Part shown: piece after piece, positions 1 through 64,000 of the stretch | Position numbering within the stretch: the stretch's first letter is position 1 | How the letters are laid out: each line of letters begins with the position of its first letter | Assembly (NCBI GenBank): GCA_950097015.1 | Contig: CATNEN010000012.1 | Span: 1,178,001-1,242,000 of the forward strand | Origin: Macrostomum hystrix | Taxonomy: Eukaryota > Animalia > Platyhelminthes | DNA length: 64,000 nucleotides | Reading direction: 5' to 3' | Program-made: the position numbers and the translations under genes | The notes under the pieces: generated by a model | Databases searched by the model: none | What the model saw: the letters and a program-made list of their open reading frames with translations, nothing else | Told to the model about the DNA's origin: nothing

Positions 1-587
1 TGTTAACCAGCGGTTTACTGGTGTGGCATTCACAAGCACGTATTGGGGTGGCGTCGCACCCAACTGCACAGAAAAATGCTCAGGATCTGGGGCGGCACGC
101 TTCCTACGTGCAGTCAGTGCTTTGCAATCACTCGCTTGCAGCTGGAGAACACTGGATTTGACTTGGCTTGCTGAGCCAGACCAAGCGTGAGGGTTCATGC
201 GGCTGAAGATTGCTTTGGTCCGACACCAACGTATAGAGCTGTTAGCAGATACATTTATTGAACCGAAATTTGATTCGAGTACTGCTCCACCACTCAAAGG
301 TTCCTTCGACCCCAGAGCGTGCATTTCACTGTCTGAGATGCTGTAATTTCCCATACGATCCATGAGCAGCTCCGTCGTAGAGTTGATGTTGTTTAGAACC
401 TTTTCCATTAGCTTTTTAAGAGTCTGCTGGGCAGCCGAAAGCTTTGTTGAATCGTTCAGAGAGTTTAGAGAGCAGTTTACGCTTAGCGATCCATTCTCTG
501 AGTCGCAGGCGTTGAGCAGTTTGTCATTCTCTTCTCGGGCCGTTATGTTTGCAGCCTTCCAAATATTAGATCCAGTAAGAACAAAAT
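1..587 (-). CDS. Exon running off the window: GAIN-like region
   Basis: Open frame from acceptor ttcag|AT at 587 to position 1; MNPHAWSGSASQVKSSVLQLQ; contains RRKR. Confidence 0.75.
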
Positions 588-3500
588 CTGAAGACACGAG
601 GATAAAAGTGGGACTGGCTATTTGAACAAAAATGTGTGGAAACAGAAATGATCGGATATAAACTTAAATTGATGCCCACAAACCTTCTCCAGCCATTTTG
701 AGAGCGGTGTCTGACAATACATAGTGCATGCGTGTTAGGCTCTGCGTCATGTACTCGAATGTGTTACTCGCAATCTCCTAAAAACCATTGGAAATTATAT
801 TTCTTGTTTCCAAAGACCAAAATATATTTATTTAAGAGATAATACGTGCCTGTGATTTCAACTCAAGTTGATCCGGTCTTACCACTGAACTTCTCATGAG
901 TTCAGTTGTTTGTTCAAGGCTGCTAGAATCATTTCTTACAGTGAAGTTGGATAAGAGAGAGACGTAGTTTGAGCGTAACTAAAAATTTGTTGTTAGAATA
1001 TTTCATGTTGCTTAATTTAAATTCTTCGACATTAAAATTACTGGATTACTTAAAAATATAAGTACTTTGAATAATACCTGAGTCATTCGCTGTAAAGCGA
1101 CTTGGTTTTCCTCAACCGTAGCATTCGGACCTAAGAATAACTTAAAATCAACATTCATTAGCGACACTAAGCACAGCATAGTGGACGCGGCACCCTGCTG
1201 GTCTTTTAGCTGAAAGTATTTTGTGAGCTCTTCACTTCGGCCAGTCAGAATATCGGAGATATTGTCCGTTAGAACATCCACGGGAATCGCGGGCGGAACG
1301 ACCTAGGAACGACATAGGACCATTTCGTAAATTATGAAGTAAGATCAATCCGTATTCACAGAACACTAAATAATTAAATCTTACAGTGACAGGAAATTCG
1401 TATCCCTGAGAATCTCCCAGTGAATCAGTGAGCTGCACAGCTATTACAGCAGAAAAATTGTGGCTAGGACTGCCCAGAGGAAAGAATATTTCTGGCGACT
1501 TGGACACTTTTCCAAAGAACAGTGGCGTCTTTCGCTGACTGTCGGGCGAACGAATTTTGAACTCGTAGCGAATTCCACCGAGCTCAATGTCGAACTCTTT
1601 CCAGTCCCAGCAGTTAATCTGGAACTTAGTTGACATTGCTATGCCACTGCGCGGCGCAACATCGCATTTGCCGCCGTAGGGTGGGCTGTTTACGATTAGG
1701 CGTTGCTCCAGCGATACAGGCCCCTCCTGCTTGTAGTTTCTGCATGTTACTATTTAGCATGTAGTAGCTTGCCTTTGGCAGAGTGTTCTCTCGGCGAGAG
1801 AAAGTGGCCGAAGTGAAGCCCTCTGAAAATGGACACGTGACTACTGCTGCCAAAACAGAAGGCTAACTTGCTATCTAGTTAAAAATAGTGCTTTCAAGAA
1901 CTTTGAAAAATAGGGTAGTAATCGGTAATTTCTCTCTTTCCCGGCTCTGTGAGAAGTCGCCCCGGTGGGGCTGATGGTCGACGCGCACAGGACAGAGGTG
2001 TTGCACGTGGGCACCGACGTCATCGCCGTGTGAGAGGACTTCCGGTAGCTCGCAAGCTATGAGCCCGAACTCCATCGCTACATCGTCTCAAACAGGAGAA
2101 ATCGAGGCCTGGCACGTGGCGCATCTGCTCAGGAACGTCTTCAACTAAGCTGCGAAGGACAGCCTGAAGGTAAGCCTCTTCCGCCCGTCCGTGGAGCCGA
2201 TCCTACTGTACGGCATGGAAGCGGTGCCGATGACCGACACACGAGAGTGAGCCCTGGACGCGCTGTACAGGTCCCTGCTGCGTTACGCCCTGGGCGTGCA
2301 CTACCCGAGAGGTTGCCGTCAAGAGACCTGATGGCCGCGCCGGCGTTCCAGACATTAGCGTCACCAAGCGCAGGCGCCGCAAAATGCTGCTGCGCCACTG
2401 CCTGCGGAGTCATGGACGCAGCGATCAAGACCCTTTCGCCCTGGTCCTCCTGCACCAGCCGATGGAGTGGAAGAGCCAAGGCAAAGGGCGAACTGTGACG
2501 CTGACTGACTGCTTTGTGGCTGACTTGCAGGCGCTGGGTCTCAGCCCCCAGACCACATCCGCCTGCCCCTCCCGTCTGTTTCGTGATTGCGTGTGCGCAA
2601 GAGTTCCTTAGCTGTTGCGTGTCTTGCGTATCTTTCCATATAATCGCTAATTTGGACCTTAAATACATCGCAACTAGGTAAGCAAGCCCCATGCTCATAC
2701 CTAGGCCACTAACAGTTGACAGGTCATCCAGCCGTTGCACGGCCGCATCGGTTCGGTGCATTTGCCACATGTACTGCAGCGGCAGGAATTTGTGACCGCA
2801 GTTCTGCCGACAGTCCACTTTATAAATTAGTTTCTTTTCCGAACTAATCTTTCGATCGCAGTTGGAGACGCAGCTGAAAAAAAGAGCATTGATGCTAGCT
2901 CGTCATCGTAAAAATGGTGCAGAGTTCTTAATAATAATAATAATATTTGCAGGAGGGCTGGCACATCGTTTGGTGACACTAGACCCGCAACCAGCCCATT
3001 TCGCTGACTCCTGAGCACACACGCGCACAGGACATCTGCCCTGACTTTCTTATCGTCTGACAGTGTACACTTTACTGCGCCTTGGTGGTTGGCCCTTAAG
3101 GGCGTAAATTACACGACAAGCCCCCAAGCCTTCTCTCCGCCGCTGCGCCCTAAATGAATGTGGCCTTGCCAAGGAATCGAGCTCAGGGACATTGATGCGA
3201 GAGACAAACGCGTTAACCGCTATGCCACTGACCCCCCCTGCAGAGTGCTTACCTAATGCTGACAACTGGAGCCTTTTGAATGCGAACATGCAGCACAGTT
3301 TCCTTAAAATCCCACCGCGAATCTTTGTATACAAATACTCGAAACAGATATGTTGAATTCGGCAGAGTATCATAGGTGTTGAGGCTTAGGTTTCCTGCTG
3401 CCGTACTGTCTCCTTGCAGCACGATTCCGAATCCGTTGCCAAAGCAGCCTTGGTAGTGGTAGGCATCCTGAGTTACTGGTGGAGTCACGCGCTCGGTTAA

Positions 3501-6500
3501 GTTAAAAGGGGCACTGGAGTTCTCGCTTAGTTGCAAACACATCCAAACAAAATAAAAGCCCGTCAAATTTCCCGGATCAACATCGTAGTCACTCGTGAAC
3601 GGAGATGCTGCTAATAGTACAACTTGATTGTAATCAGCTTCAACTGGTGCGGCAATCCCGGCTAGCTCAACGGGTGTTGGAATTATCCGCAAAAAGAAGT
3701 GTCGGGCAATAGACACCGCTGGTTCCACTGCAAGCATGCTTAAGTTGAGGCTGACTCGGTACATGCCGTACGGCAGGCTGCGTTTTGGCAGCCGCAGCTC
3801 CAGTGAATTCGGCAAAGGCATTGTGAAGGGCATTAGGCCAGGATAGGTATCGATCCACCAGACACTGGAAGTAACGTCGGTCTTTGTGCAGTTTAGCTCC
3901 AGCTCTGTGAGCACAACTAGGTCTATAGACCTTCGCACTTGCAAGGGATTTTCCAAGTCAAAGGGAATTACAAGTGTGCCATTGTGCGTAAAGTTGAGCA
4001 GTGGTTCAAAGCAGTATCGATCCAGAACTATTGCCAAGACCTCAGCTGTGGCATTGCTCACATGATTGAAGGCGTAAAGTTGGGCCGAGTATGCTCCGTA
4101 TGTAGAGTACAGGTGCTTAAAAATAAGCGTGGTCGTAGAGTATGATATCTCAGTAAAGTTCATTCCTTTGCTAATGGCGTATGGCTGACACAGTTGATGA
4201 ATACCAAAACACACGCCAGGTGTTGCATCGCCAAAGTTAATAGCAAAGCAGCCATAGGTGCCAAATCTGGCCACCTTGATGATAAATGTAGTGGCGTTAA
4301 ACGTAAGGACGCTACCGTTTGTGCGAAAGCTGCCTATGATTACAGCATCCAGTTCCACATTTATTTGCCTTTGTTCGTAGGCTGTAGACAAAAGGTTAGA
4401 GCAGTTCGCTTGAAGGGTGCGGTTCCCGATGGCTTCTCTCGCCAAGTTCATCGAAAAGCACAACGTGTTACTTGGACCGAGAACGTCGGCGTACTTCTGC
4501 TGAGCAAAAAAAGTGGCCAAGCGAATCAAACAGAATACATTTGTGACATCTTTGCCTGCATGACTGAGGCACACCCTAAGGAATGCAGGAGGATAAACCA
4601 CTGTACTGTTGTAGTCGACGATTAAATCAGACAATCGCTCCAGAATAACTATAGGACCAAACGTGGCGTTGCGTGCACCTAGACTGTTTAGGACGACAAT
4701 AGTTATGGTATAGTTGCTCACAATCTCATAAGTAAAGTTGGCCACTATTTTCTTATCGGCCGGGGCAAAAGCCTCAACAGTACGACTCGATCCCATCAAG
4801 CCAAAATTGAATAAGCCGTTAAGATGCGAACCTGAAGAAACAATTGCACTGATTAGAATTGGCTGGCGCCTTTCGTGCACTAAATCTCCCAGCACCTGCA
4901 AGCCATCGATCGCCTCCTGACAGGTCACTTCAGCCTGCGCCGACAGGTTAGAAACTAGATTAAAGCAAGTGGATCGCAGATTCACTGGCGGCCCAATCAT
5001 GTCTGATCGACAAGCCAAAACTATCACCAGTCTCGTTTTATTAGCTAAGTAAATCGATATTGGGCTGTCTGGACCAAACAAAATCTCACACGTTACATTT
5101 GTTGGAGCAGTGGGCTGGCTGAAGTACAGGTCGACAGTAAAGTTTAAAACAGCAGTCGAAACCACGCTAGGTGCAACCAAAGTGACATTGGTGAGAGCGT
5201 GCTGTACCGTCACTTCAGCTACAATTTTTGCTTGGGAAGAATGATAGTTCTGTGCAATAATCGTGAGGTTATACACCCCAGGCTTCATGTAGGAAATTTC
5301 CAGTGTGTCCATAGCCGTCGCAGACAGCCTTTGCTTATCGGTATAGTTGAATACCCTGCCATCACCTGGGTAGACAGTGTAATAAACGTGAGATCCATTC
5401 TCAAGGGAGAGAAACACAAGGGTGGACTCATTTGAGACTAGCCGATACTTTTCAATCGTCGCATTAAAGCCTGTTACAGTAATCTGCTTCATTACGTATA
5501 ATGGGCGAATCGTGGTTGAGAACTGGTTAGAACATTTCACCGTGATGTTCGCAAACGGCTCATCAACGACATACTGAAAGGTGAAATTTTTATTATCGAA
5601 TCTCCCAAGAGCGAAGCTGGTAACAAACGTGTCATCCGTAGGCAGCTCTGGAGCTATCCAGCATGTGACATTGCTCATGCGGGAGTAGTTAGACCCCTTG
5701 CGCATCTTAATCTGAACGCTGGCATTCAGTGGGACTACTGTTGGCTGGTAAGAAAGGCCCACGGACAGAAAGTCATTCAAATCAGCTACTATTGACGCTA
5801 CTCTATTGATGCGAGCTTCCCCGAACTCATTCCAGAATCGGCAAGTGATTGGCATGTCGCCAACATCATTGGTGTAGCGGTAGACAGTGTCAAATGAATA
5901 GCTTCTAAATTTTAATGTATGGTTTAACGTTAGCCAGTCCCATGTGAAGCTATCTGCATTACCATAAGCCACTTCCGTGTGTACAGCAGATCCAGCATCC
6001 CAACTGAAGCTAACGGTCAGTGAAGCATTTGAAAGGAGAATTTCGTTCGACAATCGACACGTTGCATTTTGTATAGGAATGCCCATGCATTGAACTGGCA
6101 TGTTGAGGTGCTCACACCACCTGTTGTTGCTTGAGTCTAGCTCAGTGTAAGACCCATTTCTGGAGCTGTTAAATGTCACGCAGTAGTTTGACAAGCTTTG
6201 GCACTGCTCGATTGTGACATTTAACACGACGAAACAGAAAAAGTTGGCAGTTCCGCTTGGTGCCAAAGACTGACGCAGACTATCTGTTTGACATTGAATG
6301 GTCAGAGCTGAAACTTGACTATTTGAACCGTTTAGTGTAAGATGAAAGCTCACAAGGTAATTTGTTTGCGGGCTGAGCGCTTCGTCTATTGGCAGTCCTG
6401 TAACGTGCTGCAGACTAGCTTGTAGAGTGAAATGCGTTGGATACCTTGCTAGCCATGACGTATTGCTCAGGTTTAGCAACGCACCCGAAGCTCGTGTGTC

Positions 6501-9500
6501 AATCAGCGGGATGCAGTTCAGAGCTAGGGGCTGACAGATAATGTTGTTGTTCAGGTTTATCTCTTGGTAACTGGCGTTTTCTCCATTATTTGATGCTAGA
6601 CAGACATAATTAGCTCTAGTGCAGCGCCAGTACGCTAGGGTGAATTCTGCTATCAATGGTATAGTCATAGCATTGCTGACGTTCAGCCCAAGACCAGTCT
6701 GCTGAGGATCTGCCAAGGTCGAATTGTTAAAAACGGAGCTCACAGTAAGACAGGCCAAAGATCCGGTACAGTTTTTCTCACTGAAGTGCAGGTCAAATCG
6801 AAAGTTTTCGTCTCCGTCCAGCACTTGTGCGATGGAAAAGTTACCGGACACTGCTCTGATCCGGGCGTTTATTAGAACTCGATACCAAGTGGTCCTGATG
6901 TACGGCTCTGTCTGATTCAGCTCAAATAGCAATAGTTCGGTGTCAACAGGTGGCTGACAGACAATGAAGTTTTCTATGCTTTGGCAGCTGGCATTGTTAA
7001 ATGAGTTTTGATCAACGAACTTGGCAGTTGGTGATTCCACCGTCGCAATGCAAAAATATTTGACTTGTTTGCATCGTCGTCCGCTTTCCAGAACTAGGCT
7101 GGCGCCCACACGAAATGAGAAACTCTCTCCCAGATTCCGGGCAGCCTGCGGATTTCCAGAGACGAGCCAAGTCGATTTCGACAGCCAATAGTCAGGGAGA
7201 TTGGCAGGAATCGATGAGCTCTGAATTGACGAAAAGTAAACGGTAAAATTGAAGTTCACAGACGACCACACTGCCTCGCTAATATTAGCCGAGCCATTGG
7301 CAGCCAGTAATTGTACTGTTACAGATAGGTCTCTTTGTAAGAGACGAGTCCAATAGGACAGCAGTGAATTGTTTGTTGTGATTAGGACCTGGATGTCGAC
7401 AACTATAAAGAGCAAAAATCGAAACAAGAGCTTGTAAAACTTTATTTCGGTCACTAGAAAACAAATTAATTTTACTTACTTGGCTTGCAAGCGAGTCTGG
7501 AGAAGACCCAACCAGCGTAGCAACCGCACTTCAGGTCATATGTGCCATTCGCAGCAATGCAAACGGAGTTGTTGATATGAAAGCAGTTCAAATCGCTTTC
7601 ACATGTTTGACTGAAGTTTCGAGCTGAAATAAAGAATTTATTCATGCAGATGCCATTATAATCTTAGAGCCTGGTGGGAATATATCTTCTCTAACGCATT
7701 GTTATGCTATCTATTTTATGTTCACTTAATTCCATGCTGATTTGCACGATTCACTAAAAAAATGCAACGAGTCGCTTAGAAAGTTTGTGCAGTACGACTT
7801 GCGCTTTTATGAGCTTTTTTATGAAAATTAATAAGCTAAATCACGTTTCTACAACTTTACTTGTACAATTCTACAACCCTTCTACATTTTTACGGTTCTG
7901 GGAGCAATGAGTACTTTGTTCCATTTCCTTGCTTAATTAATGCTTCTTTATGCTCAAAAGGACAAGGATTAAGTTTTTTATGTTCATCGAATTATCTTAC
8001 CTGGCTCAGCTTTTTCAGTGGACAACATCCGCATGGAAACTCGACCTCCCTGCAGTTCCGGTGACCATTCCAGTTGCTCGCTCTCTCCAGTCAGCTTTGT
8101 TGTAAATAAGCATCCTGCGCCGGCTTTGTACCACCACGCGCTGCCGCTAGACGAGGCGCACGCGCGTTGATCGCCCCAGTCGAAGCTGCTAAACGACAGT
8201 CCATTGAGTGACGCAATTGCGGAAGCTTCATCCGGACCGTATGCGCTTGTGCAGTTGCCGACAGTCAGTCGGTAGTTCTGGAATACCGGGCCAATCCGGA
8301 AGCTGTTGCATTCCGAGTAGCGATACTGACCAGCCCTGCGAACAAAAATGCGTTTACTTTAGACAGCTATACCCATTTGCAGCGCCTGATGAAAGATAAT
8401 AGGAGATAGGACAAGTTTCATGATTCATAAGCTGCAAGCGACAATATTTTACCTGTCCCAATAGTCAACTCGCAGTCGATAGTTCCTAACCAACAACAGC
8501 AGCTGCAGCAATTCGTGTCCTAGCCAGAATGAGCTGCTGCCATTGGCCTCGTGCCGGAAGCCATTCTGATAGGCTGCCCAGCTCTGATTCATACTCCAGT
8601 TCTTGTCCCAGTTTCGGTAGAACAACAGCCAGGCTCCTTGACAGTCAATGACTTGCGAGCTGCCCTGCGGGCTCACCAACTGAAGCTGGGTCTTATTTTC
8701 GCAGGACAATTTATCACCTGGGAACAAATGATAAAATTTTTTCTTAAGGAAAAAACTCTAGTACACCTATACAAAGAAATGGTAGGGTAATTTTTTTGCC
8801 TGACTACATTGATACGCTCGTATCTACGAGCCGTATCTGCATCACTATCCTCACTTACCACTGCCACCACTGCAATAAACTACCTTTACTACCGCTACCT
8901 TCACTGCATTTAATGCACCGCTACCTTCACTGCAAGGGGTTCAGTGGGAGAGCGGCTAACGCGAGTTTCCTCTCGCACCAAGGTCCCTGAGTTCGATTCG
9001 GCAGCGACGCCACATTAATTTAGAGCGCTTGGGGGTCTGCCGTGCAATTTACGCCCTTGAGGGCCAACCTCCAAGGCCTGGTGAAAGTTGTACACTGCCA
9101 GACGATGAGAAAGTCAGGGCAGATATCCTGTATGTGTGTGTGCGCCAGGAGTCAGCGAAATGGGCAGAATTGCCTCCTCGCTGGCTGCGGGTCTACTGTC
9201 ACCAAACGATGTGCCATTGCACACAGTCCGTTTGCTTTCCCTAGACGATCAGTTTTAGGGTTTTAGATGACGAAATACTCAAGGATAATTGTGAATTGAA
9301 ACCTGCAACCTACCGTCAAAATCTGTCGCCCACAGGTCCACTTTCATGGCCCCGTTGGTCGTGTAGGAATCGGGTTCAATGAGCAGCTTGCTGGCATAGA
9401 TGTAGCGCCTCAGCCTGACTATCAGTGGGCTGGACATGAGGTAGGATGACACAGACAGTGCACTCTGCGGAAAATTCAACACAACTTTAGTACACAATAA

Positions 9501-12500
9501 ACACAACAAACTAATTAAGATTAAGACAATAAAAAGGCAAGCAAACCATTTGTTTCAGCCGCATGCAACACATGCAAAAAAATCTAGCATTCATAAACCC
9601 ACGCAGATAAATTGAACAAAACAATATAGGTTTGCCAATTTAATCTTTTTATAATATGTAAAAAAATAATTGATTACAGCTGCCCTTATTGGAACATATG
9701 TCTGGCCTACAGCACAGCCGCAGCTATTGCGCGGCGCACTTAAAGGCTGTGTACGGCTGTTCAGTCCATGGACTGGGTGAGGACGCAACACCCACCCTCA
9801 ATTGCATGAGCTGATGCTGGTAGCCATTTAACAGCAGCTCGATTTCTAAGTGACAACCACAGCCAGCAACGAACTGAAAATCAAGATTTTATGCACAGCA
9901 GCTGAAACTATACGGCTCTACGGACTCGAAACGATACCGATGACGAAGACGCGCGAGGACGCTCTTGACTCGCTCTACAGGCGATGCTCAGGTATGCCAT
10001 GAGATCGGAGACCCGGCGCTTTAGCGGAAAACAGAAACTCATCCGCTACACCGCAGCACCCTGCAACTACGGCGCCAGCGGCTTCTTGGCCATGTTCTCC
10101 GAAGACAAAGCCGAGGCGAGACCAACCCGGTGGCAATGACTGTTCTTCATCCGCCGCGTGACACGCTTAGGCCGGGCTCGGGAGAACTTCTACACTCGCC
10201 CAGACCTACCTGAACGACCTCGAGGCAATGGGCATGACCCATTGAGACTGTCGTCTGCACCGCAACTGTTTCGCGAACGTCTGTGCGCTAGGGCCTCTAG
10301 GTCCTTGCGTCTACTACGAGCTACTACTACGTATACTAGTACGTCTACTCGTACTACTACTGCTACTGCCAAATGACATAAATTGTTCCAGTAGAGCCAG
10401 GAATCGAATCGCCGACCTTCAAGTCTTTAGTCAAACGCTCTTACCCCTTTAGAGGCTACAATCAGATTTTTTTAAACAAGCTTACTGGACTGCCGGCTGA
10501 GTTGATGCTACCGAGGACTGCGGCGCTGCCAGGCGCAGAGTCAGAATAGTACACCGACATGCCTGAATAGAATCTCACAAAGGCGTCCTTCGTACCGGCG
10601 CCCATCAAAGTGATTGCGAAGAACATCCACCGGCTGGTGAAAGTGATCTGAAATCATAATGTCAGAATTGGAATATTTGTGATCGATGGTGAGATCAACC
10701 AACCCGGAACCTGCAGGCCGAATAGTACTAATGCCGTATATTAGTAACTTGAGCAGTCAATATAAGAGAGTATTGCCCTTGGACCGCAAGTTATAATACG
10801 AGCTAACGTGCACGCACAGACTTGACCCGGAAATCCCAATTAAACCCAGACTATTTATAAATCAGTGCATACCCGAGCTAATGACAACCTAGACTAATTT
10901 AAAATCAGCGTATCCCCGAGCTGTATCCCCGAGCTAATGACAAATTGAGCACTACAACTGCTTCTCACTTCCAGCCGTTGCCCGTTCCAGAACTGTGAAG
11001 TCGAGCCTGGCGGCTGCACGAAGGTGATCATGGCAAAGTCTGGCGTACCCGACACTGTCTGGCCTGACAGCTGGTAGCTGACATTGTTTTTTACGTTAAG
11101 CAGATTGAGCCAGGACTCTGTGGATAGGGTTTTTAACTCTCTTTGAGATTGTTGTGGCATGTGATGTGAACTTGTTGCGGACCCTTGCCGTAAATTATAG
11201 CATAAATAAAATGGATTATTATTTGCGTGAACATGTGTTATACCTCGACAGAGCTGCTCAATGACATATGACCCAGTATCGCTGGCGGCCGAGTAATTGA
11301 CAGTCAACGTGTCCATTGTGCTGAAGTACGTGTCCAGATCCTTTGTCTCTAAACTTCTACAGCTGCTGCTCCCAGCGTACTGGCAGGCCTTGATCGCCTC
11401 TGGCAGGTTGCGCCAAGGCTGTTGGACCTTGGGAATCTCATACAGTGGATTTAGTGAGGCCAAGCGTGAATTCAGATAGACATTGTAGTAGGGATCGAAG
11501 CACTTTCGGCTTGAAAGAACGTCTGCAAGAGAATCGGGACGGTGAAAAACTTTTTGGTTGCACTTCTTTGAGTAAAACTGGCTGATGAAATGCTTTTCGA
11601 TTTGCAAGCGTGAGTGCCCCGTTCCATTGCTAGCAACTCACTGGCGGGCACCTCGCAGAGCACCATCCCGACACCGCAGTCGACTAAGCCGCTCCAGCTT
11701 TCGTCAGTGAACACTGACACAGCGCAGACATCGGTGGCAGCTGGCTCGGAGGTCTTCCAGTGCTGCCAGGTCACGGGCTCTCCGGTAGCTTCGACTAGCC
11801 AGGATCCACCGGATGAGTTTCGCACGATGCCTAGATGGACGTTGAACGACAGGACGGCACCAACTGAGCTGGCTGGACGGGATCTGAAGAGTGGGGAAGT
11901 GCTGCTTATAAAAACCGATGGCGAGTGTGCCAAAGGCGGATTCGTATCCTTAAAGATTCTCGAAGGTAATGCCATAGGCGTTTCAGAAAATTTAGTGCCA
12001 CAATTACAACCAACTGACGCTTGTCGCAACCAACGCAAAAATATCCAGGATGTGTCGATAAATAACGCAAGAAAGGTGTAAATTCGTCGTACGGTTGGTT
12101 GCGAATTTAAGTTTTTATGGATTTACGCTTTTCTGCCAGCCGGGTCATCACGTAATTCTTCGAGTCCAGAATAAATAGAAAACCTTTTGTGAGAGACTGA
12201 TATCAAAAGTTAAATTAGCAAATTAGCCAGGAAAAAATAAACATTACTGTTGCCAGTGAGCATAGCCTATGCGCATGGCTGCGTAGTCGTAGAAGCTGGT
12301 GGGCACAAACAGTTCGGCGCGTCGGGTCCAGCTGATGTTGCGGCAGTACTCAAGTGCCAACGGGCGCGTCAGCTGGGCACTGAAGTCCGCGTAGTGGTGA
12401 AAGCAGCGACCGTTCAGGTAGTAAAAATTGATCGGGCATTCTGCGAATGGGAGTTTGAAGAGATAACAATCGTTTAGCTTACTTGCCCTAGCTTTGTAAT

Positions 12501-15500
12501 TTGTTTTGACAGATAAATGATTCTATCACAGGTCCGCACTGGGCAAATTACTAACACGCAAGTTAGCTTGACGTCTAAGACGAATTTTGCATGGTAGACC
12601 TCGTCACTCACCTTCTGCCGGGCAGCCGTGAAATCCAAGCTCAACTGATTGACAAGCAGAGTCTGTCGGCGTAGACAGCACCTGGAGGAACGCTGAATGA
12701 GCCGTCACGGAGCGATTTAACCAAAGGCTCGAGTTGCTATCTCTTATTTGGATCGTCTAGAAAAGCCGAGGAAATAAAATATATACAGGATATCAGACTC
12801 GTGAAAGACATATACGAGCGTACACACACAGTAAGATTCTAAATCTACTCACGTAGTTAGCAACGGATCTATTGCTAAGGTCGGTGAAGTTCAGCGCAAT
12901 GACATGAAAGCTTGAGCCCACTGAGCAAGGGCTAACCAGGCGAATGGTCACATTGGTGAAATGGTGCAGACTCGAGAAGTTTACATATAGCCTCTCTGGA
13001 CTCCGGGTGTCCAAGGTAAGCGCTTTAGTGAGGCTACTGCTCTTCATCGTAATGTTTGAGAAGGGCACCAGAGCGCATTCTGTTTAGAAATTTGCATTTT
13101 TAGAAAAAATTGGGCGTTTTTTGTTTCTCAGGACAGTGGAAAAGAGTCCATATTTTGGACATTTACATTTGACATCAAAGCACGGTAGCATTTTCTCATC
13201 TTCATGTCTTTGCAGGGTTCATAAACCAAAAAAATTAGCAGCTTTCTCCTTACCGAGTGGGAATCCCAGCAGTCCAAAACGAATCACACTGAGCGTATTT
13301 AACGCCTTCTTGGGCCTCAACGCCAGGAGCCTGGCGTCCACCGGTGCACTCAGGTCATGCCGGATCATCTGCTTGTCCTCGGTGTTGCCTAGGAAGGTGG
13401 AATTACCCGAGTGCCTGCTGTTCGCCCACTGAAGGCTGTCGGTGTCCGCAGTCGCACTAAAGAGCAGCTCAAACTGACTGACAGCGTTACCGCCGCCGCC
13501 CGCGGTGACAACTGACAGCACACGATGCGGCACAGGGAACTGGACCATGAGGTCATCATTCAGGCTGGTCTGGTAGCCTGGCTGATAGATTTTACTGCCG
13601 TAGGTCATCGGCGAGCCCCAGCTGATCCGTGCCGATGTGATTGGTCGGTTTGTATCAAACAGGCTGGTCAATTTCCTCGCGGACATCTGGAAGGCTTCGT
13701 ATTGAATATCTGGCAGCTTTGGTGGCTCTTCGATGCCGGACGCTGGGCCGCCGAAAATCTCCAGCTTGCCGGCCATGATGCCCTGCACACTGGATGCGTA
13801 CAATCGGAAGTTTTTGGCGGCGATTAATGGCTGCAGCACTTCAGTTGAGCTGCCGCAGTAGTCCGGCGAGCTAAACGGACCGTACAGGTACTGAAAGTAG
13901 CAACAGGATGAGATGTCGGAGACTTCAGGATTCACTTACCCGTGTGAAATCAATGACAACTTTTAAAAATGACGAAAAGGCAGCATAAAGTACAGAGCTC
14001 ACGAGAGCAACTATAACGAGCATTTTATAAAGCTCTAGCTGGAAACTCACATTAAAGTAATAACTCCGCAATGCATAGCGGTACCAATAGTTAGCATCGT
14101 CAGAATACTGCAGATAGTAGCGCTTAATCAGCTCTTTGGTAATGGCTGAGTTGTAGCAGAAGGCCGCCCCCACTGTGATACTTTGAGCCACGATGCGAAC
14201 ACTGAAGCTGGCTTGAAGCCACTCATCTGGGTCAGTGCTTGCGGCACGAAAGTAGCCAATGTTCGGGCGTGGATCGGCTGAAGAGAAAATTTTAATACTT
14301 AAATAAAATAGTATATACAACCTTGAATGCACCTTTATCCTGCAGGGACACACTGGAAATTTGGAGGTCCATCAAACAGCTTACGAAAAACGCGTAAACC
14401 CCCAATTTAAGAATTGAGCATGGGAGACAAGCCAGCCAGAACGGAATGTTCCGAGAATCGTCTAATAATTTGTAGTACCAGAGGGATTAAAGCTTAGATA
14501 GGAAGTAAGACAAGGCCTCAGTAAAAATGTGCTCACCTGAATCGCAGAATAAAATAGAGCAAGTAGAGAGAGAGCTGGTGGCGGAGTTGGCGCACTTCTC
14601 GCGGCAGTTGTTTGCGGCGTCGTAGGGGCTGCCCTCCACGAAGCTGCTAGGCGAATCCAGGCCAATTCGCTGATCCCAGGAGAAGCAGGCGTCCCTGCTG
14701 CTGCCACTTTGCGTGCAGAAGTTTCCAGCGAAGGAAGGCAGCTCTGTGGGACTCACAGCGCAGTGCTGGCCGCTGGCGTAGCCATCCGGACTGCCGGGTC
14801 GGCAGCAGCGCCACATAACCGTGTCTGTCCGTTGATTCTCACGGTAGAATGTAGGGTTTGTTATCAGAGTGTCTGAAGCATACTCAAAACCGTTGCCTCC
14901 ATGGAAGAATTTCAAGTCAAATGTCAAAGTCCTGATTCTTTGCCAGTTGTCCTCCTCGCCTCTCCAAACAGTCTGGTCATAACCGTCACCATTGGAGATA
15001 GATACGTGGTGCAATCGCTCAACGTAGCCCGTGCAGCGATTCGGAATCGATAGGCAGTCTACGAGGTCAGTTTTTACTCAGCATCAAGCCAAAATCTATA
15101 ATAATCATATAATAATTGCAGGAGGGCTGCGAGCAATGGCACATCGTTTGTGTTAGCGTTTGAAAAGCGCTTACATCGGTGCTCCTTTCAATCAGCGACC
15201 TTCACCTGCATTTCGACCCACCCAGCGCTCAAAATAGACCTGAGCGGGCCAGACCGGCTGACTTGACGGCCTGGGAAGCAATGACGCAGAGACCGAGAGC
15301 CTGTGCACCCTATCAGCCTGCAAACTCGTGCCAAGAATGCTCGCGGCTGGTGTGTTGGGTGGGGGACCATGGCAACGCGGGGCAGAGAGATAACTGCTTG
15401 TGTGTAAAGCCCTCCGACCCCCCTACTGCTAAACACTGCCCTATTGCTTGAATATAAAATACACTGCTTCGCAGATATGCTCCGGCACTGAAGCTTTGAG

Positions 15501-18500
15501 ATGTGAGTCTCACACTCATAATTGTTGGCCTCTGTGGTCAGTACGAGTCTTTCGGTTAGTGTCGGCAGAAGGTAGCAGGCGGCAAATAAACCTGCTATAG
15601 TTTGGTGACACTAGACCCGCAGCCAGCGAGGAGGCAATTCTGCTCATTTCGCTGACTCCTGAGCACACACGCACACAGATACTGTATGCGGGCATACGCT
15701 CACACAGGGATGTGCATATCTGCTCTGAATTTCCTATCGTCAGTTAATGTACACTTTGATGGTTGGCCCTCAAAGGCGTAAATTGCACGACAAGCCCCCC
15801 AATTGCCTTCTCTCCGCGGCTGCGCCCCAAATGAAAGTGGCCTCGCAGTGGAATCGAACTCAGCGACCTTAGCAAACGCGTTAACCACTCTGCCACTCAC
15901 CCCATCATAAATCAATCAGCAGCATTAATGAAATTTTAGGCCTACAGTTAAAATACTACTCTGTATAGTTACAGAAATACTACGGCATAATCCTCGAACC
16001 AAACTGACTGAAATCAGTAGCTGGTTGATCCAGTCGACTAGAGACGTCGAGAAATCTCACCCAGTCCTTATTATATCATTTACCAACGCGTTTTAACAAA
16101 AAGTTAAAATCAATTTTCTTGAGTATTTTAGAAACCTTTGTTTTCGCTTAACAGGTGACTATATTAAAGTGTTATGTATTTTTCTCGTGAGATGTCTCTG
16201 CGTATCAGTTGGTTTGGTTCTATATCATAGCATTGCCCTTGGGCTCAATTCTAGAGTCTTAAGTTGACATCCCCTTTTATGAAGAAGAATCATTTCGTAA
16301 GTTTAGTACATTTAGTACTTAGGTTTTTTCAGATTTTTTGTTTAATTTCAATCCATTTCAGACAATTTTTTCCCTTTTCTTGATTTCCTTTCTAGCGAGC
16401 GTACAGGTGCGTTCATGTGTATTTAATTCTGTGCCGATTCAAACGAAAGGTAAGCATACTTAACGAGACACTTACACTTCTGGTAAGGTGCGCACTCTCT
16501 GTGCGCCCAATGGGCCAGCTGAGGTGTAAAAGCTATCTGGAACAGTTGCACACAGAACAGGTGGAAGCTGCTACCGTTGCCGAACAAAATTTGTTGGCTA
16601 AAATGAGATGTTTGGAAAAACTGATTTTCGTTTATCTTAAAATATATTTAGTCTAGGAGTGTTTTTAAACTTTATATAATTCAGAGAATGTGCAGCAACG
16701 TAAAAAAGCTCAGCTCACCCATCGATGGTCTCAAGCGGATCAGTGTCAGCATTGGGCACAGTGGTGAGGAAAACCAGTTTGATCCTGTCTAGAATCTGCA
16801 GCGTGCCCGCCTGCGAGTCCACCGAGATGCAGATGTATCTCCAGAGCAAGCTGAACAAAAATGTGCCAGTCAGACTTGCAAACTGGCCGGATCGTCGTCG
16901 CACGTACAACTCGAAGTTGACCAGACTGGTCATTCTGAACGACAGGCTACCGTTGGTTGTCTGTAGCACCGGACTGGCAAAGCTGTACGATGCATTCACG
17001 TACAAGTAGAGGCACAAGGTGTACACTGGAGAGTCGACCGTAAGGCCGACGCCTCCGGGTGCCAGGAAGCTCGAGTTTGTCGCCCCAGACAGGTAGAGCC
17101 CGCCACCGGACTTATAGGTGGGTCCGAATACCCAGCTGACGTTATTGCTTGCAACGCCATGGAGTAGCAGCTTTCGCTGCTGATCCGGCGTTGAAACTGC
17201 CGTTTCATTCGGCCCGACAGTGCCATTGTCAAGGGGCCAAAAAGCCAATCGAAATGCTCGAGGGTCCGGGTTAAGAGCGTCTGGTGCTGCAAAGAAACGA
17301 AAAAATATTTTATGAGATGGAATTCATGTGGTTGATTTATGCAAAAAAAATTAAAGACACTCAAGAACTTTCAACCAGGCTCTATACTCGTAGTTCACCT
17401 AGTTAACGTTTGTATGGTACAACTACAATGATATAATGTTGACAGCCCAATTTAATGTACCAATTTACCTAGGGAAGATTCATAGCATATCATGACAAAA
17501 TATTTTTGTCTTTCTAAGTATATCGAGTTCATGTGTCCGCAATAAGAGCCATTGTTATCTGTCTGGTTTACTTACAGAACGCTTGCACCCTGTAGGACGC
17601 ACTTTTGACATAGTAGAGAAAGCTCTCTGATTTGGACGTCAGAGCGGCGCTTGCGGGAGCATCGGCTGCGCTGATCAGGGGCCAGTCACTGCTGACATCT
17701 GAATTTTTCAGCAAGTAGTTTCATATATATAGTCAACATGTAGTCAGCAAGTATTGTATCCGATACAGTGGCGTATGAGAAAATACAACTTGCAGATTGG
17801 AAAGGAGTTGTACGCTCGTAAGCTCGAACAACTGTGACAATACCATAAACTCAGGTTAAAATTATTATAAAACCACAAAACGATGGTAAGACAAGACGTT
17901 CTGTGTGTGTTTTATGTAGGGAATTCAAGCTTTCGAAAATATATGTTTACCAAAAGGCATTCTCTGCATCAGTTGGTCGGTATTGGTGTCGAAATTCAGC
18001 ATGGCAGTCTCGAAATTCGTCCGGTTGGCGTCGTTGAATCTGGTCGCCTTCAGTGCGGCGACTGCCACGGAGGCGCAGACAGCGGGCAGCTGCTGGTCGC
18101 AGAATCTGAGCAGCCCGATAAGGCTCACGGTCGAATCGCTGTTCAGGTAGTTCAGGCTGGGGCTAATTGTACTGCGCTTCACTGTTATCATATGCGGTGG
18201 CCGGGGCGACTCCACGTCTGTGGGTGCGTTTGAATGGAAATTGTTTTGACGTTACTGACAGCAATCTCTCTGTGTTGATCTTGTGTCAATTTGTGATAAT
18301 GCTAACGCGTTTCAAAACTCCGACGGATGCGAAATCTCAAATTATGCGAAGTCAACAGGCCCAGCGTCGGAAAGACACGAAAGAGAAACTTCTCAAGCAA
18401 TACATATCTCAAGGATTCAAATCACGTGAGTCAATGATCCTATTGCCGCAGTGCTTGTGAGGCACTACTGTTCCACAAGTGGAACTGTGGAACTGTTCGA

Positions 18501-21500
18501 TGTTTCAACAGTGGAACATCGAAATATGTGGTATGAAAGTGAATATAAGCAAGCTAAAGTAGATTCTAGCAAAAAAATAGCAAATGTGTCCTACTTAGAC
18601 ATCTGAACATGTAACATTGTCAGAATTCTCCGGTGAAAGGAATTTCTAGGAGACTCTAATGCGTCTCGAACTAACTAGGGACTAGTTTGCTCAACCACTG
18701 TGGACCTCTCAGGTGTGCGTAGGTTCCCAGATGTTGAACCTGTTTACCAGTTTTGTCCTGACATATCTTATAGAGAGAAATAATTGATTGGCCAGACTAG
18801 CTACTTAACAATATCCGACCCTATTCACAAATTATATTTTTACTATATCCATATTAACCTAGACGTTATAGGACCGATTGAAGTGATTGCACGACACCAT
18901 TAGTACGAGTACAAGCTGAACAAGTTGCCAATTTTATAAGGATTCGGCGTTCAACGACTGTTTGATTTACTACTTCAGCATTTGATTTACTGAAGACTAT
19001 CGCGTCTTCAGCACCAACCGCATCGTTTATCGAACCAGGTGGCGCCTAGTTGCGACGTCACCCAAACTAATCAACTTTACAAAAAGGCAGTCTATTCTGA
19101 TAAATATAACTTTATGCTCGAGCTAATTCGAGCTAGAATTGAGGGTGCTCTCACATTCGATAGCGTGCACAACAATTTCGCTGGCACCGAAGCAGCAGCT
19201 AATTCTGTTTCGTCGCACCACGAGGTACCTGCCGCGCCAATTGCAGACATACTCAATCACATTGCCGGGACTGTAGATCCCCAGCGAGGCCTGACAGAGG
19301 AAACTATTAGGCATAGCAGAAAAATATGGATTATCCACTGTTGTGTCCGATAGCCAGCATTCGTAGCTTCTGAAGGCCTCTGAAAAGTGACGAGAGTGCG
19401 ATTGATCCAATTTATGTTTTTAAGTCCAATTGATTTTTCGAATCCATTTTTCGTGTGTATCTTCAATTCATACCTGAATTCCAATTACTATTTTCTGACC
19501 TGGACTTTCTATGGCATAATCCAATTAAAACTTCGATGTTACAAGGGTAGGTAATCAAATTAGGTTCATTTATGCAACCAAGGCGAAAGATTTATTCGTG
19601 GAATGAGCCAACGTGGAAGAGACGTAGGCTGTAGTTGCTGTATTTGAAGGAGGTTGCTTAGGGCGGCGGACTCACGTCTTGCTGGTCGGGGGTTCGATTC
19701 CCGTCTCCACTGAAACAAGTTTGTGTCCTTTAGCACACACTTAACTCTGCACTGCTTCAGTTCACCCAGCTGTTAAATGGGTACCAGCATTCAGCATGGC
19801 GTAATTGAGGATGGGTGTGGCGTCCCCCCAGTCCATGGACTGAACAGCCGTACGCAGCCTTCAGACGCGCCGCGCAATAGCTGCGGCTGTGCTGTCGGCT
19901 GCACATCTGGCCCGATGGGGGCTGGTGTGATAAAAAATTGAAGGTAAGCCTTCAAAACTTGAACTATACAGTTCATTTTTTCCTAAAGACATTTCTAGCT
20001 GGTTTGCAGTGCTTTCTATTATATTTTCTGTTTGTTTTCTGGTCGATACAGCGACAAGCCGGTTTCAGAGTTATCTGAATCCTAATAATCAACCGCGATG
20101 AGATTTGCTCATGAATTTCCTATATTAAGTTATCTTGTAAACAGTCCGTGCCAATTAAAGCAATTTAACTCGGTGTTTGATTGCGCAACGCGGCTCTGTT
20201 ACCTAATTTATTTCTAGCTTAATTATCTCGGTGCGGCTTCCAACGTGCATCAGTTCCGAGTCCGCAGTATATACGACTTACGATATCTCGTATGTAGACT
20301 GTGCATAAATCGAGAATAGAATAATTGTGCACAAATTTGGCAATTATTTTTGCTCGAAATTCGTCAGTCTCCACAACTAATCTATAATGAACTCGGCATT
20401 GTTCCTGACTGCTGCTCTCCTGGCTGCTTGGTGAGTCCTTGAGCTTGAATGCTTGCTAAAACACTCTGAAAGTCACAAATACGCAACCATTTCAGCCTCT
20501 GTTCCGTTGCCAACTGTTCGGAAAGCTGCAGCAAATATGGCGAGGAGAGAGTGGATGGAAATAACCTGTGCAAGTGCAGGTACCTATTCATCAGGGGCAT
20601 CGCGAGCGGAGAGCTGCAATGGATCTGCCGTCTGAATGGCTGCATGGCCTGGAGTGAAGCCGCAGGCCGCAGGGTGTTCTATGAGCCTGGGGCCATTGTG
20701 AAGTATCGTGGGGCCAGCTGCACGTGCGTGAAAGGCTCAGATCCACACCTGGATATTATTACCTTATATCGCTTACAATGCAAAAAGAACTAGAACTTTG
20801 ATGATCTGCTGTCGTGATTGATCGAAATATATACTTACCAAATCATTAATTACCTGGTTAAGGTGAATTAACTATACTAAGTTAACGAAAACTATACTTT
20901 CATACCGAATGTGAAAGTGTTTTTATGTCTAGTTAAAACTCGTATTGACCCCGAGGACTAGGAATTGGTTGCGGCTGACCACCCAACATGAATGAGACAC
21001 CTGTCAACAGGTGTGCTTCATATGCATGATGAATGGATAGGTACTCCATACTGTAGTACACGCACCGTTGACATCAGATCGAAGGTAGTGCCAGACGAAG
21101 CCCACTTGACCGGCATTGGCTGGCAGCTCCACGCGCCACCAGTCATAGAAGGCTGGCCCGTACACGTACTCCAGCGACAGGCCCGGTCGCACAGTCCAGT
21201 CCTGAGTGAAGTCGCCGTCATTTGCTGCACCCACTGGACCAGAAGTGGCTCGAACCTTAAAAAATTATGGAGAGCAAGAATTGGTGGGAAGTTAGACTGG
21301 AGACATTGACTAGAGGCATTGTCATCCTGTCTACCTGAGAGCAGTTGACAGGTGCGCCAACAATGTTGATCGGTTTTGAGACCTGGCTGTAGCCAGTATC
21401 CAGGGCCGACACTTCGCATAGAAACGGATATACAGCCAGGTAGGTGTCGCACTGAATATTGTTCCAGGCCCCACCGTTGGCTAGCGACATCATCAAGCAA

Positions 21501-24500
21501 TGCTTGCCTGGAAAGCTCTGCTGCCAGAAGGACCAGGTCACGGGGCTGCCGTCCCACCACTCCCAGCGACCCGACGTTTGGTTCCAGCGACCGTCGATGT
21601 GCACGAACTTGTGCTGGCTTTGGCTTCTGCAATGAGTTTGATGGTTTCATTTGTAAGCGAACGATAAAATACGCTATCCGCTTGAGGACTACATGTTTTG
21701 AGTAATTAAAATCCATTGAACTTTTGGTTTCCCGATCAAACCAATATAACCCTCAGACCAATTTAATAATAATTGTAGCGTTTAGAAAATATATATCGTA
21801 CCCACAGGAATCGCTGTGAAGATGTAATTAAATCTGTTAAATATTGAAGAAGCTAAGATGATCTCACCCAGCGGTGGAGTGGTAAAACAGGTAATAAAAC
21901 AGTTGCTGCTCAGCTATGCTCCTTGGGCTGGCCAGGTGACCGCTGCCATTCCAGGACATGGACTCGCAGATCGCCTTGGCAACCATCGGTGGGGCAACCG
22001 AGTGTGGGTGCCGAGTAGTACTGTTGAGTGGCATTGGGGCCCAATAGCAGCTGGACTTGTGGCGGAAGAAGCCAAATGGGCAGTCTGCGAGGGAGGTTAA
22101 TGGAAGAGGTCGAGAGATTTGGCATCTATCATTGAAGTCGAGGTTGAAAATTCTGAAAATTTAATATCTCTAATAGTTGCTCCAAATTGTAAGCCTTTCT
22201 ACAAGGAAATTTCCTCAAGGGGAGCACTGGACATCAGTTTTCGAGCTGGTGTTCTCGATGTGAGTCAGAATCGAAGCTAGCACGGCTCCAATGGCTCACC
22301 ATGATACTGAAGGCATCCACGAAGACTGACTCCAGACGAAACGACAGTCTGGTTGCCCGAGAACTCGATGCGCAGCTCGTCTGTCAGCAGCGGCCTGGGC
22401 AGTGACTGGTTAAAACCGTTGGCAAGCTTGAATATCTGTCAAGAAGCCAAGCAAGAGGTTGAGAGCTGTTCAAGCACCCAACAATGTACGACCGTATGTG
22501 AATGGGGTCGGAGCAGAGCGGTTTACGCGTTTGCCTCTCGCACCACGGTCCCTAAGTTCGATTCCACGGCGAGGCCACATTTATTTGGGGCGCAGCCACG
22601 GAGAGAAGGCTTGGGGGCTTGTCGTGCAATTTACGCCCTTAAGAGCCAACCTGCCAAGGCACAGTGAGAGTGTACACTGCCTGACGATGAGAAAGTCAGG
22701 GCAGATGTACACACAAGTGTGAGCGTGTGCCTGCGTACAGTATCTGTGTGCGTCTGTGCTCAGTAGTCAGCGAAATAGGCAGAATTCACTGGATGTGGGT
22801 CTAGTGTCACCAAATGATGTGCCATTGCCCGCAGCCCTTCTGCAATTATTATTATTTATTATGACGACCGTATGTGACGAATTGACTTACAAAAGGCAGC
22901 CCATTGACAGTCGCGTCTGTGAAAAGAGCCATTGCGCAGGCTCTTAAACTGCAGCTGGAAAGTGGCGTCGTTGCTAAATCGAATAGCACTGGGCAGCTGA
23001 AAGCCAATCAGCCAGTAAAACTTCTTCAGGCGCAGGCTGACGATCTGCCCACTGACAGACTCGGATACCACGTGAGAGGGCGGAATCACGCCGCAATCTA
23101 GAACGTGTAGGAGCTTTTATTCACATTACTACGGATTCGGCACTAACTGCTTTTGAAGTGTTACAATTTAACCTATGCGATTCACATCTATGCACGCTTT
23201 TGAAAATCAAATAGTAATCAGTTTTTCCTTCCAATGCGAAAATGCGTTTGCAAGAACTACTTTCGAATGGGAGCTTTTGGTCAAAATTCATTCTCCTTTG
23301 CTTGCCATTTCTGGCCAGCTCCAAATCTCCGACTACACCTTCGTCAACGAATAAGACAAACTCCATTTAATTAGAATTCCTATAAAATCCTATTAGATCT
23401 CTAATACTCTTCCCGTTGATCACCAACGAAAGGATCTGTGAGTAAACCAAACTTGTGTTTGGGAAAACACTCTTCTCTCAGTAATCCCATCGTAAGTTTT
23501 ACATCTCTGAGATTGTTTACCTGCAGACCATTTAGATATAAATCGATTGAGAGCTCAACAACTAAAGTGGGTGCAACATCAGGAAAAGATAGTCGATTCC
23601 TACGCCTCCTTCTTTCTTGGAAATAAAACCATCTATAATTGGCCTTTGATAAGAACACCAATTCTAAATAATAAGAATACTCATTCAGCTAGACATATTC
23701 AGACATACTAGGAGTCATCATCATATCTACAACTATAGAAAGAATAGAGTAGAAACATTTTAAATATTACACTTTGAGTAGAATGTAAGTATCAGAGAGG
23801 CCACCGATGCAAACAAGCTTGATACAATATCAAGCATATGCAAGAAACCAAGTGCCTTTTGATTGGTGTTTTAGCGTGCAAAAATAATTTGCGAGTGCAT
23901 TGAAGCACAGAAAGAACACCGGAACTCCTCACCGTCGGGATAGCCCAGCAGCTCCAGACGAAGAACCCGACTGTTAACAAACTGTACGGGCACGAATCGG
24001 AGCAGCTTGGCCAGCACTGGCACCGGTAGGTCGAAACGCAGGGGAATCTCGTCGCTTTGCTGGCCAGAGAACGTGTGCTGCAACAGTGGAAAAAGTGATG
24101 AGGCTCCAGCCAATATACCTGGCTACTAATTAATTTAATCACCTCGACAACACCTGCTATTAAGTTGAAGAACAATCGGGGGTGTTTCACAAACTCGAAG
24201 TTACACAACGTTGAAAGCACCTTTCTTCCCTAGGCCAAAATTTCACAACTTAAAAAACTTTTTATGATTTTCATTTCCAGCATGGGACGATGGCTTGTCA
24301 CAAAAGCTTTGAGTTGCACTCCAATATAATAATAAATGGATTGGAAGTGTATGCTTTAGATACTTGTATTGGAAGCAGCAAAAATATAGATGATTATCAT
24401 ACAGGTTGTCATAAGAAGGTACAAATGTTAGCAAAATGACGTCCTTTGCTATGGAGTTTTCGATGTTCAGAAATTTCGAGCCCAGTGAAGTTTCGACCAT

Positions 24501-27500
24501 ATGAAATTATTTGCTTTTCGGCGTTGTGAAACTTCGAGCTAGTGAAAGCACCCCGACCAATCTACGCTTGAAAGTACGATTTGTCCTGACAGGCATCAAC
24601 TTACAATGCTCTCCACGCTGCTGCCTACAGGAAACGAGTTTACTGGTTGCAACATCCTGGCATCGTCACCGTACAGCAGCTGGAACTGGGATATGTAGGC
24701 CATCCACCTGTTCGTGGAGTCGTACATCCCGCCTCCCTGGGTTACTAGGCCGGTGATGCGGTGTCGCACGGGAAGGTTGATGTCCAGTGTGACGGCCGCT
24801 GCAAATGTTGGCAGTGACGGCCACAGCGTGTTGGTTTAAACGGAGAGAATTATCCTAGCTTTTAGGCACTTTTTGTTGGGGAAAAATCCCAGAAAGCAAG
24901 CTCTGATTAGATTATTTTGTTTGAATGAAACGATCTATTTACTAACTACGGCAACATTCTCTAGTTGACTGGTTCTCTGAGAACATGGCGGGTTGCTCAT
25001 ACCACTAAAGAAATACATTGCTGGTGGCAGCCCGGGCAGCTGCTGAGCGTTCAACCGCAGCATGCAGACGGTGGCATGGTCCTGCGGCAGCATTGTGGCC
25101 GGACCGAGCGAGTCGCTCGGATCCAGCTGGTTAACCTGCACCGTTCCATCCTCCAGACCGATTGGGTTGCTCAACAGGTGAACATTGGCTGAGGATCGGG
25201 GAAAAAGCACAAGAGTTAGTGAATAAAATAGAACTATGGTGTCTGACCTGATAACCTTGATGAGTTTACCTGGATTTATCATTTTACCTGACCCAAACCT
25301 GGAGTAAAGAGGGACTGAAATGGACGGAAAAATGTACGAGGCCCTTTGAGTTCGAATCCCCACCATGGATTCTTCAGGTTTGTGCTTGCCATGCAGTCAC
25401 TCCTTTGTACCAGCACTCAAGGCACAGTGGGCTGCAAACTACCACTGACGATTAAAAAGTCAGGACAGATTTGCTACCCTATTAGAGCATGCGCTACCTA
25501 TCCTGATTGTCCGTGTAAATGGCTGTGCAGTGGTCGGTGTAAGGGACAGCACAGGCGGTGTAAGGGACAGCACAGGCGGTGTAAGGGACAGCACAGGCGG
25601 TGTAAGGGACAGCACAGGCGGTGTAAGGGACAGCACAGGCGGTGTAAGGGATAGCACAGGCGGTGTAGGGGACAGCACAGGCGGTGTATGGGACAGCACA
25701 GGCGGTGTAAGGGACAGCACAGGCGGTGTATGGGACAGCACAGGCGGTGTATGGGACAGCACAGGCGGTGTAAGGGACAGCACAGGCGGTGTATGGGACA
25801 GCACAGGCGGTGTATGGGACAGCACAGGCGGTGTATGGGACAGCACAGGCGGTGTATGTGACAGCACAGGCGGTGTATGGGACAGCACAGGCGGTGTAAG
25901 GGACAGCACTGGCCAAGAGTCGCTTCCCGGACTTACACAGTGCCGGATAGCCGTAGACCTCGAATTCAGCAAACGACAGACGGCGACGGTAGAATGTTGA
26001 CTTGCGAACACCGGCGAACTGAGCCAACTGGAATGAGTTTGTGACATCAGTTTGTACATTCGATTGCGCCTTATAAACAAAACTCACACCCGAGCTCTCG
26101 GGGCCTTACCCGGAAAGTGTCGACACTCCAGAAGTGTTCCCTGAGATACCCCTCGCCTCGCCTAGCCAGAACATCCGCACTGGCGTCCGTAGGCGAGGAG
26201 GCATTGGCAACGATGATCTCGGCGTACTCCAGCTCCTCGTAGTCTGTGTTTAGTGTGATAAGTTCTATTGAGAATCGTAACATACAATAGAATTTCTAGC
26301 ACATGACAATGATCATAGATGACAGACATCTGGTTTCTCGACAATAGTTATAGAGGCTGGTTGGACCTACCAAACTTCATGTTGTCCCGGGAGCAGGCCA
26401 GGATGCCGCAGGTAGCGTAGGTCACAGCCGGGTCGGTTGTGTAGCAACCTTTGTAGCCGTAGGCGTTGCAATCTCGGCAATAGTTCACTGAGACGCTCTT
26501 ATTCGACCCCGGATAGTAGGTGTCCAGCTTACACCTGTCCGACACTGTCTGGGGCGTATTTGAGCTCCAGCTCTGGCAGGGGATGCCGCTGGCTGTGACA
26601 TTCCGCATGCCGTAGTAGGAATTTGCCGAAGTGCTGGTGCTGCACACGTCGCCGCCGTAAGCATCTGTAGGTTTCGGTTCAGAGGGATGCTTCGCGTCAG
26701 ATGGTCCGAGCTAGTAAAGTAAAATAAAGGATTAAAAATGAAGGACTCGCCTAGATTCTCTATAGCGTCCACGACCCTGATGAAGATGATGTAAGTCTGC
26801 TGGCCTAGATCCACCAGCCAATAAAGATAGTCGGTGAAGTACTGCTCAGTGTCGCTCTGGTACGACCCGCCGCTGCCAAAAAAACCGCTAAGCGAGCCGT
26901 CGTTGCCGCGGCCGCCGGTGCTACCAGAGTCAACGCTGACCCGCTTGAATCTCGACTGCAGGTAGGAGCGCAGGCGAGCCTCTGTTGTTTCTGTGGGGTC
27001 GAGTTGCATTGCCTAGTTTTACTTGGGGAGTCTAATGTTTAAATATCCCAATTTAATGTCCCTGTGCAACAACATCAGTGTAATGTTCAATATTCCATAT
27101 CCAAATATCCCCTGTCCTAAATCCCCCTGTCCTAATACCCCCTGTCCTAATATCCCCTGTCCTAATATCCCCTGTCCTAATATCCCCTGTCCTAAATCCC
27201 CCTGTCCTAATACCCCCTGTCCTAATATCCCCTGTCCTAATATCCCCTGTCCTAATATCCCCTGTCCTAATATCCCCTGTCCTAATATCCCCTGTCCTAA
27301 ACCCCCCTGTCCTAATACCCCCTGTCCTAATATCCCCTGTCCTAATATCCCCTGTCCTAAACCCCCCTGTCCTAATACCCCCTGTCCTAATATCCCATGT
27401 CCTTATATCTCCAGCACAATATTCTCACCAGTGGGGCACCCGTAGAGCTGAAGGCGCATTTCACCGACCGTCTGCTGAGTGACTCTGTACAGCCTGAGGT

Positions 27501-30500
27501 GCACAGCCAGCTGGCTGGGTTGGAACCGCAAGCTCGCCACAGCTCGCTGATGTCGGTTGGCCATGATCTCCTGGCATGAAGAAAGAGAAAAATTCGGAAT
27601 TAACCTTTTTAAGACCTTTGTAATAAAGTTTCGACGGTCTTCCAACTTACAAGTCGCTCCTGGAAAGACCTCCAATAGCTACCAGACTCGCTGAAGAACA
27701 ACACATAGGACTGAATGTAAGTCATGGAGGTGGCAGCCGAAATGATGTTTCTTGTGTTTCCGCCTTGGACTGTGATCCACATTAGTGAGGCTGGCCGGTC
27801 GAAGCTCACCTGTGGTTTTTAAGCAAGGCGTTAATCAATTAAAAAAACTGTTTCATAAGAAAGCGCTTTATTTGGTGAATCGAATTCAGCCGCTGTATTA
27901 ATTTATTCTGATCTTAACTTTACTTCAATAACAAAATGTTCGCACCTGAAAATACACTCGCTCATTAGACGAATAGTACGGCTCCCGATGGGAACCCATG
28001 GTCTTGTAGCTGCGCACCTGCGGAAATGCAACCTGCAGGTTGGTGGCACCGTCAGGCGGAGCGTCGCTCGAGTAACCCAGCTTCCTGATGACGGTCAGGC
28101 TGCGGTTGGAGTCTAGACAGACGCCCACCAGACGGCCTGCCACGGTGGCAGTTAGTCGTACACCGTCGTCAGCGTCCTGTTGCCATGCGATTCGCACCGT
28201 CAGAAAGTCGTCAGTCACCACCTCGGTGGCGTTGATAGCGAGGCTCGCGTTGAGTTTGGCCAGAGTGAACAAAGACTCAGCGACAGAGTAGTCTCTGTTT
28301 TCGATGCTTGCGCCAACGAAGCGCACAATGTCCGCGCCGACGCCCTCAAGGATGACGACGTAGCGCTTCTGGAAATGGTGAATTCCGAGAGGGCTTTCGC
28401 TGTTACACAATAAAGTTTCGAGGGATACCAAGCACTGTAAAACTTTTGCTAAGGGTGTTCTGCTAAGCTTTGCTTACATTTGTCATAGCCTCCAGGTATC
28501 CGAATTGATCAGTGAGCCACACTTTCAGTCTGCGTTGCCGAAACCGGCACAGAAATTCCACGCTGCCGTTGGCCAGAGCGGCGCTGATGACTTCGTCCGG
28601 CATCCACTCCACTCGCTTCGGAACCATATCGTCCAGGTCATTAACTGAAGCAGTTATACAACACCGAGTGTTAGTTAGTAGAGTTTCAATAAAGTGCATC
28701 AAATCCGGCTTCATAAATGCATTTCGAATGTTTAATGTCGTCAACCCATGGTCTCCAGACGATACTCAAACTCACTTTCTTCAGCATAGACCATGAGCGA
28801 ATTAAGTCGCATGAAGCCGAGCTCAGCTGGTTTCACCACAGCCAGGTAGCGTCCCACGACGCCTCCGGGTGGACAGCCGAGGCTGACTTCCCTCAGAGCG
28901 GGCAGCGGAACCTCGAGACTGTCGCACAGGGCCCAGTTGTTGAATGCTTCCTCGCCGGCTGATGAATTCCACTGGCTGGCGTACTTTGCCTTCAGACCGT
29001 ACTGCAGATTCGCTGTTGTATCGATGGATTGGGAGGTTCTGTCTTCATCCGGAACTCAGCAAATACTCGTAGTAAAGTGTATGAGAATGTTCTGAAAGCG
29101 ACTAGCTCATACCGATCGCGATGTCTAGTCCAGCAATTGTGTGCTCAGTCTTCAGGTCAATTAGCAGGTAGTACCAACGGTAGGCGGTTACCGATGTTGA
29201 TAGAGTCTGTGTGCTAATGGTGAGGAATCCCTTGGAGTCGATGATGGCACTGCTCACCGGTTTGCCATTGAATGTGATCGTCTTGAACGCCGCCGCATTG
29301 TGTGAATTCAGAATGACCTTCTGAGGCTCGTATCCTAAAACTGAGGAGTGTAACGGAACGCTGGCTTTAATTACGCTGGCTGTAGGTGGGCAGTGCTTTT
29401 CTTGAAGTCTAGCACTATTGTCATGAATTTCACTAGGAACCCCAGCTCACAGCAGTCCCGCTGCACGCAGACGGCCGTGGCCGACGCTGTAATGTAGCAC
29501 TCAGGACTCTGGTCGTAGATTGTTCCTTAAATGAGAGAGATTGGTTGTTAAATGAGCTTGATAGCTGTCGGCTCATGGAATCTAGAAACCAATTCTGTGA
29601 CTATTTTTAGTTTCAATAAACAAACTTACTGCTGAGACAGTAGCTCTTGTAGTCTCTGGCTCCGGTAGCTTGAGCACTGGTCCAGGGCAGGCAGGCCACC
29701 CCAGCCTCGGTGATGTTGAGTTGGTGCACATAATTGGCTGACTCTGCCCTTTGCATAGCGCAGGGAGCTGAGAACAACGGGATACAAAATTAAGAAATGA
29801 GATGGGATTTGGAGGCCGGGAGTACAGTCGCGTGGCTCCAGAAAATTGGCTGTACACTACCGATATGATAGACGCACCAAAACCTTAACTTACTTCTGAC
29901 CCTGACTGAGCTACCAACAATGGAGTCCTCTGGCCGGTAGTAGGAGGCCCTCCGGTTGGTTGTGATTCTGGCTGTTAGCTGACCCGGTATGCCGGGAAGC
30001 AGCGGCTGCATGCAGTCTGGACGAAGGCGAGAGGTTCGAGTTGAGTACTTTGAAACCATTAACTTGGAGTCATTTTATCGTCAGAAACACATTTTGACTC
30101 CCCTCCAACTCAAAACCCATTGGCTAATGCTTACCTGGCCTAACACAGGTGAAATAGTAAGTAACGGTACTCGCGCTGGCGGCCCATGTAGTGGACATCT
30201 GTACATTAGTTAGCAGCTTCTGCTGCGTGGTGCCAGTACGATACCACAAACTCATGTTACCATAGTAACTGTCCATGAAAGTCAGAGGCCACAGAGCGGC
30301 CCAGCGGTTGTCCAGTGACTCAGTGAATGTTGCAAAGTCGTCATTACAACCGGTGCAGCTGGCGTAAGGCTCGCCGTAGTACATCAGTGGGCCGTTGGCA
30401 CAGGAGCTGGGATCTGGCAATGGATTTGGAAGTCTATTTAGAATGGCTCTGCCACAACAGCAAACGCTGCTCAAAGTTCATCTCTAGTCTCAACTCACCG

Positions 30501-33500
30501 GTAGACACAGTGTACAACGGCACCTGGCAGGCAAAGTACAGCTGCACCGAGTCGGAGGTGATGGCGGTCAGGGCGGCTGTTGCGGTGTCCCAGGCGCCGA
30601 AGAGGTCCCCGGGCTGGTCGAACACCCAGGCGGACTGTGGCACTGAGTCGCCGTCCAGCCACTGCCAGGTGCCATTTATAGGATCTCGAAGGATGCCTAC
30701 GTGCAGCTGCCAGGTGTAACTGTCGGGTGATTGGCGTTTGGACGAGATTATAAACGTGATATGTTTTTTCGAATTCGTAGACACGTGGATACGATTTTCC
30801 ATTTTGCAAGCTTTTTTAATTGTTGCTGAAATTGTTTTACTGAGTAAAGAACAGAATATGTAGAACTTACGTTGATCTTTCGGTTTAGGGACAAAAGACA
30901 TCTTTAAAATCTTTAGGGGGCCACTTGGATTGTGTAGTTTCGGTTTAGGGGGGCCAATGAAAGGAAGTCGAAAGTCAATAGTAAACTATCAAATTCTAAT
31001 TTTCCTAGTGTAAGTATGACAACCATTCTTAATTGTAGAACCGTGAAAACAAAATATTATAAACCAGACGCTATATTACTGTTTCGGTTTAGTGGACCTG
31101 CAATGGAAAAGTTGCATTGAAGACCCCTAAACCAGAATGTGGTAAGTATCAATAAGAAGTTAGTTATTACTGCTGATTTTAGTGCTGATACAGCAGACTG
31201 ATGATCTGCTAATACTTATCAGCGGAGATCGACTTGCAGAGAATAATAATAATAATTGCAGGAGGGCTGCGGGCAATGATACTGGACCCGCAGCAAGCGA
31301 GGAGGCAATTCTGTCCATTTCGCTGACTCCTGAGCACAGACGCACACAGATACTGTTCGCAGGCACACGCTCACACAGGTGTGTACATCTGCCCTGACTT
31401 TCTCATCGTCAGGCAGTGTACACTTCACTGTGCCTTGGCCCTTAAGGGCGTAAATTGCACGACAAGCCCCCAAGCCTTCTCTCCGTGGCTGCGCCCCAAA
31501 TAAATGTGGCCTCGCCGTGGAATCGCGCTTAGAGACCTTGGTGCGAGAGGCAAACGCGGTAACCGCTCTGCCACCGACCCCCCTGACCTGCAGAGAAACG
31601 TAGATTACTGAATTTTGCTCCTGCACCCCGTGTTTCGGCTTAGGGGACACTTAACTATAGAACCACCAAGGGGGGAATTCCCAAAAAATATTTTGTGCAG
31701 CTCAACCACAGGACACCAACGTCTAGTCTGTCAACCAATAAGTCACCACCCAACACTGTTAGCATTCAGGTGCTGCCAAAAATGTTCAGGGCGGAGGAAT
31801 TTACCCCCCATGGTATAAAACGGGCGGCAAAATGGCTTGTAGCCCTAGTTAATGGAAAAAACACAGTACTGGTCCCCTAATCCGAAAATACCAATACAAA
31901 AGAATGCCAAACTTACTGCTTGCTGAGGAAGGATAGCTTCTGCGCATCCTTCGGCTGGAACAGGGTACCCCTGACGCCAGCCCAGGTGTAGGCGGAGCGG
32001 CAGTGGGCCAGAGCCGCACTCCACCTGGCCTGCACGGTCACAAGACGGAAGCAGACATCAAAGTGCGGCACGAAGCCCAGCGGGCAGTTGTCAAGACGGC
32101 GGCCATGGAGCGAAACTTCGTCGGGTCGCAGGCCGCCGGTGATGAAGCTGAGCCGAAGCGACACCGGCTGCAGGAGGCTGGGCAGGATGAAGCGTTCCTG
32201 ACGGCTGCGAGCCTCGAACTGCAAGACGAATTGGATAATTTTGGCATCATTCTGGGATAATGCGCTAAATATCTGACACGAGGCAATGACCAGCTCACCA
32301 GCCATGTCCAATTGTTGACAGTCAGGATTGTCCAGTCAGGCTTCCAGAGTCACCTCGCGGTAGCTCAAGGTGAACTGAAGCAGGTCATCAGTGCTGCGGT
32401 TCACAGACAGGTAGCTGAGGTGGTGCAGCTCAGTCAAGTTCAGGATTATTTCTGTACTGTTGATGCTCGACAATGCGACGGCGGAGATTGACTGTTTTTT
32501 TAGCTGCGTGCTGTCTGCAAGGTTCAATCGTACATTATCGTGATCACTCATAACATTAAATTTTCTTAATCTTAGATTGTAAATTGCATTCTGTTTACTG
32601 GGGAGCTGGTAGCCTAATGTTGAGAGTTACTTCTGAGCAAGGGGTCCGAAGTTCGAATCGCATCTCATGGATAAATATTTGTCAAAATAGCTTCATTTTG
32701 CTAAGCTGTAAAATGGGTGGGTAATCATGGCATCAGCTACGATAATAACTTTGATGGTCAGATGTTCACAGGCTTTGACAGCGCCGCACCGCGCAACGCA
32801 ATAGTACATCTGGCCCAACTAGGTATTCACACTAGTGTAAATTCTACCATTCTAAAATGGATATTTTCCTTCAAGCAGCCCCACTTAAAGCAGATTTCTT
32901 GCACTTACTCCCATCGTCAGGGAAGCCAAGCAGATCCAGCTTGATAGCTCCCTGACCCAGCAAGCCAGTAGGTACAATCTCAACAATCGACGCTTGGAAT
33001 GGTCGCTGAAAGTAGTACTTCCTGGCTTGCTTCTCGTCTAGTGGGCCGCTGAAGTCGATCTGTTTTATAGAGAAAAGTTATAAAAGTTGTTTGCAAGCTG
33101 TGCTTCAATGCAAAATATTAGTTTTTATGTCAGATGGTTCATACTGATTAAAAAAGCCACTCAATCAAGAGATTTTTTATTATAGAAAGCTGGCTTGACT
33201 AAAACATAAATGGCCCTGCAGTTGACGTAGGGTCTCGAGTACGATTCCCCGACAGGTATTTGGGGTGCAGCTGCTATTAAGACAAGGCTTGGCATCAAGT
33301 CATCCCCAAAGGCACAGTAAGTGTTAGCACACTGCCTGACGTTGAGACGTACGTCCCTTCACGCTTATGTGTGCTAAAGAGCCAACGATTGTTTAAAGAT
33401 ATGAGCGATACAAGTGTAGCTTTCCTAAAAGCTCAGTCTACAGAGCTCAGGGACTCAAGGACTCAGGACAGCGTGCACGTCTAGCTGGCCTATTTTGCCA

Positions 33501-36500
33501 AACTTGTTTGCCGAAACATATTTAGGCTCACAATAGTTCCAGATCCGAGAAATCTATAGAAGTCCAGGAACTTTGCGCTCCGCTGGTACGCATAGCGCAC
33601 TTGCATGCCGTTGAAAAGACCGGCGTAGGGTCTGAACTGCCCGGTTCCCATGGCAACAAAGCCGGTCACGGTGAACACGCATGGCAGGTAGATTGCAATG
33701 CCTGCTCCAGTGTTGGATGTGTAATAAGCAAAGGAGAAGGCCTCACTGCCTGGCAGGTGTAGCGGCAGGGAGTACACATCGCCGGTGTAGGCATTGAACT
33801 TGCCCAGGTTGGAGCCGGTCGCCGCCGCGGTGACCGGGTAGCGCAGGCCGAACTGGGTCGGCGAGTGAAGCAGGCGGCTCAGCTGGTCCCCAGGGTAGCC
33901 TGTGGGTGACGGAGAGGCGTTCCCAGTGTGTTCAGCTGGTGGCGGCTCGTCATCGTATTTGAACTACTTGGCAATTTTTTAGAGCATGGAGCACAGCAGG
34001 AACTCACCGAGAGGATATCCGTAGACTTCAATTTCGCAGACGGAAAAATAGCCAGTCTCGTTTGAGTGTCGCATTACTCCCACATAGCGAGCAGGCTGGA
34101 ATTTTTAAGACTTCGACTCTAACGCACGTACAAGGAGAGGCACACATCGAAAGTCGTGAAGCGGACGTGAATTTTCAGTACTCACCCGACCAACTTTGAT
34201 AATCCACGGCTGCGGCGGAACCTTATAGTCTGTGCGACCAATGATTACAGACACCGTGCTCTCACTGCTGTTGGACAGGTACACTGTTGAGTTGCTGTTT
34301 CGGTCGCTGGCAACAAAGCCTGGAAGTTACGAATGTCAATTAGGACATTACGACATCCAGGACAAGTGAAACGTATCTTGCTATTTCACAGAAATCAAGA
34401 GAACTCACCTTTATCATCGTCCATCTGTGAGTAGACAATAACGCTTTGCACGTATCTTGGCCACTCCAAGTCGATGGCAATGTAGGGCCAAAGTCCGGAG
34501 CCCACCCAGCAGGGGGCCGACTGTACTGCTAGGCGGTTGCCATCGTTGGCGTACTTGGCGTAGAAGGTTGAGTACGGGGTCGAGCTTAGCGCTGCTGAAT
34601 GACCTGAGATCAGCTGAGGTGGCGGAATCCAGTCACTGTAGGTGGCTGGTCGAGGTGCGAAAAAGTGGGATGGAAGTGTAAAGTGTAAATTTTAACAAGG
34701 ACAAAAGACATAGGACACCTTAAATTAGGATCTTGATGCTATCTTAAGGACCCCTCGGTTGAACGCAGAAAGGTGACCATTGATACTTAGTTCTGTCACT
34801 TGCGCACCCTACACTGCCAATTCCTATGAGCGAATCGGCACGAAAGTGTGGGAATGAAACATCAGCACTTCATTTTAAGTACGAATGGGACAAAAAATAA
34901 CCTATACGCTCGTAGTATGATAATACGAAACCACATTAAAAAACTGTCTATCAAAACGATAGATTATTATGATAGATTATGATTATTATTTACCTACGTG
35001 CTTTTAGAATGATAGTATCTACCGTCCTTAATATGTTTCATACGACTGAATTCTAACATTAATATTAGTACTCGCACCTCTGGCCATTTTTTGCGTACTA
35101 CGAGCTACTTTTCTATTTTGTCTATAGTTATGACAACTTACAGTTCCAGCAGCCATACAGCATCCACCGTAGTTCAGTCCTACTTGTGTAGTCCACAACA
35201 TAGACCCGGTAGGCGCTGGCAGTGATCTCGGGGGTCAGGCGGTAGCTGGTGACAAAGTCTCCGGCCAAAGGACCTCGGATTTTCTAAAAAAAATCGAATT
35301 TAAATGTTAAGAGCCGGCGTGTATAACTTTTTAGCGTTTGACCTTGTTTGATGGTAAAAAATTTTCTGTGTTTTTAAACCAGTTATCTAACGAACTCACA
35401 TGCATGTATTGTTCAAAATACTGTCCGTTGGTGCTATAGGCCAGCAGTGCATTCTCTACATTTGAGGCCCAATTGGTGCCTACGTCGAATTTGGCAGTGC
35501 CGCTCTGCATCGACAAGATGAATGCTGTGACGAGCTTCGGGAAACTGGCCTACAACATTTAACGGTTCGAATAAATAAATAACGGTGAAATTTAGTAGAT
35601 ATGCTAAGTATCAAGTTAGGTGTGACACATAAGGAAATAATTTTAGGCTTCGTGTCTAATTGATTCTATTTCCTACTCGGGTTTCACAAGACCTTCAGAG
35701 TATATCACTAATAAGAAGCGAGTGGCCTTGAATCACGCATGTCGTGCATGGTTTCCTTGCAGCACGCAACAATCGCATGATCATCAGCTGGTTTGAATAA
35801 AACTGACAGCTACTCTAGATCAGAGAAAATTTCAATATTGATCCCTTACTTTCTGTGTCAGTTATCATAAAATATTTCAGTTCCCGTCGCACCTGTATGA
35901 AATCTCGAAATCCAGTAGCAGTGCTTGGCCCAGTAGCCGTAACCGGGCTCCAAAAGTTGAGACTTCGTTGACCTAAATGCAGCAAGCTAAGTTACGAGAC
36001 TTTCCTCGTATTTTCCTTGAAACAATAAGTCCTTTAAAAATAGGCTAAAAGTCTTACTGGTTTTATTCATCAGCACAATAGCCTGGTGCTCAGAGTCCAC
36101 GCCAACATAAGCTACAGTGCTGACATTGATACTGAGATTTGCCGGTGCCTGCAGTCTAGCCAACGGCTGGCCTTCAATGTCGATGGCAACTTGACCAGGT
36201 GGCTGCGCCCAGGTCAAGGAAACTCGCAAAAAGTCATCACAAACCACTGGCAGCCGGGCCGACGTCAGTACCTGTCAGCGGTGCCAGAGTCTGCAAATTG
36301 CTGCCGAAGAAGTCGCCCCGACGAACTGCTGCCTGTGTGTTGTTCAGAAATACGTGGCTGCCGTTGCAACCGAGCGTCACCTCATACCTGGCCTGTTTGA
36401 GGTGAGTAGGTGGAGGAGTGAGAGGACGCAGGCACTAGCCATTCGTTTCTGTGCGCAGCCATCGCAAAGCTTGGAGTAAACAATGAACCAATGACTGATG

Positions 36501-39500
36501 TAGGAACATGATAATTATTGCATATGGACTTAAAAAGATACGAACAAGGAAGTTTAATTTGTTAATAAATAGGTAGATTCACGGTTCACTACAGAAAACC
36601 ATGCTGTGATTATGTCAGCACTCACCCCGGCCATAATGTCCGCCTGCTCATAGAATGGTGATAAGTAGAACATCACCGATGCGACTTTGAGGCACAGGTG
36701 AAAATCTAGCCGGCCTTCTCTGTCTGCCGCTTCCGCCAGCGATTGGCGTGGAAATCTAGACGCAATGAACTTCTGCAGTTTTGGGCCCACGTCCGGAACT
36801 GGAAAGTTCAGATGGAACAGGTGGAGATAAATTATATTGAGTTGGTTCAAATACTCTTAATATCTAATCTAACATTGGCTCCGACAAAAAGTAATTGATC
36901 CTACAATGTCTACTTAAATTACCTTCATCTCCAACCAGTGTGATGTAGCTTATCTTCAAAGTCCCAGAGGAAACACTCCTTAGGATGACGCAATAGCGGG
37001 CGACTGTCTCGGATTGGCAGGTGACGTAAAAGTCGGTGGAGGCGGGCATGGGCTCAGGGTAGTTCCACTCGTAGCAGCTGCTCCAGTTGGTGAAGGCTGC
37101 GTCACTCAGTGCGGGATTCCAAGAGCTGCTGCTTCTCACACTGATGCCGTTTAAAATTTCAGCTAGGAAATTTTTTAATTAAGAATTTATAAAAGAATCA
37201 GTTAAATACTCAGAGACTTCTCTCACTCAAGCAGCACTATTCCAGGGTAACGCGTCAAACTCTCAAACTAAAATTCTCAGATATCGAATTCGCGCCAATA
37301 ATTTGGGACAGCCGCGGAAAGAAGGCCTGAGTACATATCCGTTCTGCTCATGGGGTCAGTGCAATGGACAGAATTTTCTTGGCGTTTTCACTGCTGCTAA
37401 GTGATGTTTCAGAGCCCACAGCCCCTGTGATTATGGATGAAAATATAATTCGCACTACAAACGTTCTTTACCGGTCCTGAGTCGCAGCTGTCCTAGCCGG
37501 TAAGGCAACTTCAGGTCGAACAGCAGCCACCAGAATGTCGGTGGCGACACACTGCCAGTGTAAGCGAGCGTGTTCACGTACAGCCCGGACGCTCCGGTGA
37601 TGGTAGGAGATATCTTTCGGCCGCTGAAATAGACGCTGGCCTCTTTCAAGATGTTGGACGGGTTGTTCTCTGAGCTCGGTGGGTAGTAGTACTCGGCTGA
37701 CGATTGGCATTTATTGTGAGTATCCGTTGTTTACGAGAGTTGTTTGTTTGTATGAAAGAAAGTATTTTGTGCTCCTTTTTAGCACCTAAGGTAATGATGA
37801 TCACGTGATATTTACGTGAAATGTTATTCTTTACTGCCAAATCTAAAGTCAACTGTCTGTCACGTGATATTTACGTGAAATGTTATTATTTACTGTCAAA
37901 TATATAGGTCAACTGTCTGTCACGTGATATTTACGTGAAATGTTATTCTTTACTGTCAAATATATAGGTCAACTGTCTGTCACGTGATATTTACGTGAAA
38001 TGTTATTCTTTACTGCCTTATATATTGGCCAAACTGTCTGTCACGTGATATTTACGTGAAATGTTATTCTTTACTGTCTAATATATAGGTCAAACTGTCT
38101 GTCACGTGATATGAACGAGTAAGAAATCAGCGTAGCCGGGTCCGAAGTTTGACAATGAATAAAGAAGGAGCATGGAGCCCAGTATTTGAAACTGGATGTC
38201 AACTGTCCCCAAAAACTCCATTTCCGGACTAGTTTAGGAGGACTAGCTGTCCCACATATGCACAGAGCAGATAAAATGGCCTTCGATTGAAGACTCACCG
38301 CAGTAGTTATTCTCATAGTCGATGCAGTCAGTTAGGATGTTTGCCGGGCTGTAGCAGCGGGGCTCATTTAAGATAGAGTCTAGAAAGCGTGTCATTGTGT
38401 TAAGATATGATCGCAAATATTTTTTCAGTTAAGAATTGAAATCAAATCGTAGGGGACATTGCTTGATTTAGCGACATCATTGGTAGTTTGCCATAAAGTT
38501 TAGTATCTCAGTCGACACCCAAAATGTTCTTACTAGAAATGCACGTAGCATTGAAGTTCTTGTAATTAGTGTCGACAGATGCCCAGGCTTTGCAGGCCTG
38601 TCCCAACTTTGTAACCGACCATGGGTAGCGGTAGAATTGAAAGTCATTTCTAGTTAGGGCGCATTGCACGTGATCTGCAATTTTTTAGTTTTTTAACATC
38701 TAAGTCGGTAGATTTTTAAGGCCTAACTTCAGTCCGTTTCCGTTCTATTTCAGCTGCGTGTGAGGCAGGCAGTGTGGTGGATGTCTGGGGCAGGAAATGT
38801 CGTGAGGGTTCTAAAAGGGTTGGCTGTTGAGGGGCAGGGAGTGAGGTGGATGTCTGGGGCAGGAAATGTCATGAGGGTTCTAAATGGTGGGCCGTTGAAG
38901 GGCAGGGAGTGAGGTGGATGTCTAAGGGATGGACATGTCGTGAGGGTTCTAAATGGGTGGGCCGTTGAAGGGCAGGGAGTGAGGTGGATGTCTAAGGGAA
39001 GGACATGTCGTGAGGGTTCTAAATGGGTGGGCCGTTGAAGGGCAGGGAGTGAGGTGGATGTCTAAGGGAAGGACATGTCTTTTTCTAGGCAATAACGAGT
39101 GCAGTTGAAATTTCAAAGTAAAAAAAAATAAATAGAGTCTTACCCTCGGAAGACAAGATTCCACCGAGGAGGCTGTTATTGTGAGAGCGCCGAGAGTTGA
39201 ATGAGGTGGAAGTGAACTGCACCTGATCATTCAGCAGCAGTGTATTGTGGCAGCCTGCAATATTTTTTTTATATTTTTTCAAGATTAAGCAATTCATGAA
39301 ATCCGTTTTAAAAATCGTATTTCGATGTCCTTTCTGAGCATAGTACTGGCGAAACCTCAAGTAGTGCATTTCGCATATTCTCACCGGCGTCAATGCTGAC
39401 CAAATTGAAGATAAGCTCGTCGGCCGTGCCAGATTCCTTCATGCTGGGATCGGCGCAGACGCTGCGGCTGCAGCGACCATCGACCTGCTGGCAGTCCTGT

Positions 39501-42500
39501 ACGATTGGCACGCCTGAATAGTCTGAGTCCAGACTAAGCAGGGACAGGTGCTCATAGACTCCGTTGCCGGTGTAGGTGTCCTTAAGGGCTGTGGTGCCAA
39601 GATTTGTGCTGTACACCGACGACAGCAGTACGGAAGTAGAACCGCCTGATTCGGCTAGAATAATTAAAGAACTTAAAATGTGTACGATAGATTCTTCAGT
39701 CTCTCATCCTCAACCCTCCTCTGATCCGTCAGTCCCTCAGCTTCAACCCTCCTCTGATCCTTCAGTCCCTCAGCTTCAACCCTCCTCTGATCCTTCAGTC
39801 CCTTAGCTTCAACCCTCCTCTGATCCGTCAGTCCCTCAGCTTCAACCCTCCTCTGATCCTTCAGTCCCTCAGCTTCAACCCTCCTCTGATCCTTCAGTCC
39901 CTCAGCTTCAACCCTCCTCTGATCCTTCAGTCCCTCAGCTTCAACCCTCCTCTGATCCTTCAGTCCCTCAGCCTTAAACCACCACTTGTTTTCCACCACT
40001 GGTTAAGAGTAAGTCGCTCATAAAACGGCAGACCTGCAACTTACGACTGGACTTGTCCACCTGGCAGATGAAAGTGGCTTTCGAGCTGCACGCAATCTCT
40101 ACCAGGCCATTGTACTTCATCGAGTAGACTGCGCAGCCGCCGGTCGGCTGCCGGCCCATGTAGAAGGCCCCCGGCTCCACCGGGCTGCCGTCCAGCCACT
40201 GCCACTGACCGGTGGAGCTGCGGCTGACTCCCACGAAGTAGTCCGCGTTGCTAAGTGAGGATCGAATAGAGACTTACAGAGAATGGAACCTGGCTTCCCA
40301 GCAGCCCTCCTGAAATTGTTCTTATCTTTAAGCTTGCATAGTAATGTGAAAACATTGTGAATTATTACTTGAAAATCATGCTTTATTTAGATGAAATTTT
40401 AGGTATCGTTATAAAAATAGGACTTTTAAAATATTTAAAATGTCTGAAAAACGACTGCTTAAATACTTCAATAGTCAGCTGATTGAGCATGGCACCTAAA
40501 ATCACTGTCCAGACAGCCGCCGCTCAAAATCTTCCAAAACTTTTAAAAGCGGAAATAAAACATGATGCCCAGAGTCTGTCTGTGATATTCGCATCAGGGA
40601 TGATATCCCATTTAGTTGTCAATTTATACTCACGCGAAATGTGCCAGATTTCTGAGCAGAGCAGTCTTGGGCATGAGCAGAGATCCGTTGCGGCCCTGCC
40701 AAATCCGCTGTGAGCAGTAGCTGGCCGCCTCCGCCCAGTCCACGGACCAGGGGATCAGCCTCCAGCAGATGGTGAGGTGGGGCAGCCAGCCGGGTGGACA
40801 GTGGTCTGGAGTGACAGTGGATGAGGTAGACGTTTCCTTTGACACCTGTCACTAGTTCTCTAGATTATCTGGCAGAAGCTGCATTACAGACTTTTTAATG
40901 ACAATTTTACTGAGTTTTGAATGACTAAGTCACATAGGAAGTCTGAGTTCTGATAGAAATTTGAAATACAGTCAAGCTGATTGTTGATTCTGATGGTGTA
41001 CTTTCACGGAAATCGGTCATTCGGTTTGGGAGCTGTCGTGAATTAGGCAGTGGGTATTTGAAATACCCCTGTGGTATTTAACCAGGGGAAAATACGCTCG
41101 TAGCGTGGTCTTTCTACTGTTAATTGCTCACCGTTGAGCAGACAGCCCCTCAGGCCGGTGAGATCAGCGGCGCTGACGGTCGCTGTGCCGTTGAACTCCA
41201 GCCGCAGTTCAATGGGAGCAATGAGCACCGGCAGGTTGAACTTCCCGATGGGATTCTGTGAGTCAAACTGAAATTGAAAATAGCGACAACAATGTTGAAT
41301 TGTTCAGCTCGCTGTACATTTTATTGACAGTTATTTAACCAGAATGTTCAACATAACAAACTCAATTAAAGCTAAAGACCTAACCACTGAAGGTCAGGCC
41401 CTAGCCTTTTGAACTAAAGCCCTGCTTAACACCGAAGCCTTAGCAACCAGAACCAAAGCCCTAGCTACTGGAACCGAAGAACCTAGCAACCAGATTTAAG
41501 GCCCTAGCAACTGGAACCGAAGACCTTAGCAATAGCAACCAGATTCAAGGCCATAGCAACCACATTAAAGGCCCTAAAAACCAAATTTAAGGCCCTAGCA
41601 ACCAAATTCAAGGCGTTAGCTCGTATTAATCAGATTCAAGGCCATAGCAACCAAATTCAAGGTGCTAGAAGCCAGATTCAAGGTGCTAGAAGCCAGATTC
41701 AAGGTGCTAGAAGCCAGATTCAAGGCCATAGAAGCCAGATTTAAGGCCATAGAAGCCAGATTCAAGGCCATAGAAGCCAGATTTAAGGCCATAGAAGCCA
41801 GATTCAAGGTGCTAGAAGCCACATTCAAGGCCATAGAAGCCAGATTCAAGGTGCTAGAAGCCACATTCAAGGCCATAGAAGCCAGATTCAAGGTGCCTAG
41901 AAGCCAGATTCAATGCCATAGAAGCCAGATTCAAGGCCATAGAAGCCAGATTCAAGGTCCTAGAAGCCAGATTCAAGGCCATAGAAGCCAGATTCAAGGC
42001 CATAGAAGCCAGATTCAAGGCCATAGAAGCCAGATTCAAGGCCATAGAAGCCAGATTCAAGGCCATAGAATCCAAATTCAAGGCCCTAACTTCCAGAACC
42101 AAAAAATTGAGGTTTCAAACGAGCAAAAAAGTAATTTCGAGGTAATTTTGCAGGCAGAAATAAATAACCGTAGTATGAAGTAGTCACTCACCAGGAAGTC
42201 TGTCTCGTACCACGGAATCTTAAGTCTGCTCACATTGGCATCCTTTGTCTCGCGGTAACTGAGGAAAAATTTGTCGACGTGGCTATCAAAATTAGCAATG
42301 GTTATCTCAGTCATGTAGGCGACTCTAGCGAATGTGACAATGAGTGTGTTGCCGGACTTCACGGTCGAGTAGCTATCAGCTGGCAGCTCTGAGCAATCTG
42401 AAAAATTAACAATTTAAAAGAGAAAATAAAGGTAATAATAGTCTCATCCTCTCTCTTGGAGTTCAGTGGTGTAGCGGTCTAACACTGAACCATTCACTGA

Positions 42501-45500
42501 AGGCCCAATTCTACAATTCTACGGCGAGGCCACATTCATTTGGGGCGCAGCCATGGAGAGAAGGCTTGGGGGCTTTTCGGGCAATTTACGCCCATAAGGG
42601 CCAACCGACAAGACACTGCCTGATGATAAATTCAGGTCAGATGTACAAATTTATGTGAGCGGTCAACTGAAGGGGCACAGCCGCCTCCTCGCCGACTGCG
42701 CTCGACTGTCGCTTCATGATGTGTCGGTGGCCAAATAGTTTAATAGTTTCTTTTTTGCGAAAAAAAATCTATTAAATTTAATGGGCGTAGCTACGGGTAG
42801 TGACAGTAGAGTTTGGCCCTCACAGGCGTCCACCCGGCTGGCTGCACTACCTCTCAAGATCTAAACCAATTGAGAACCTTGTTAGAAAATAGGCCCGTTA
42901 CCAGACTCACACGTGGCCATAGGGAAGCCGAGGATCTCCATTTTCCAGGCTGGTAGATTGTAAAATGATGTGAGCACAATCTCTAGCAGCTGCAAATCGA
43001 GCGGATTCGGCAGCCAGCTGATGTACGGCGTCGAAGGTCGATCTCGAGGATGCCTCGAAGGTGACCTTTGCGATGGTAACAGATCATTTTTTAGGCTTCA
43101 ATATACAAATATTGAGCACTTAAAACTTGCCCAGTAATAAGCCAGATGTACAGCCAATGGCACAGCTGGCAGCAGCTATTGCGTGGTGAGGCTGCGTACA
43201 GCTGTTCAGTCTGTGGACTCGGGCAACCACACTAAGAATTAGGAATCAAACTCTAGTCAGTCCAAGACTACAAGATTCCACAGCTCCAATCAGTACAAGA
43301 CTCCAAGATTCCATAGCTCTAATCAGTCCAAGACTCCAAGATTCCACAGCTCTAATCAGTCCAAGACTCCAAGATTCCACAGCTCTAATCAGTCCAAGAC
43401 TCCAAGATTCCACAGCTCTAATCAGTCCAAGACTCCAAGATTCCACAGCTCTAGTCAGTCCAAGACTCCAAGATTCCACAGCTCTAATCAGTCCAAAACT
43501 TCAAGAGTCCAAACTCTAATCAGTCCAAAACTTCAAGAGTCCAAACTCTAATCAGTCCAAAACTTCAAGAGTCCAAACTCTAATCAGTCCAAAACTTCAA
43601 GAGTCCAAACTCTAATCAGTCCAAAACTTCAAGAGTCCAAACTCTAATCAGTCCAAAACTTCAAGAGTCCAAACTCTAATCAGTCCAAAACTTCAAGAGT
43701 CCAAACTCTAATCAGTCCAAAACTTCAAGAGTCCAAACTCTAATCAGTCCAAAACTTCAAGAGTCCAAACTCTAATCAGTCCAAAACTCCAGGAGTCCAA
43801 ACTCCAATCAGTCCAGGACTTCAATAGTCCAAAGCTCTAATAGAAGCTCATTTTCTGGCCTGCAAACAAAAGTATAATTGTGACGGTTACACCACTGAGA
43901 TAAAGGTAAAAGAGGTGGCTCCAAGCACAATGCTCACTGGATTTCCAGCCCCGTCAGTGACATAGGTCAGCGTCCGCCAGCTCTTGTCGGTGGAATATCG
44001 AACCTGAAAGTCAACCGGGGCGGCCTTCAAGCCGGCCGTGATGCGCCCGTTGCCGCTTACAATCAGGCCGGTTGTTGTCATAACAACTGGAAAGTACACG
44101 CGCAGGTAGGAATTGGCGAGACCGCAGCAGGCGGCGAAGCGGAATCCGGGCGGCCGGTTTGGGGCCTCGGAAACAGTCAAGGGCAGACTGCTCAGCCAGT
44201 GCTGTCCCTGCCATGCAGCCGGCACCAGCCATTCCAGCTGCAGGTGTCTGCCCAGTCCCATTGGGGTCTGCGAGAGCCGGTTCCACTGCCAGTCCGCTGT
44301 GTTGGAGTGGGGGGTTGATAAAGTATTGCAGCTAGGCTAGATAATGCATTCAATCAATTAAGAGCCTGGCTAAGTGTAAAACGCGCGCTATCTTTTTAAT
44401 TAGCAAACGATATCATATGATATCATATATCATATGTTGTACAGCTGTTTATAAACTGAGGTTATTTACTAAAACACCAAAAAATATTCCTTTCAAAAAT
44501 TGTTAATTGCTAAAAGTTTTATTTACGACTAATTAGGTGTTCTATGAAAAAAAATAATTTTTGATTATGCTTATGCTTTAGCTTCACTACATCATTTTGC
44601 TCACCGTTGCTAATGTAAATGAGTGAGTATAATATAGAAAATTTGTATTAATAAAGGGGCTGTGTGGGTTTGGGGGGCTGTATGGCTTGTAGGAGCTGTG
44701 GCGGCTGTGGGGGCAGTGGCAGCTGGGTGGACTGTGGGGGCAGTGGCAGCTGGGTGGACTGTGGGGGCAGTGGCAGCTGGGTGGACTGTAGGGACTGAGG
44801 CGGCTGGTTGGACTGTGGGGGCTGGGTGGGTTGTGGGGGCTGTGGGGCTGGGTGGACTGTGGGGACTGGGTGGGTTGTGGGGGCTGTGGGGCTGGGTGGG
44901 TTGTGGGGGCTGTGGGGCTGGGTGGACTGTGGGGGCTGGGTGGGTTGTGGGGGCTGTGGGGCTGGGTGGACTGTGGGGCTGGGTGGGTTGTGGGGGCTGT
45001 GGGGCTGGGTGGACTGTGGGGCTGGGTGGGTTGTGGGGGCTGTGGGGCTGGGTGGACTGTGGGGCTGGGTGGGTTGTGGGGGCTGTGGGGCTGGGTGGAC
45101 TGTGGGGCTGGGTGGGTTGTGGGGGCTGTGGGGCTGGGTGGACTGTGGGGCTGGGTGGGTTGTGGGGGCTGTGGGGCTGGGTGGACTGTGGGAGCTGTTG
45201 GGGCTGGGTGGACTGTGGGGGTTGTGGGGGCTGGGTGCACTGTGGGGGCTGTGGGAGCTGTTGGGGCTGGGTGGACTGTGGGTGCTGGGTGGACTGTGGC
45301 AGCTGGGTGGACTGTGGGGGGCTGTGGGGGCTGGGTGGACTGTGGGGGCTGTGGGGGCTGAGGGGCTTGGGTGGACAGGTCAAGCGTGCCGCGTCAGTGT
45401 ATGCTTCAGCGATGGAAAGAGCTGACCATTTGTATACATTTGACTTGACTTTGTCAGTGTACATTCTCGCGGTGCCGCGAGGTTGGCCCAATTGGCCAAT

Positions 45501-48500
45501 TTGGCCTCGCCACGGGTTCGAGCTCAGTGACCACGTCATTCAGCATAAATGCGAATAATAAAAAGCTTACCAAATATGGTAGCATAAACTTCCACTTCGG
45601 TCAGTGCTAAGTCTTCAGCCGCAGTCGAGGACTTTCTAACTGTAAGGTAGCGTCCGGTCTGAAAAATTGTGACATCGTCTTATTGATAATCGACGTTCAA
45701 GAGCTTGGAGTGAGGTGGGAATTCGCAACAGACCCCGAATTGGCGGGCGGGTCAAATTGATCAAAACTTGGTTTGACGCGATAACAAAGGCAAGGCAAAG
45801 CCACACAATGCCATTAACAGCAGGAGGTGCAACTCCTACCTTTGAACAGGCCGGAGTTGCCATAACAACAGGGTGTGAGTAGCAGAGCGGTCTAATGCTT
45901 TCGCTTATCGCACCAAGGTCCGTGTGCTCGAATCCGCGGGCGAGTCTTGATTTGTTTGGGGAGTAGCCGTGGAGAATGCCTGGGGTCCTTTCGTGAAATT
46001 TGCGCCCTTGAGGGGTTAGCCTACGAAGGCACTGTGAAAGTGTACACTGGCTGACAATGAGAAAGTCAGAGCAGATGTACGCATCTGTGTGTGTGCCTGC
46101 GTACTGTATTTGTGTGCGTGTGTTACCAAATGCTGTGACAGTCCCCACAGCCATGTACCCACAGCCCTATTGCAATTTTTTAATGATTACTTTAGAACAA
46201 TTGAATGTGAAGTAGTCCAAGTATTTTCCATCCGGTCCGGTGTAGGCCTCCTGAATGTGGCAGAGGTCGGTGGCTGAGAAACTCGGCGAGCCTATCATCG
46301 CGTCGGCTTGTGCGAAGTACTCAGTGCCGGCGATGCTGCTGTAGACTGTAGGAATGTTTAAAAAAAAATTACGTTCATCAAATAATCACTAGTTTATTTG
46401 AAAAGGTCCCCGGAAAATTCCCACAGACTCACAGGTAGAGTGGAACACTGTGTAGACATTCACATGCGAGATGTTCCTGAGTCCGCCCAGGTCAACGAAG
46501 ACCCATTTGACGCCGGTGGTGATTGCCGAACGAAAAAAGTTACTGACGCTGGCCAGGGAGTTCTTGTCTCCGTCGGTTAGCCGATGTGGCGGGTAGCTGG
46601 AGCTGAACACTGAACTGGCCTGAACTGCCTGGTACCTGGACACCAGCCACGGTTGCATCCAGTTCTGGCCTAGCTCCGCTGTGCACGGGGGGAGTTAAAA
46701 TGATTAGGTTTTACATTAGTCCGAAGTGCATATTTCATGATGTAAATAATAATAATATAATAATAAAAATTGCAGGGGCGCTGCAGGCAATGGCACATCA
46801 TTTGGTGACGGTAGACCCGCAGCAATTGAGGAGACAATTCTGCCCATTTCGCTGACTCCTGAGCACACATGCTCTCTCTCACACAGGTGTGTACATCTGC
46901 CTTGACTTTCTCATCGTCAGGCACTGTACACTTAACTGTGCCTTGGAGGTTGGCCCTTAAGGGCGTAAATTGCACGACAAGCCCCCAAGTCTTCTCTCCT
47001 CGGCTGCGGCCCAACTTAATCTGGCCTCGCCGCGGAATCGAGCTCAGGGACCTTAATGCGAGAGGCAACCGCTCTGCCACCGACCCCCTTTCATGTTGTA
47101 AATTTCAGCTTGCTTTTTGTAGTCACTATACTTTCGTAGTGAGTACAGTTTCTGGTCCGATCCCTGTCACGATTAGCCAATCAATTTTCCTATACCTTAG
47201 TTCCTTTCAGCACAAAGTTTCAGCATCACTGCTTGCCATGATTAAGTGCGACCGAGTGTGTGGGCTTACCTGCTCAGTCAGCACTTAGCATCTGTTGAAT
47301 AGAAAAGTGCTTCTGAGTTCCTTCGCGAGAAGCTTCACTTCTTAATTGGCTATGTCACATATTTACGCTTTGGGGTTTTTGGATTTCTGTCAAGCCACCA
47401 ACAGTAGACTATCCAGTCGAATCAAGTGTTTGATTGCATTGATGATTGATGACTGATGACTTGAGTTGCATGAATCTCATGAAAACCTTTAATTGTATCT
47501 AATTCTGACAGAGTTAGCTTTGTACCTTTGAGAAAGTTACAAACTAAAAACTCAATTATCATCAACGTTTTTCCCCCGAATTTCTACTCTTTGAATACTA
47601 ATTCGAAAAGCATACGATGTCTGCAATATCATTTTAGAACGTTTTCAATCATTTTTCTATCATTCATCAAAAAACGTTCATAGAGAATGCAGCTTTTCTT
47701 CTTAAATACATGCAGCGATGAACGCACCAGGGCATTGTCTATGGTCAGAATGTAAGGATGAAATACCCGGTCAATCAAATAAAAGCCATAGACTATTGAC
47801 TGGGTCATGATGGGGCGAATAAATTTCGCGTTTCCGTTTCCAATACGATATGCAGTTGTCCCCAGTATAGATAATTGTACGCAGTATTTGTTAAACTAAA
47901 CATTTTTAAGTTAAACTTGCTCACTAGAAATGAAAACTGCTGAATCTGGGTTCAAACGATAGATGTTTCATCAGTATTTGTTAATCACTTTTATCGAAAA
48001 ATATGTAGCTGATATGCTTGCTTTGGAATGGAAGTTTTTGTTTTCGTTTTTGTTTAATTTGTAAACTGGAAAAAATTCTCAACGCTTCAGGAAATTTTGA
48101 GCAAACACGTATTTTAAGTCACGGTTTACGCGCTCACGCAGGGGACAGCAAGGGATTTTCCCGTTTTTTGTAGACGATAAACAAGTATCGAAAGTAGGGT
48201 AAAACCCCAGAGATAGCTCCTGATGCATAATCAGACTGAATGCTGAAGCTGAAGCCCATGCAGCATCTAAAATTCGCAGATCTGTGAGGATCTCACCGAG
48301 CGCTCGTCCGTAGAGCATGAGCCGCAGCTGGAAGAAGCCGTCGAAAGCGTACACAAAGTGCCTCATTGCCAGCAGCGTCACTGGCGGCTTCAGGCTCTGG
48401 AAGCTGCTCCACCGGCTTGACGGCGACACGCGCACTGGCCAGTCGGTGAGGTCGGCCGCCCGGTCCAGGCTGCGCCAGCTGGCCAGATCGTGAGACACGG

Positions 48501-51500
48501 CCCGCTGAAGGCTGACTGCTCCATAGTCTTTGTCTACCGAGTCGGCGCCGCGCCCGTAGGCGCAATACCAGATTTGGACAAAGACTGTGAACGTTACCTG
48601 GCAGGTGAGGTTTCGAAAATTCTCTTCGGCTAGAAAAAATCTCAGAATTTTAGGTAAGAAATCAACATTTTCGTTAAAAACGAGAAAAAAACATAAAATA
48701 CTGGCTAACCTGATGCCAGTCCTGTCGGTCCATCTTCAGGTTGGTTGGCTGCCAGAATCCGGCTCTGATTTCGTCTGAAAATTGAAAGCGAAGAATCATC
48801 ATCGGAAATAATTTTGACTTCGCTGCAGCTTATGATGGAAACCATCTTAATTCCATCGGAACTCTCTCCGAATTCCATCGGAACTCTCTCCGAATTCCAT
48901 CGGGACTCTCCCCGAATTCCATCGGAACTCTCTCCGAATTCCATCGGAACTCTCCCCGAATTCCATCGGAACTCTCTCAGAATTCCATCGAAAGTCTCTC
49001 AGAATTCCATTAAACATCAATAAGTCAGAAGTAGCTCACTGAGCTGAGGCTCAAAGCTGACAACTGCGGCGGAGACGTTGCCGACGCTCGCGAAGGTGAT
49101 GGAAGCCAGGCCGCCGGACAAATCGGCGGCCGTCAGAAGGCCTGCGTCATCGCTAACGTTCGCCAGTCGCCGGCCGTCAACCAGGATGTCAAAGCGCCAA
49201 GTTGACGTAGCGTCGGCTTCTCTGGAAAACGTCACGGTGACACTGACGAACCCGGTGGAGACGCCGTCTTGAATCGTCAACCAGTTGCGCGTCAGGTTGC
49301 CCAATCGGGCTCCGGCGCGCTCCGCCCAGGCGTCCGACAAGCGCAGAGGCGAGGACGTCGAGTCGGCGGAAAATTCAAACACGTAGCGCTGCGGGATCCG
49401 TCAGGACACGGATGTTGAGTTTCTCCCACATAGCCTGTCATAAGCTCGTCCCTTTCCCGCCTGCCCTCTTTGCTTACAGCAGCCGTCGTGGCTCCATCGA
49501 TTCCCGTCTTGTTGGCCAGGTGCAGCCGGAAGCTGCCGGATCGTCGCATCAGGACCCGAAGCGTGGCGTTGCCATTGGCAACCGCTTGGGCCTCCATCCA
49601 GCCAGGTAGGCGATTAGCGTATGAGGCCGCTGGACTGGAGTTTATGTCGTAGTCTGCGGGAGAGCGTGCAGCACATTTTTATTTATGAGCCAATCATTCA
49701 GTGAGTCTACTGTCCTATTCATGCCATGGAAACAAAGACCATACTCACAGAACTCCCCATACACCTTGATAGCCGTGGCCAGCAGGAAACCGCATTCAGC
49801 TCGCCGATCGATGATAAAAAATCTTCCAAGCGACCCTGAGGGCTGGCAGCTGAACACAGCAAACTGGTCTGTCGGGTCAGCGAACTCCTGTACACCGCAG
49901 CTGATTGTCTGGAGCTGGTTGTCCGTGAGAGCGGCCTCACCACGGCTGAGGTCCCAGCTAGAGGCCAGTTGAGCTCGCAAGCAGCGAAGCTCGGAGGCTG
50001 TGAGGGTCAGAGTTCAGCGGGTTGGAATTAGAATTATTGGCGTGCTAGATTACCTAAGCTAATTACCCATATCAAGATGTCAAGGAGATGAAATGGAAGT
50101 ATCAATGGAACAATGGGATCATTATGGCAGAGTGGTTAACGCGTTTGCCTCTCGCACCAAGGTCCCTGAGCTCGATTCCACGACGAGGCCAGATTAAGTT
50201 GGGCCGCAGCCGCGGAGAGAAGACTTGGGGCTTGTCGTGCAATTTACGCCCTTGAGGGCCAACCTCCAAGGCACAGTGAAGTGTACACTGCCTGACGATG
50301 AGAAAGTCAGGGCAGATGTACACACCTGTGTGAACGTTTGCCTGCGTACAGTATCTGTGTGCGTGTGTGCTCAGGAGTCAGCGAAATGGGCAGAATTGCC
50401 TCCTCGCTGGCTGCAGGTCCAGTATCATTGCCCGCAGCCCTCCTGCAACTATTAATTATTAAAACTAATGGGAAAGGTTAGAAACATTCATCCAGAAGAT
50501 AAAATCGACAACCCGCATAGGCCTACCATCGGTATAGAAAAGGACAACTTGGCTAACTCGAGCCAATGTCTTCAAGTCGATAGCCAGGTAGTACAGCGAG
50601 TCTGCGGTTAGATTTGCTGCATACTTATTGGTGTAAATGTAGGAAAAGCCGTTGACCTCATTGGTTGTCGCCGGAACGCTGAAGTTGGCGTTCATATGGA
50701 AGGTGGCGAACTGTGACTGCAGTCCGCTGCCAGCGAACTCGTTTGGCGCCGTCAGCAGGCCGTCAACTTGGGTCGGAAATTGTGGTATAGATAGAATGTT
50801 TTCTCCAGCATTTTTTTCATGGGCTAGGTCATCGCTAAAGATACAACTACACTCTGGCACAGATCTGTTGACACAGGCTCCCATCTTAACGGGGCACTGC
50901 TGTCTAAAATATCGCAGCTCTGTGTGCTTAGATTTGATTGAAACTTTGTCAGACTGACACATCAGCCAGGATGAAAGTAAACAATTGAGTCAGTAAACGA
51001 GTAAATTCGCTCGTAGGTAATTCCAGTTAATTCCAGCTTAATTACTGATTACAAGGAGGAATTGTAGCCTATAGGTAGGGTTGAAGCCCATTGTGGTCAG
51101 AGCGAGCGTCGGACTCCAGGGGATGGTAAGGGGTTCGATTGCCAAATCCACTGGAATAATTTGTATCCTTCAGCAAGATACTTAACTCTGGCTGGAATAG
51201 CTGAAGTTGCGCTGTCAGCTGCACATATGACCCTATTGGGGCAGGTGTAAAAAATGATGGAAAGCTTTTACATTATAATAAAAGTACTCACTACAATCAG
51301 GAATCTCGCATAGCGTTTTCAAACTGGTGACAGCGTCGAGGCAAGTCAACTGGCCCGAGTCTGACAATGGAGAATTTGATGACTCGTTTTCAATGCCAAT
51401 TCTACTGCTTCCCACAGTAAAAAACGGCAGCCCAAACCACAGTCCAACTCACTAAATCACCACAAAAACTGCAAAATTAAAAAACTAAAACTAAAACCCA

Positions 51501-54500
51501 AACCGCTTACGACAGCAAAAGGAATCACAAACAAACAGATCACGATCACAACCACAATCCTAATAGCAAGAACAACGAAATATAAGGAAGCCCTAAGCTA
51601 AATGGTGGCAGCGTCAGATAGCGCGTTTCAGAGCCAACCAGCGAATATAGTCCGCCCCGTTGGCAGTGTCAGGCGCTTTGGCATCGCTTACGATGCAGTC
51701 CACGGATCTCTGGGTGCGACACCAGAACGGATGCGCTGAAAGACCTCCTAGACTCACAAGACATGGTGCCTGCGAACTGCAACAAAAAAACACACCACCT
51801 CACAGCTACAACTAAAGTCACAAGTACAACAATAGCCACAACAACCATCACAGCCGCAACAACGACCCCAATAAACCAAAACCCTAGCAGCGACCACGCA
51901 TAAAGCACGCTCCGCACCTGGCCTGCAGGCGTCTGTGGCAGTCGGATAGGCTGGCCTTGTCAGGCAGATGCCGCCATTGATGTTGACATTTAGGCCGCCG
52001 TAGTACTCACGATAAAGCCTGCAGACTCGATGCTCTATTGAGAATGAGACCGGTGAGGTTTTGAACTCGATCATAAAAATTTTTCACTAACGTAACCTAA
52101 TCTAAAGCTCAGGATGTTATGAAATACATACTTTTGCCTGAATCAGTATTGTACATGAAAATATCTAAAGATATAAAAGAAGCTCAAACCAAAAAGCATC
52201 TAACAAACCGGGCAATTCAAAGGTGCTATTCAACAGAGCGTTCTCCGGTCTGGCGTAGTTGATGAAGCTGGAGGCCATGAAGCTGGCAGACCAGGACTGG
52301 CCTGGTGAGTTGTACAGCAGCGGAGTGCGAGCGTCCTGGTCTGTGGCGTGTGGTTTTGTGAGCTTTATGAGATACAAGCCCTGAAAGTACAGTTTGATAG
52401 CTGTACCACTCACCAAGACTGGTTTACTCAAAGATGTACCACACGGACCGTCACTCACCAACATGGGCGTACTCAAAGATGTACCACACGGACTGTCACT
52501 CACCAAAACTGGTGTACTTAAAGATGTAACACACGGACAGTCACTCACCAACACGGGCGTACTGAAAGATGTACCACACGGACCGTCACTCACCTAGACA
52601 GGCGTACTCAAAGATGTACCACACGGACTGTCACTCACCTAGACAGGCTTACTCAAAGATGTACCACACGGACCGTCACTCACCTAGACAGGCGTACTCC
52701 CAGCTGTGCCACGTGCCGTCGCTATCCAAAAATCGTCGATTTGCGGAGCTAGCCGCAGTGAAGTAGTACTGTGACTGATAGCCGGAGAAGCATGTTGAGC
52801 TCTGCAACGGTCGCAAATTGATAATTATATGTTGAACACTAGGGGGTGTCATTAATTAATTTGAAGTTAGCCTACTTGTCCGACTGCAGCTTATTGACAT
52901 GTCAATTCTGTCAATGCTGTCAGTTTTTTCAAGGTTTGTAAATGCTAATTGTCTGTTAATAAGGTAAGGCAGAAAACTTTTGGTTTGTGAGATATACGAG
53001 TAGATTTAGAAGGGCCAGTTCTCCTCTAACCAGACAGTGCTGTCGTTTCTTAATTATATATGCTATATGCCAAATGTATTATAGGCTTACAGTCAATTTT
53101 GGCAAAGGTATATTGATGACATTTTGTGAAATTATCGTACTCTAAGGCTCAGGAATATAAAAGCATGGCAATTCTGGGCTGATTTAGGATGAATGCTGAC
53201 TCACTCACTTTGGTTAGTTGTAAAATCCACCGCCACCTCACTCCCAGCTTCAGCGCTATATTCATTTATCATCCGTCTAATAGCTTAGCCCAGAGGGGCC
53301 TGGAAGCTACCAAATAACTAACTATCCTTCTGCTTGTTGACTGGCTCAGTTTAACAGTTTTTTAGCAATTAACCTGCCCTTTTTCAGCCACATTTTTTAA
53401 TCTGGGAAGTTAATTAAAAAACGGCATGCCCATCTCTTCCTCGGGGATAGGAAGAGAAGTGACGTCAGCAGGAGGGGTAACGGCGAGCAATGCTAAGGGA
53501 AATGGTTCCTCAGGTGTATTTTGAATTAACAAGGAATCCAGGTACACACAATGCTGAAGCTGATGCGAATTGTCGAATCGGAAAACTAAATTTCGAAAGA
53601 ATGCATCTTCTCAAATGGGATTAATTAGGTATGAATATGATTTTGATTATCGGGTGTCCCACACTCGTAATGATGATGGGATGAAATTTGCAAAAACAAA
53701 AGTCGTTGGGAAAGTTAAGAGATGTAGAAGAAATCTAGAAAATCATGTTCGAAGGGAATGACTTTGTCACAATGGATGTCATAAGCACCATTGACTTTGG
53801 AAAATGCGCGTATTCCTTTTTTATTCGCTTTACGACTAAATTCCTAGTCAAACAACAGATTAGTTCAATATCATATTTCGCAGACCCATTTTTCTTGTAG
53901 CAGAGCAAAGAAAAGCAACAGCAAACAATAGCCAACAAAATCGATTACATTCACGGCCTAATAGGCTGCTGCTATTCTGGCAGATCAACCGTCTAGTCTG
54001 AGTCCGAGTCTCAGACCCAGCTGCTGAAGATGGATTCCTAGAGTCATAGATGGATTCTTAGGCCCAACGAGTGCCATTGTCTTGCATTGAAGTCTTGCAT
54101 TGGCAAACATACATAAGAATACTTGCATATTGACTTTCTATCATTTTCCATCGTTTTTATTAAGAATAAAATCCATTACACATTTTATCATTCAATTTCA
54201 AGACACCCGATGTTCAATATAGACAACTCAATGTTTTCGAAAGTTTATTTTAAAACCAGCATTTGAATATTTACATTTACACAATTTACACCTCGTAGAC
54301 ACTTCCTCGTCTTGTGCTTTTCTGTCTATGGTAAAAAGTATCAATGCGGCACTGCAAAATACTTGTAGTTAGTCAATGATGTCGACGCAGAATGATGTCA
54401 TCACTAGGTCGTTGCTGCACTCAAAAGCCGTGCGTCATCTCTCCATTCTTTTTAGACAAGTTTAACTTTAAACCTCTCTGCTTATATCAATTGCCAATTG

Positions 54501-56227
54501 TCCAATAAACAGGAAATTATATATGATATATCTGATTTACGCGACTTATGTTTTTGATATAACATATCAAAAACCCATCACAGAACTCCCTCACAGCTCC
54601 ATCACAGACCTCCCTCACAGCTCCATCACAGTCCTCCCTCACAGCTCCATCACAGTCCTCCCTCACAGCTCCATCACGAACCTCCCTCACAGCTCCATCA
54701 CAGTCCTGCCTCACAGCTTCATCACGAACCTCGCTCACAGCTCCATCACAGTCCTCCCTTACAGCTCCATCACAGACCTCCCTCACAGCTCCATCACAGT
54801 CCTCCCTCACAGCTCCATCACAGTCCTCCCTCACAGCTCCATCACAGTCCTCCCTCACAGCTCCATCACAGTCCTCCCTCACAGCTCCATCACAGTCCTC
54901 CCTCACAGCTCCATCACGAACCTCCCTTACAGCTCCATCACAGACCTCCCTAACAGCTCCATCACAGTCCTCCCTCACGGCTCCATCACAGTCCTCCCTC
55001 ACAGCTCCATCACAGTCCTCCCTCACAGCTCCATCACGAACCTCCCTCACAGCTCCATCACGAACCTCCCTCACAGCTCCATCACGAACCTCACTAACAG
55101 ATCTTCCTTTCAAATGCAGTAGTTTACTCACTCCGCAGAAGACAAGTCCGTAAGCCTTGGAGTAGTTTCTCTGCAGCTTCTCAAACTGAGCAGTCGGGCT
55201 GAAGAAGTCAGTAAACGGACTGGAACCCACAGTATCCAAACCGTTTGTCAGTCTCAAGTTAGTCCAGGTTTGCAGAAAGCCTGGCTGACAAGTTCCTGAA
55301 AGAGTGACAGTTCCATGGAACAAACTTTACATTATGGAACGCGTTAAAGTAGCGAAGAGCCATCTATTGACTCTTTCTGATTAAAGTGGGCGAATTTTTA
55401 CAGAGAACTAACTTGTAGTTTTTATTTTTGTCCCAATATAGACAAACGTTTCTTTGTTTGAACTTAATTATCATCTAAGAAGGATGCGAACTACATGGCA
55501 GCTTTGAAGTATTCAAACTTCAAGCTCTCGCAGACAACTTGTTGATTTATTCTTCATTTCAATTTTTCGACCATCACACCCTTACGCACCATTTGCAGTA
55601 GCGGACTGCTCGCACAGGTAGGGTAACGTAGCTGAGCAGTTGACAACCGCTAGACGACCGACTCCCACCTGCAGCGATACGCATTCGCCATTTGTGGGCC
55701 TGTAACCCAGGTGGAACAGGTGAGCAGGAACCTCATCGATGCTGTCCAGGTAGGCGACGCGGCCCAGACTGGAGTTGAACTGAGCTCCGGTCCACAGGCT
55801 GTAGCCCGCCCACTGCAGCTGGTCCAGAACTGCCAGGTCCTGCCGCGTCCTGGGCTGGTACAGGCGGCACTGCTGCCTGGCCGTTGTCCACGATGCTGGG
55901 CTGAGGCGCAGCTCCAGGCACCGGTCGAAGTACTGGGCGGTGCCGACAGGGCAGCCTGTCATGTTTTCCGACGGTTGTAAAACATTCAAAACATAAAGAT
56001 TAAAATGAATCAAAGCTACATCTGACGGTAAATTGCAAGTCGCAACAAGACGTCTTGCCGGAACACGTAACTACAGTACTCGGTGACAAAGCACTTAATT
56101 TATGCATTCATAATTCAAGTAAAATAGCAAATAAACTGTTAAATGTAAGAGAGTCTGTAGTATTACCTGTCGACACCTGTGACTCAGCGAGCTGCGGTGA
56201 CAACACCAAAAGTAGCACGAAAAGCAT
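1..56227 (-). CDS. Giant multi-exon polycystin-1 family (PKD1-like/REJ) receptor gene; 3' part (rest of GAIN/GPS, TM, PLAT) lies left of the window
   Basis: Dozens of minus-strand exons with GT-AG boundaries that mostly match in phase, running signal peptide > CTL/F5-8C/kringle/LamG/FReD > PKD-like repeats > REJ (CVSNCDRKISS; VNSPPYGGKCDVAPRSGIAMSTKFQINCWDW) > GAIN-like (NPHAWSGSASQVKSSVLQL). Confidence 0.88.
684..2873 (-). CDS. REJ-domain exons (2701-2873, 1385-1846, 1078-1302, approx. 850-976, 684-777)
   Basis: SCVSNCDRKISSEKKLIYKVDCRQNC; NSPPYGGKC...TKFQINCWDW...IAVQLTDSLG; apparent +1 frameshift near 1753. Confidence 0.82.
1950..2610 (+). mobile_element. Degenerate 3' fragment of an RTE-like non-LTR retrotransposon
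   Basis: KVSLFRPSVEPILLYGMEAVPMT...ALYRSLLRYALG...RRKMLLRHCLR with stops and frameshifts; related to 9880-10375. Confidence 0.7.
2930..3238 (-). mobile_element. tRNA-derived SINE family 1, copy
   Basis: About 330-bp dispersed repeat with A-box (TGGCAGAGCGG-like), B-box (GTTCGATTCC-like) and (ATT)n tail. Confidence 0.85.
3253..7402 (-). CDS. Giant 4.15-kb exon: PKD-like repeats leading into REJ
   Basis: 1401-aa ORF; VYPGDG...ISYMKPGVYNLTIIAQN, INFGD...FKHLYSTYGAYSAQLYAFNHVS; many N-x-S/T sequons. Confidence 0.92.
7480..7623 (-). CDS. Exon: EGF/EB-like module
   Basis: TCESDLNCFHINNSVCIAANGTYDLKCGCYAGWVFSRLAC; phase 1-1 exon; absent from the supplied ORF track. Confidence 0.8.
8001..8717 (-). 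CDS. Exons (8453-8717, 8001-8335): fibrinogen-related domain (FReD)
   Basis: GAWLLFYR...QSWAAYQNGF...FWLGHELL...YRLRVDY; FRIG...YRLTVG...FSSFD...AWWYKAGAGC. Confidence 0.9.
8940..9232 (+). mobile_element. SINE family 1, copy
   Basis: Shared core gtgcaatttacgccctt...gatgagaaagtcagggcagat. Confidence 0.85.
9314..11522 (-). CDS. Exons (11244-11522, approx. 10945-11110, 10486-10647, 9314-9464): linker and F5/8C-type domain
   Basis: ITFTSRWMFFAITLMG...SVYYSDS; LIVRLRRYIYASKLLI. Confidence 0.65.
9880..10375 (+). mobile_element. Second RTE-like LINE 3' fragment with a CTA-rich tail
   Basis: ETIRLYGLETIPMTKTREDALDSLYR; tail ctactactac at approx. 10310-10370. Confidence 0.65.
11642..12440 (-). CDS. 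Exons (12248-12440, 11642-11883): C-type lectin domain 5
   Basis: ECPINFYYLNGRCF...ALEYC; PVTWQHWKTSEP...CAVSV...VDC...VLCE; phase-2 intron. Confidence 0.88.
12612..15055 (-). CDS. Exons (approximate): Cys-rich segment and three F5/8C-type domains
   Basis: DEWLQASF...YYLQYSDD; LMVQFPVPHRVLSVVTAG...IRFGLLGFP; VELGFHGCP. Confidence 0.8.
15098..15903 (-). mobile_element. SINE family 1, copy interrupted by a solo LTR
   Basis: 3' end at 15098-15150 and body at 15600-15903. Confidence 0.85.
15151..15599. mobile_element. 449-bp solo-LTR-like insertion splitting a SINE
   Basis: Flanked by the direct repeat GTTTG (15146-15150, 15600-15604) at a site that is contiguous in other SINE copies; ends TGTTAGC...GCTATA; TATA-like motif near 15452 and AATAAA near 15585. 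Confidence 0.72.
16460..17286 (-). CDS. Exons (16719-17286, approx. 16460-16600): laminin G/concanavalin A-like domain
   Basis: AFWPLDNG...YTLCLYLY...WRYICISVDSQAGTLQI; ILFGNG...VQLFQIAFT. Confidence 0.8.
19150..19400 (-). CDS. Exon (approximate): fucolectin/F5-8C C-terminal half
   Basis: VIEYVCNWRGRYLVVRRN...SEIVVHA. Confidence 0.7.
19650..19935 (+). mobile_element. tRNA-derived SINE family 2 with CORE-like central segment; partial relatives at 9690-9835(-), 43140-43225(-), 51090-51232(+)
   Basis: B-box GGTTCGATTCCC followed by gtgtcctttagcacacacttaactct...cagttcacccagctgttaaatggg; 3' part shared among copies. Confidence 0.65.
20387..20793 (+). CDS. Nested two-exon gene (20387-20430, 20496-20793): 113-aa secreted cysteine-rich protein with two C-x(n)-CxC-x(n)-C modules
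   Basis: ATG and hydrophobic leader MNSALFLTAALLAAC, 65-bp GTGAGT...TTTCAG intron joining in frame, 8 Cys in the predicted mature chain, stop TAG at 20791-20793. Confidence 0.82.
21320..22084 (-). CDS. Exons (21868-22084, approx. 21320-21627): C-type lectin domain 4
   Basis: DCPFGFFRHKSSCYW...AKAIC; WEWWDGSPVTWSFW...CLMM...WNNIQCD...PFLCE; phase-2 intron. Confidence 0.9.
22305..25200 (-). CDS. Exons (approximate): two F5/8C-type domains
   Basis: INFPVRHRITGLVTQGG...FQLLYGDD; LRLELLGYPD; LRIEFSGNQ...LRGCL. Confidence 0.75.
22500..22862 (+). mobile_element. SINE family 1, copy
   Basis: Full-length with ATT tail. Confidence 0.87.
25545..25908. repeat. 21-bp minisatellite, about 17 copies
   Basis: Unit gggacagcacaggcggtgta(a/t). 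Confidence 0.95.
26371..26664 (-). CDS. Exon: kringle domain
   Basis: CSTSTSANSYYGMRNVTASGIPCQSW...NYCRD...GCYTTDPAVTYATCGILAC, near-canonical kringle Cys pattern. Confidence 0.9.
27095..27405. repeat. 15-bp minisatellite, about 20 copies
   Basis: Unit cctaatatcccctgt. Confidence 0.95.
27430..30450 (-). CDS. Exons (approximate): linker, divergent kringle (approx. 29440-29770), fucolectin domain (28776-29337), F5/8C domain (27430-28431)
   Basis: NYVHQLNITEAGVACLPW...PECYIT; YYLLIDLK...GRYLAVVK; WITVQG...YVLFFSESG; MRLQLYGCP. Confidence 0.72.
30499..32551 (-). CDS. Exons: F5/8C-type domain and C-type lectin domain 3 (approx. 31915-32300 and 30499-30721)
   Basis: NCPLGFVPHFDVCF...WSAALAHC; WQWLDGDSVPQSAW...YFACQ; phase-2 intron. 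Confidence 0.82.
30878..31890. mobile_element. Two MITE-like units (approx. 30878-31137 and 31630-31890)
   Basis: Inverted motif TTTCGG(T/C/A)TTAGGGGAC at the ends of both units. Confidence 0.45.
31243..31582 (-). mobile_element. SINE family 1, copy
   Basis: Full-length with tail. Confidence 0.87.
32909..34650 (-). CDS. Exons (approx. 34409-34650, 34185-34319, 34008-34125, 33545-33965, 32909-33059): fucolectin and F5/8C domains
   Basis: YAKYANDGNR...WPYIAIDLEW; PARYVGV...VCEIEVYG; VTGFVAMG...MQVRYAY; IKLDLLGFPD. Confidence 0.8.
35142..37696 (-). CDS. Exons (37472-37696, 36923-37162, approx. 36000-36800, 35400-35549, 35142-35283): fucolectin-type and F5/8C domains
   Basis: WWLLFDLKLPYRL; VTCQSETVARYCVILR; LLAYSTNGQYF; ELRWMLYGC. 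Confidence 0.75.
37800..38110. repeat. About 60-bp tandem repeat, about 5 copies
   Basis: Unit starts tcacgtgatatttacgtgaaatgttatt. Confidence 0.95.
38296..39654 (-). CDS. Linker exons (39356-39654, 39144-39222) and divergent kringle (38534-38674, approx. 38296-38390)
   Basis: QCALTRNDFQFYRYPWSVTKLGQACKAW...EPRCYSP...DC, resembling kringle T-x-x-G-x-x-C-x-x-W. Confidence 0.65.
38760..39080. repeat. About 70-bp tandem repeat, about 4.5 copies
   Basis: Unit gagtgaggtggatgtctaaggga...ggcagg. Confidence 0.9.
39705..39975. repeat. 33-bp minisatellite, about 8 copies
   Basis: Unit cttcaaccctcctctgatccttcagtccctcag. Confidence 0.95.
40045..40805 (-). CDS. Exons (40634-40805, 40045-40250): C-type lectin domain 2
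   Basis: DHCPPGWLPHLTICW...WAEAASYC; WQWLDGSP...GCAVYS...IACSSKATFICQ; phase-2 intron. Confidence 0.88.
41132..44335 (-). CDS. Exons (approx. 43938-44335, 42905-43065, 42192-42397, 41132-41267): two F5/8C-type domains
   Basis: YLRVYFPVVMTTTGLIVSG...FQVRYSTD; WKMEILGFP; LIVTFARVAYMTEITI; LRLEFNG...LRGCL. Confidence 0.75.
41390..42085. repeat. 21-bp minisatellite, degenerate on the left and homogeneous on the right
   Basis: Unit tagaagccagattcaaggcca. Confidence 0.93.
42455..42722 (+). mobile_element. SINE family 1, degenerate copy
   Basis: ggcgaggccacattcatttggggcgcagcc...caatttacgccc. Confidence 0.7.
43250..43840. repeat. Compound 33-bp/32-bp minisatellite
   Basis: ctaatcagtccaagactccaagattccacagct switching to ctaatcagtccaaaacttcaagagtccaaact. 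Confidence 0.93.
44650..45375. repeat. G-rich satellite
   Basis: Repeats of gggggctgtggggctgggtgg(actgt/gttgt). Confidence 0.95.
45571..46678 (-). CDS. Three exons (46433-46678, 46191-46345, 45571-45658): fucolectin-type domain
   Basis: QASSVFSSSYPPHRLTDG...WVFVDLGGLRNISHVNVY...GRYLTVRK...LTEVEVY. Confidence 0.85.
45872..46185 (+). mobile_element. SINE family 1, diverged copy
   Basis: A/B boxes and the gagaaagtcagagcagatgtac core. Confidence 0.75.
46742..47088 (-). mobile_element. SINE family 1, copy
   Basis: Full-length with tail. Confidence 0.87.
48297..49653 (-). CDS. Four exons (49478-49653, 49040-49388, 48710-48774, 48297-48597): beta-rich domain plus F5/8C (discoidin) domain
   Basis: Phase-matched splice chain; WQPTNLKMDRQDWHQ...FQLRLMLYGR. 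Confidence 0.78.
48850..49010. repeat. 22-bp minisatellite, about 7 copies
   Basis: Unit gaattccatcggaactctctcc. Confidence 0.92.
49749..50903 (-). CDS. Exons (approx. 50527-50903, 49749-49997): fucolectin/F5-8C-type domain
   Basis: YYLAIDLKTLARVSQVVLF and FSCQPSGSLGRFFIIDRRAECGFLLATAIKVYG. Confidence 0.75.
50122..50460 (+). mobile_element. SINE family 1, copy
   Basis: Full-length with tail. Confidence 0.87.
52209..55295 (-). CDS. Two linker exons (55132-55295, 52209-52380)
   Basis: Open frames between phase-matched splice sites (tcag|GA, GGA|gtgagt, ttcag|GGC). Confidence 0.6.
52405..52700. repeat. 45-bp minisatellite, about 6.5 copies
   Basis: Unit tactcaaagatgtaccacacggac(c/t)gtcactcacc... 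Confidence 0.92.
54570..55095. repeat. 24-bp minisatellite, about 22 copies
   Basis: Unit cctccctcacagctccatcacagt. Confidence 0.95.
55590..55955 (-). CDS. Exon: C-type lectin domain 1
   Basis: CPVGTAQYFDRCL...SWTTARQQC...LWTG...CVSL...VNCSATLPYLCE. Confidence 0.88.
56167..56227 (-). CDS. First coding exon, signal peptide MLFVLLLVLSPQLAESQVST
   Basis: ATG, hydrophobic core, A-E-S cleavage-type motif, phase-1 donor G|gtaata matching the phase-1 acceptor of the next exon. Confidence 0.75.
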
Positions 56228-57264
56228 GGTCGGGAACGATAGAAGTGTTTCTCCCTATTTGTCTCTGATTAACAGAAAGCATTCTTTCGCGAATGCTATC
56301 GCTCACTGGCCTGGTATTTTTTGCTACCGTCTAGTACAAACGGATTAGAGGAAGTTACTGCGTAAGCTGTAGCTAAATTGCCCACAATCCAACTTGCTTT
56401 AAATACTCATTGCCAGAAACAAGCTGTGAGCACACAGATATTTCAACCGCTCTTCAACCATTGGATATCGATGGGAGACCCAACAGCAGATTACCGACCT
56501 CAGATACTTTATTGCTCACCTACCATGGCAACAGGAGGAATGTATCCTCTTGCCTCCCTTAATGGGCCGCCTTGTTTATTTTTGTTTGTGTTTCTTTTTG
56601 TCTGTGTTTAAATTTGTTCCCAACTCAAAATTTAGCATAGCAGTTGTGACTATTTTTTCAGGCAAGTAAAAGTCTCTAAGTGCATCAGGCCAAAAATATG
56701 AAGGTAAGCAAGAGGTGCCCATCGAGCATCTCAATGAGTCTCACCATCAGAAACGAGCGAACCACTAACGCGGCACTCCATTGCCTCGCCGACCTGGCCT
56801 GTTCGCCCCATCATTGGCGCCGAGTCCTACTGACCGCAGCCGGAGCAGTATGTGCTGCTACTAACGCTGCAGGCACCCTATGGCAGGCCCGAACTCAGCG
56901 TTTCGTCGACTGTCTGCCGGCGGCACGGCCTTTGTTCGTGCTTAGTAACCCTGCTTGTTACACTTGACAGCGTATTTTGTTGCTGCCGTTGCTTTTGTTG
57001 TGTGTGTGTTCTGCGGACTGTGCGTCAATCCAAGCAGCCACCCCGAGAGGCTCGGCTCTTCCGATGAGAACAAACCCCGCGAGGCCGCTGTCAGAATGAG
57101 CCACAACCACCGCTTCCTGGAGAGGAGCGGTGACTGAATCCTTAGCACTCTTAGCACTCTTAGCCGCCCTGGGCTTTGCCTCCCCTCCGCGACGCAGACG
57201 CGGTGCCGGATAGGAGCCACAGCGAAGGCCGTGAGTCAGGCATGACGCCCGACAGGTGTTGCTA

Positions 57265-57420
57265 CTGTTGTTGTTGTTGTTGTTGTTTTTGTTGTTGTTG
57301 TTGTTGTAGCCGTTACCGTGGCTTAGGCCCTGACGACCTCCTTCAGAGAGACCGGCTTTTTTCGGGCATCGCGCACCATTATGGTCCCGATCCATTATTG
57401 CCTGTGACGATCGGATGCCC
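57265..57420 (-). mobile_element. Probable second LINE/SINE 3' end with (CAA)n tail
   Basis: Long (TTG)n tract on the + strand at 57265-57307 next to unique sequence. Confidence 0.4.
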
Positions 57421-57639
57421 CAGCCACTGGACTAAGCAAACTACACAGTTGCAGCCAGGCTCAGGTGGGCGTCAGTGTCCCGTGTACACCAGACACAGCG
57501 CATGTACACCAGCTGCACTTAGCACAGTAGCGGCAGCGAGGCGGTGCTGTCTACTGGCCGCTGGCTTCTCCAGTTCGACCAGTAATTACAGCGTTCGTGT
57601 CCGAGGCAAAACGCCCTTTCAGCTGACACCTGACTGTTA

Positions 57640-58560
57640 CTTTTGTTGTTGTTGTTGTTTGTTTTCTTGTTTTAAGCACCTTTTGCTGCTGCTACTCATC
57701 CTTAAGCCTAACTTTCTCACTGAACAACCGCCACAGTGACTTGCACTCCTCCGGAATTCGACAGACGTCGCTGAGGCTTGTGATCCTGCGCGCCCGCCTC
57801 TTCTCAAAAGAGTCAGCAGTCTTCGTCCGCTCTTAGTCCGATTCTCATGGTGTGGGCAGTCAGCTCCGGGTGGTGTCCCGTCCTGAACCTCGAGTAGTCG
57901 CGCCGCTCCTCCAGGATTCAGTTCTTTTCCTGCGCCCAGTTTATCGCCTTGTCTCCGTACATCCGTCTCGAGCGGTCGTGTTGCTATTCCATCTTGGACT
58001 CCGCAGTTTACCAGGGTGCCTGCCGTGTCCTGCTTCCGCCTGACTGCCTTCCTATGCCTTCCGGTCTGCTCCCACTTCAGCTCCAAATGTCCACTACTTC
58101 TCCAACTGTTCCCGATTTTCCAGCTCTCGGCAACTGCAGTCAAAACGCTGTGACGGGCTTCCTTCATGTCCGGCCGGCAATGCCGCCTGGCTGTCGCAGA
58201 CGATGGCCTCCGTCGTCCAGTTTGCCTGTGAGTCCAGACATTGGACTGCCAACTGCCGGCTTCCAGCTCGCCTTTGGTCGACGAGCATGCTGGTCCCGCC
58301 GTCTTGCAGCTCACTGTGGGACCTCCACCCCGATTGACTACCGTGCCGGCTCCTCCCTTCCCCTTCTTATTCACGGATCCATCTGTAAAGATCAGCCAGC
58401 CAGGTAGCCATTCCTCTGCTTCATTCCTGCTGTCTTCTGCCTTCTCCTTCCTGGCGCCCAGCTTCTCGATCTTAATAGTGGTTCCGGTCGGCTCCCATGG
58501 TGGTCTCTTCGGTGTCGAGTCATCAGGCTCAGGTCTTGACATCACGTGCTTCTCCACCAT
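57640..58560 (-). mobile_element. 5'-truncated non-LTR retrotransposon (I/Ingi-like) with RNase H and (CAA)n tail
   Basis: WLIFTDGS...GGAG...CSSTKGELEA, CDSQAAL, RFRTGHHPEL..H..RIG; frameshifted; tail at 57640-57665. Confidence 0.78.
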
Positions 58561-58689
58561 TGTTCACACAGCCTCCTCCAGTCTGCCTTCTTCAGCCTGG
58601 TTGAAATAAACCTGGCCTCGATTAGGCCAGATTTGATTCGCGCGTCGTTGTTTTAGTTAGAGTGCCCGAGCCCCAGGGCTCTGTATAAC

Positions 58690-58920
58690 CCTGAAGCAAA
58701 CCTGAAGAAATCCCTGTAACCTTAAGCAAACCCTATAACCTGAAGCAAGCCCTATAACCTGAAGCAAACCCTATAACCTGAAGTAAACCCTATAGCCTGA
58801 AGCAAACCCTATAACCTGAAACAAGCCCTATAACCTGAAACAAGCCCTATAACCTGAAGCAAACTCTATAACCTGAAGCAAACTCTATAACCTGAAGTAA
58901 ACAATATAACCTGAAGCAAA
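58690..58920. repeat. 19-bp minisatellite, about 12 copies
   Basis: Unit taacctgaagcaaacccta. Confidence 0.92.
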
Positions 58921-59997
58921 GTCCTAACTTTGGATAAAAATGTTAGATTGGATTGGCGCCATCGCTTTGATAAATTTGATTCATTTGAAAAGGTATAGGT
59001 AATGTATAAGTACGTCTATATAACACCTGATGATGTCGTTATGCGGTTGCTATCATATGCTAGTTCAGAGTATCCAAAAAACCAATCGCATCCATAGATA
59101 AAATTATATCCTATGGATATTAGAATGAAAAAATATATATGTTCTGTAAACTGCTTAGTATTGACAAAGCTACCGGCCTAAGCCAATCGTTGCAATTATT
59201 TCTATACCCTTCTGTCGTCTCCACTTTTTGTCTCGCTGGATCGTTGCCTTGCCAACTGTCAAAATAAGTATTATACGATGTATTTCAAATGCGCTTTAAT
59301 TTTTTAAATTTCCTAAACCTGGGGTTAGACAATTTAGAGGGTAAAACGCTTTGCTTTCATTATCAATCATATAACCCAGACTATTTTAGCGTGCCCAACA
59401 CAGCTAATGAGCTAATTAAATTTACGAGATACAGTGCGCACATAACGTAATATATTTCATACAGTACACCCGGCATAAAGTAAAATTTTTATGGAAAATT
59501 TAGTACTAAATATTGTAGCTCTAATCGATTTTTGTTGTAGACCGTAGATCAAGGGACGATGAGATTTCTTGAGATATAATAATAATCATATAATCGACTA
59601 CACTTTCTTATGCTATTTATAGGTATTATCACTATGCTACTTAGTGTCACCTTAGCATCCCCTTGTAATCATCTTCCTCACTATAATTCTATAGCCTTCC
59701 TTGCCATGATGCCTTCTTTGCCATGATTCTTAAGCCTTCCTCACCCTGGCTGGGTAGCCTTCCTCGCCATTATTCTTAAGCCTTCCTCACCCTGTTTGTG
59801 TAGCCTTCCTCGCCCTGGTTCTGTAGCCTTCCTTGCCCTGATTCTGTTGCCTTCCTTGCCATGATTCTGTTGCCTTCCTTGCCCTGATTCTGTATCCTTC
59901 CTTTCCCTGGTTCTGTAGCCTTCCTTGCCATGATTCTGTTGCCTTCCTTGCCCTGATTCTGTATCCTTCCTTTCCCTGGTTCTGTAGCCTTCCTTGC

Positions 59998-60284
59998 TGT
60001 CGGAATTATATTCCTCCAATTCTTAGTCTTGCGTTCCTAATGGACTTTTAGTCCCTTCAGCACATTAGTTGCAGCTAACCTTATTTATTGTCTGTGACCT
60101 CATCCATTTGCGTTTACCACTTTTATATCTATGTACAAGACCACCTCTCCGTTACAGGTTCTCTTAGCGTGTAAGCGTGCCCTCAAGCGTGTCCATGTTC
60201 CTTTCTATCTGCCTCACCTTTTGCTTCCACTGCCACTAAATAAACTCCATCCAAACTGCTAATTAGTTTGTTGTCCAAGCGACA
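59998..60284 (+). repeat. 5' LTR
   Basis: Identical by eye to 63459-63745; 5-bp terminal inverted repeat. Confidence 0.96.
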
Positions 60285-60288
60285 AATT

Positions 60289-60299
60289 TGGTAGCAGAG
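60289..60299 (+). promoter_or_regulatory. Primer binding site TGGTAGCAGAG
   Basis: 4 nt after the 5' LTR; complementary to the 3' end of animal initiator tRNA-Met (...CUCUGCUACCA). Confidence 0.85.
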
Positions 60300-60323
60300 C
60301 GTTCACAACTCTTCAAATAATTC

Positions 60324-63278
60324 ATGGTTATCACGCGCTCGATGGATGCCGGCGACACCACCTCCACTTCTGCAACCGCTACTGCTCTGGCGCATACCAT
60401 GCCGCCCACTCCGACCGCTGTTGCTGCCACCGCTGGCACTAGTTCTGGAGCCCCCACTGGTCCAGTTGCTTCTTTAACGCCAACTTTAACGACCGCTACG
60501 ACCTCGCCGGGACCGACTGGGTACCCACAACAACTGGCTGCTACTCCTACTGCGCCGGTCACTGCTGCCACTCTCACCCCGACAACTCCTGGCATCGATG
60601 TCAATGCATTGATCGCCTCTATGACCGCGATGATGCAGCAGAACCAACAGCTAATACAACAGCTCGCTGCCGCAGTCCATCCTACCGCAACAGCGGAGCC
60701 TGCTGCACCGCCCACCTCACAAGCTGGAGATCCAGCTGGGCTCATCCGCTCTACGATCCTCAAGAGCGTCCAACTCCCAACCTTTGACGGTGCGGATCCA
60801 GCTGCATTTCCGAGCTTCTGGGACACCTTCCTCTACCGCGTCGACCGCTCCAGCCTTAACGACGTTGACAAGTTCGAGGCACTCCGAGGTCTCCTCTCCG
60901 GCTCCGCCTTAAGGAAACTGGGCGCCCTCGATGCCTGCCAACCGAACGCCTACGCCGAGGCATGCCGCGTGCTCAAAGCCAACTACGCCGACACGCAAGA
61001 ACAAAAGAACGCCGCATTCCAGCGCCTTCTTGCCCTTCACTGCAGCTCCGCTTCCGACCTTGAGGAGCTCGAGGAGTTTGCAGATGCCCTTCGCCTGGCC
61101 ACCGGCCAACTTCTCCGCCTTGGAGAGCTTGATTGCACACTCAACGGGTACGTCTATGCCCTCTGGAGCCGACTTCCGCCTGACTTTCAGAGCGAGATCC
61201 GCAATGTTCGCGCTTCCAACGGACAGCCTCTCATACCCACCATGGCCGAGCTCCAGGATCATCTGGACCGCAAGCGCAAGACCCTCCGGGCTGCGTCCGC
61301 CACCGTGCCGGCTGTGCCGTACGCATCCGCAGCTCTTTTAGGCGACGCTGCTTGCAGACCGACACCTGCTCGCAGCGAACGACGGCCGACAACAGTTCCA
61401 CGTGCTGAACCTGCTCATCGCACTACTACTACACCACGGCCTACCGCAGTTTCCACTCCTATTGCCGGTCCACAACACTGGAGGTCAAGCAAGAACTGTC
61501 TCTACTGCGACGGCTCCGACCACGTTGCCATGTCCTGCAACAAGGTTCGCAAGCCCGACGACCGCCTTAAGATCGTCAGGCAGAAGAACCTCTGCCGTAA
61601 CTGCCTCCGCCGTCACCACACCAAAGACTGCCGTGACAACCGACGCTGCCGCGAGTGCGAAGCCCCGCACCACACCACGCTCCACGGGGCCACATTCGAG
61701 AGTACCATCACCGAAAATCGCTCACCGAATCCTCGTAACAACGCCCACCTAAACGCCGCTAGAGATGCCGACTCCAAGGAGGCCAACTCCCTTGTCTCTG
61801 CCGCAGCCGATGGAGGCCTCGTTCCCACCATCATGGCCACTCTCCGCGCGAAGGCCGTCAACCCTAAAGATGGCCGCGCCATCGACTGCAACATCCTCAT
61901 CGACACTGGCTGCTCCTATTCTCACCTCGACGGCGCCGTCGCCCGCAAGCTTGGCCTCAAGGCTGCCAGGAAACTCACGATCGCCACCTCCACCTTCCAC
62001 ACCGAATCCAGGCGCCATGTCACCGCGGATCTCGTGAATTTTGACCTCCAGGCTCCAGACGGCCGCCGCTGGCCAATCACCGCCCTCGCCTCCGAACAGC
62101 TGGCAGCTCCAATCTACATGCCTGCTGTCAAACTCCCAAAGGATGTCATTAACACCCTCAAGAGCGTACCCAACGGCGTCTGCAACCTACCGCCCGCTCA
62201 CGACAGGGACGTTTCTCTTGATCTCATCCTCGGCGGCGACGTCAACCAACTACTCATCGGCCCCGCGGTTCCTGCTCTGGCGCTGCGCCCAACGCTCACG
62301 GCCTACCTGACACCATTCGGTGCCATCCTCAACGGCTCCCTAGGCACAACGAACAGCCGCGTCAACGGCCTCCTAGGCTCGTCTCAGGCACTAGTCGCTA
62401 ACACCTATCTCAACGACAACGGACTCCGTCTCGAACAGCTACTCGACAGTATGTCGAATCTCGAGGTTCTCGGCATCGACAAAGGTGCCGGAACGCCCTG
62501 CCTGCAGGATGACGGACCCACTCAGCGACTCCTCGCCTCCTCCACCTGCGACCCCGATGGTCGCATCTTCGTCGATCCGCCGTTCAAGCCCGGTGCCGAG
62601 CTCCTGCCTTCCAATTTCGGCTACACTAGAGCTACACACTCTTCTCGTCAAGATCGAGGCCATCCTCAACTGTCGGCCACTGACCACCGTCTCCAACGAC
62701 CCAGACCCAGCAGATCCGTTGCCGCTGACTCCGGCTCATCTTCTTGGAGTAGGCCCTCACCTGCTCCTTCCAGTCATCGACGACACCTTCCTGCCTGCCG
62801 ACACCTCCACTGCAGACCGCCTCCGAGCTCTTCATCGTCGCTGCGACGCCATCCTCATCGTGTTCTGGAGCCGGTGGAGCCAGGAGTATCTCAAACATCT
62901 CCGCTGTATCCATATTCAGGAGCGGCGTCGCCACCGCCAGCACGCCAGTCAGCTCCACCTGGACCAGGCCTGCCTTCTTGCCGAGCCAACGCCCCGAGGG
63001 ACGTGAAAACTATGCCGTATCCGCCAGCTGCACCCGGATCCCGCTGGCATCCTGCGTTACGTCACCGTTCGCACTGTTTCTGGCCACGAGGTCCGCCGGT
63101 CCGTTGCCCACCTCGTCCCGCTCGAGTGCGACACCGGCGCTGCGCAGCCCACCGCGATGACTGCAGATCCATCCGCCGACTCGCCCGGCGGCTCGACGGT
63201 TGGCTCCACTGCCGGCGGCCTGACTGCCCGCGACCGTCGTGCGCTCCACCGTCAATAGATTCGAGATGGGATCTTTGA
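60324..63278 (+). CDS. BEL/Pao Gag-aspartic protease ORF with out-of-frame tail after the deletion junction (approx. 62630)
   Basis: VQLPTFDG...FPSFWDTF (DUF1759-like), CLYCDGSDHVAMSC/CRNCLRRHHTKDC/CRECEAPHHTTLH, ILIDTGCSYS, DLILGGD. Confidence 0.9.
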   Translation: MVITRSMDAGDTTSTSATATALAHTMPPTPTAVAATAGTSSGAPTGPVASLTPTLTTATTSPGPTGYPQQLAATPTAPVTAATLTPTTPGIDVNALIASMTAMMQQNQQLIQQLAAAVHPTATAEPAAPPTSQAGDPAGLIRSTILKSVQLPTFDGADPAAFPSFWDTFLYRVDRSSLNDVDKFEALRGLLSGSALRKLGALDACQPNAYAEACRVLKANYADTQEQKNAAFQRLLALHCSSASDLEELEEFADALRLATGQLLRLGELDCTLNGYVYALWSRLPPDFQSEIRNVRASNGQPLIPTMAELQDHLDRKRKTLRAASATVPAVPYASAALLGDAACRPTPARSERRPTTVPRAEPAHRTTTTPRPTAVSTPIAGPQHWRSSKNCLYCDGSDHVAMSCNKVRKPDDRLKIVRQKNLCRNCLRRHHTKDCRDNRRCRECEAPHHTTLHGATFESTITENRSPNPRNNAHLNAARDADSKEANSLVSAAADGGLVPTIMATLRAKAVNPKDGRAIDCNILIDTGCSYSHLDGAVARKLGLKAARKLTIATSTFHTESRRHVTADLVNFDLQAPDGRRWPITALASEQLAAPIYMPAVKLPKDVINTLKSVPNGVCNLPPAHDRDVSLDLILGGDVNQLLIGPAVPALALRPTLTAYLTPFGAILNGSLGTTNSRVNGLLGSSQALVANTYLNDNGLRLEQLLDSMSNLEVLGIDKGAGTPCLQDDGPTQRLLASSTCDPDGRIFVDPPFKPGAELLPSNFGYTRATHSSRQDRGHPQLSATDHRLQRPRPSRSVAADSGSSSWSRPSPAPSSHRRHLPACRHLHCRPPPSSSSSLRRHPHRVLEPVEPGVSQTSPLYPYSGAASPPPARQSAPPGPGLPSCRANAPRDVKTMPYPPAAPGSRWHPALRHRSHCFWPRGPPVRCPPRPARVRHRRCAAHRDDCRSIRRLARRLDGWLHCRRPDCPRPSCAPPSIDSRWDL
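62630..63140 (+). pseudogene. Integrase C-terminal remnant with in-frame stop
   Basis: IEAILNCRPLT...PLTPAHLL...FWSRWSQEYL...PRGT*KL...VRRSVAHLVPLE. Confidence 0.88.
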
Positions 63279-63458
63279 CGTGTGACCTGTCTTCTTTTCG
63301 GAAAGCGTTTACATACCTCTTTCGTATACGCTATCGGATAACTCCTTCGCCGACTATCTCGTTCTGTACTAGGTTGCGCCAGTTTGCCAGTTGTTCGCCC
63401 ACAAAATATCAGAATTTATCCTCCAACTTTTTTATTCATTTTTTCGCCCCCCCGAGCC

Positions 63459-63745
63459 TGTCGGAATTATATTCCTCCAATTCTTAGTCTTGCGTTCCTA
63501 ATGGACTTTTAGTCCCTTCAGCACATTAGTTGCAGCTAACCTTATTTATTGTCTGTGACCTCATCCATTTGCGTTTACCACTTTTATATCTATGTACAAG
63601 ACCACCTCTCCGTTACAGGTTCTCTTAGCGTGTAAGCGTGCCCTCAAGCGTGTCCATGTTCCTTTCTATCTGCCTCACCTTTTGCTTCCACTGCCACTAA
63701 ATAAACTCCATCCAAACTGCTAATTAGTTTGTTGTCCAAGCGACA
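63459..63745 (+). repeat. 3' LTR
   Basis: Identical by eye to 59998-60284. Confidence 0.96.
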
Positions 63746-64000
63746 CTTGCCCTGGTTCTGTAGCCTTCCTTGCCCTGATTCTGTATCCTTCCTTGCCATG
63801 ATTCTGTTGCCTTCCTTGCCATGATTCTGTAGCCTTCCTTGCCCTGATTCTGTTGCCTTCCTTGCCATGATTCTGTTGCCTTCCTTGCCCTGATTCTTAA
63901 ACCTTCTTCGCCCTGATTGTGTAGCCTTCCTCGCCCTGATTCTGTAGCCTTCCTCGCCCTGATTCTGTTGCCTTCCTTGCCATGATTCTTAAGCCTTCTT

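Follow-up and report, generated by a model that had tools for sequence, protein, structure and literature searches.

The question raised by this locus is whether a short stretch of coding potential, lying antisense to a receptor gene in the flatworm Macrostomum hystrix, represents a genuine gene, and what sort of protein such a gene might encode. The element is found within a 64,000-nucleotide stretch of DNA (the window) drawn from a genome of 220 Mb that comprises 42 contigs (PMC10468722). Inspection of the sequence defines, on the + strand, a gene of two exons, in which the initiating ATG occupies positions 20387-20389 and a TAG stop codon occupies positions 20791-20793. The coding part of the first exon (20387..20430, +) is 44 nucleotides long and consists of 14 hydrophobic codons, MNSALFLTAALLAA, followed by the bases TG, such that the codon split between the exons is in phase 2. 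The intron (20431..20495, +) is 65 nucleotides long and displays GT-AG boundaries (GTGAGT...TTTCAG), while the second exon (20496..20793, +) supplies the end of the predicted signal peptide, two cysteine-containing modules and the stop codon. Conceptual translation of 20497-20793 runs from LCSVAN... to ...QCKKN*, and the predicted splicing yields a pre-protein of 113 residues. The mechanical list of open reading frames contains at this locus just an 80-residue, GTG-led piece (20551-20793), and the gene is therefore headless unless it is spliced. The initial annotation had noted that truncated piece, and all features of its model (an ATG, a 65-nucleotide intron and a second exon) are present, the translated second exon matching exactly; its count of eight cysteines, in contrast, holds for the conserved core but not for the mature chain, where a ninth (Cys22) is found. 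The nested two-exon gene is almost certainly real, and the M. hystrix gene set gains a well-supported gene of which the mechanical list holds only a headless portion.

That this structure reflects more than chance follows from its paralogs, from homologues in other phyla, from dN/dS values and from a neutral simulation. Searches of the species' own genome, conducted with exon 2 as the query (exon 1 being compared by eye and by script), identified eight family loci, half of which are intact (the present gene and three others); the other four are decayed, which demonstrates that copies of this family do die. Identity to the paralogs within the genome is 41-53%. Three paralogs share the 44-nucleotide first exon and its phase (MNSTAHLTAAILAA, MNSTALLTAAILAA and MTRFIFGTAIFLFA), the 3' splice acceptor followed by CCTCT is kept in the paralogs, and a 5' region with a TATA-like promoter is common to the intact copies. 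Eight exon 2 cysteines (C11, C25, C27, C44, C49, C75, C77 and C95) are invariant across the four intact M. hystrix copies, and the ninth, Cys22, which falls within an N-C-S sequon, is present in three of the four intact paralogs. The gene has evolved under purifying selection: the NG86 method yields a dN/dS of 0.28-0.31 for comparisons with the C29 pair of paralogs, at a dS greater than 1, and within that young pair the ratio is 0.70. When neutral evolution was simulated, the probability of acquiring no stop codon while keeping all eight cysteines did not exceed 3e-4 once divergence had reached 0.3 substitutions per site. The proposal that the element is a chance open reading frame with fortuitous splice signals is of negligible probability: the existence of paralogs and of homologues in other phyla already refutes it, and both a two-exon relative in M. 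lignano and the neutral simulation also speak against it.

A different possibility is that this copy is an intact but silent duplicate, residing in the host intron and unexpressed either now or always, whose frame has not yet decayed. TATA-like elements, conserved in the paralogs, are located at 20267..20298 (+), 90-120 nucleotides 5' of the ATG; they include GTATATAC at 20267-20274 and TATGTA at 20291-20296, both on the + strand. Alignment of the paralogs' upstream regions places their CAGTATATAGAGG onto 20288-20301, and in the C29 pair TATA and ATG are spaced much as they are in the present gene. The aligned TATA of the present gene (TATGTA) is degenerate, and near its stop codon the sole hexamer resembling a poly(A) signal is AATATA (20826..20831, +), canonical AATAAA and ATTAAA both being absent from the + strand before 21705, that is, within 900 nucleotides after the stop. 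These features, together with the presence of pseudogenes at half of the family loci, are what silence would predict. Set against them are a second, perfect TATATA located 23 nucleotides upstream, and a dS above 1 in comparison with every paralog, over which the reading frame has nonetheless been retained together with the two splice sites, the signal peptide and the eight cysteines, an outcome to which the neutral simulation assigns the small probability given above; a silent copy appears unlikely. The initial annotation also pointed to an initiator-like TCAGT motif, which is indeed present (20364..20368, +; 19 nucleotides before the ATG) but is absent from the paralogs, such that the initiator role is not upheld; the motif may just as well supply the AG of a site resembling a splice acceptor.

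The reading of this element as a selectively maintained gene is reinforced by the distribution of its relatives. A profile search covering 1.84 billion representative proteins produced matches in M. lignano at E-values of 1.8e-42 and 6.9e-35, the former corresponding to PAA68186.1 (M. lignano hypothetical protein BOX15_Mlig010735g1), which is 116 residues long and carries a signal peptide of its own. The gene of this M. lignano relative has the same two-exon layout as in M. hystrix; one M. hystrix copy has an M. lignano counterpart that is 79% identical, and the family tree supports a single orthology, between M. lignano and the C5 copy (99/97). Comparison by BLASTP with the P0002 domain gave 54% identity (E 2e-37). 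The same profile search matched proteins of Tubulanus (a nemertean), Owenia (an annelid) and Liolophura (a chiton), at E-values of 7e-8 to 4e-4. In an alignment of 14 rows (A2), seven of the eight cysteines are invariant, a gap replacing C11 in some of the distant rows, and the second module displays a nearly invariant motif, CxC-x2-G-x-DP-x-L-x-D-x2-TLYH-x2-C, which in the present copy reads DPHL-DIITLYRLQC and is one residue shorter. Similarity across both modules, the cysteines and, within Macrostomum, a short signal-peptide exon followed by a phase-2 intron and a single remaining exon were all found. The proteins of M. lignano (PAA68186.1), Tubulanus, Owenia and Liolophura are true homologues that share the eight cysteines and the motif; members from outside the flatworms differ in possessing extra N-terminal cysteine-rich parts (and, in Owenia, a C-terminal one) or tandem copies. 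Four further profile matches were discounted as spurious: P0003 (a translated tandem repeat), P0011 (an Ig protein), P0014 and P0016. A word-index protein search returned no match for exon 2 and, for A2, only two proteins that were already known, its blanks being uninformative here.

Every relative recovered in the profile search lacks a name, and none is a member with a known function. Searches of Pfam by hmmscan, at E-values up to 10 and with ten family members as queries, gave no match, with fn1 (PF00039) and Fn1_2 (PF23003) absent from the results for all ten; a sequence-profile search of the PDB, run to the same E limit of 10, was likewise empty, and a feature search of the ESM Atlas gave no usable match. 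Pfam likewise produced no match to VWC or SVWC (PF00093, PF15430), the CxxCxC and CC motifs of which are absent from the sequence, nor to beta-microseminoprotein PSP94 (PF05825), which has a 10-cysteine pattern as opposed to the eight to nine cysteines found here. One name does appear in UniRef, where a 68-residue M. lignano fragment (P0018) is described as 'DUF4789 domain-containing'. That assignment, which calls for a profile match above 27 bits, was rejected when hmmscan at E up to 10 was blank for DUF4789 (PF16033) with P0018, P0001 and the M. hystrix copies; PF16033 found nothing over the whole M. hystrix genome, and a literature search on DUF4789, PF16033 and Mlig010735 yielded nothing useful. 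As read from these comparisons, the family spans flatworms, nemerteans, annelids and chitons, and is both unnamed and undetected by any Pfam model. What emerges from the locus is a family without a name, whose members are small, putatively secreted proteins conserved over four spiralian phyla.

The cysteine spacing of the two modules (C-x13-CxC-x16-C in the first, and C-x25-CxC-x17-C in the second) had led the initial annotation to propose a mini-protein resembling fibronectin type I (FnI) modules or VWC subdomains, and structure prediction followed by Foldseek bears on that proposal directly. The AF2 model (pLDDT 83.8, pTM 0.67) is all-beta, with eight strands, and the best Foldseek rows are FnI pairs, though at E-values of at least 0.2. 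Among the best 24 rows of a wide VIA-align search, nearly all are FnI modules or pairs, VWC subdomain 1, VWF or mucin modules, and MSMB3, and module 2 superimposes on the best of these with an rmsd of 1.2-2.0 A over 34-40 residues; rows from an Atlas shape search include a MIG-18-like Fn1_2 protein, an otogelin Fn1-VW region and VWC2L. In outline the model resembles two paired fibronectin fingers, and the modelled fold seems related to FnI and VWC fingers. The original guess is thus favoured by the spacing of module 2 and by the structure searches, while the match scores are weak (best Z 4.0, Foldseek E of at least 0.2, TM at most 0.47) and no Pfam match exists; homology to FnI is not established, because the structural matches are weak and neither Pfam nor the PDB gave a match in sequence. 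Alignment of module 1 with module 2 gave a non-significant hhalign probability of 5%, at which an internal duplication of the two modules is unsupported.

Comparison with the closest known systems illustrates both the likeness and its limits. FnI fingers of the type found in tPA and fibronectin are modules of about 45 residues with the pattern C-x(about 23-29)-C-x-C-x(about 6-10)-C. Their fold combines two antiparallel sheets, one of two strands and one of three. Apart from its last loop, module 2 fits the C-x(23-29)-CxC-x(n)-C arrangement and the predicted small all-beta form is that of the FnI modules of fibronectin, tPA and factor XII (PF00039). Single FnI modules are the best matches, at rmsd values of 1.8-2.7 A over 37-40 residues, yet with Z-scores of only 3-4, and in VIA-align the FnI pairs 3ejh and 2cg6 align over 74-76 residues. 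Unlike FnI, the last loop of module 2 is 17 residues in length rather than 6-10, and module 1 has a short first loop of 13 residues. The VWC and SVWC proteins (Vago; CCN3, collagen IIA and the VWF C domains) are likewise small, secreted and disulfide-rich, with a finger-like subdomain 1; their structural matches comprise VWF C4 (Z 3.6), CCN3 (Z 2.6) and collagen 2A (Z 2.5), and one Atlas row corresponds to a VWC2L-like cluster from molluscs, but the present protein is without the CxxCxC and CC motifs. The MIG-18-like proteins of C. elegans (Fn1_2, PF23003), which are invertebrate secreted proteins with FnI-like modules, rank first in the Atlas shape search (query TM 0.40, over 60 residues), but are larger (382 residues), nematode-specific and without a match in sequence. 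An IL-17-like cystine knot, suggested by C-x4-C ... C-x-C, was also considered and rejected: Pfam gave no IL17 match, no IL-17 or cystine-knot growth factor appears among the best structural matches, and the 19-25-residue spacer looks, in our judgement, too short. FnI in the strict sense is generally held to be confined to chordates; FnI and VWC fingers are usually discussed for chordates, and a seemingly related fold is predicted here in a flatworm.

A further protein of comparable form is MSMB (PSP94), a secreted, two-domain, all-beta disulfide protein of roughly 90 residues, which raises the possibility that the product acts in the reproductive tract or seminal fluid, as does vertebrate beta-microseminoprotein. 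Over 36 residues, the N-terminal domain of MSMB3 alone superimposes on module 2 with an rmsd of 1.6 A, at Z 3.2 and 28% identity, and the prostate glands of Macrostomum secrete many small novel proteins. That match is weak, however, and the MSMB fold is in any case shared with FnI; moreover the 10 cysteines of MSMB follow another pattern that is absent here, with no PSP94 match in Pfam, and a seminal role is judged quite improbable. Of much the same low probability is the proposal that the product is an antimicrobial peptide or toxin, acting as an effector of defence or offence. It would be consistent with a small product rich in disulfides, predicted to enter the secretory route and carrying a net positive charge (about 14 K/R versus 9 D/E in the mature part), with the birth and death of family copies, and with the dN/dS of 0.70 within the young C29 pair; but a motif conserved across four phyla and a dN/dS of 0.3 in older comparisons are unlike fast-evolving toxin and antimicrobial peptide families, and no known toxin or defensin fold is present among the structural matches.

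The preferred reading, to which we assign a probability of roughly 0.7, is that of a selectively maintained, antisense nested gene whose product would be a secreted, finger-like protein of two modules, likely to function in binding or signalling. The hydrophobic leader, formed by exon 1 and the first codons of exon 2, would direct the protein into the secretory pathway, where cleavage near Ala20/Asn21 (as predicted by the -3/-1 rule) would release a basic chain of about 93 residues bearing the N-C-S sequon as a potential glycosylation site. That chain would fold, in the manner of FnI fingers, as two consecutive small beta modules with two disulfides each, paired 1-3 and 2-4 by analogy (C26-C42, C40-C59, C64-C92 and C90-C110), leaving the ninth cysteine free or available for dimerising. 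The product is most likely an extracellular binding or signalling protein, which may grip its partner via the face that carries the conserved module 2 motif, possibly through the beta-strand addition used by FnI and VWC modules. Taken alone the finding is modest; if the fold and a partner were confirmed, it would offer a tractable entry to the extracellular signalling or matrix biology of a flatworm genus in which M. lignano provides RNAi and transgenesis.

The placement of the gene inside an intron of a receptor gene, as the initial annotation claimed, is supported by comparison with paralogous host genes. One exon frame of the host (21260..21646, -) specifies the latter half of a C-type lectin domain (Pfam Lectin_C) and has paralogs of 59-61% identity. 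The frame of the host exon that follows (19126..19419, -) lies downstream of the intron and is 38-47% identical to its collinear paralogs, which are found on C29 and C7. The lectin exon frame lies upstream, in the direction of the host, of the intron that holds the gene. Across the Kringle exon, the lectin exon, the next two exons and REJ, the host exons are collinear with their paralogs, and the gap from the lectin exon to the next, which is 0.27-0.29 kb in the paralogous polycystin/REJ-like genes, extends here to about 1.96 kb. Because the exons are collinear and the intron is enlarged, the gene is placed antisense inside an expanded intron of a polycystin-1/REJ-like receptor gene, and it provides a clean example of a gene that has come to lie in a host intron, the paralogous host introns being about seven times shorter.

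A more far-reaching reading is that the family represents ancient, spiralian-wide extracellular ligands built of finger modules, resembling cytokines or matrix cues in the way of SVWC/Vago in arthropods or MIG-18 in nematodes, and left without a name because they are invisible to every profile. On that reading, the nesting of this copy could reflect co-regulation or even a ligand-receptor pair. In tPA and fibronectin, finger modules bind partners of the fibrin(ogen) type; the host, which would be the receptor in such a pair, is a lectin/kringle/fibrinogen/PKD/REJ gene. A ligand relationship with the host had been offered as speculation at the outset, but it is not supported, the paralogs of the small gene being nowhere near the paralogs of the host; the far-reaching reading as a whole is very doubtful. 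The same host intron also contains, outside the gene, a high-copy, tRNA-derived SINE-like repeat (19655..19937, +), which has a B-box-like GGTTCGATTCCC and a terminal A-run, and for which more than 1600 candidates were noted at first look, the scored copies being 90-93% identical.

The two-exon gene on the plus strand of the window (20387-20793) is a real gene, nested within a receptor gene and belonging to an unnamed spiralian family, with a product that is predicted to be secreted and to adopt a finger-like fold. The coding part of its first exon starts with an ATG at 20387 and comprises 14 mostly hydrophobic codons followed by TG, while the second exon remains open from 20496, after a 65-nt intron (GTGAGT at 20431, TTTCAG ending at 20495), to a TAG at 20791-20793. 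Because no in-frame ATG is present upstream of exon 2, the protein exists only upon removal of that intron. Translation of 20497-20793 reproduced the protein text of the initial annotation, which had also correctly given the cysteine spacings and noted that the mechanical ORF list contains a headless piece (just an 80-aa, GTG-led fragment, 20551-20793). The TCAGT that had been proposed as an initiator-like motif is located at 20364-20368 as described, but is not conserved in the aligned upstream regions of paralogs. No canonical poly(A) hexamer was found within 900 nt of the stop codon; the sole similar hexamer nearby is AATATA at 20826-20831.

A six-frame search of the M. hystrix assembly (220,453,370 bases, 42 contigs; published as about 220 Mb in 42 contigs, PMC10468722) using exon 2 revealed seven other loci, and thereby the paralogous reading frames that the initial annotation had proposed to look for; a profile built from the four intact copies returned the same eight loci. 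Three of the paralogs, 49-53% identical to the window copy, are intact (a head-to-head pair on contig 29 near 0.70 Mb and a single gene on contig 5 near 5.25 Mb), and four are decayed through a frameshift, loss of the C-terminus or stop codons. The first exon of the intact copies contains exactly 44 coding nt and ends at a phase-2 donor, two intact paralogs begin with MNST..LTAAILAA, nearly identical to the window copy, and each intact paralog continues after the acceptor with the same few bases (CCTCT in the contig-29 pair); a further 120 nt upstream, including a TATA-like element, can be aligned. The earlier count of eight cysteines describes the residues that are invariant among the four intact copies, but the predicted mature chain of the window copy has one more, within an N-C-S sequon just past the likely signal-peptide cut. 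Nei-Gojobori dN/dS between the window copy and the contig-29 pair was 0.28-0.31, with silent sites saturated, and was 0.70 within that young pair. Under simulated neutral change (0.3-0.6 substitutions per site), an open frame with all eight cysteines survived in no more than 3 of 10,000 sequences. The paralogs, the shared first exon and phase, the invariant cysteines, dN/dS and this simulation together rule out a chance ORF, the last two also showing that the gene has been under selection.

The introns of the contig-29 pair (699.8-703.5 kb) are full of a 50-bp minisatellite (locus L009, 5813-7747 and 9283-9520; 38.8 and 4.8 copies), each unit of which comprises a 3' splice acceptor and the first bases of exon 2, generating dozens of decoy acceptors. 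The same repeat is carried by two decayed copies (L005 and L018), and is absent, as is any minisatellite, from the 65-nt intron of the window copy. In the counterpart pair of M. lignano, the intron minisatellites (L020, 1233-1963 and 2882-3776) are 41 bp long, in 18-22 copies, with a sequence unlike that of the M. hystrix repeat.

Around the gene, minus-strand exons encode Lectin_C (39977-40273), Kringle (26351-26710), a second Lectin_C (21260-21646), frames at 19126-19419 and 16718-17323 that have collinear paralogs, a weak F5/8-C (13222-13935), Fibrinogen_C (7987-8757), PKD (3252-7475) and REJ (1235-1753). Paralogs of the Kringle, the second lectin, the next two frames and REJ are found, with order and strand preserved, on contigs 29 (four tandem genes, 3.55-3.73 Mb) and 7, establishing that these exons form one polycystin-1/REJ-like gene. 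The distance from the lectin to the next exon, measured between the same matched residues, is 0.27-0.29 kb in the paralogs versus about 1.96 kb in the host; the excess corresponds to the small gene and a 280-bp tRNA-derived SINE-like repeat, and places the small gene antisense within an enlarged host intron, nested as had been proposed. The suggested ligand relationship with the host is without support, since the small-gene paralogs are nowhere near host paralogs. The host family is multi-copy (window 1235-40273, minus strand; contig 29, 3.55-3.73 Mb; contig 7, 11.777-11.801 Mb; others on contigs 39 and 1) and displays an unusual N-terminal set of C-type lectins, Kringle, discoidin-like, fibrinogen C, PKD and REJ domains. 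The repeat itself (19655-19937, about 280 bp) has more than 1600 first-look candidates genome-wide, with scored copies 90-93% identical; its tRNA-like head, GGTTCGATTCCC, and terminal A-run indicate that it is probably a tRNA-derived SINE, and ARAGORN called no tRNA in it.

A word-index protein search with exon 2 was blank. An exhaustive profile search over 1.84 billion representatives produced 16 matches, four of them spurious, and the true relatives comprised two entries from M. lignano, two proteins each from the nemertean Tubulanus polymorphus and the annelid Owenia fusiformis, one from the chiton Liolophura sinensis and five unnamed sequences of bulk public assemblies (ENA, Logan, JGI). 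Every one of them is annotated as hypothetical or uncharacterised; they have in common the cysteines and a module-2 motif, CxC-x2-G-x-DP-x-L-x-D-x2-TLYH-x2-C, and some contain tandem copies or further cysteine-rich regions. M. lignano PAA68186.1 shows 79% identity with the contig-5 copy, and its gene, split by an intron of roughly 1 kb, has the same two-exon layout as the window copy. The contig-5 copy is the only one for which the family tree supported orthology with M. lignano. The terminal branch of the window copy (0.34) exceeds those of that orthologous pair (0.11-0.14) about 2.5- to 3-fold, which suggests that it arose before the split of the two species. The second M. lignano entry (UniRef A0A1I8H5Q8, NIVC01001271.1, 'PH domain-containing protein', 1024 aa) is a chimeric model in which the small secreted family gene has been joined to a malate/lactate-dehydrogenase-like piece and a PH/PDZ gene; its family domain really derives from a head-to-head gene pair, like that on contig 29. 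Both Owenia proteins carry an additional C-terminal cysteine-rich segment (CCGC-x-RM-x-IDP...), and an N-terminal one is common to the Owenia and nemertean members, which raises the possibility that the ancestor was a longer protein than the Macrostomum form.

Ten members had no Pfam match at E up to 10. In UniRef, one 68-aa fragment from M. lignano carries the name 'DUF4789 domain-containing'. The current PF16033 model does not match the fragment itself and recognises no sequence in the M. hystrix genome; the window copy was therefore left out of DUF4789. AlphaFold gave a pLDDT of 66 with four sequences, and of 83.8 (pTM 0.67; all five models above 80) with a 14-row alignment, the latter predicting an all-beta, two-part protein of eight strands and zero helices. 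Foldseek on the PDB returned no row below E 0.2, with fibronectin FnI pairs as four of the five top rows, and a wide VIA-align comparison reached a weak best Z of 4.0, its top 24 rows being nearly all FnI modules or pairs, VWC subdomain 1 (VWF C4/C6, CCN3, collagen IIA), VWF/mucin modules or beta-microseminoprotein (best module-2 matches, rmsd 1.2-2.0 A over 34-40 residues). An Atlas shape search placed MIG-18-like Fn1_2, otogelin Fn1-VW and VWC2L clusters amid unrelated rows (TM 0.40-0.47). A PDB sequence-profile search found no match, and hhalign of module 1 against module 2 was not significant (probability 5%). The spacing of module 2, C-x25-CxC-x17-C, is the FnI cysteine pattern of the tPA and fibronectin fingers, but with a longer last loop. 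This pattern and the structure searches lead us to read the predicted fold as finger-like, perhaps working like FnI or VWC subdomain 1; the FnI/VWC-like assignment of the initial annotation thus survives as a resemblance in shape, the Pfam and PDB profile searches giving no support for family membership.

The product would be secreted after signal-peptide cleavage near A20/N21, would adopt a predicted disulfide map, and might bind a partner by way of the conserved module-2 face. A putative binding or signalling role is favoured over a fast-evolving toxin or antimicrobial, against which both the conservation of the family across phyla and the dN/dS of 0.3 argue.

Elsewhere in the window, a 984-codon plus-strand open frame (60324-63278) matches DUF1759 (E 3e-9), a domain characteristic of gag-pol from Pao/BEL-type retroelements, and long minus-strand frames at 25501-25932, 27022-27424 and 39676-40002, whose peptides consist of short motifs repeated in tandem (HRLCCP..., GILGQG..., VEAEGLKDQRR...), are probably intronic minisatellites and not coding.
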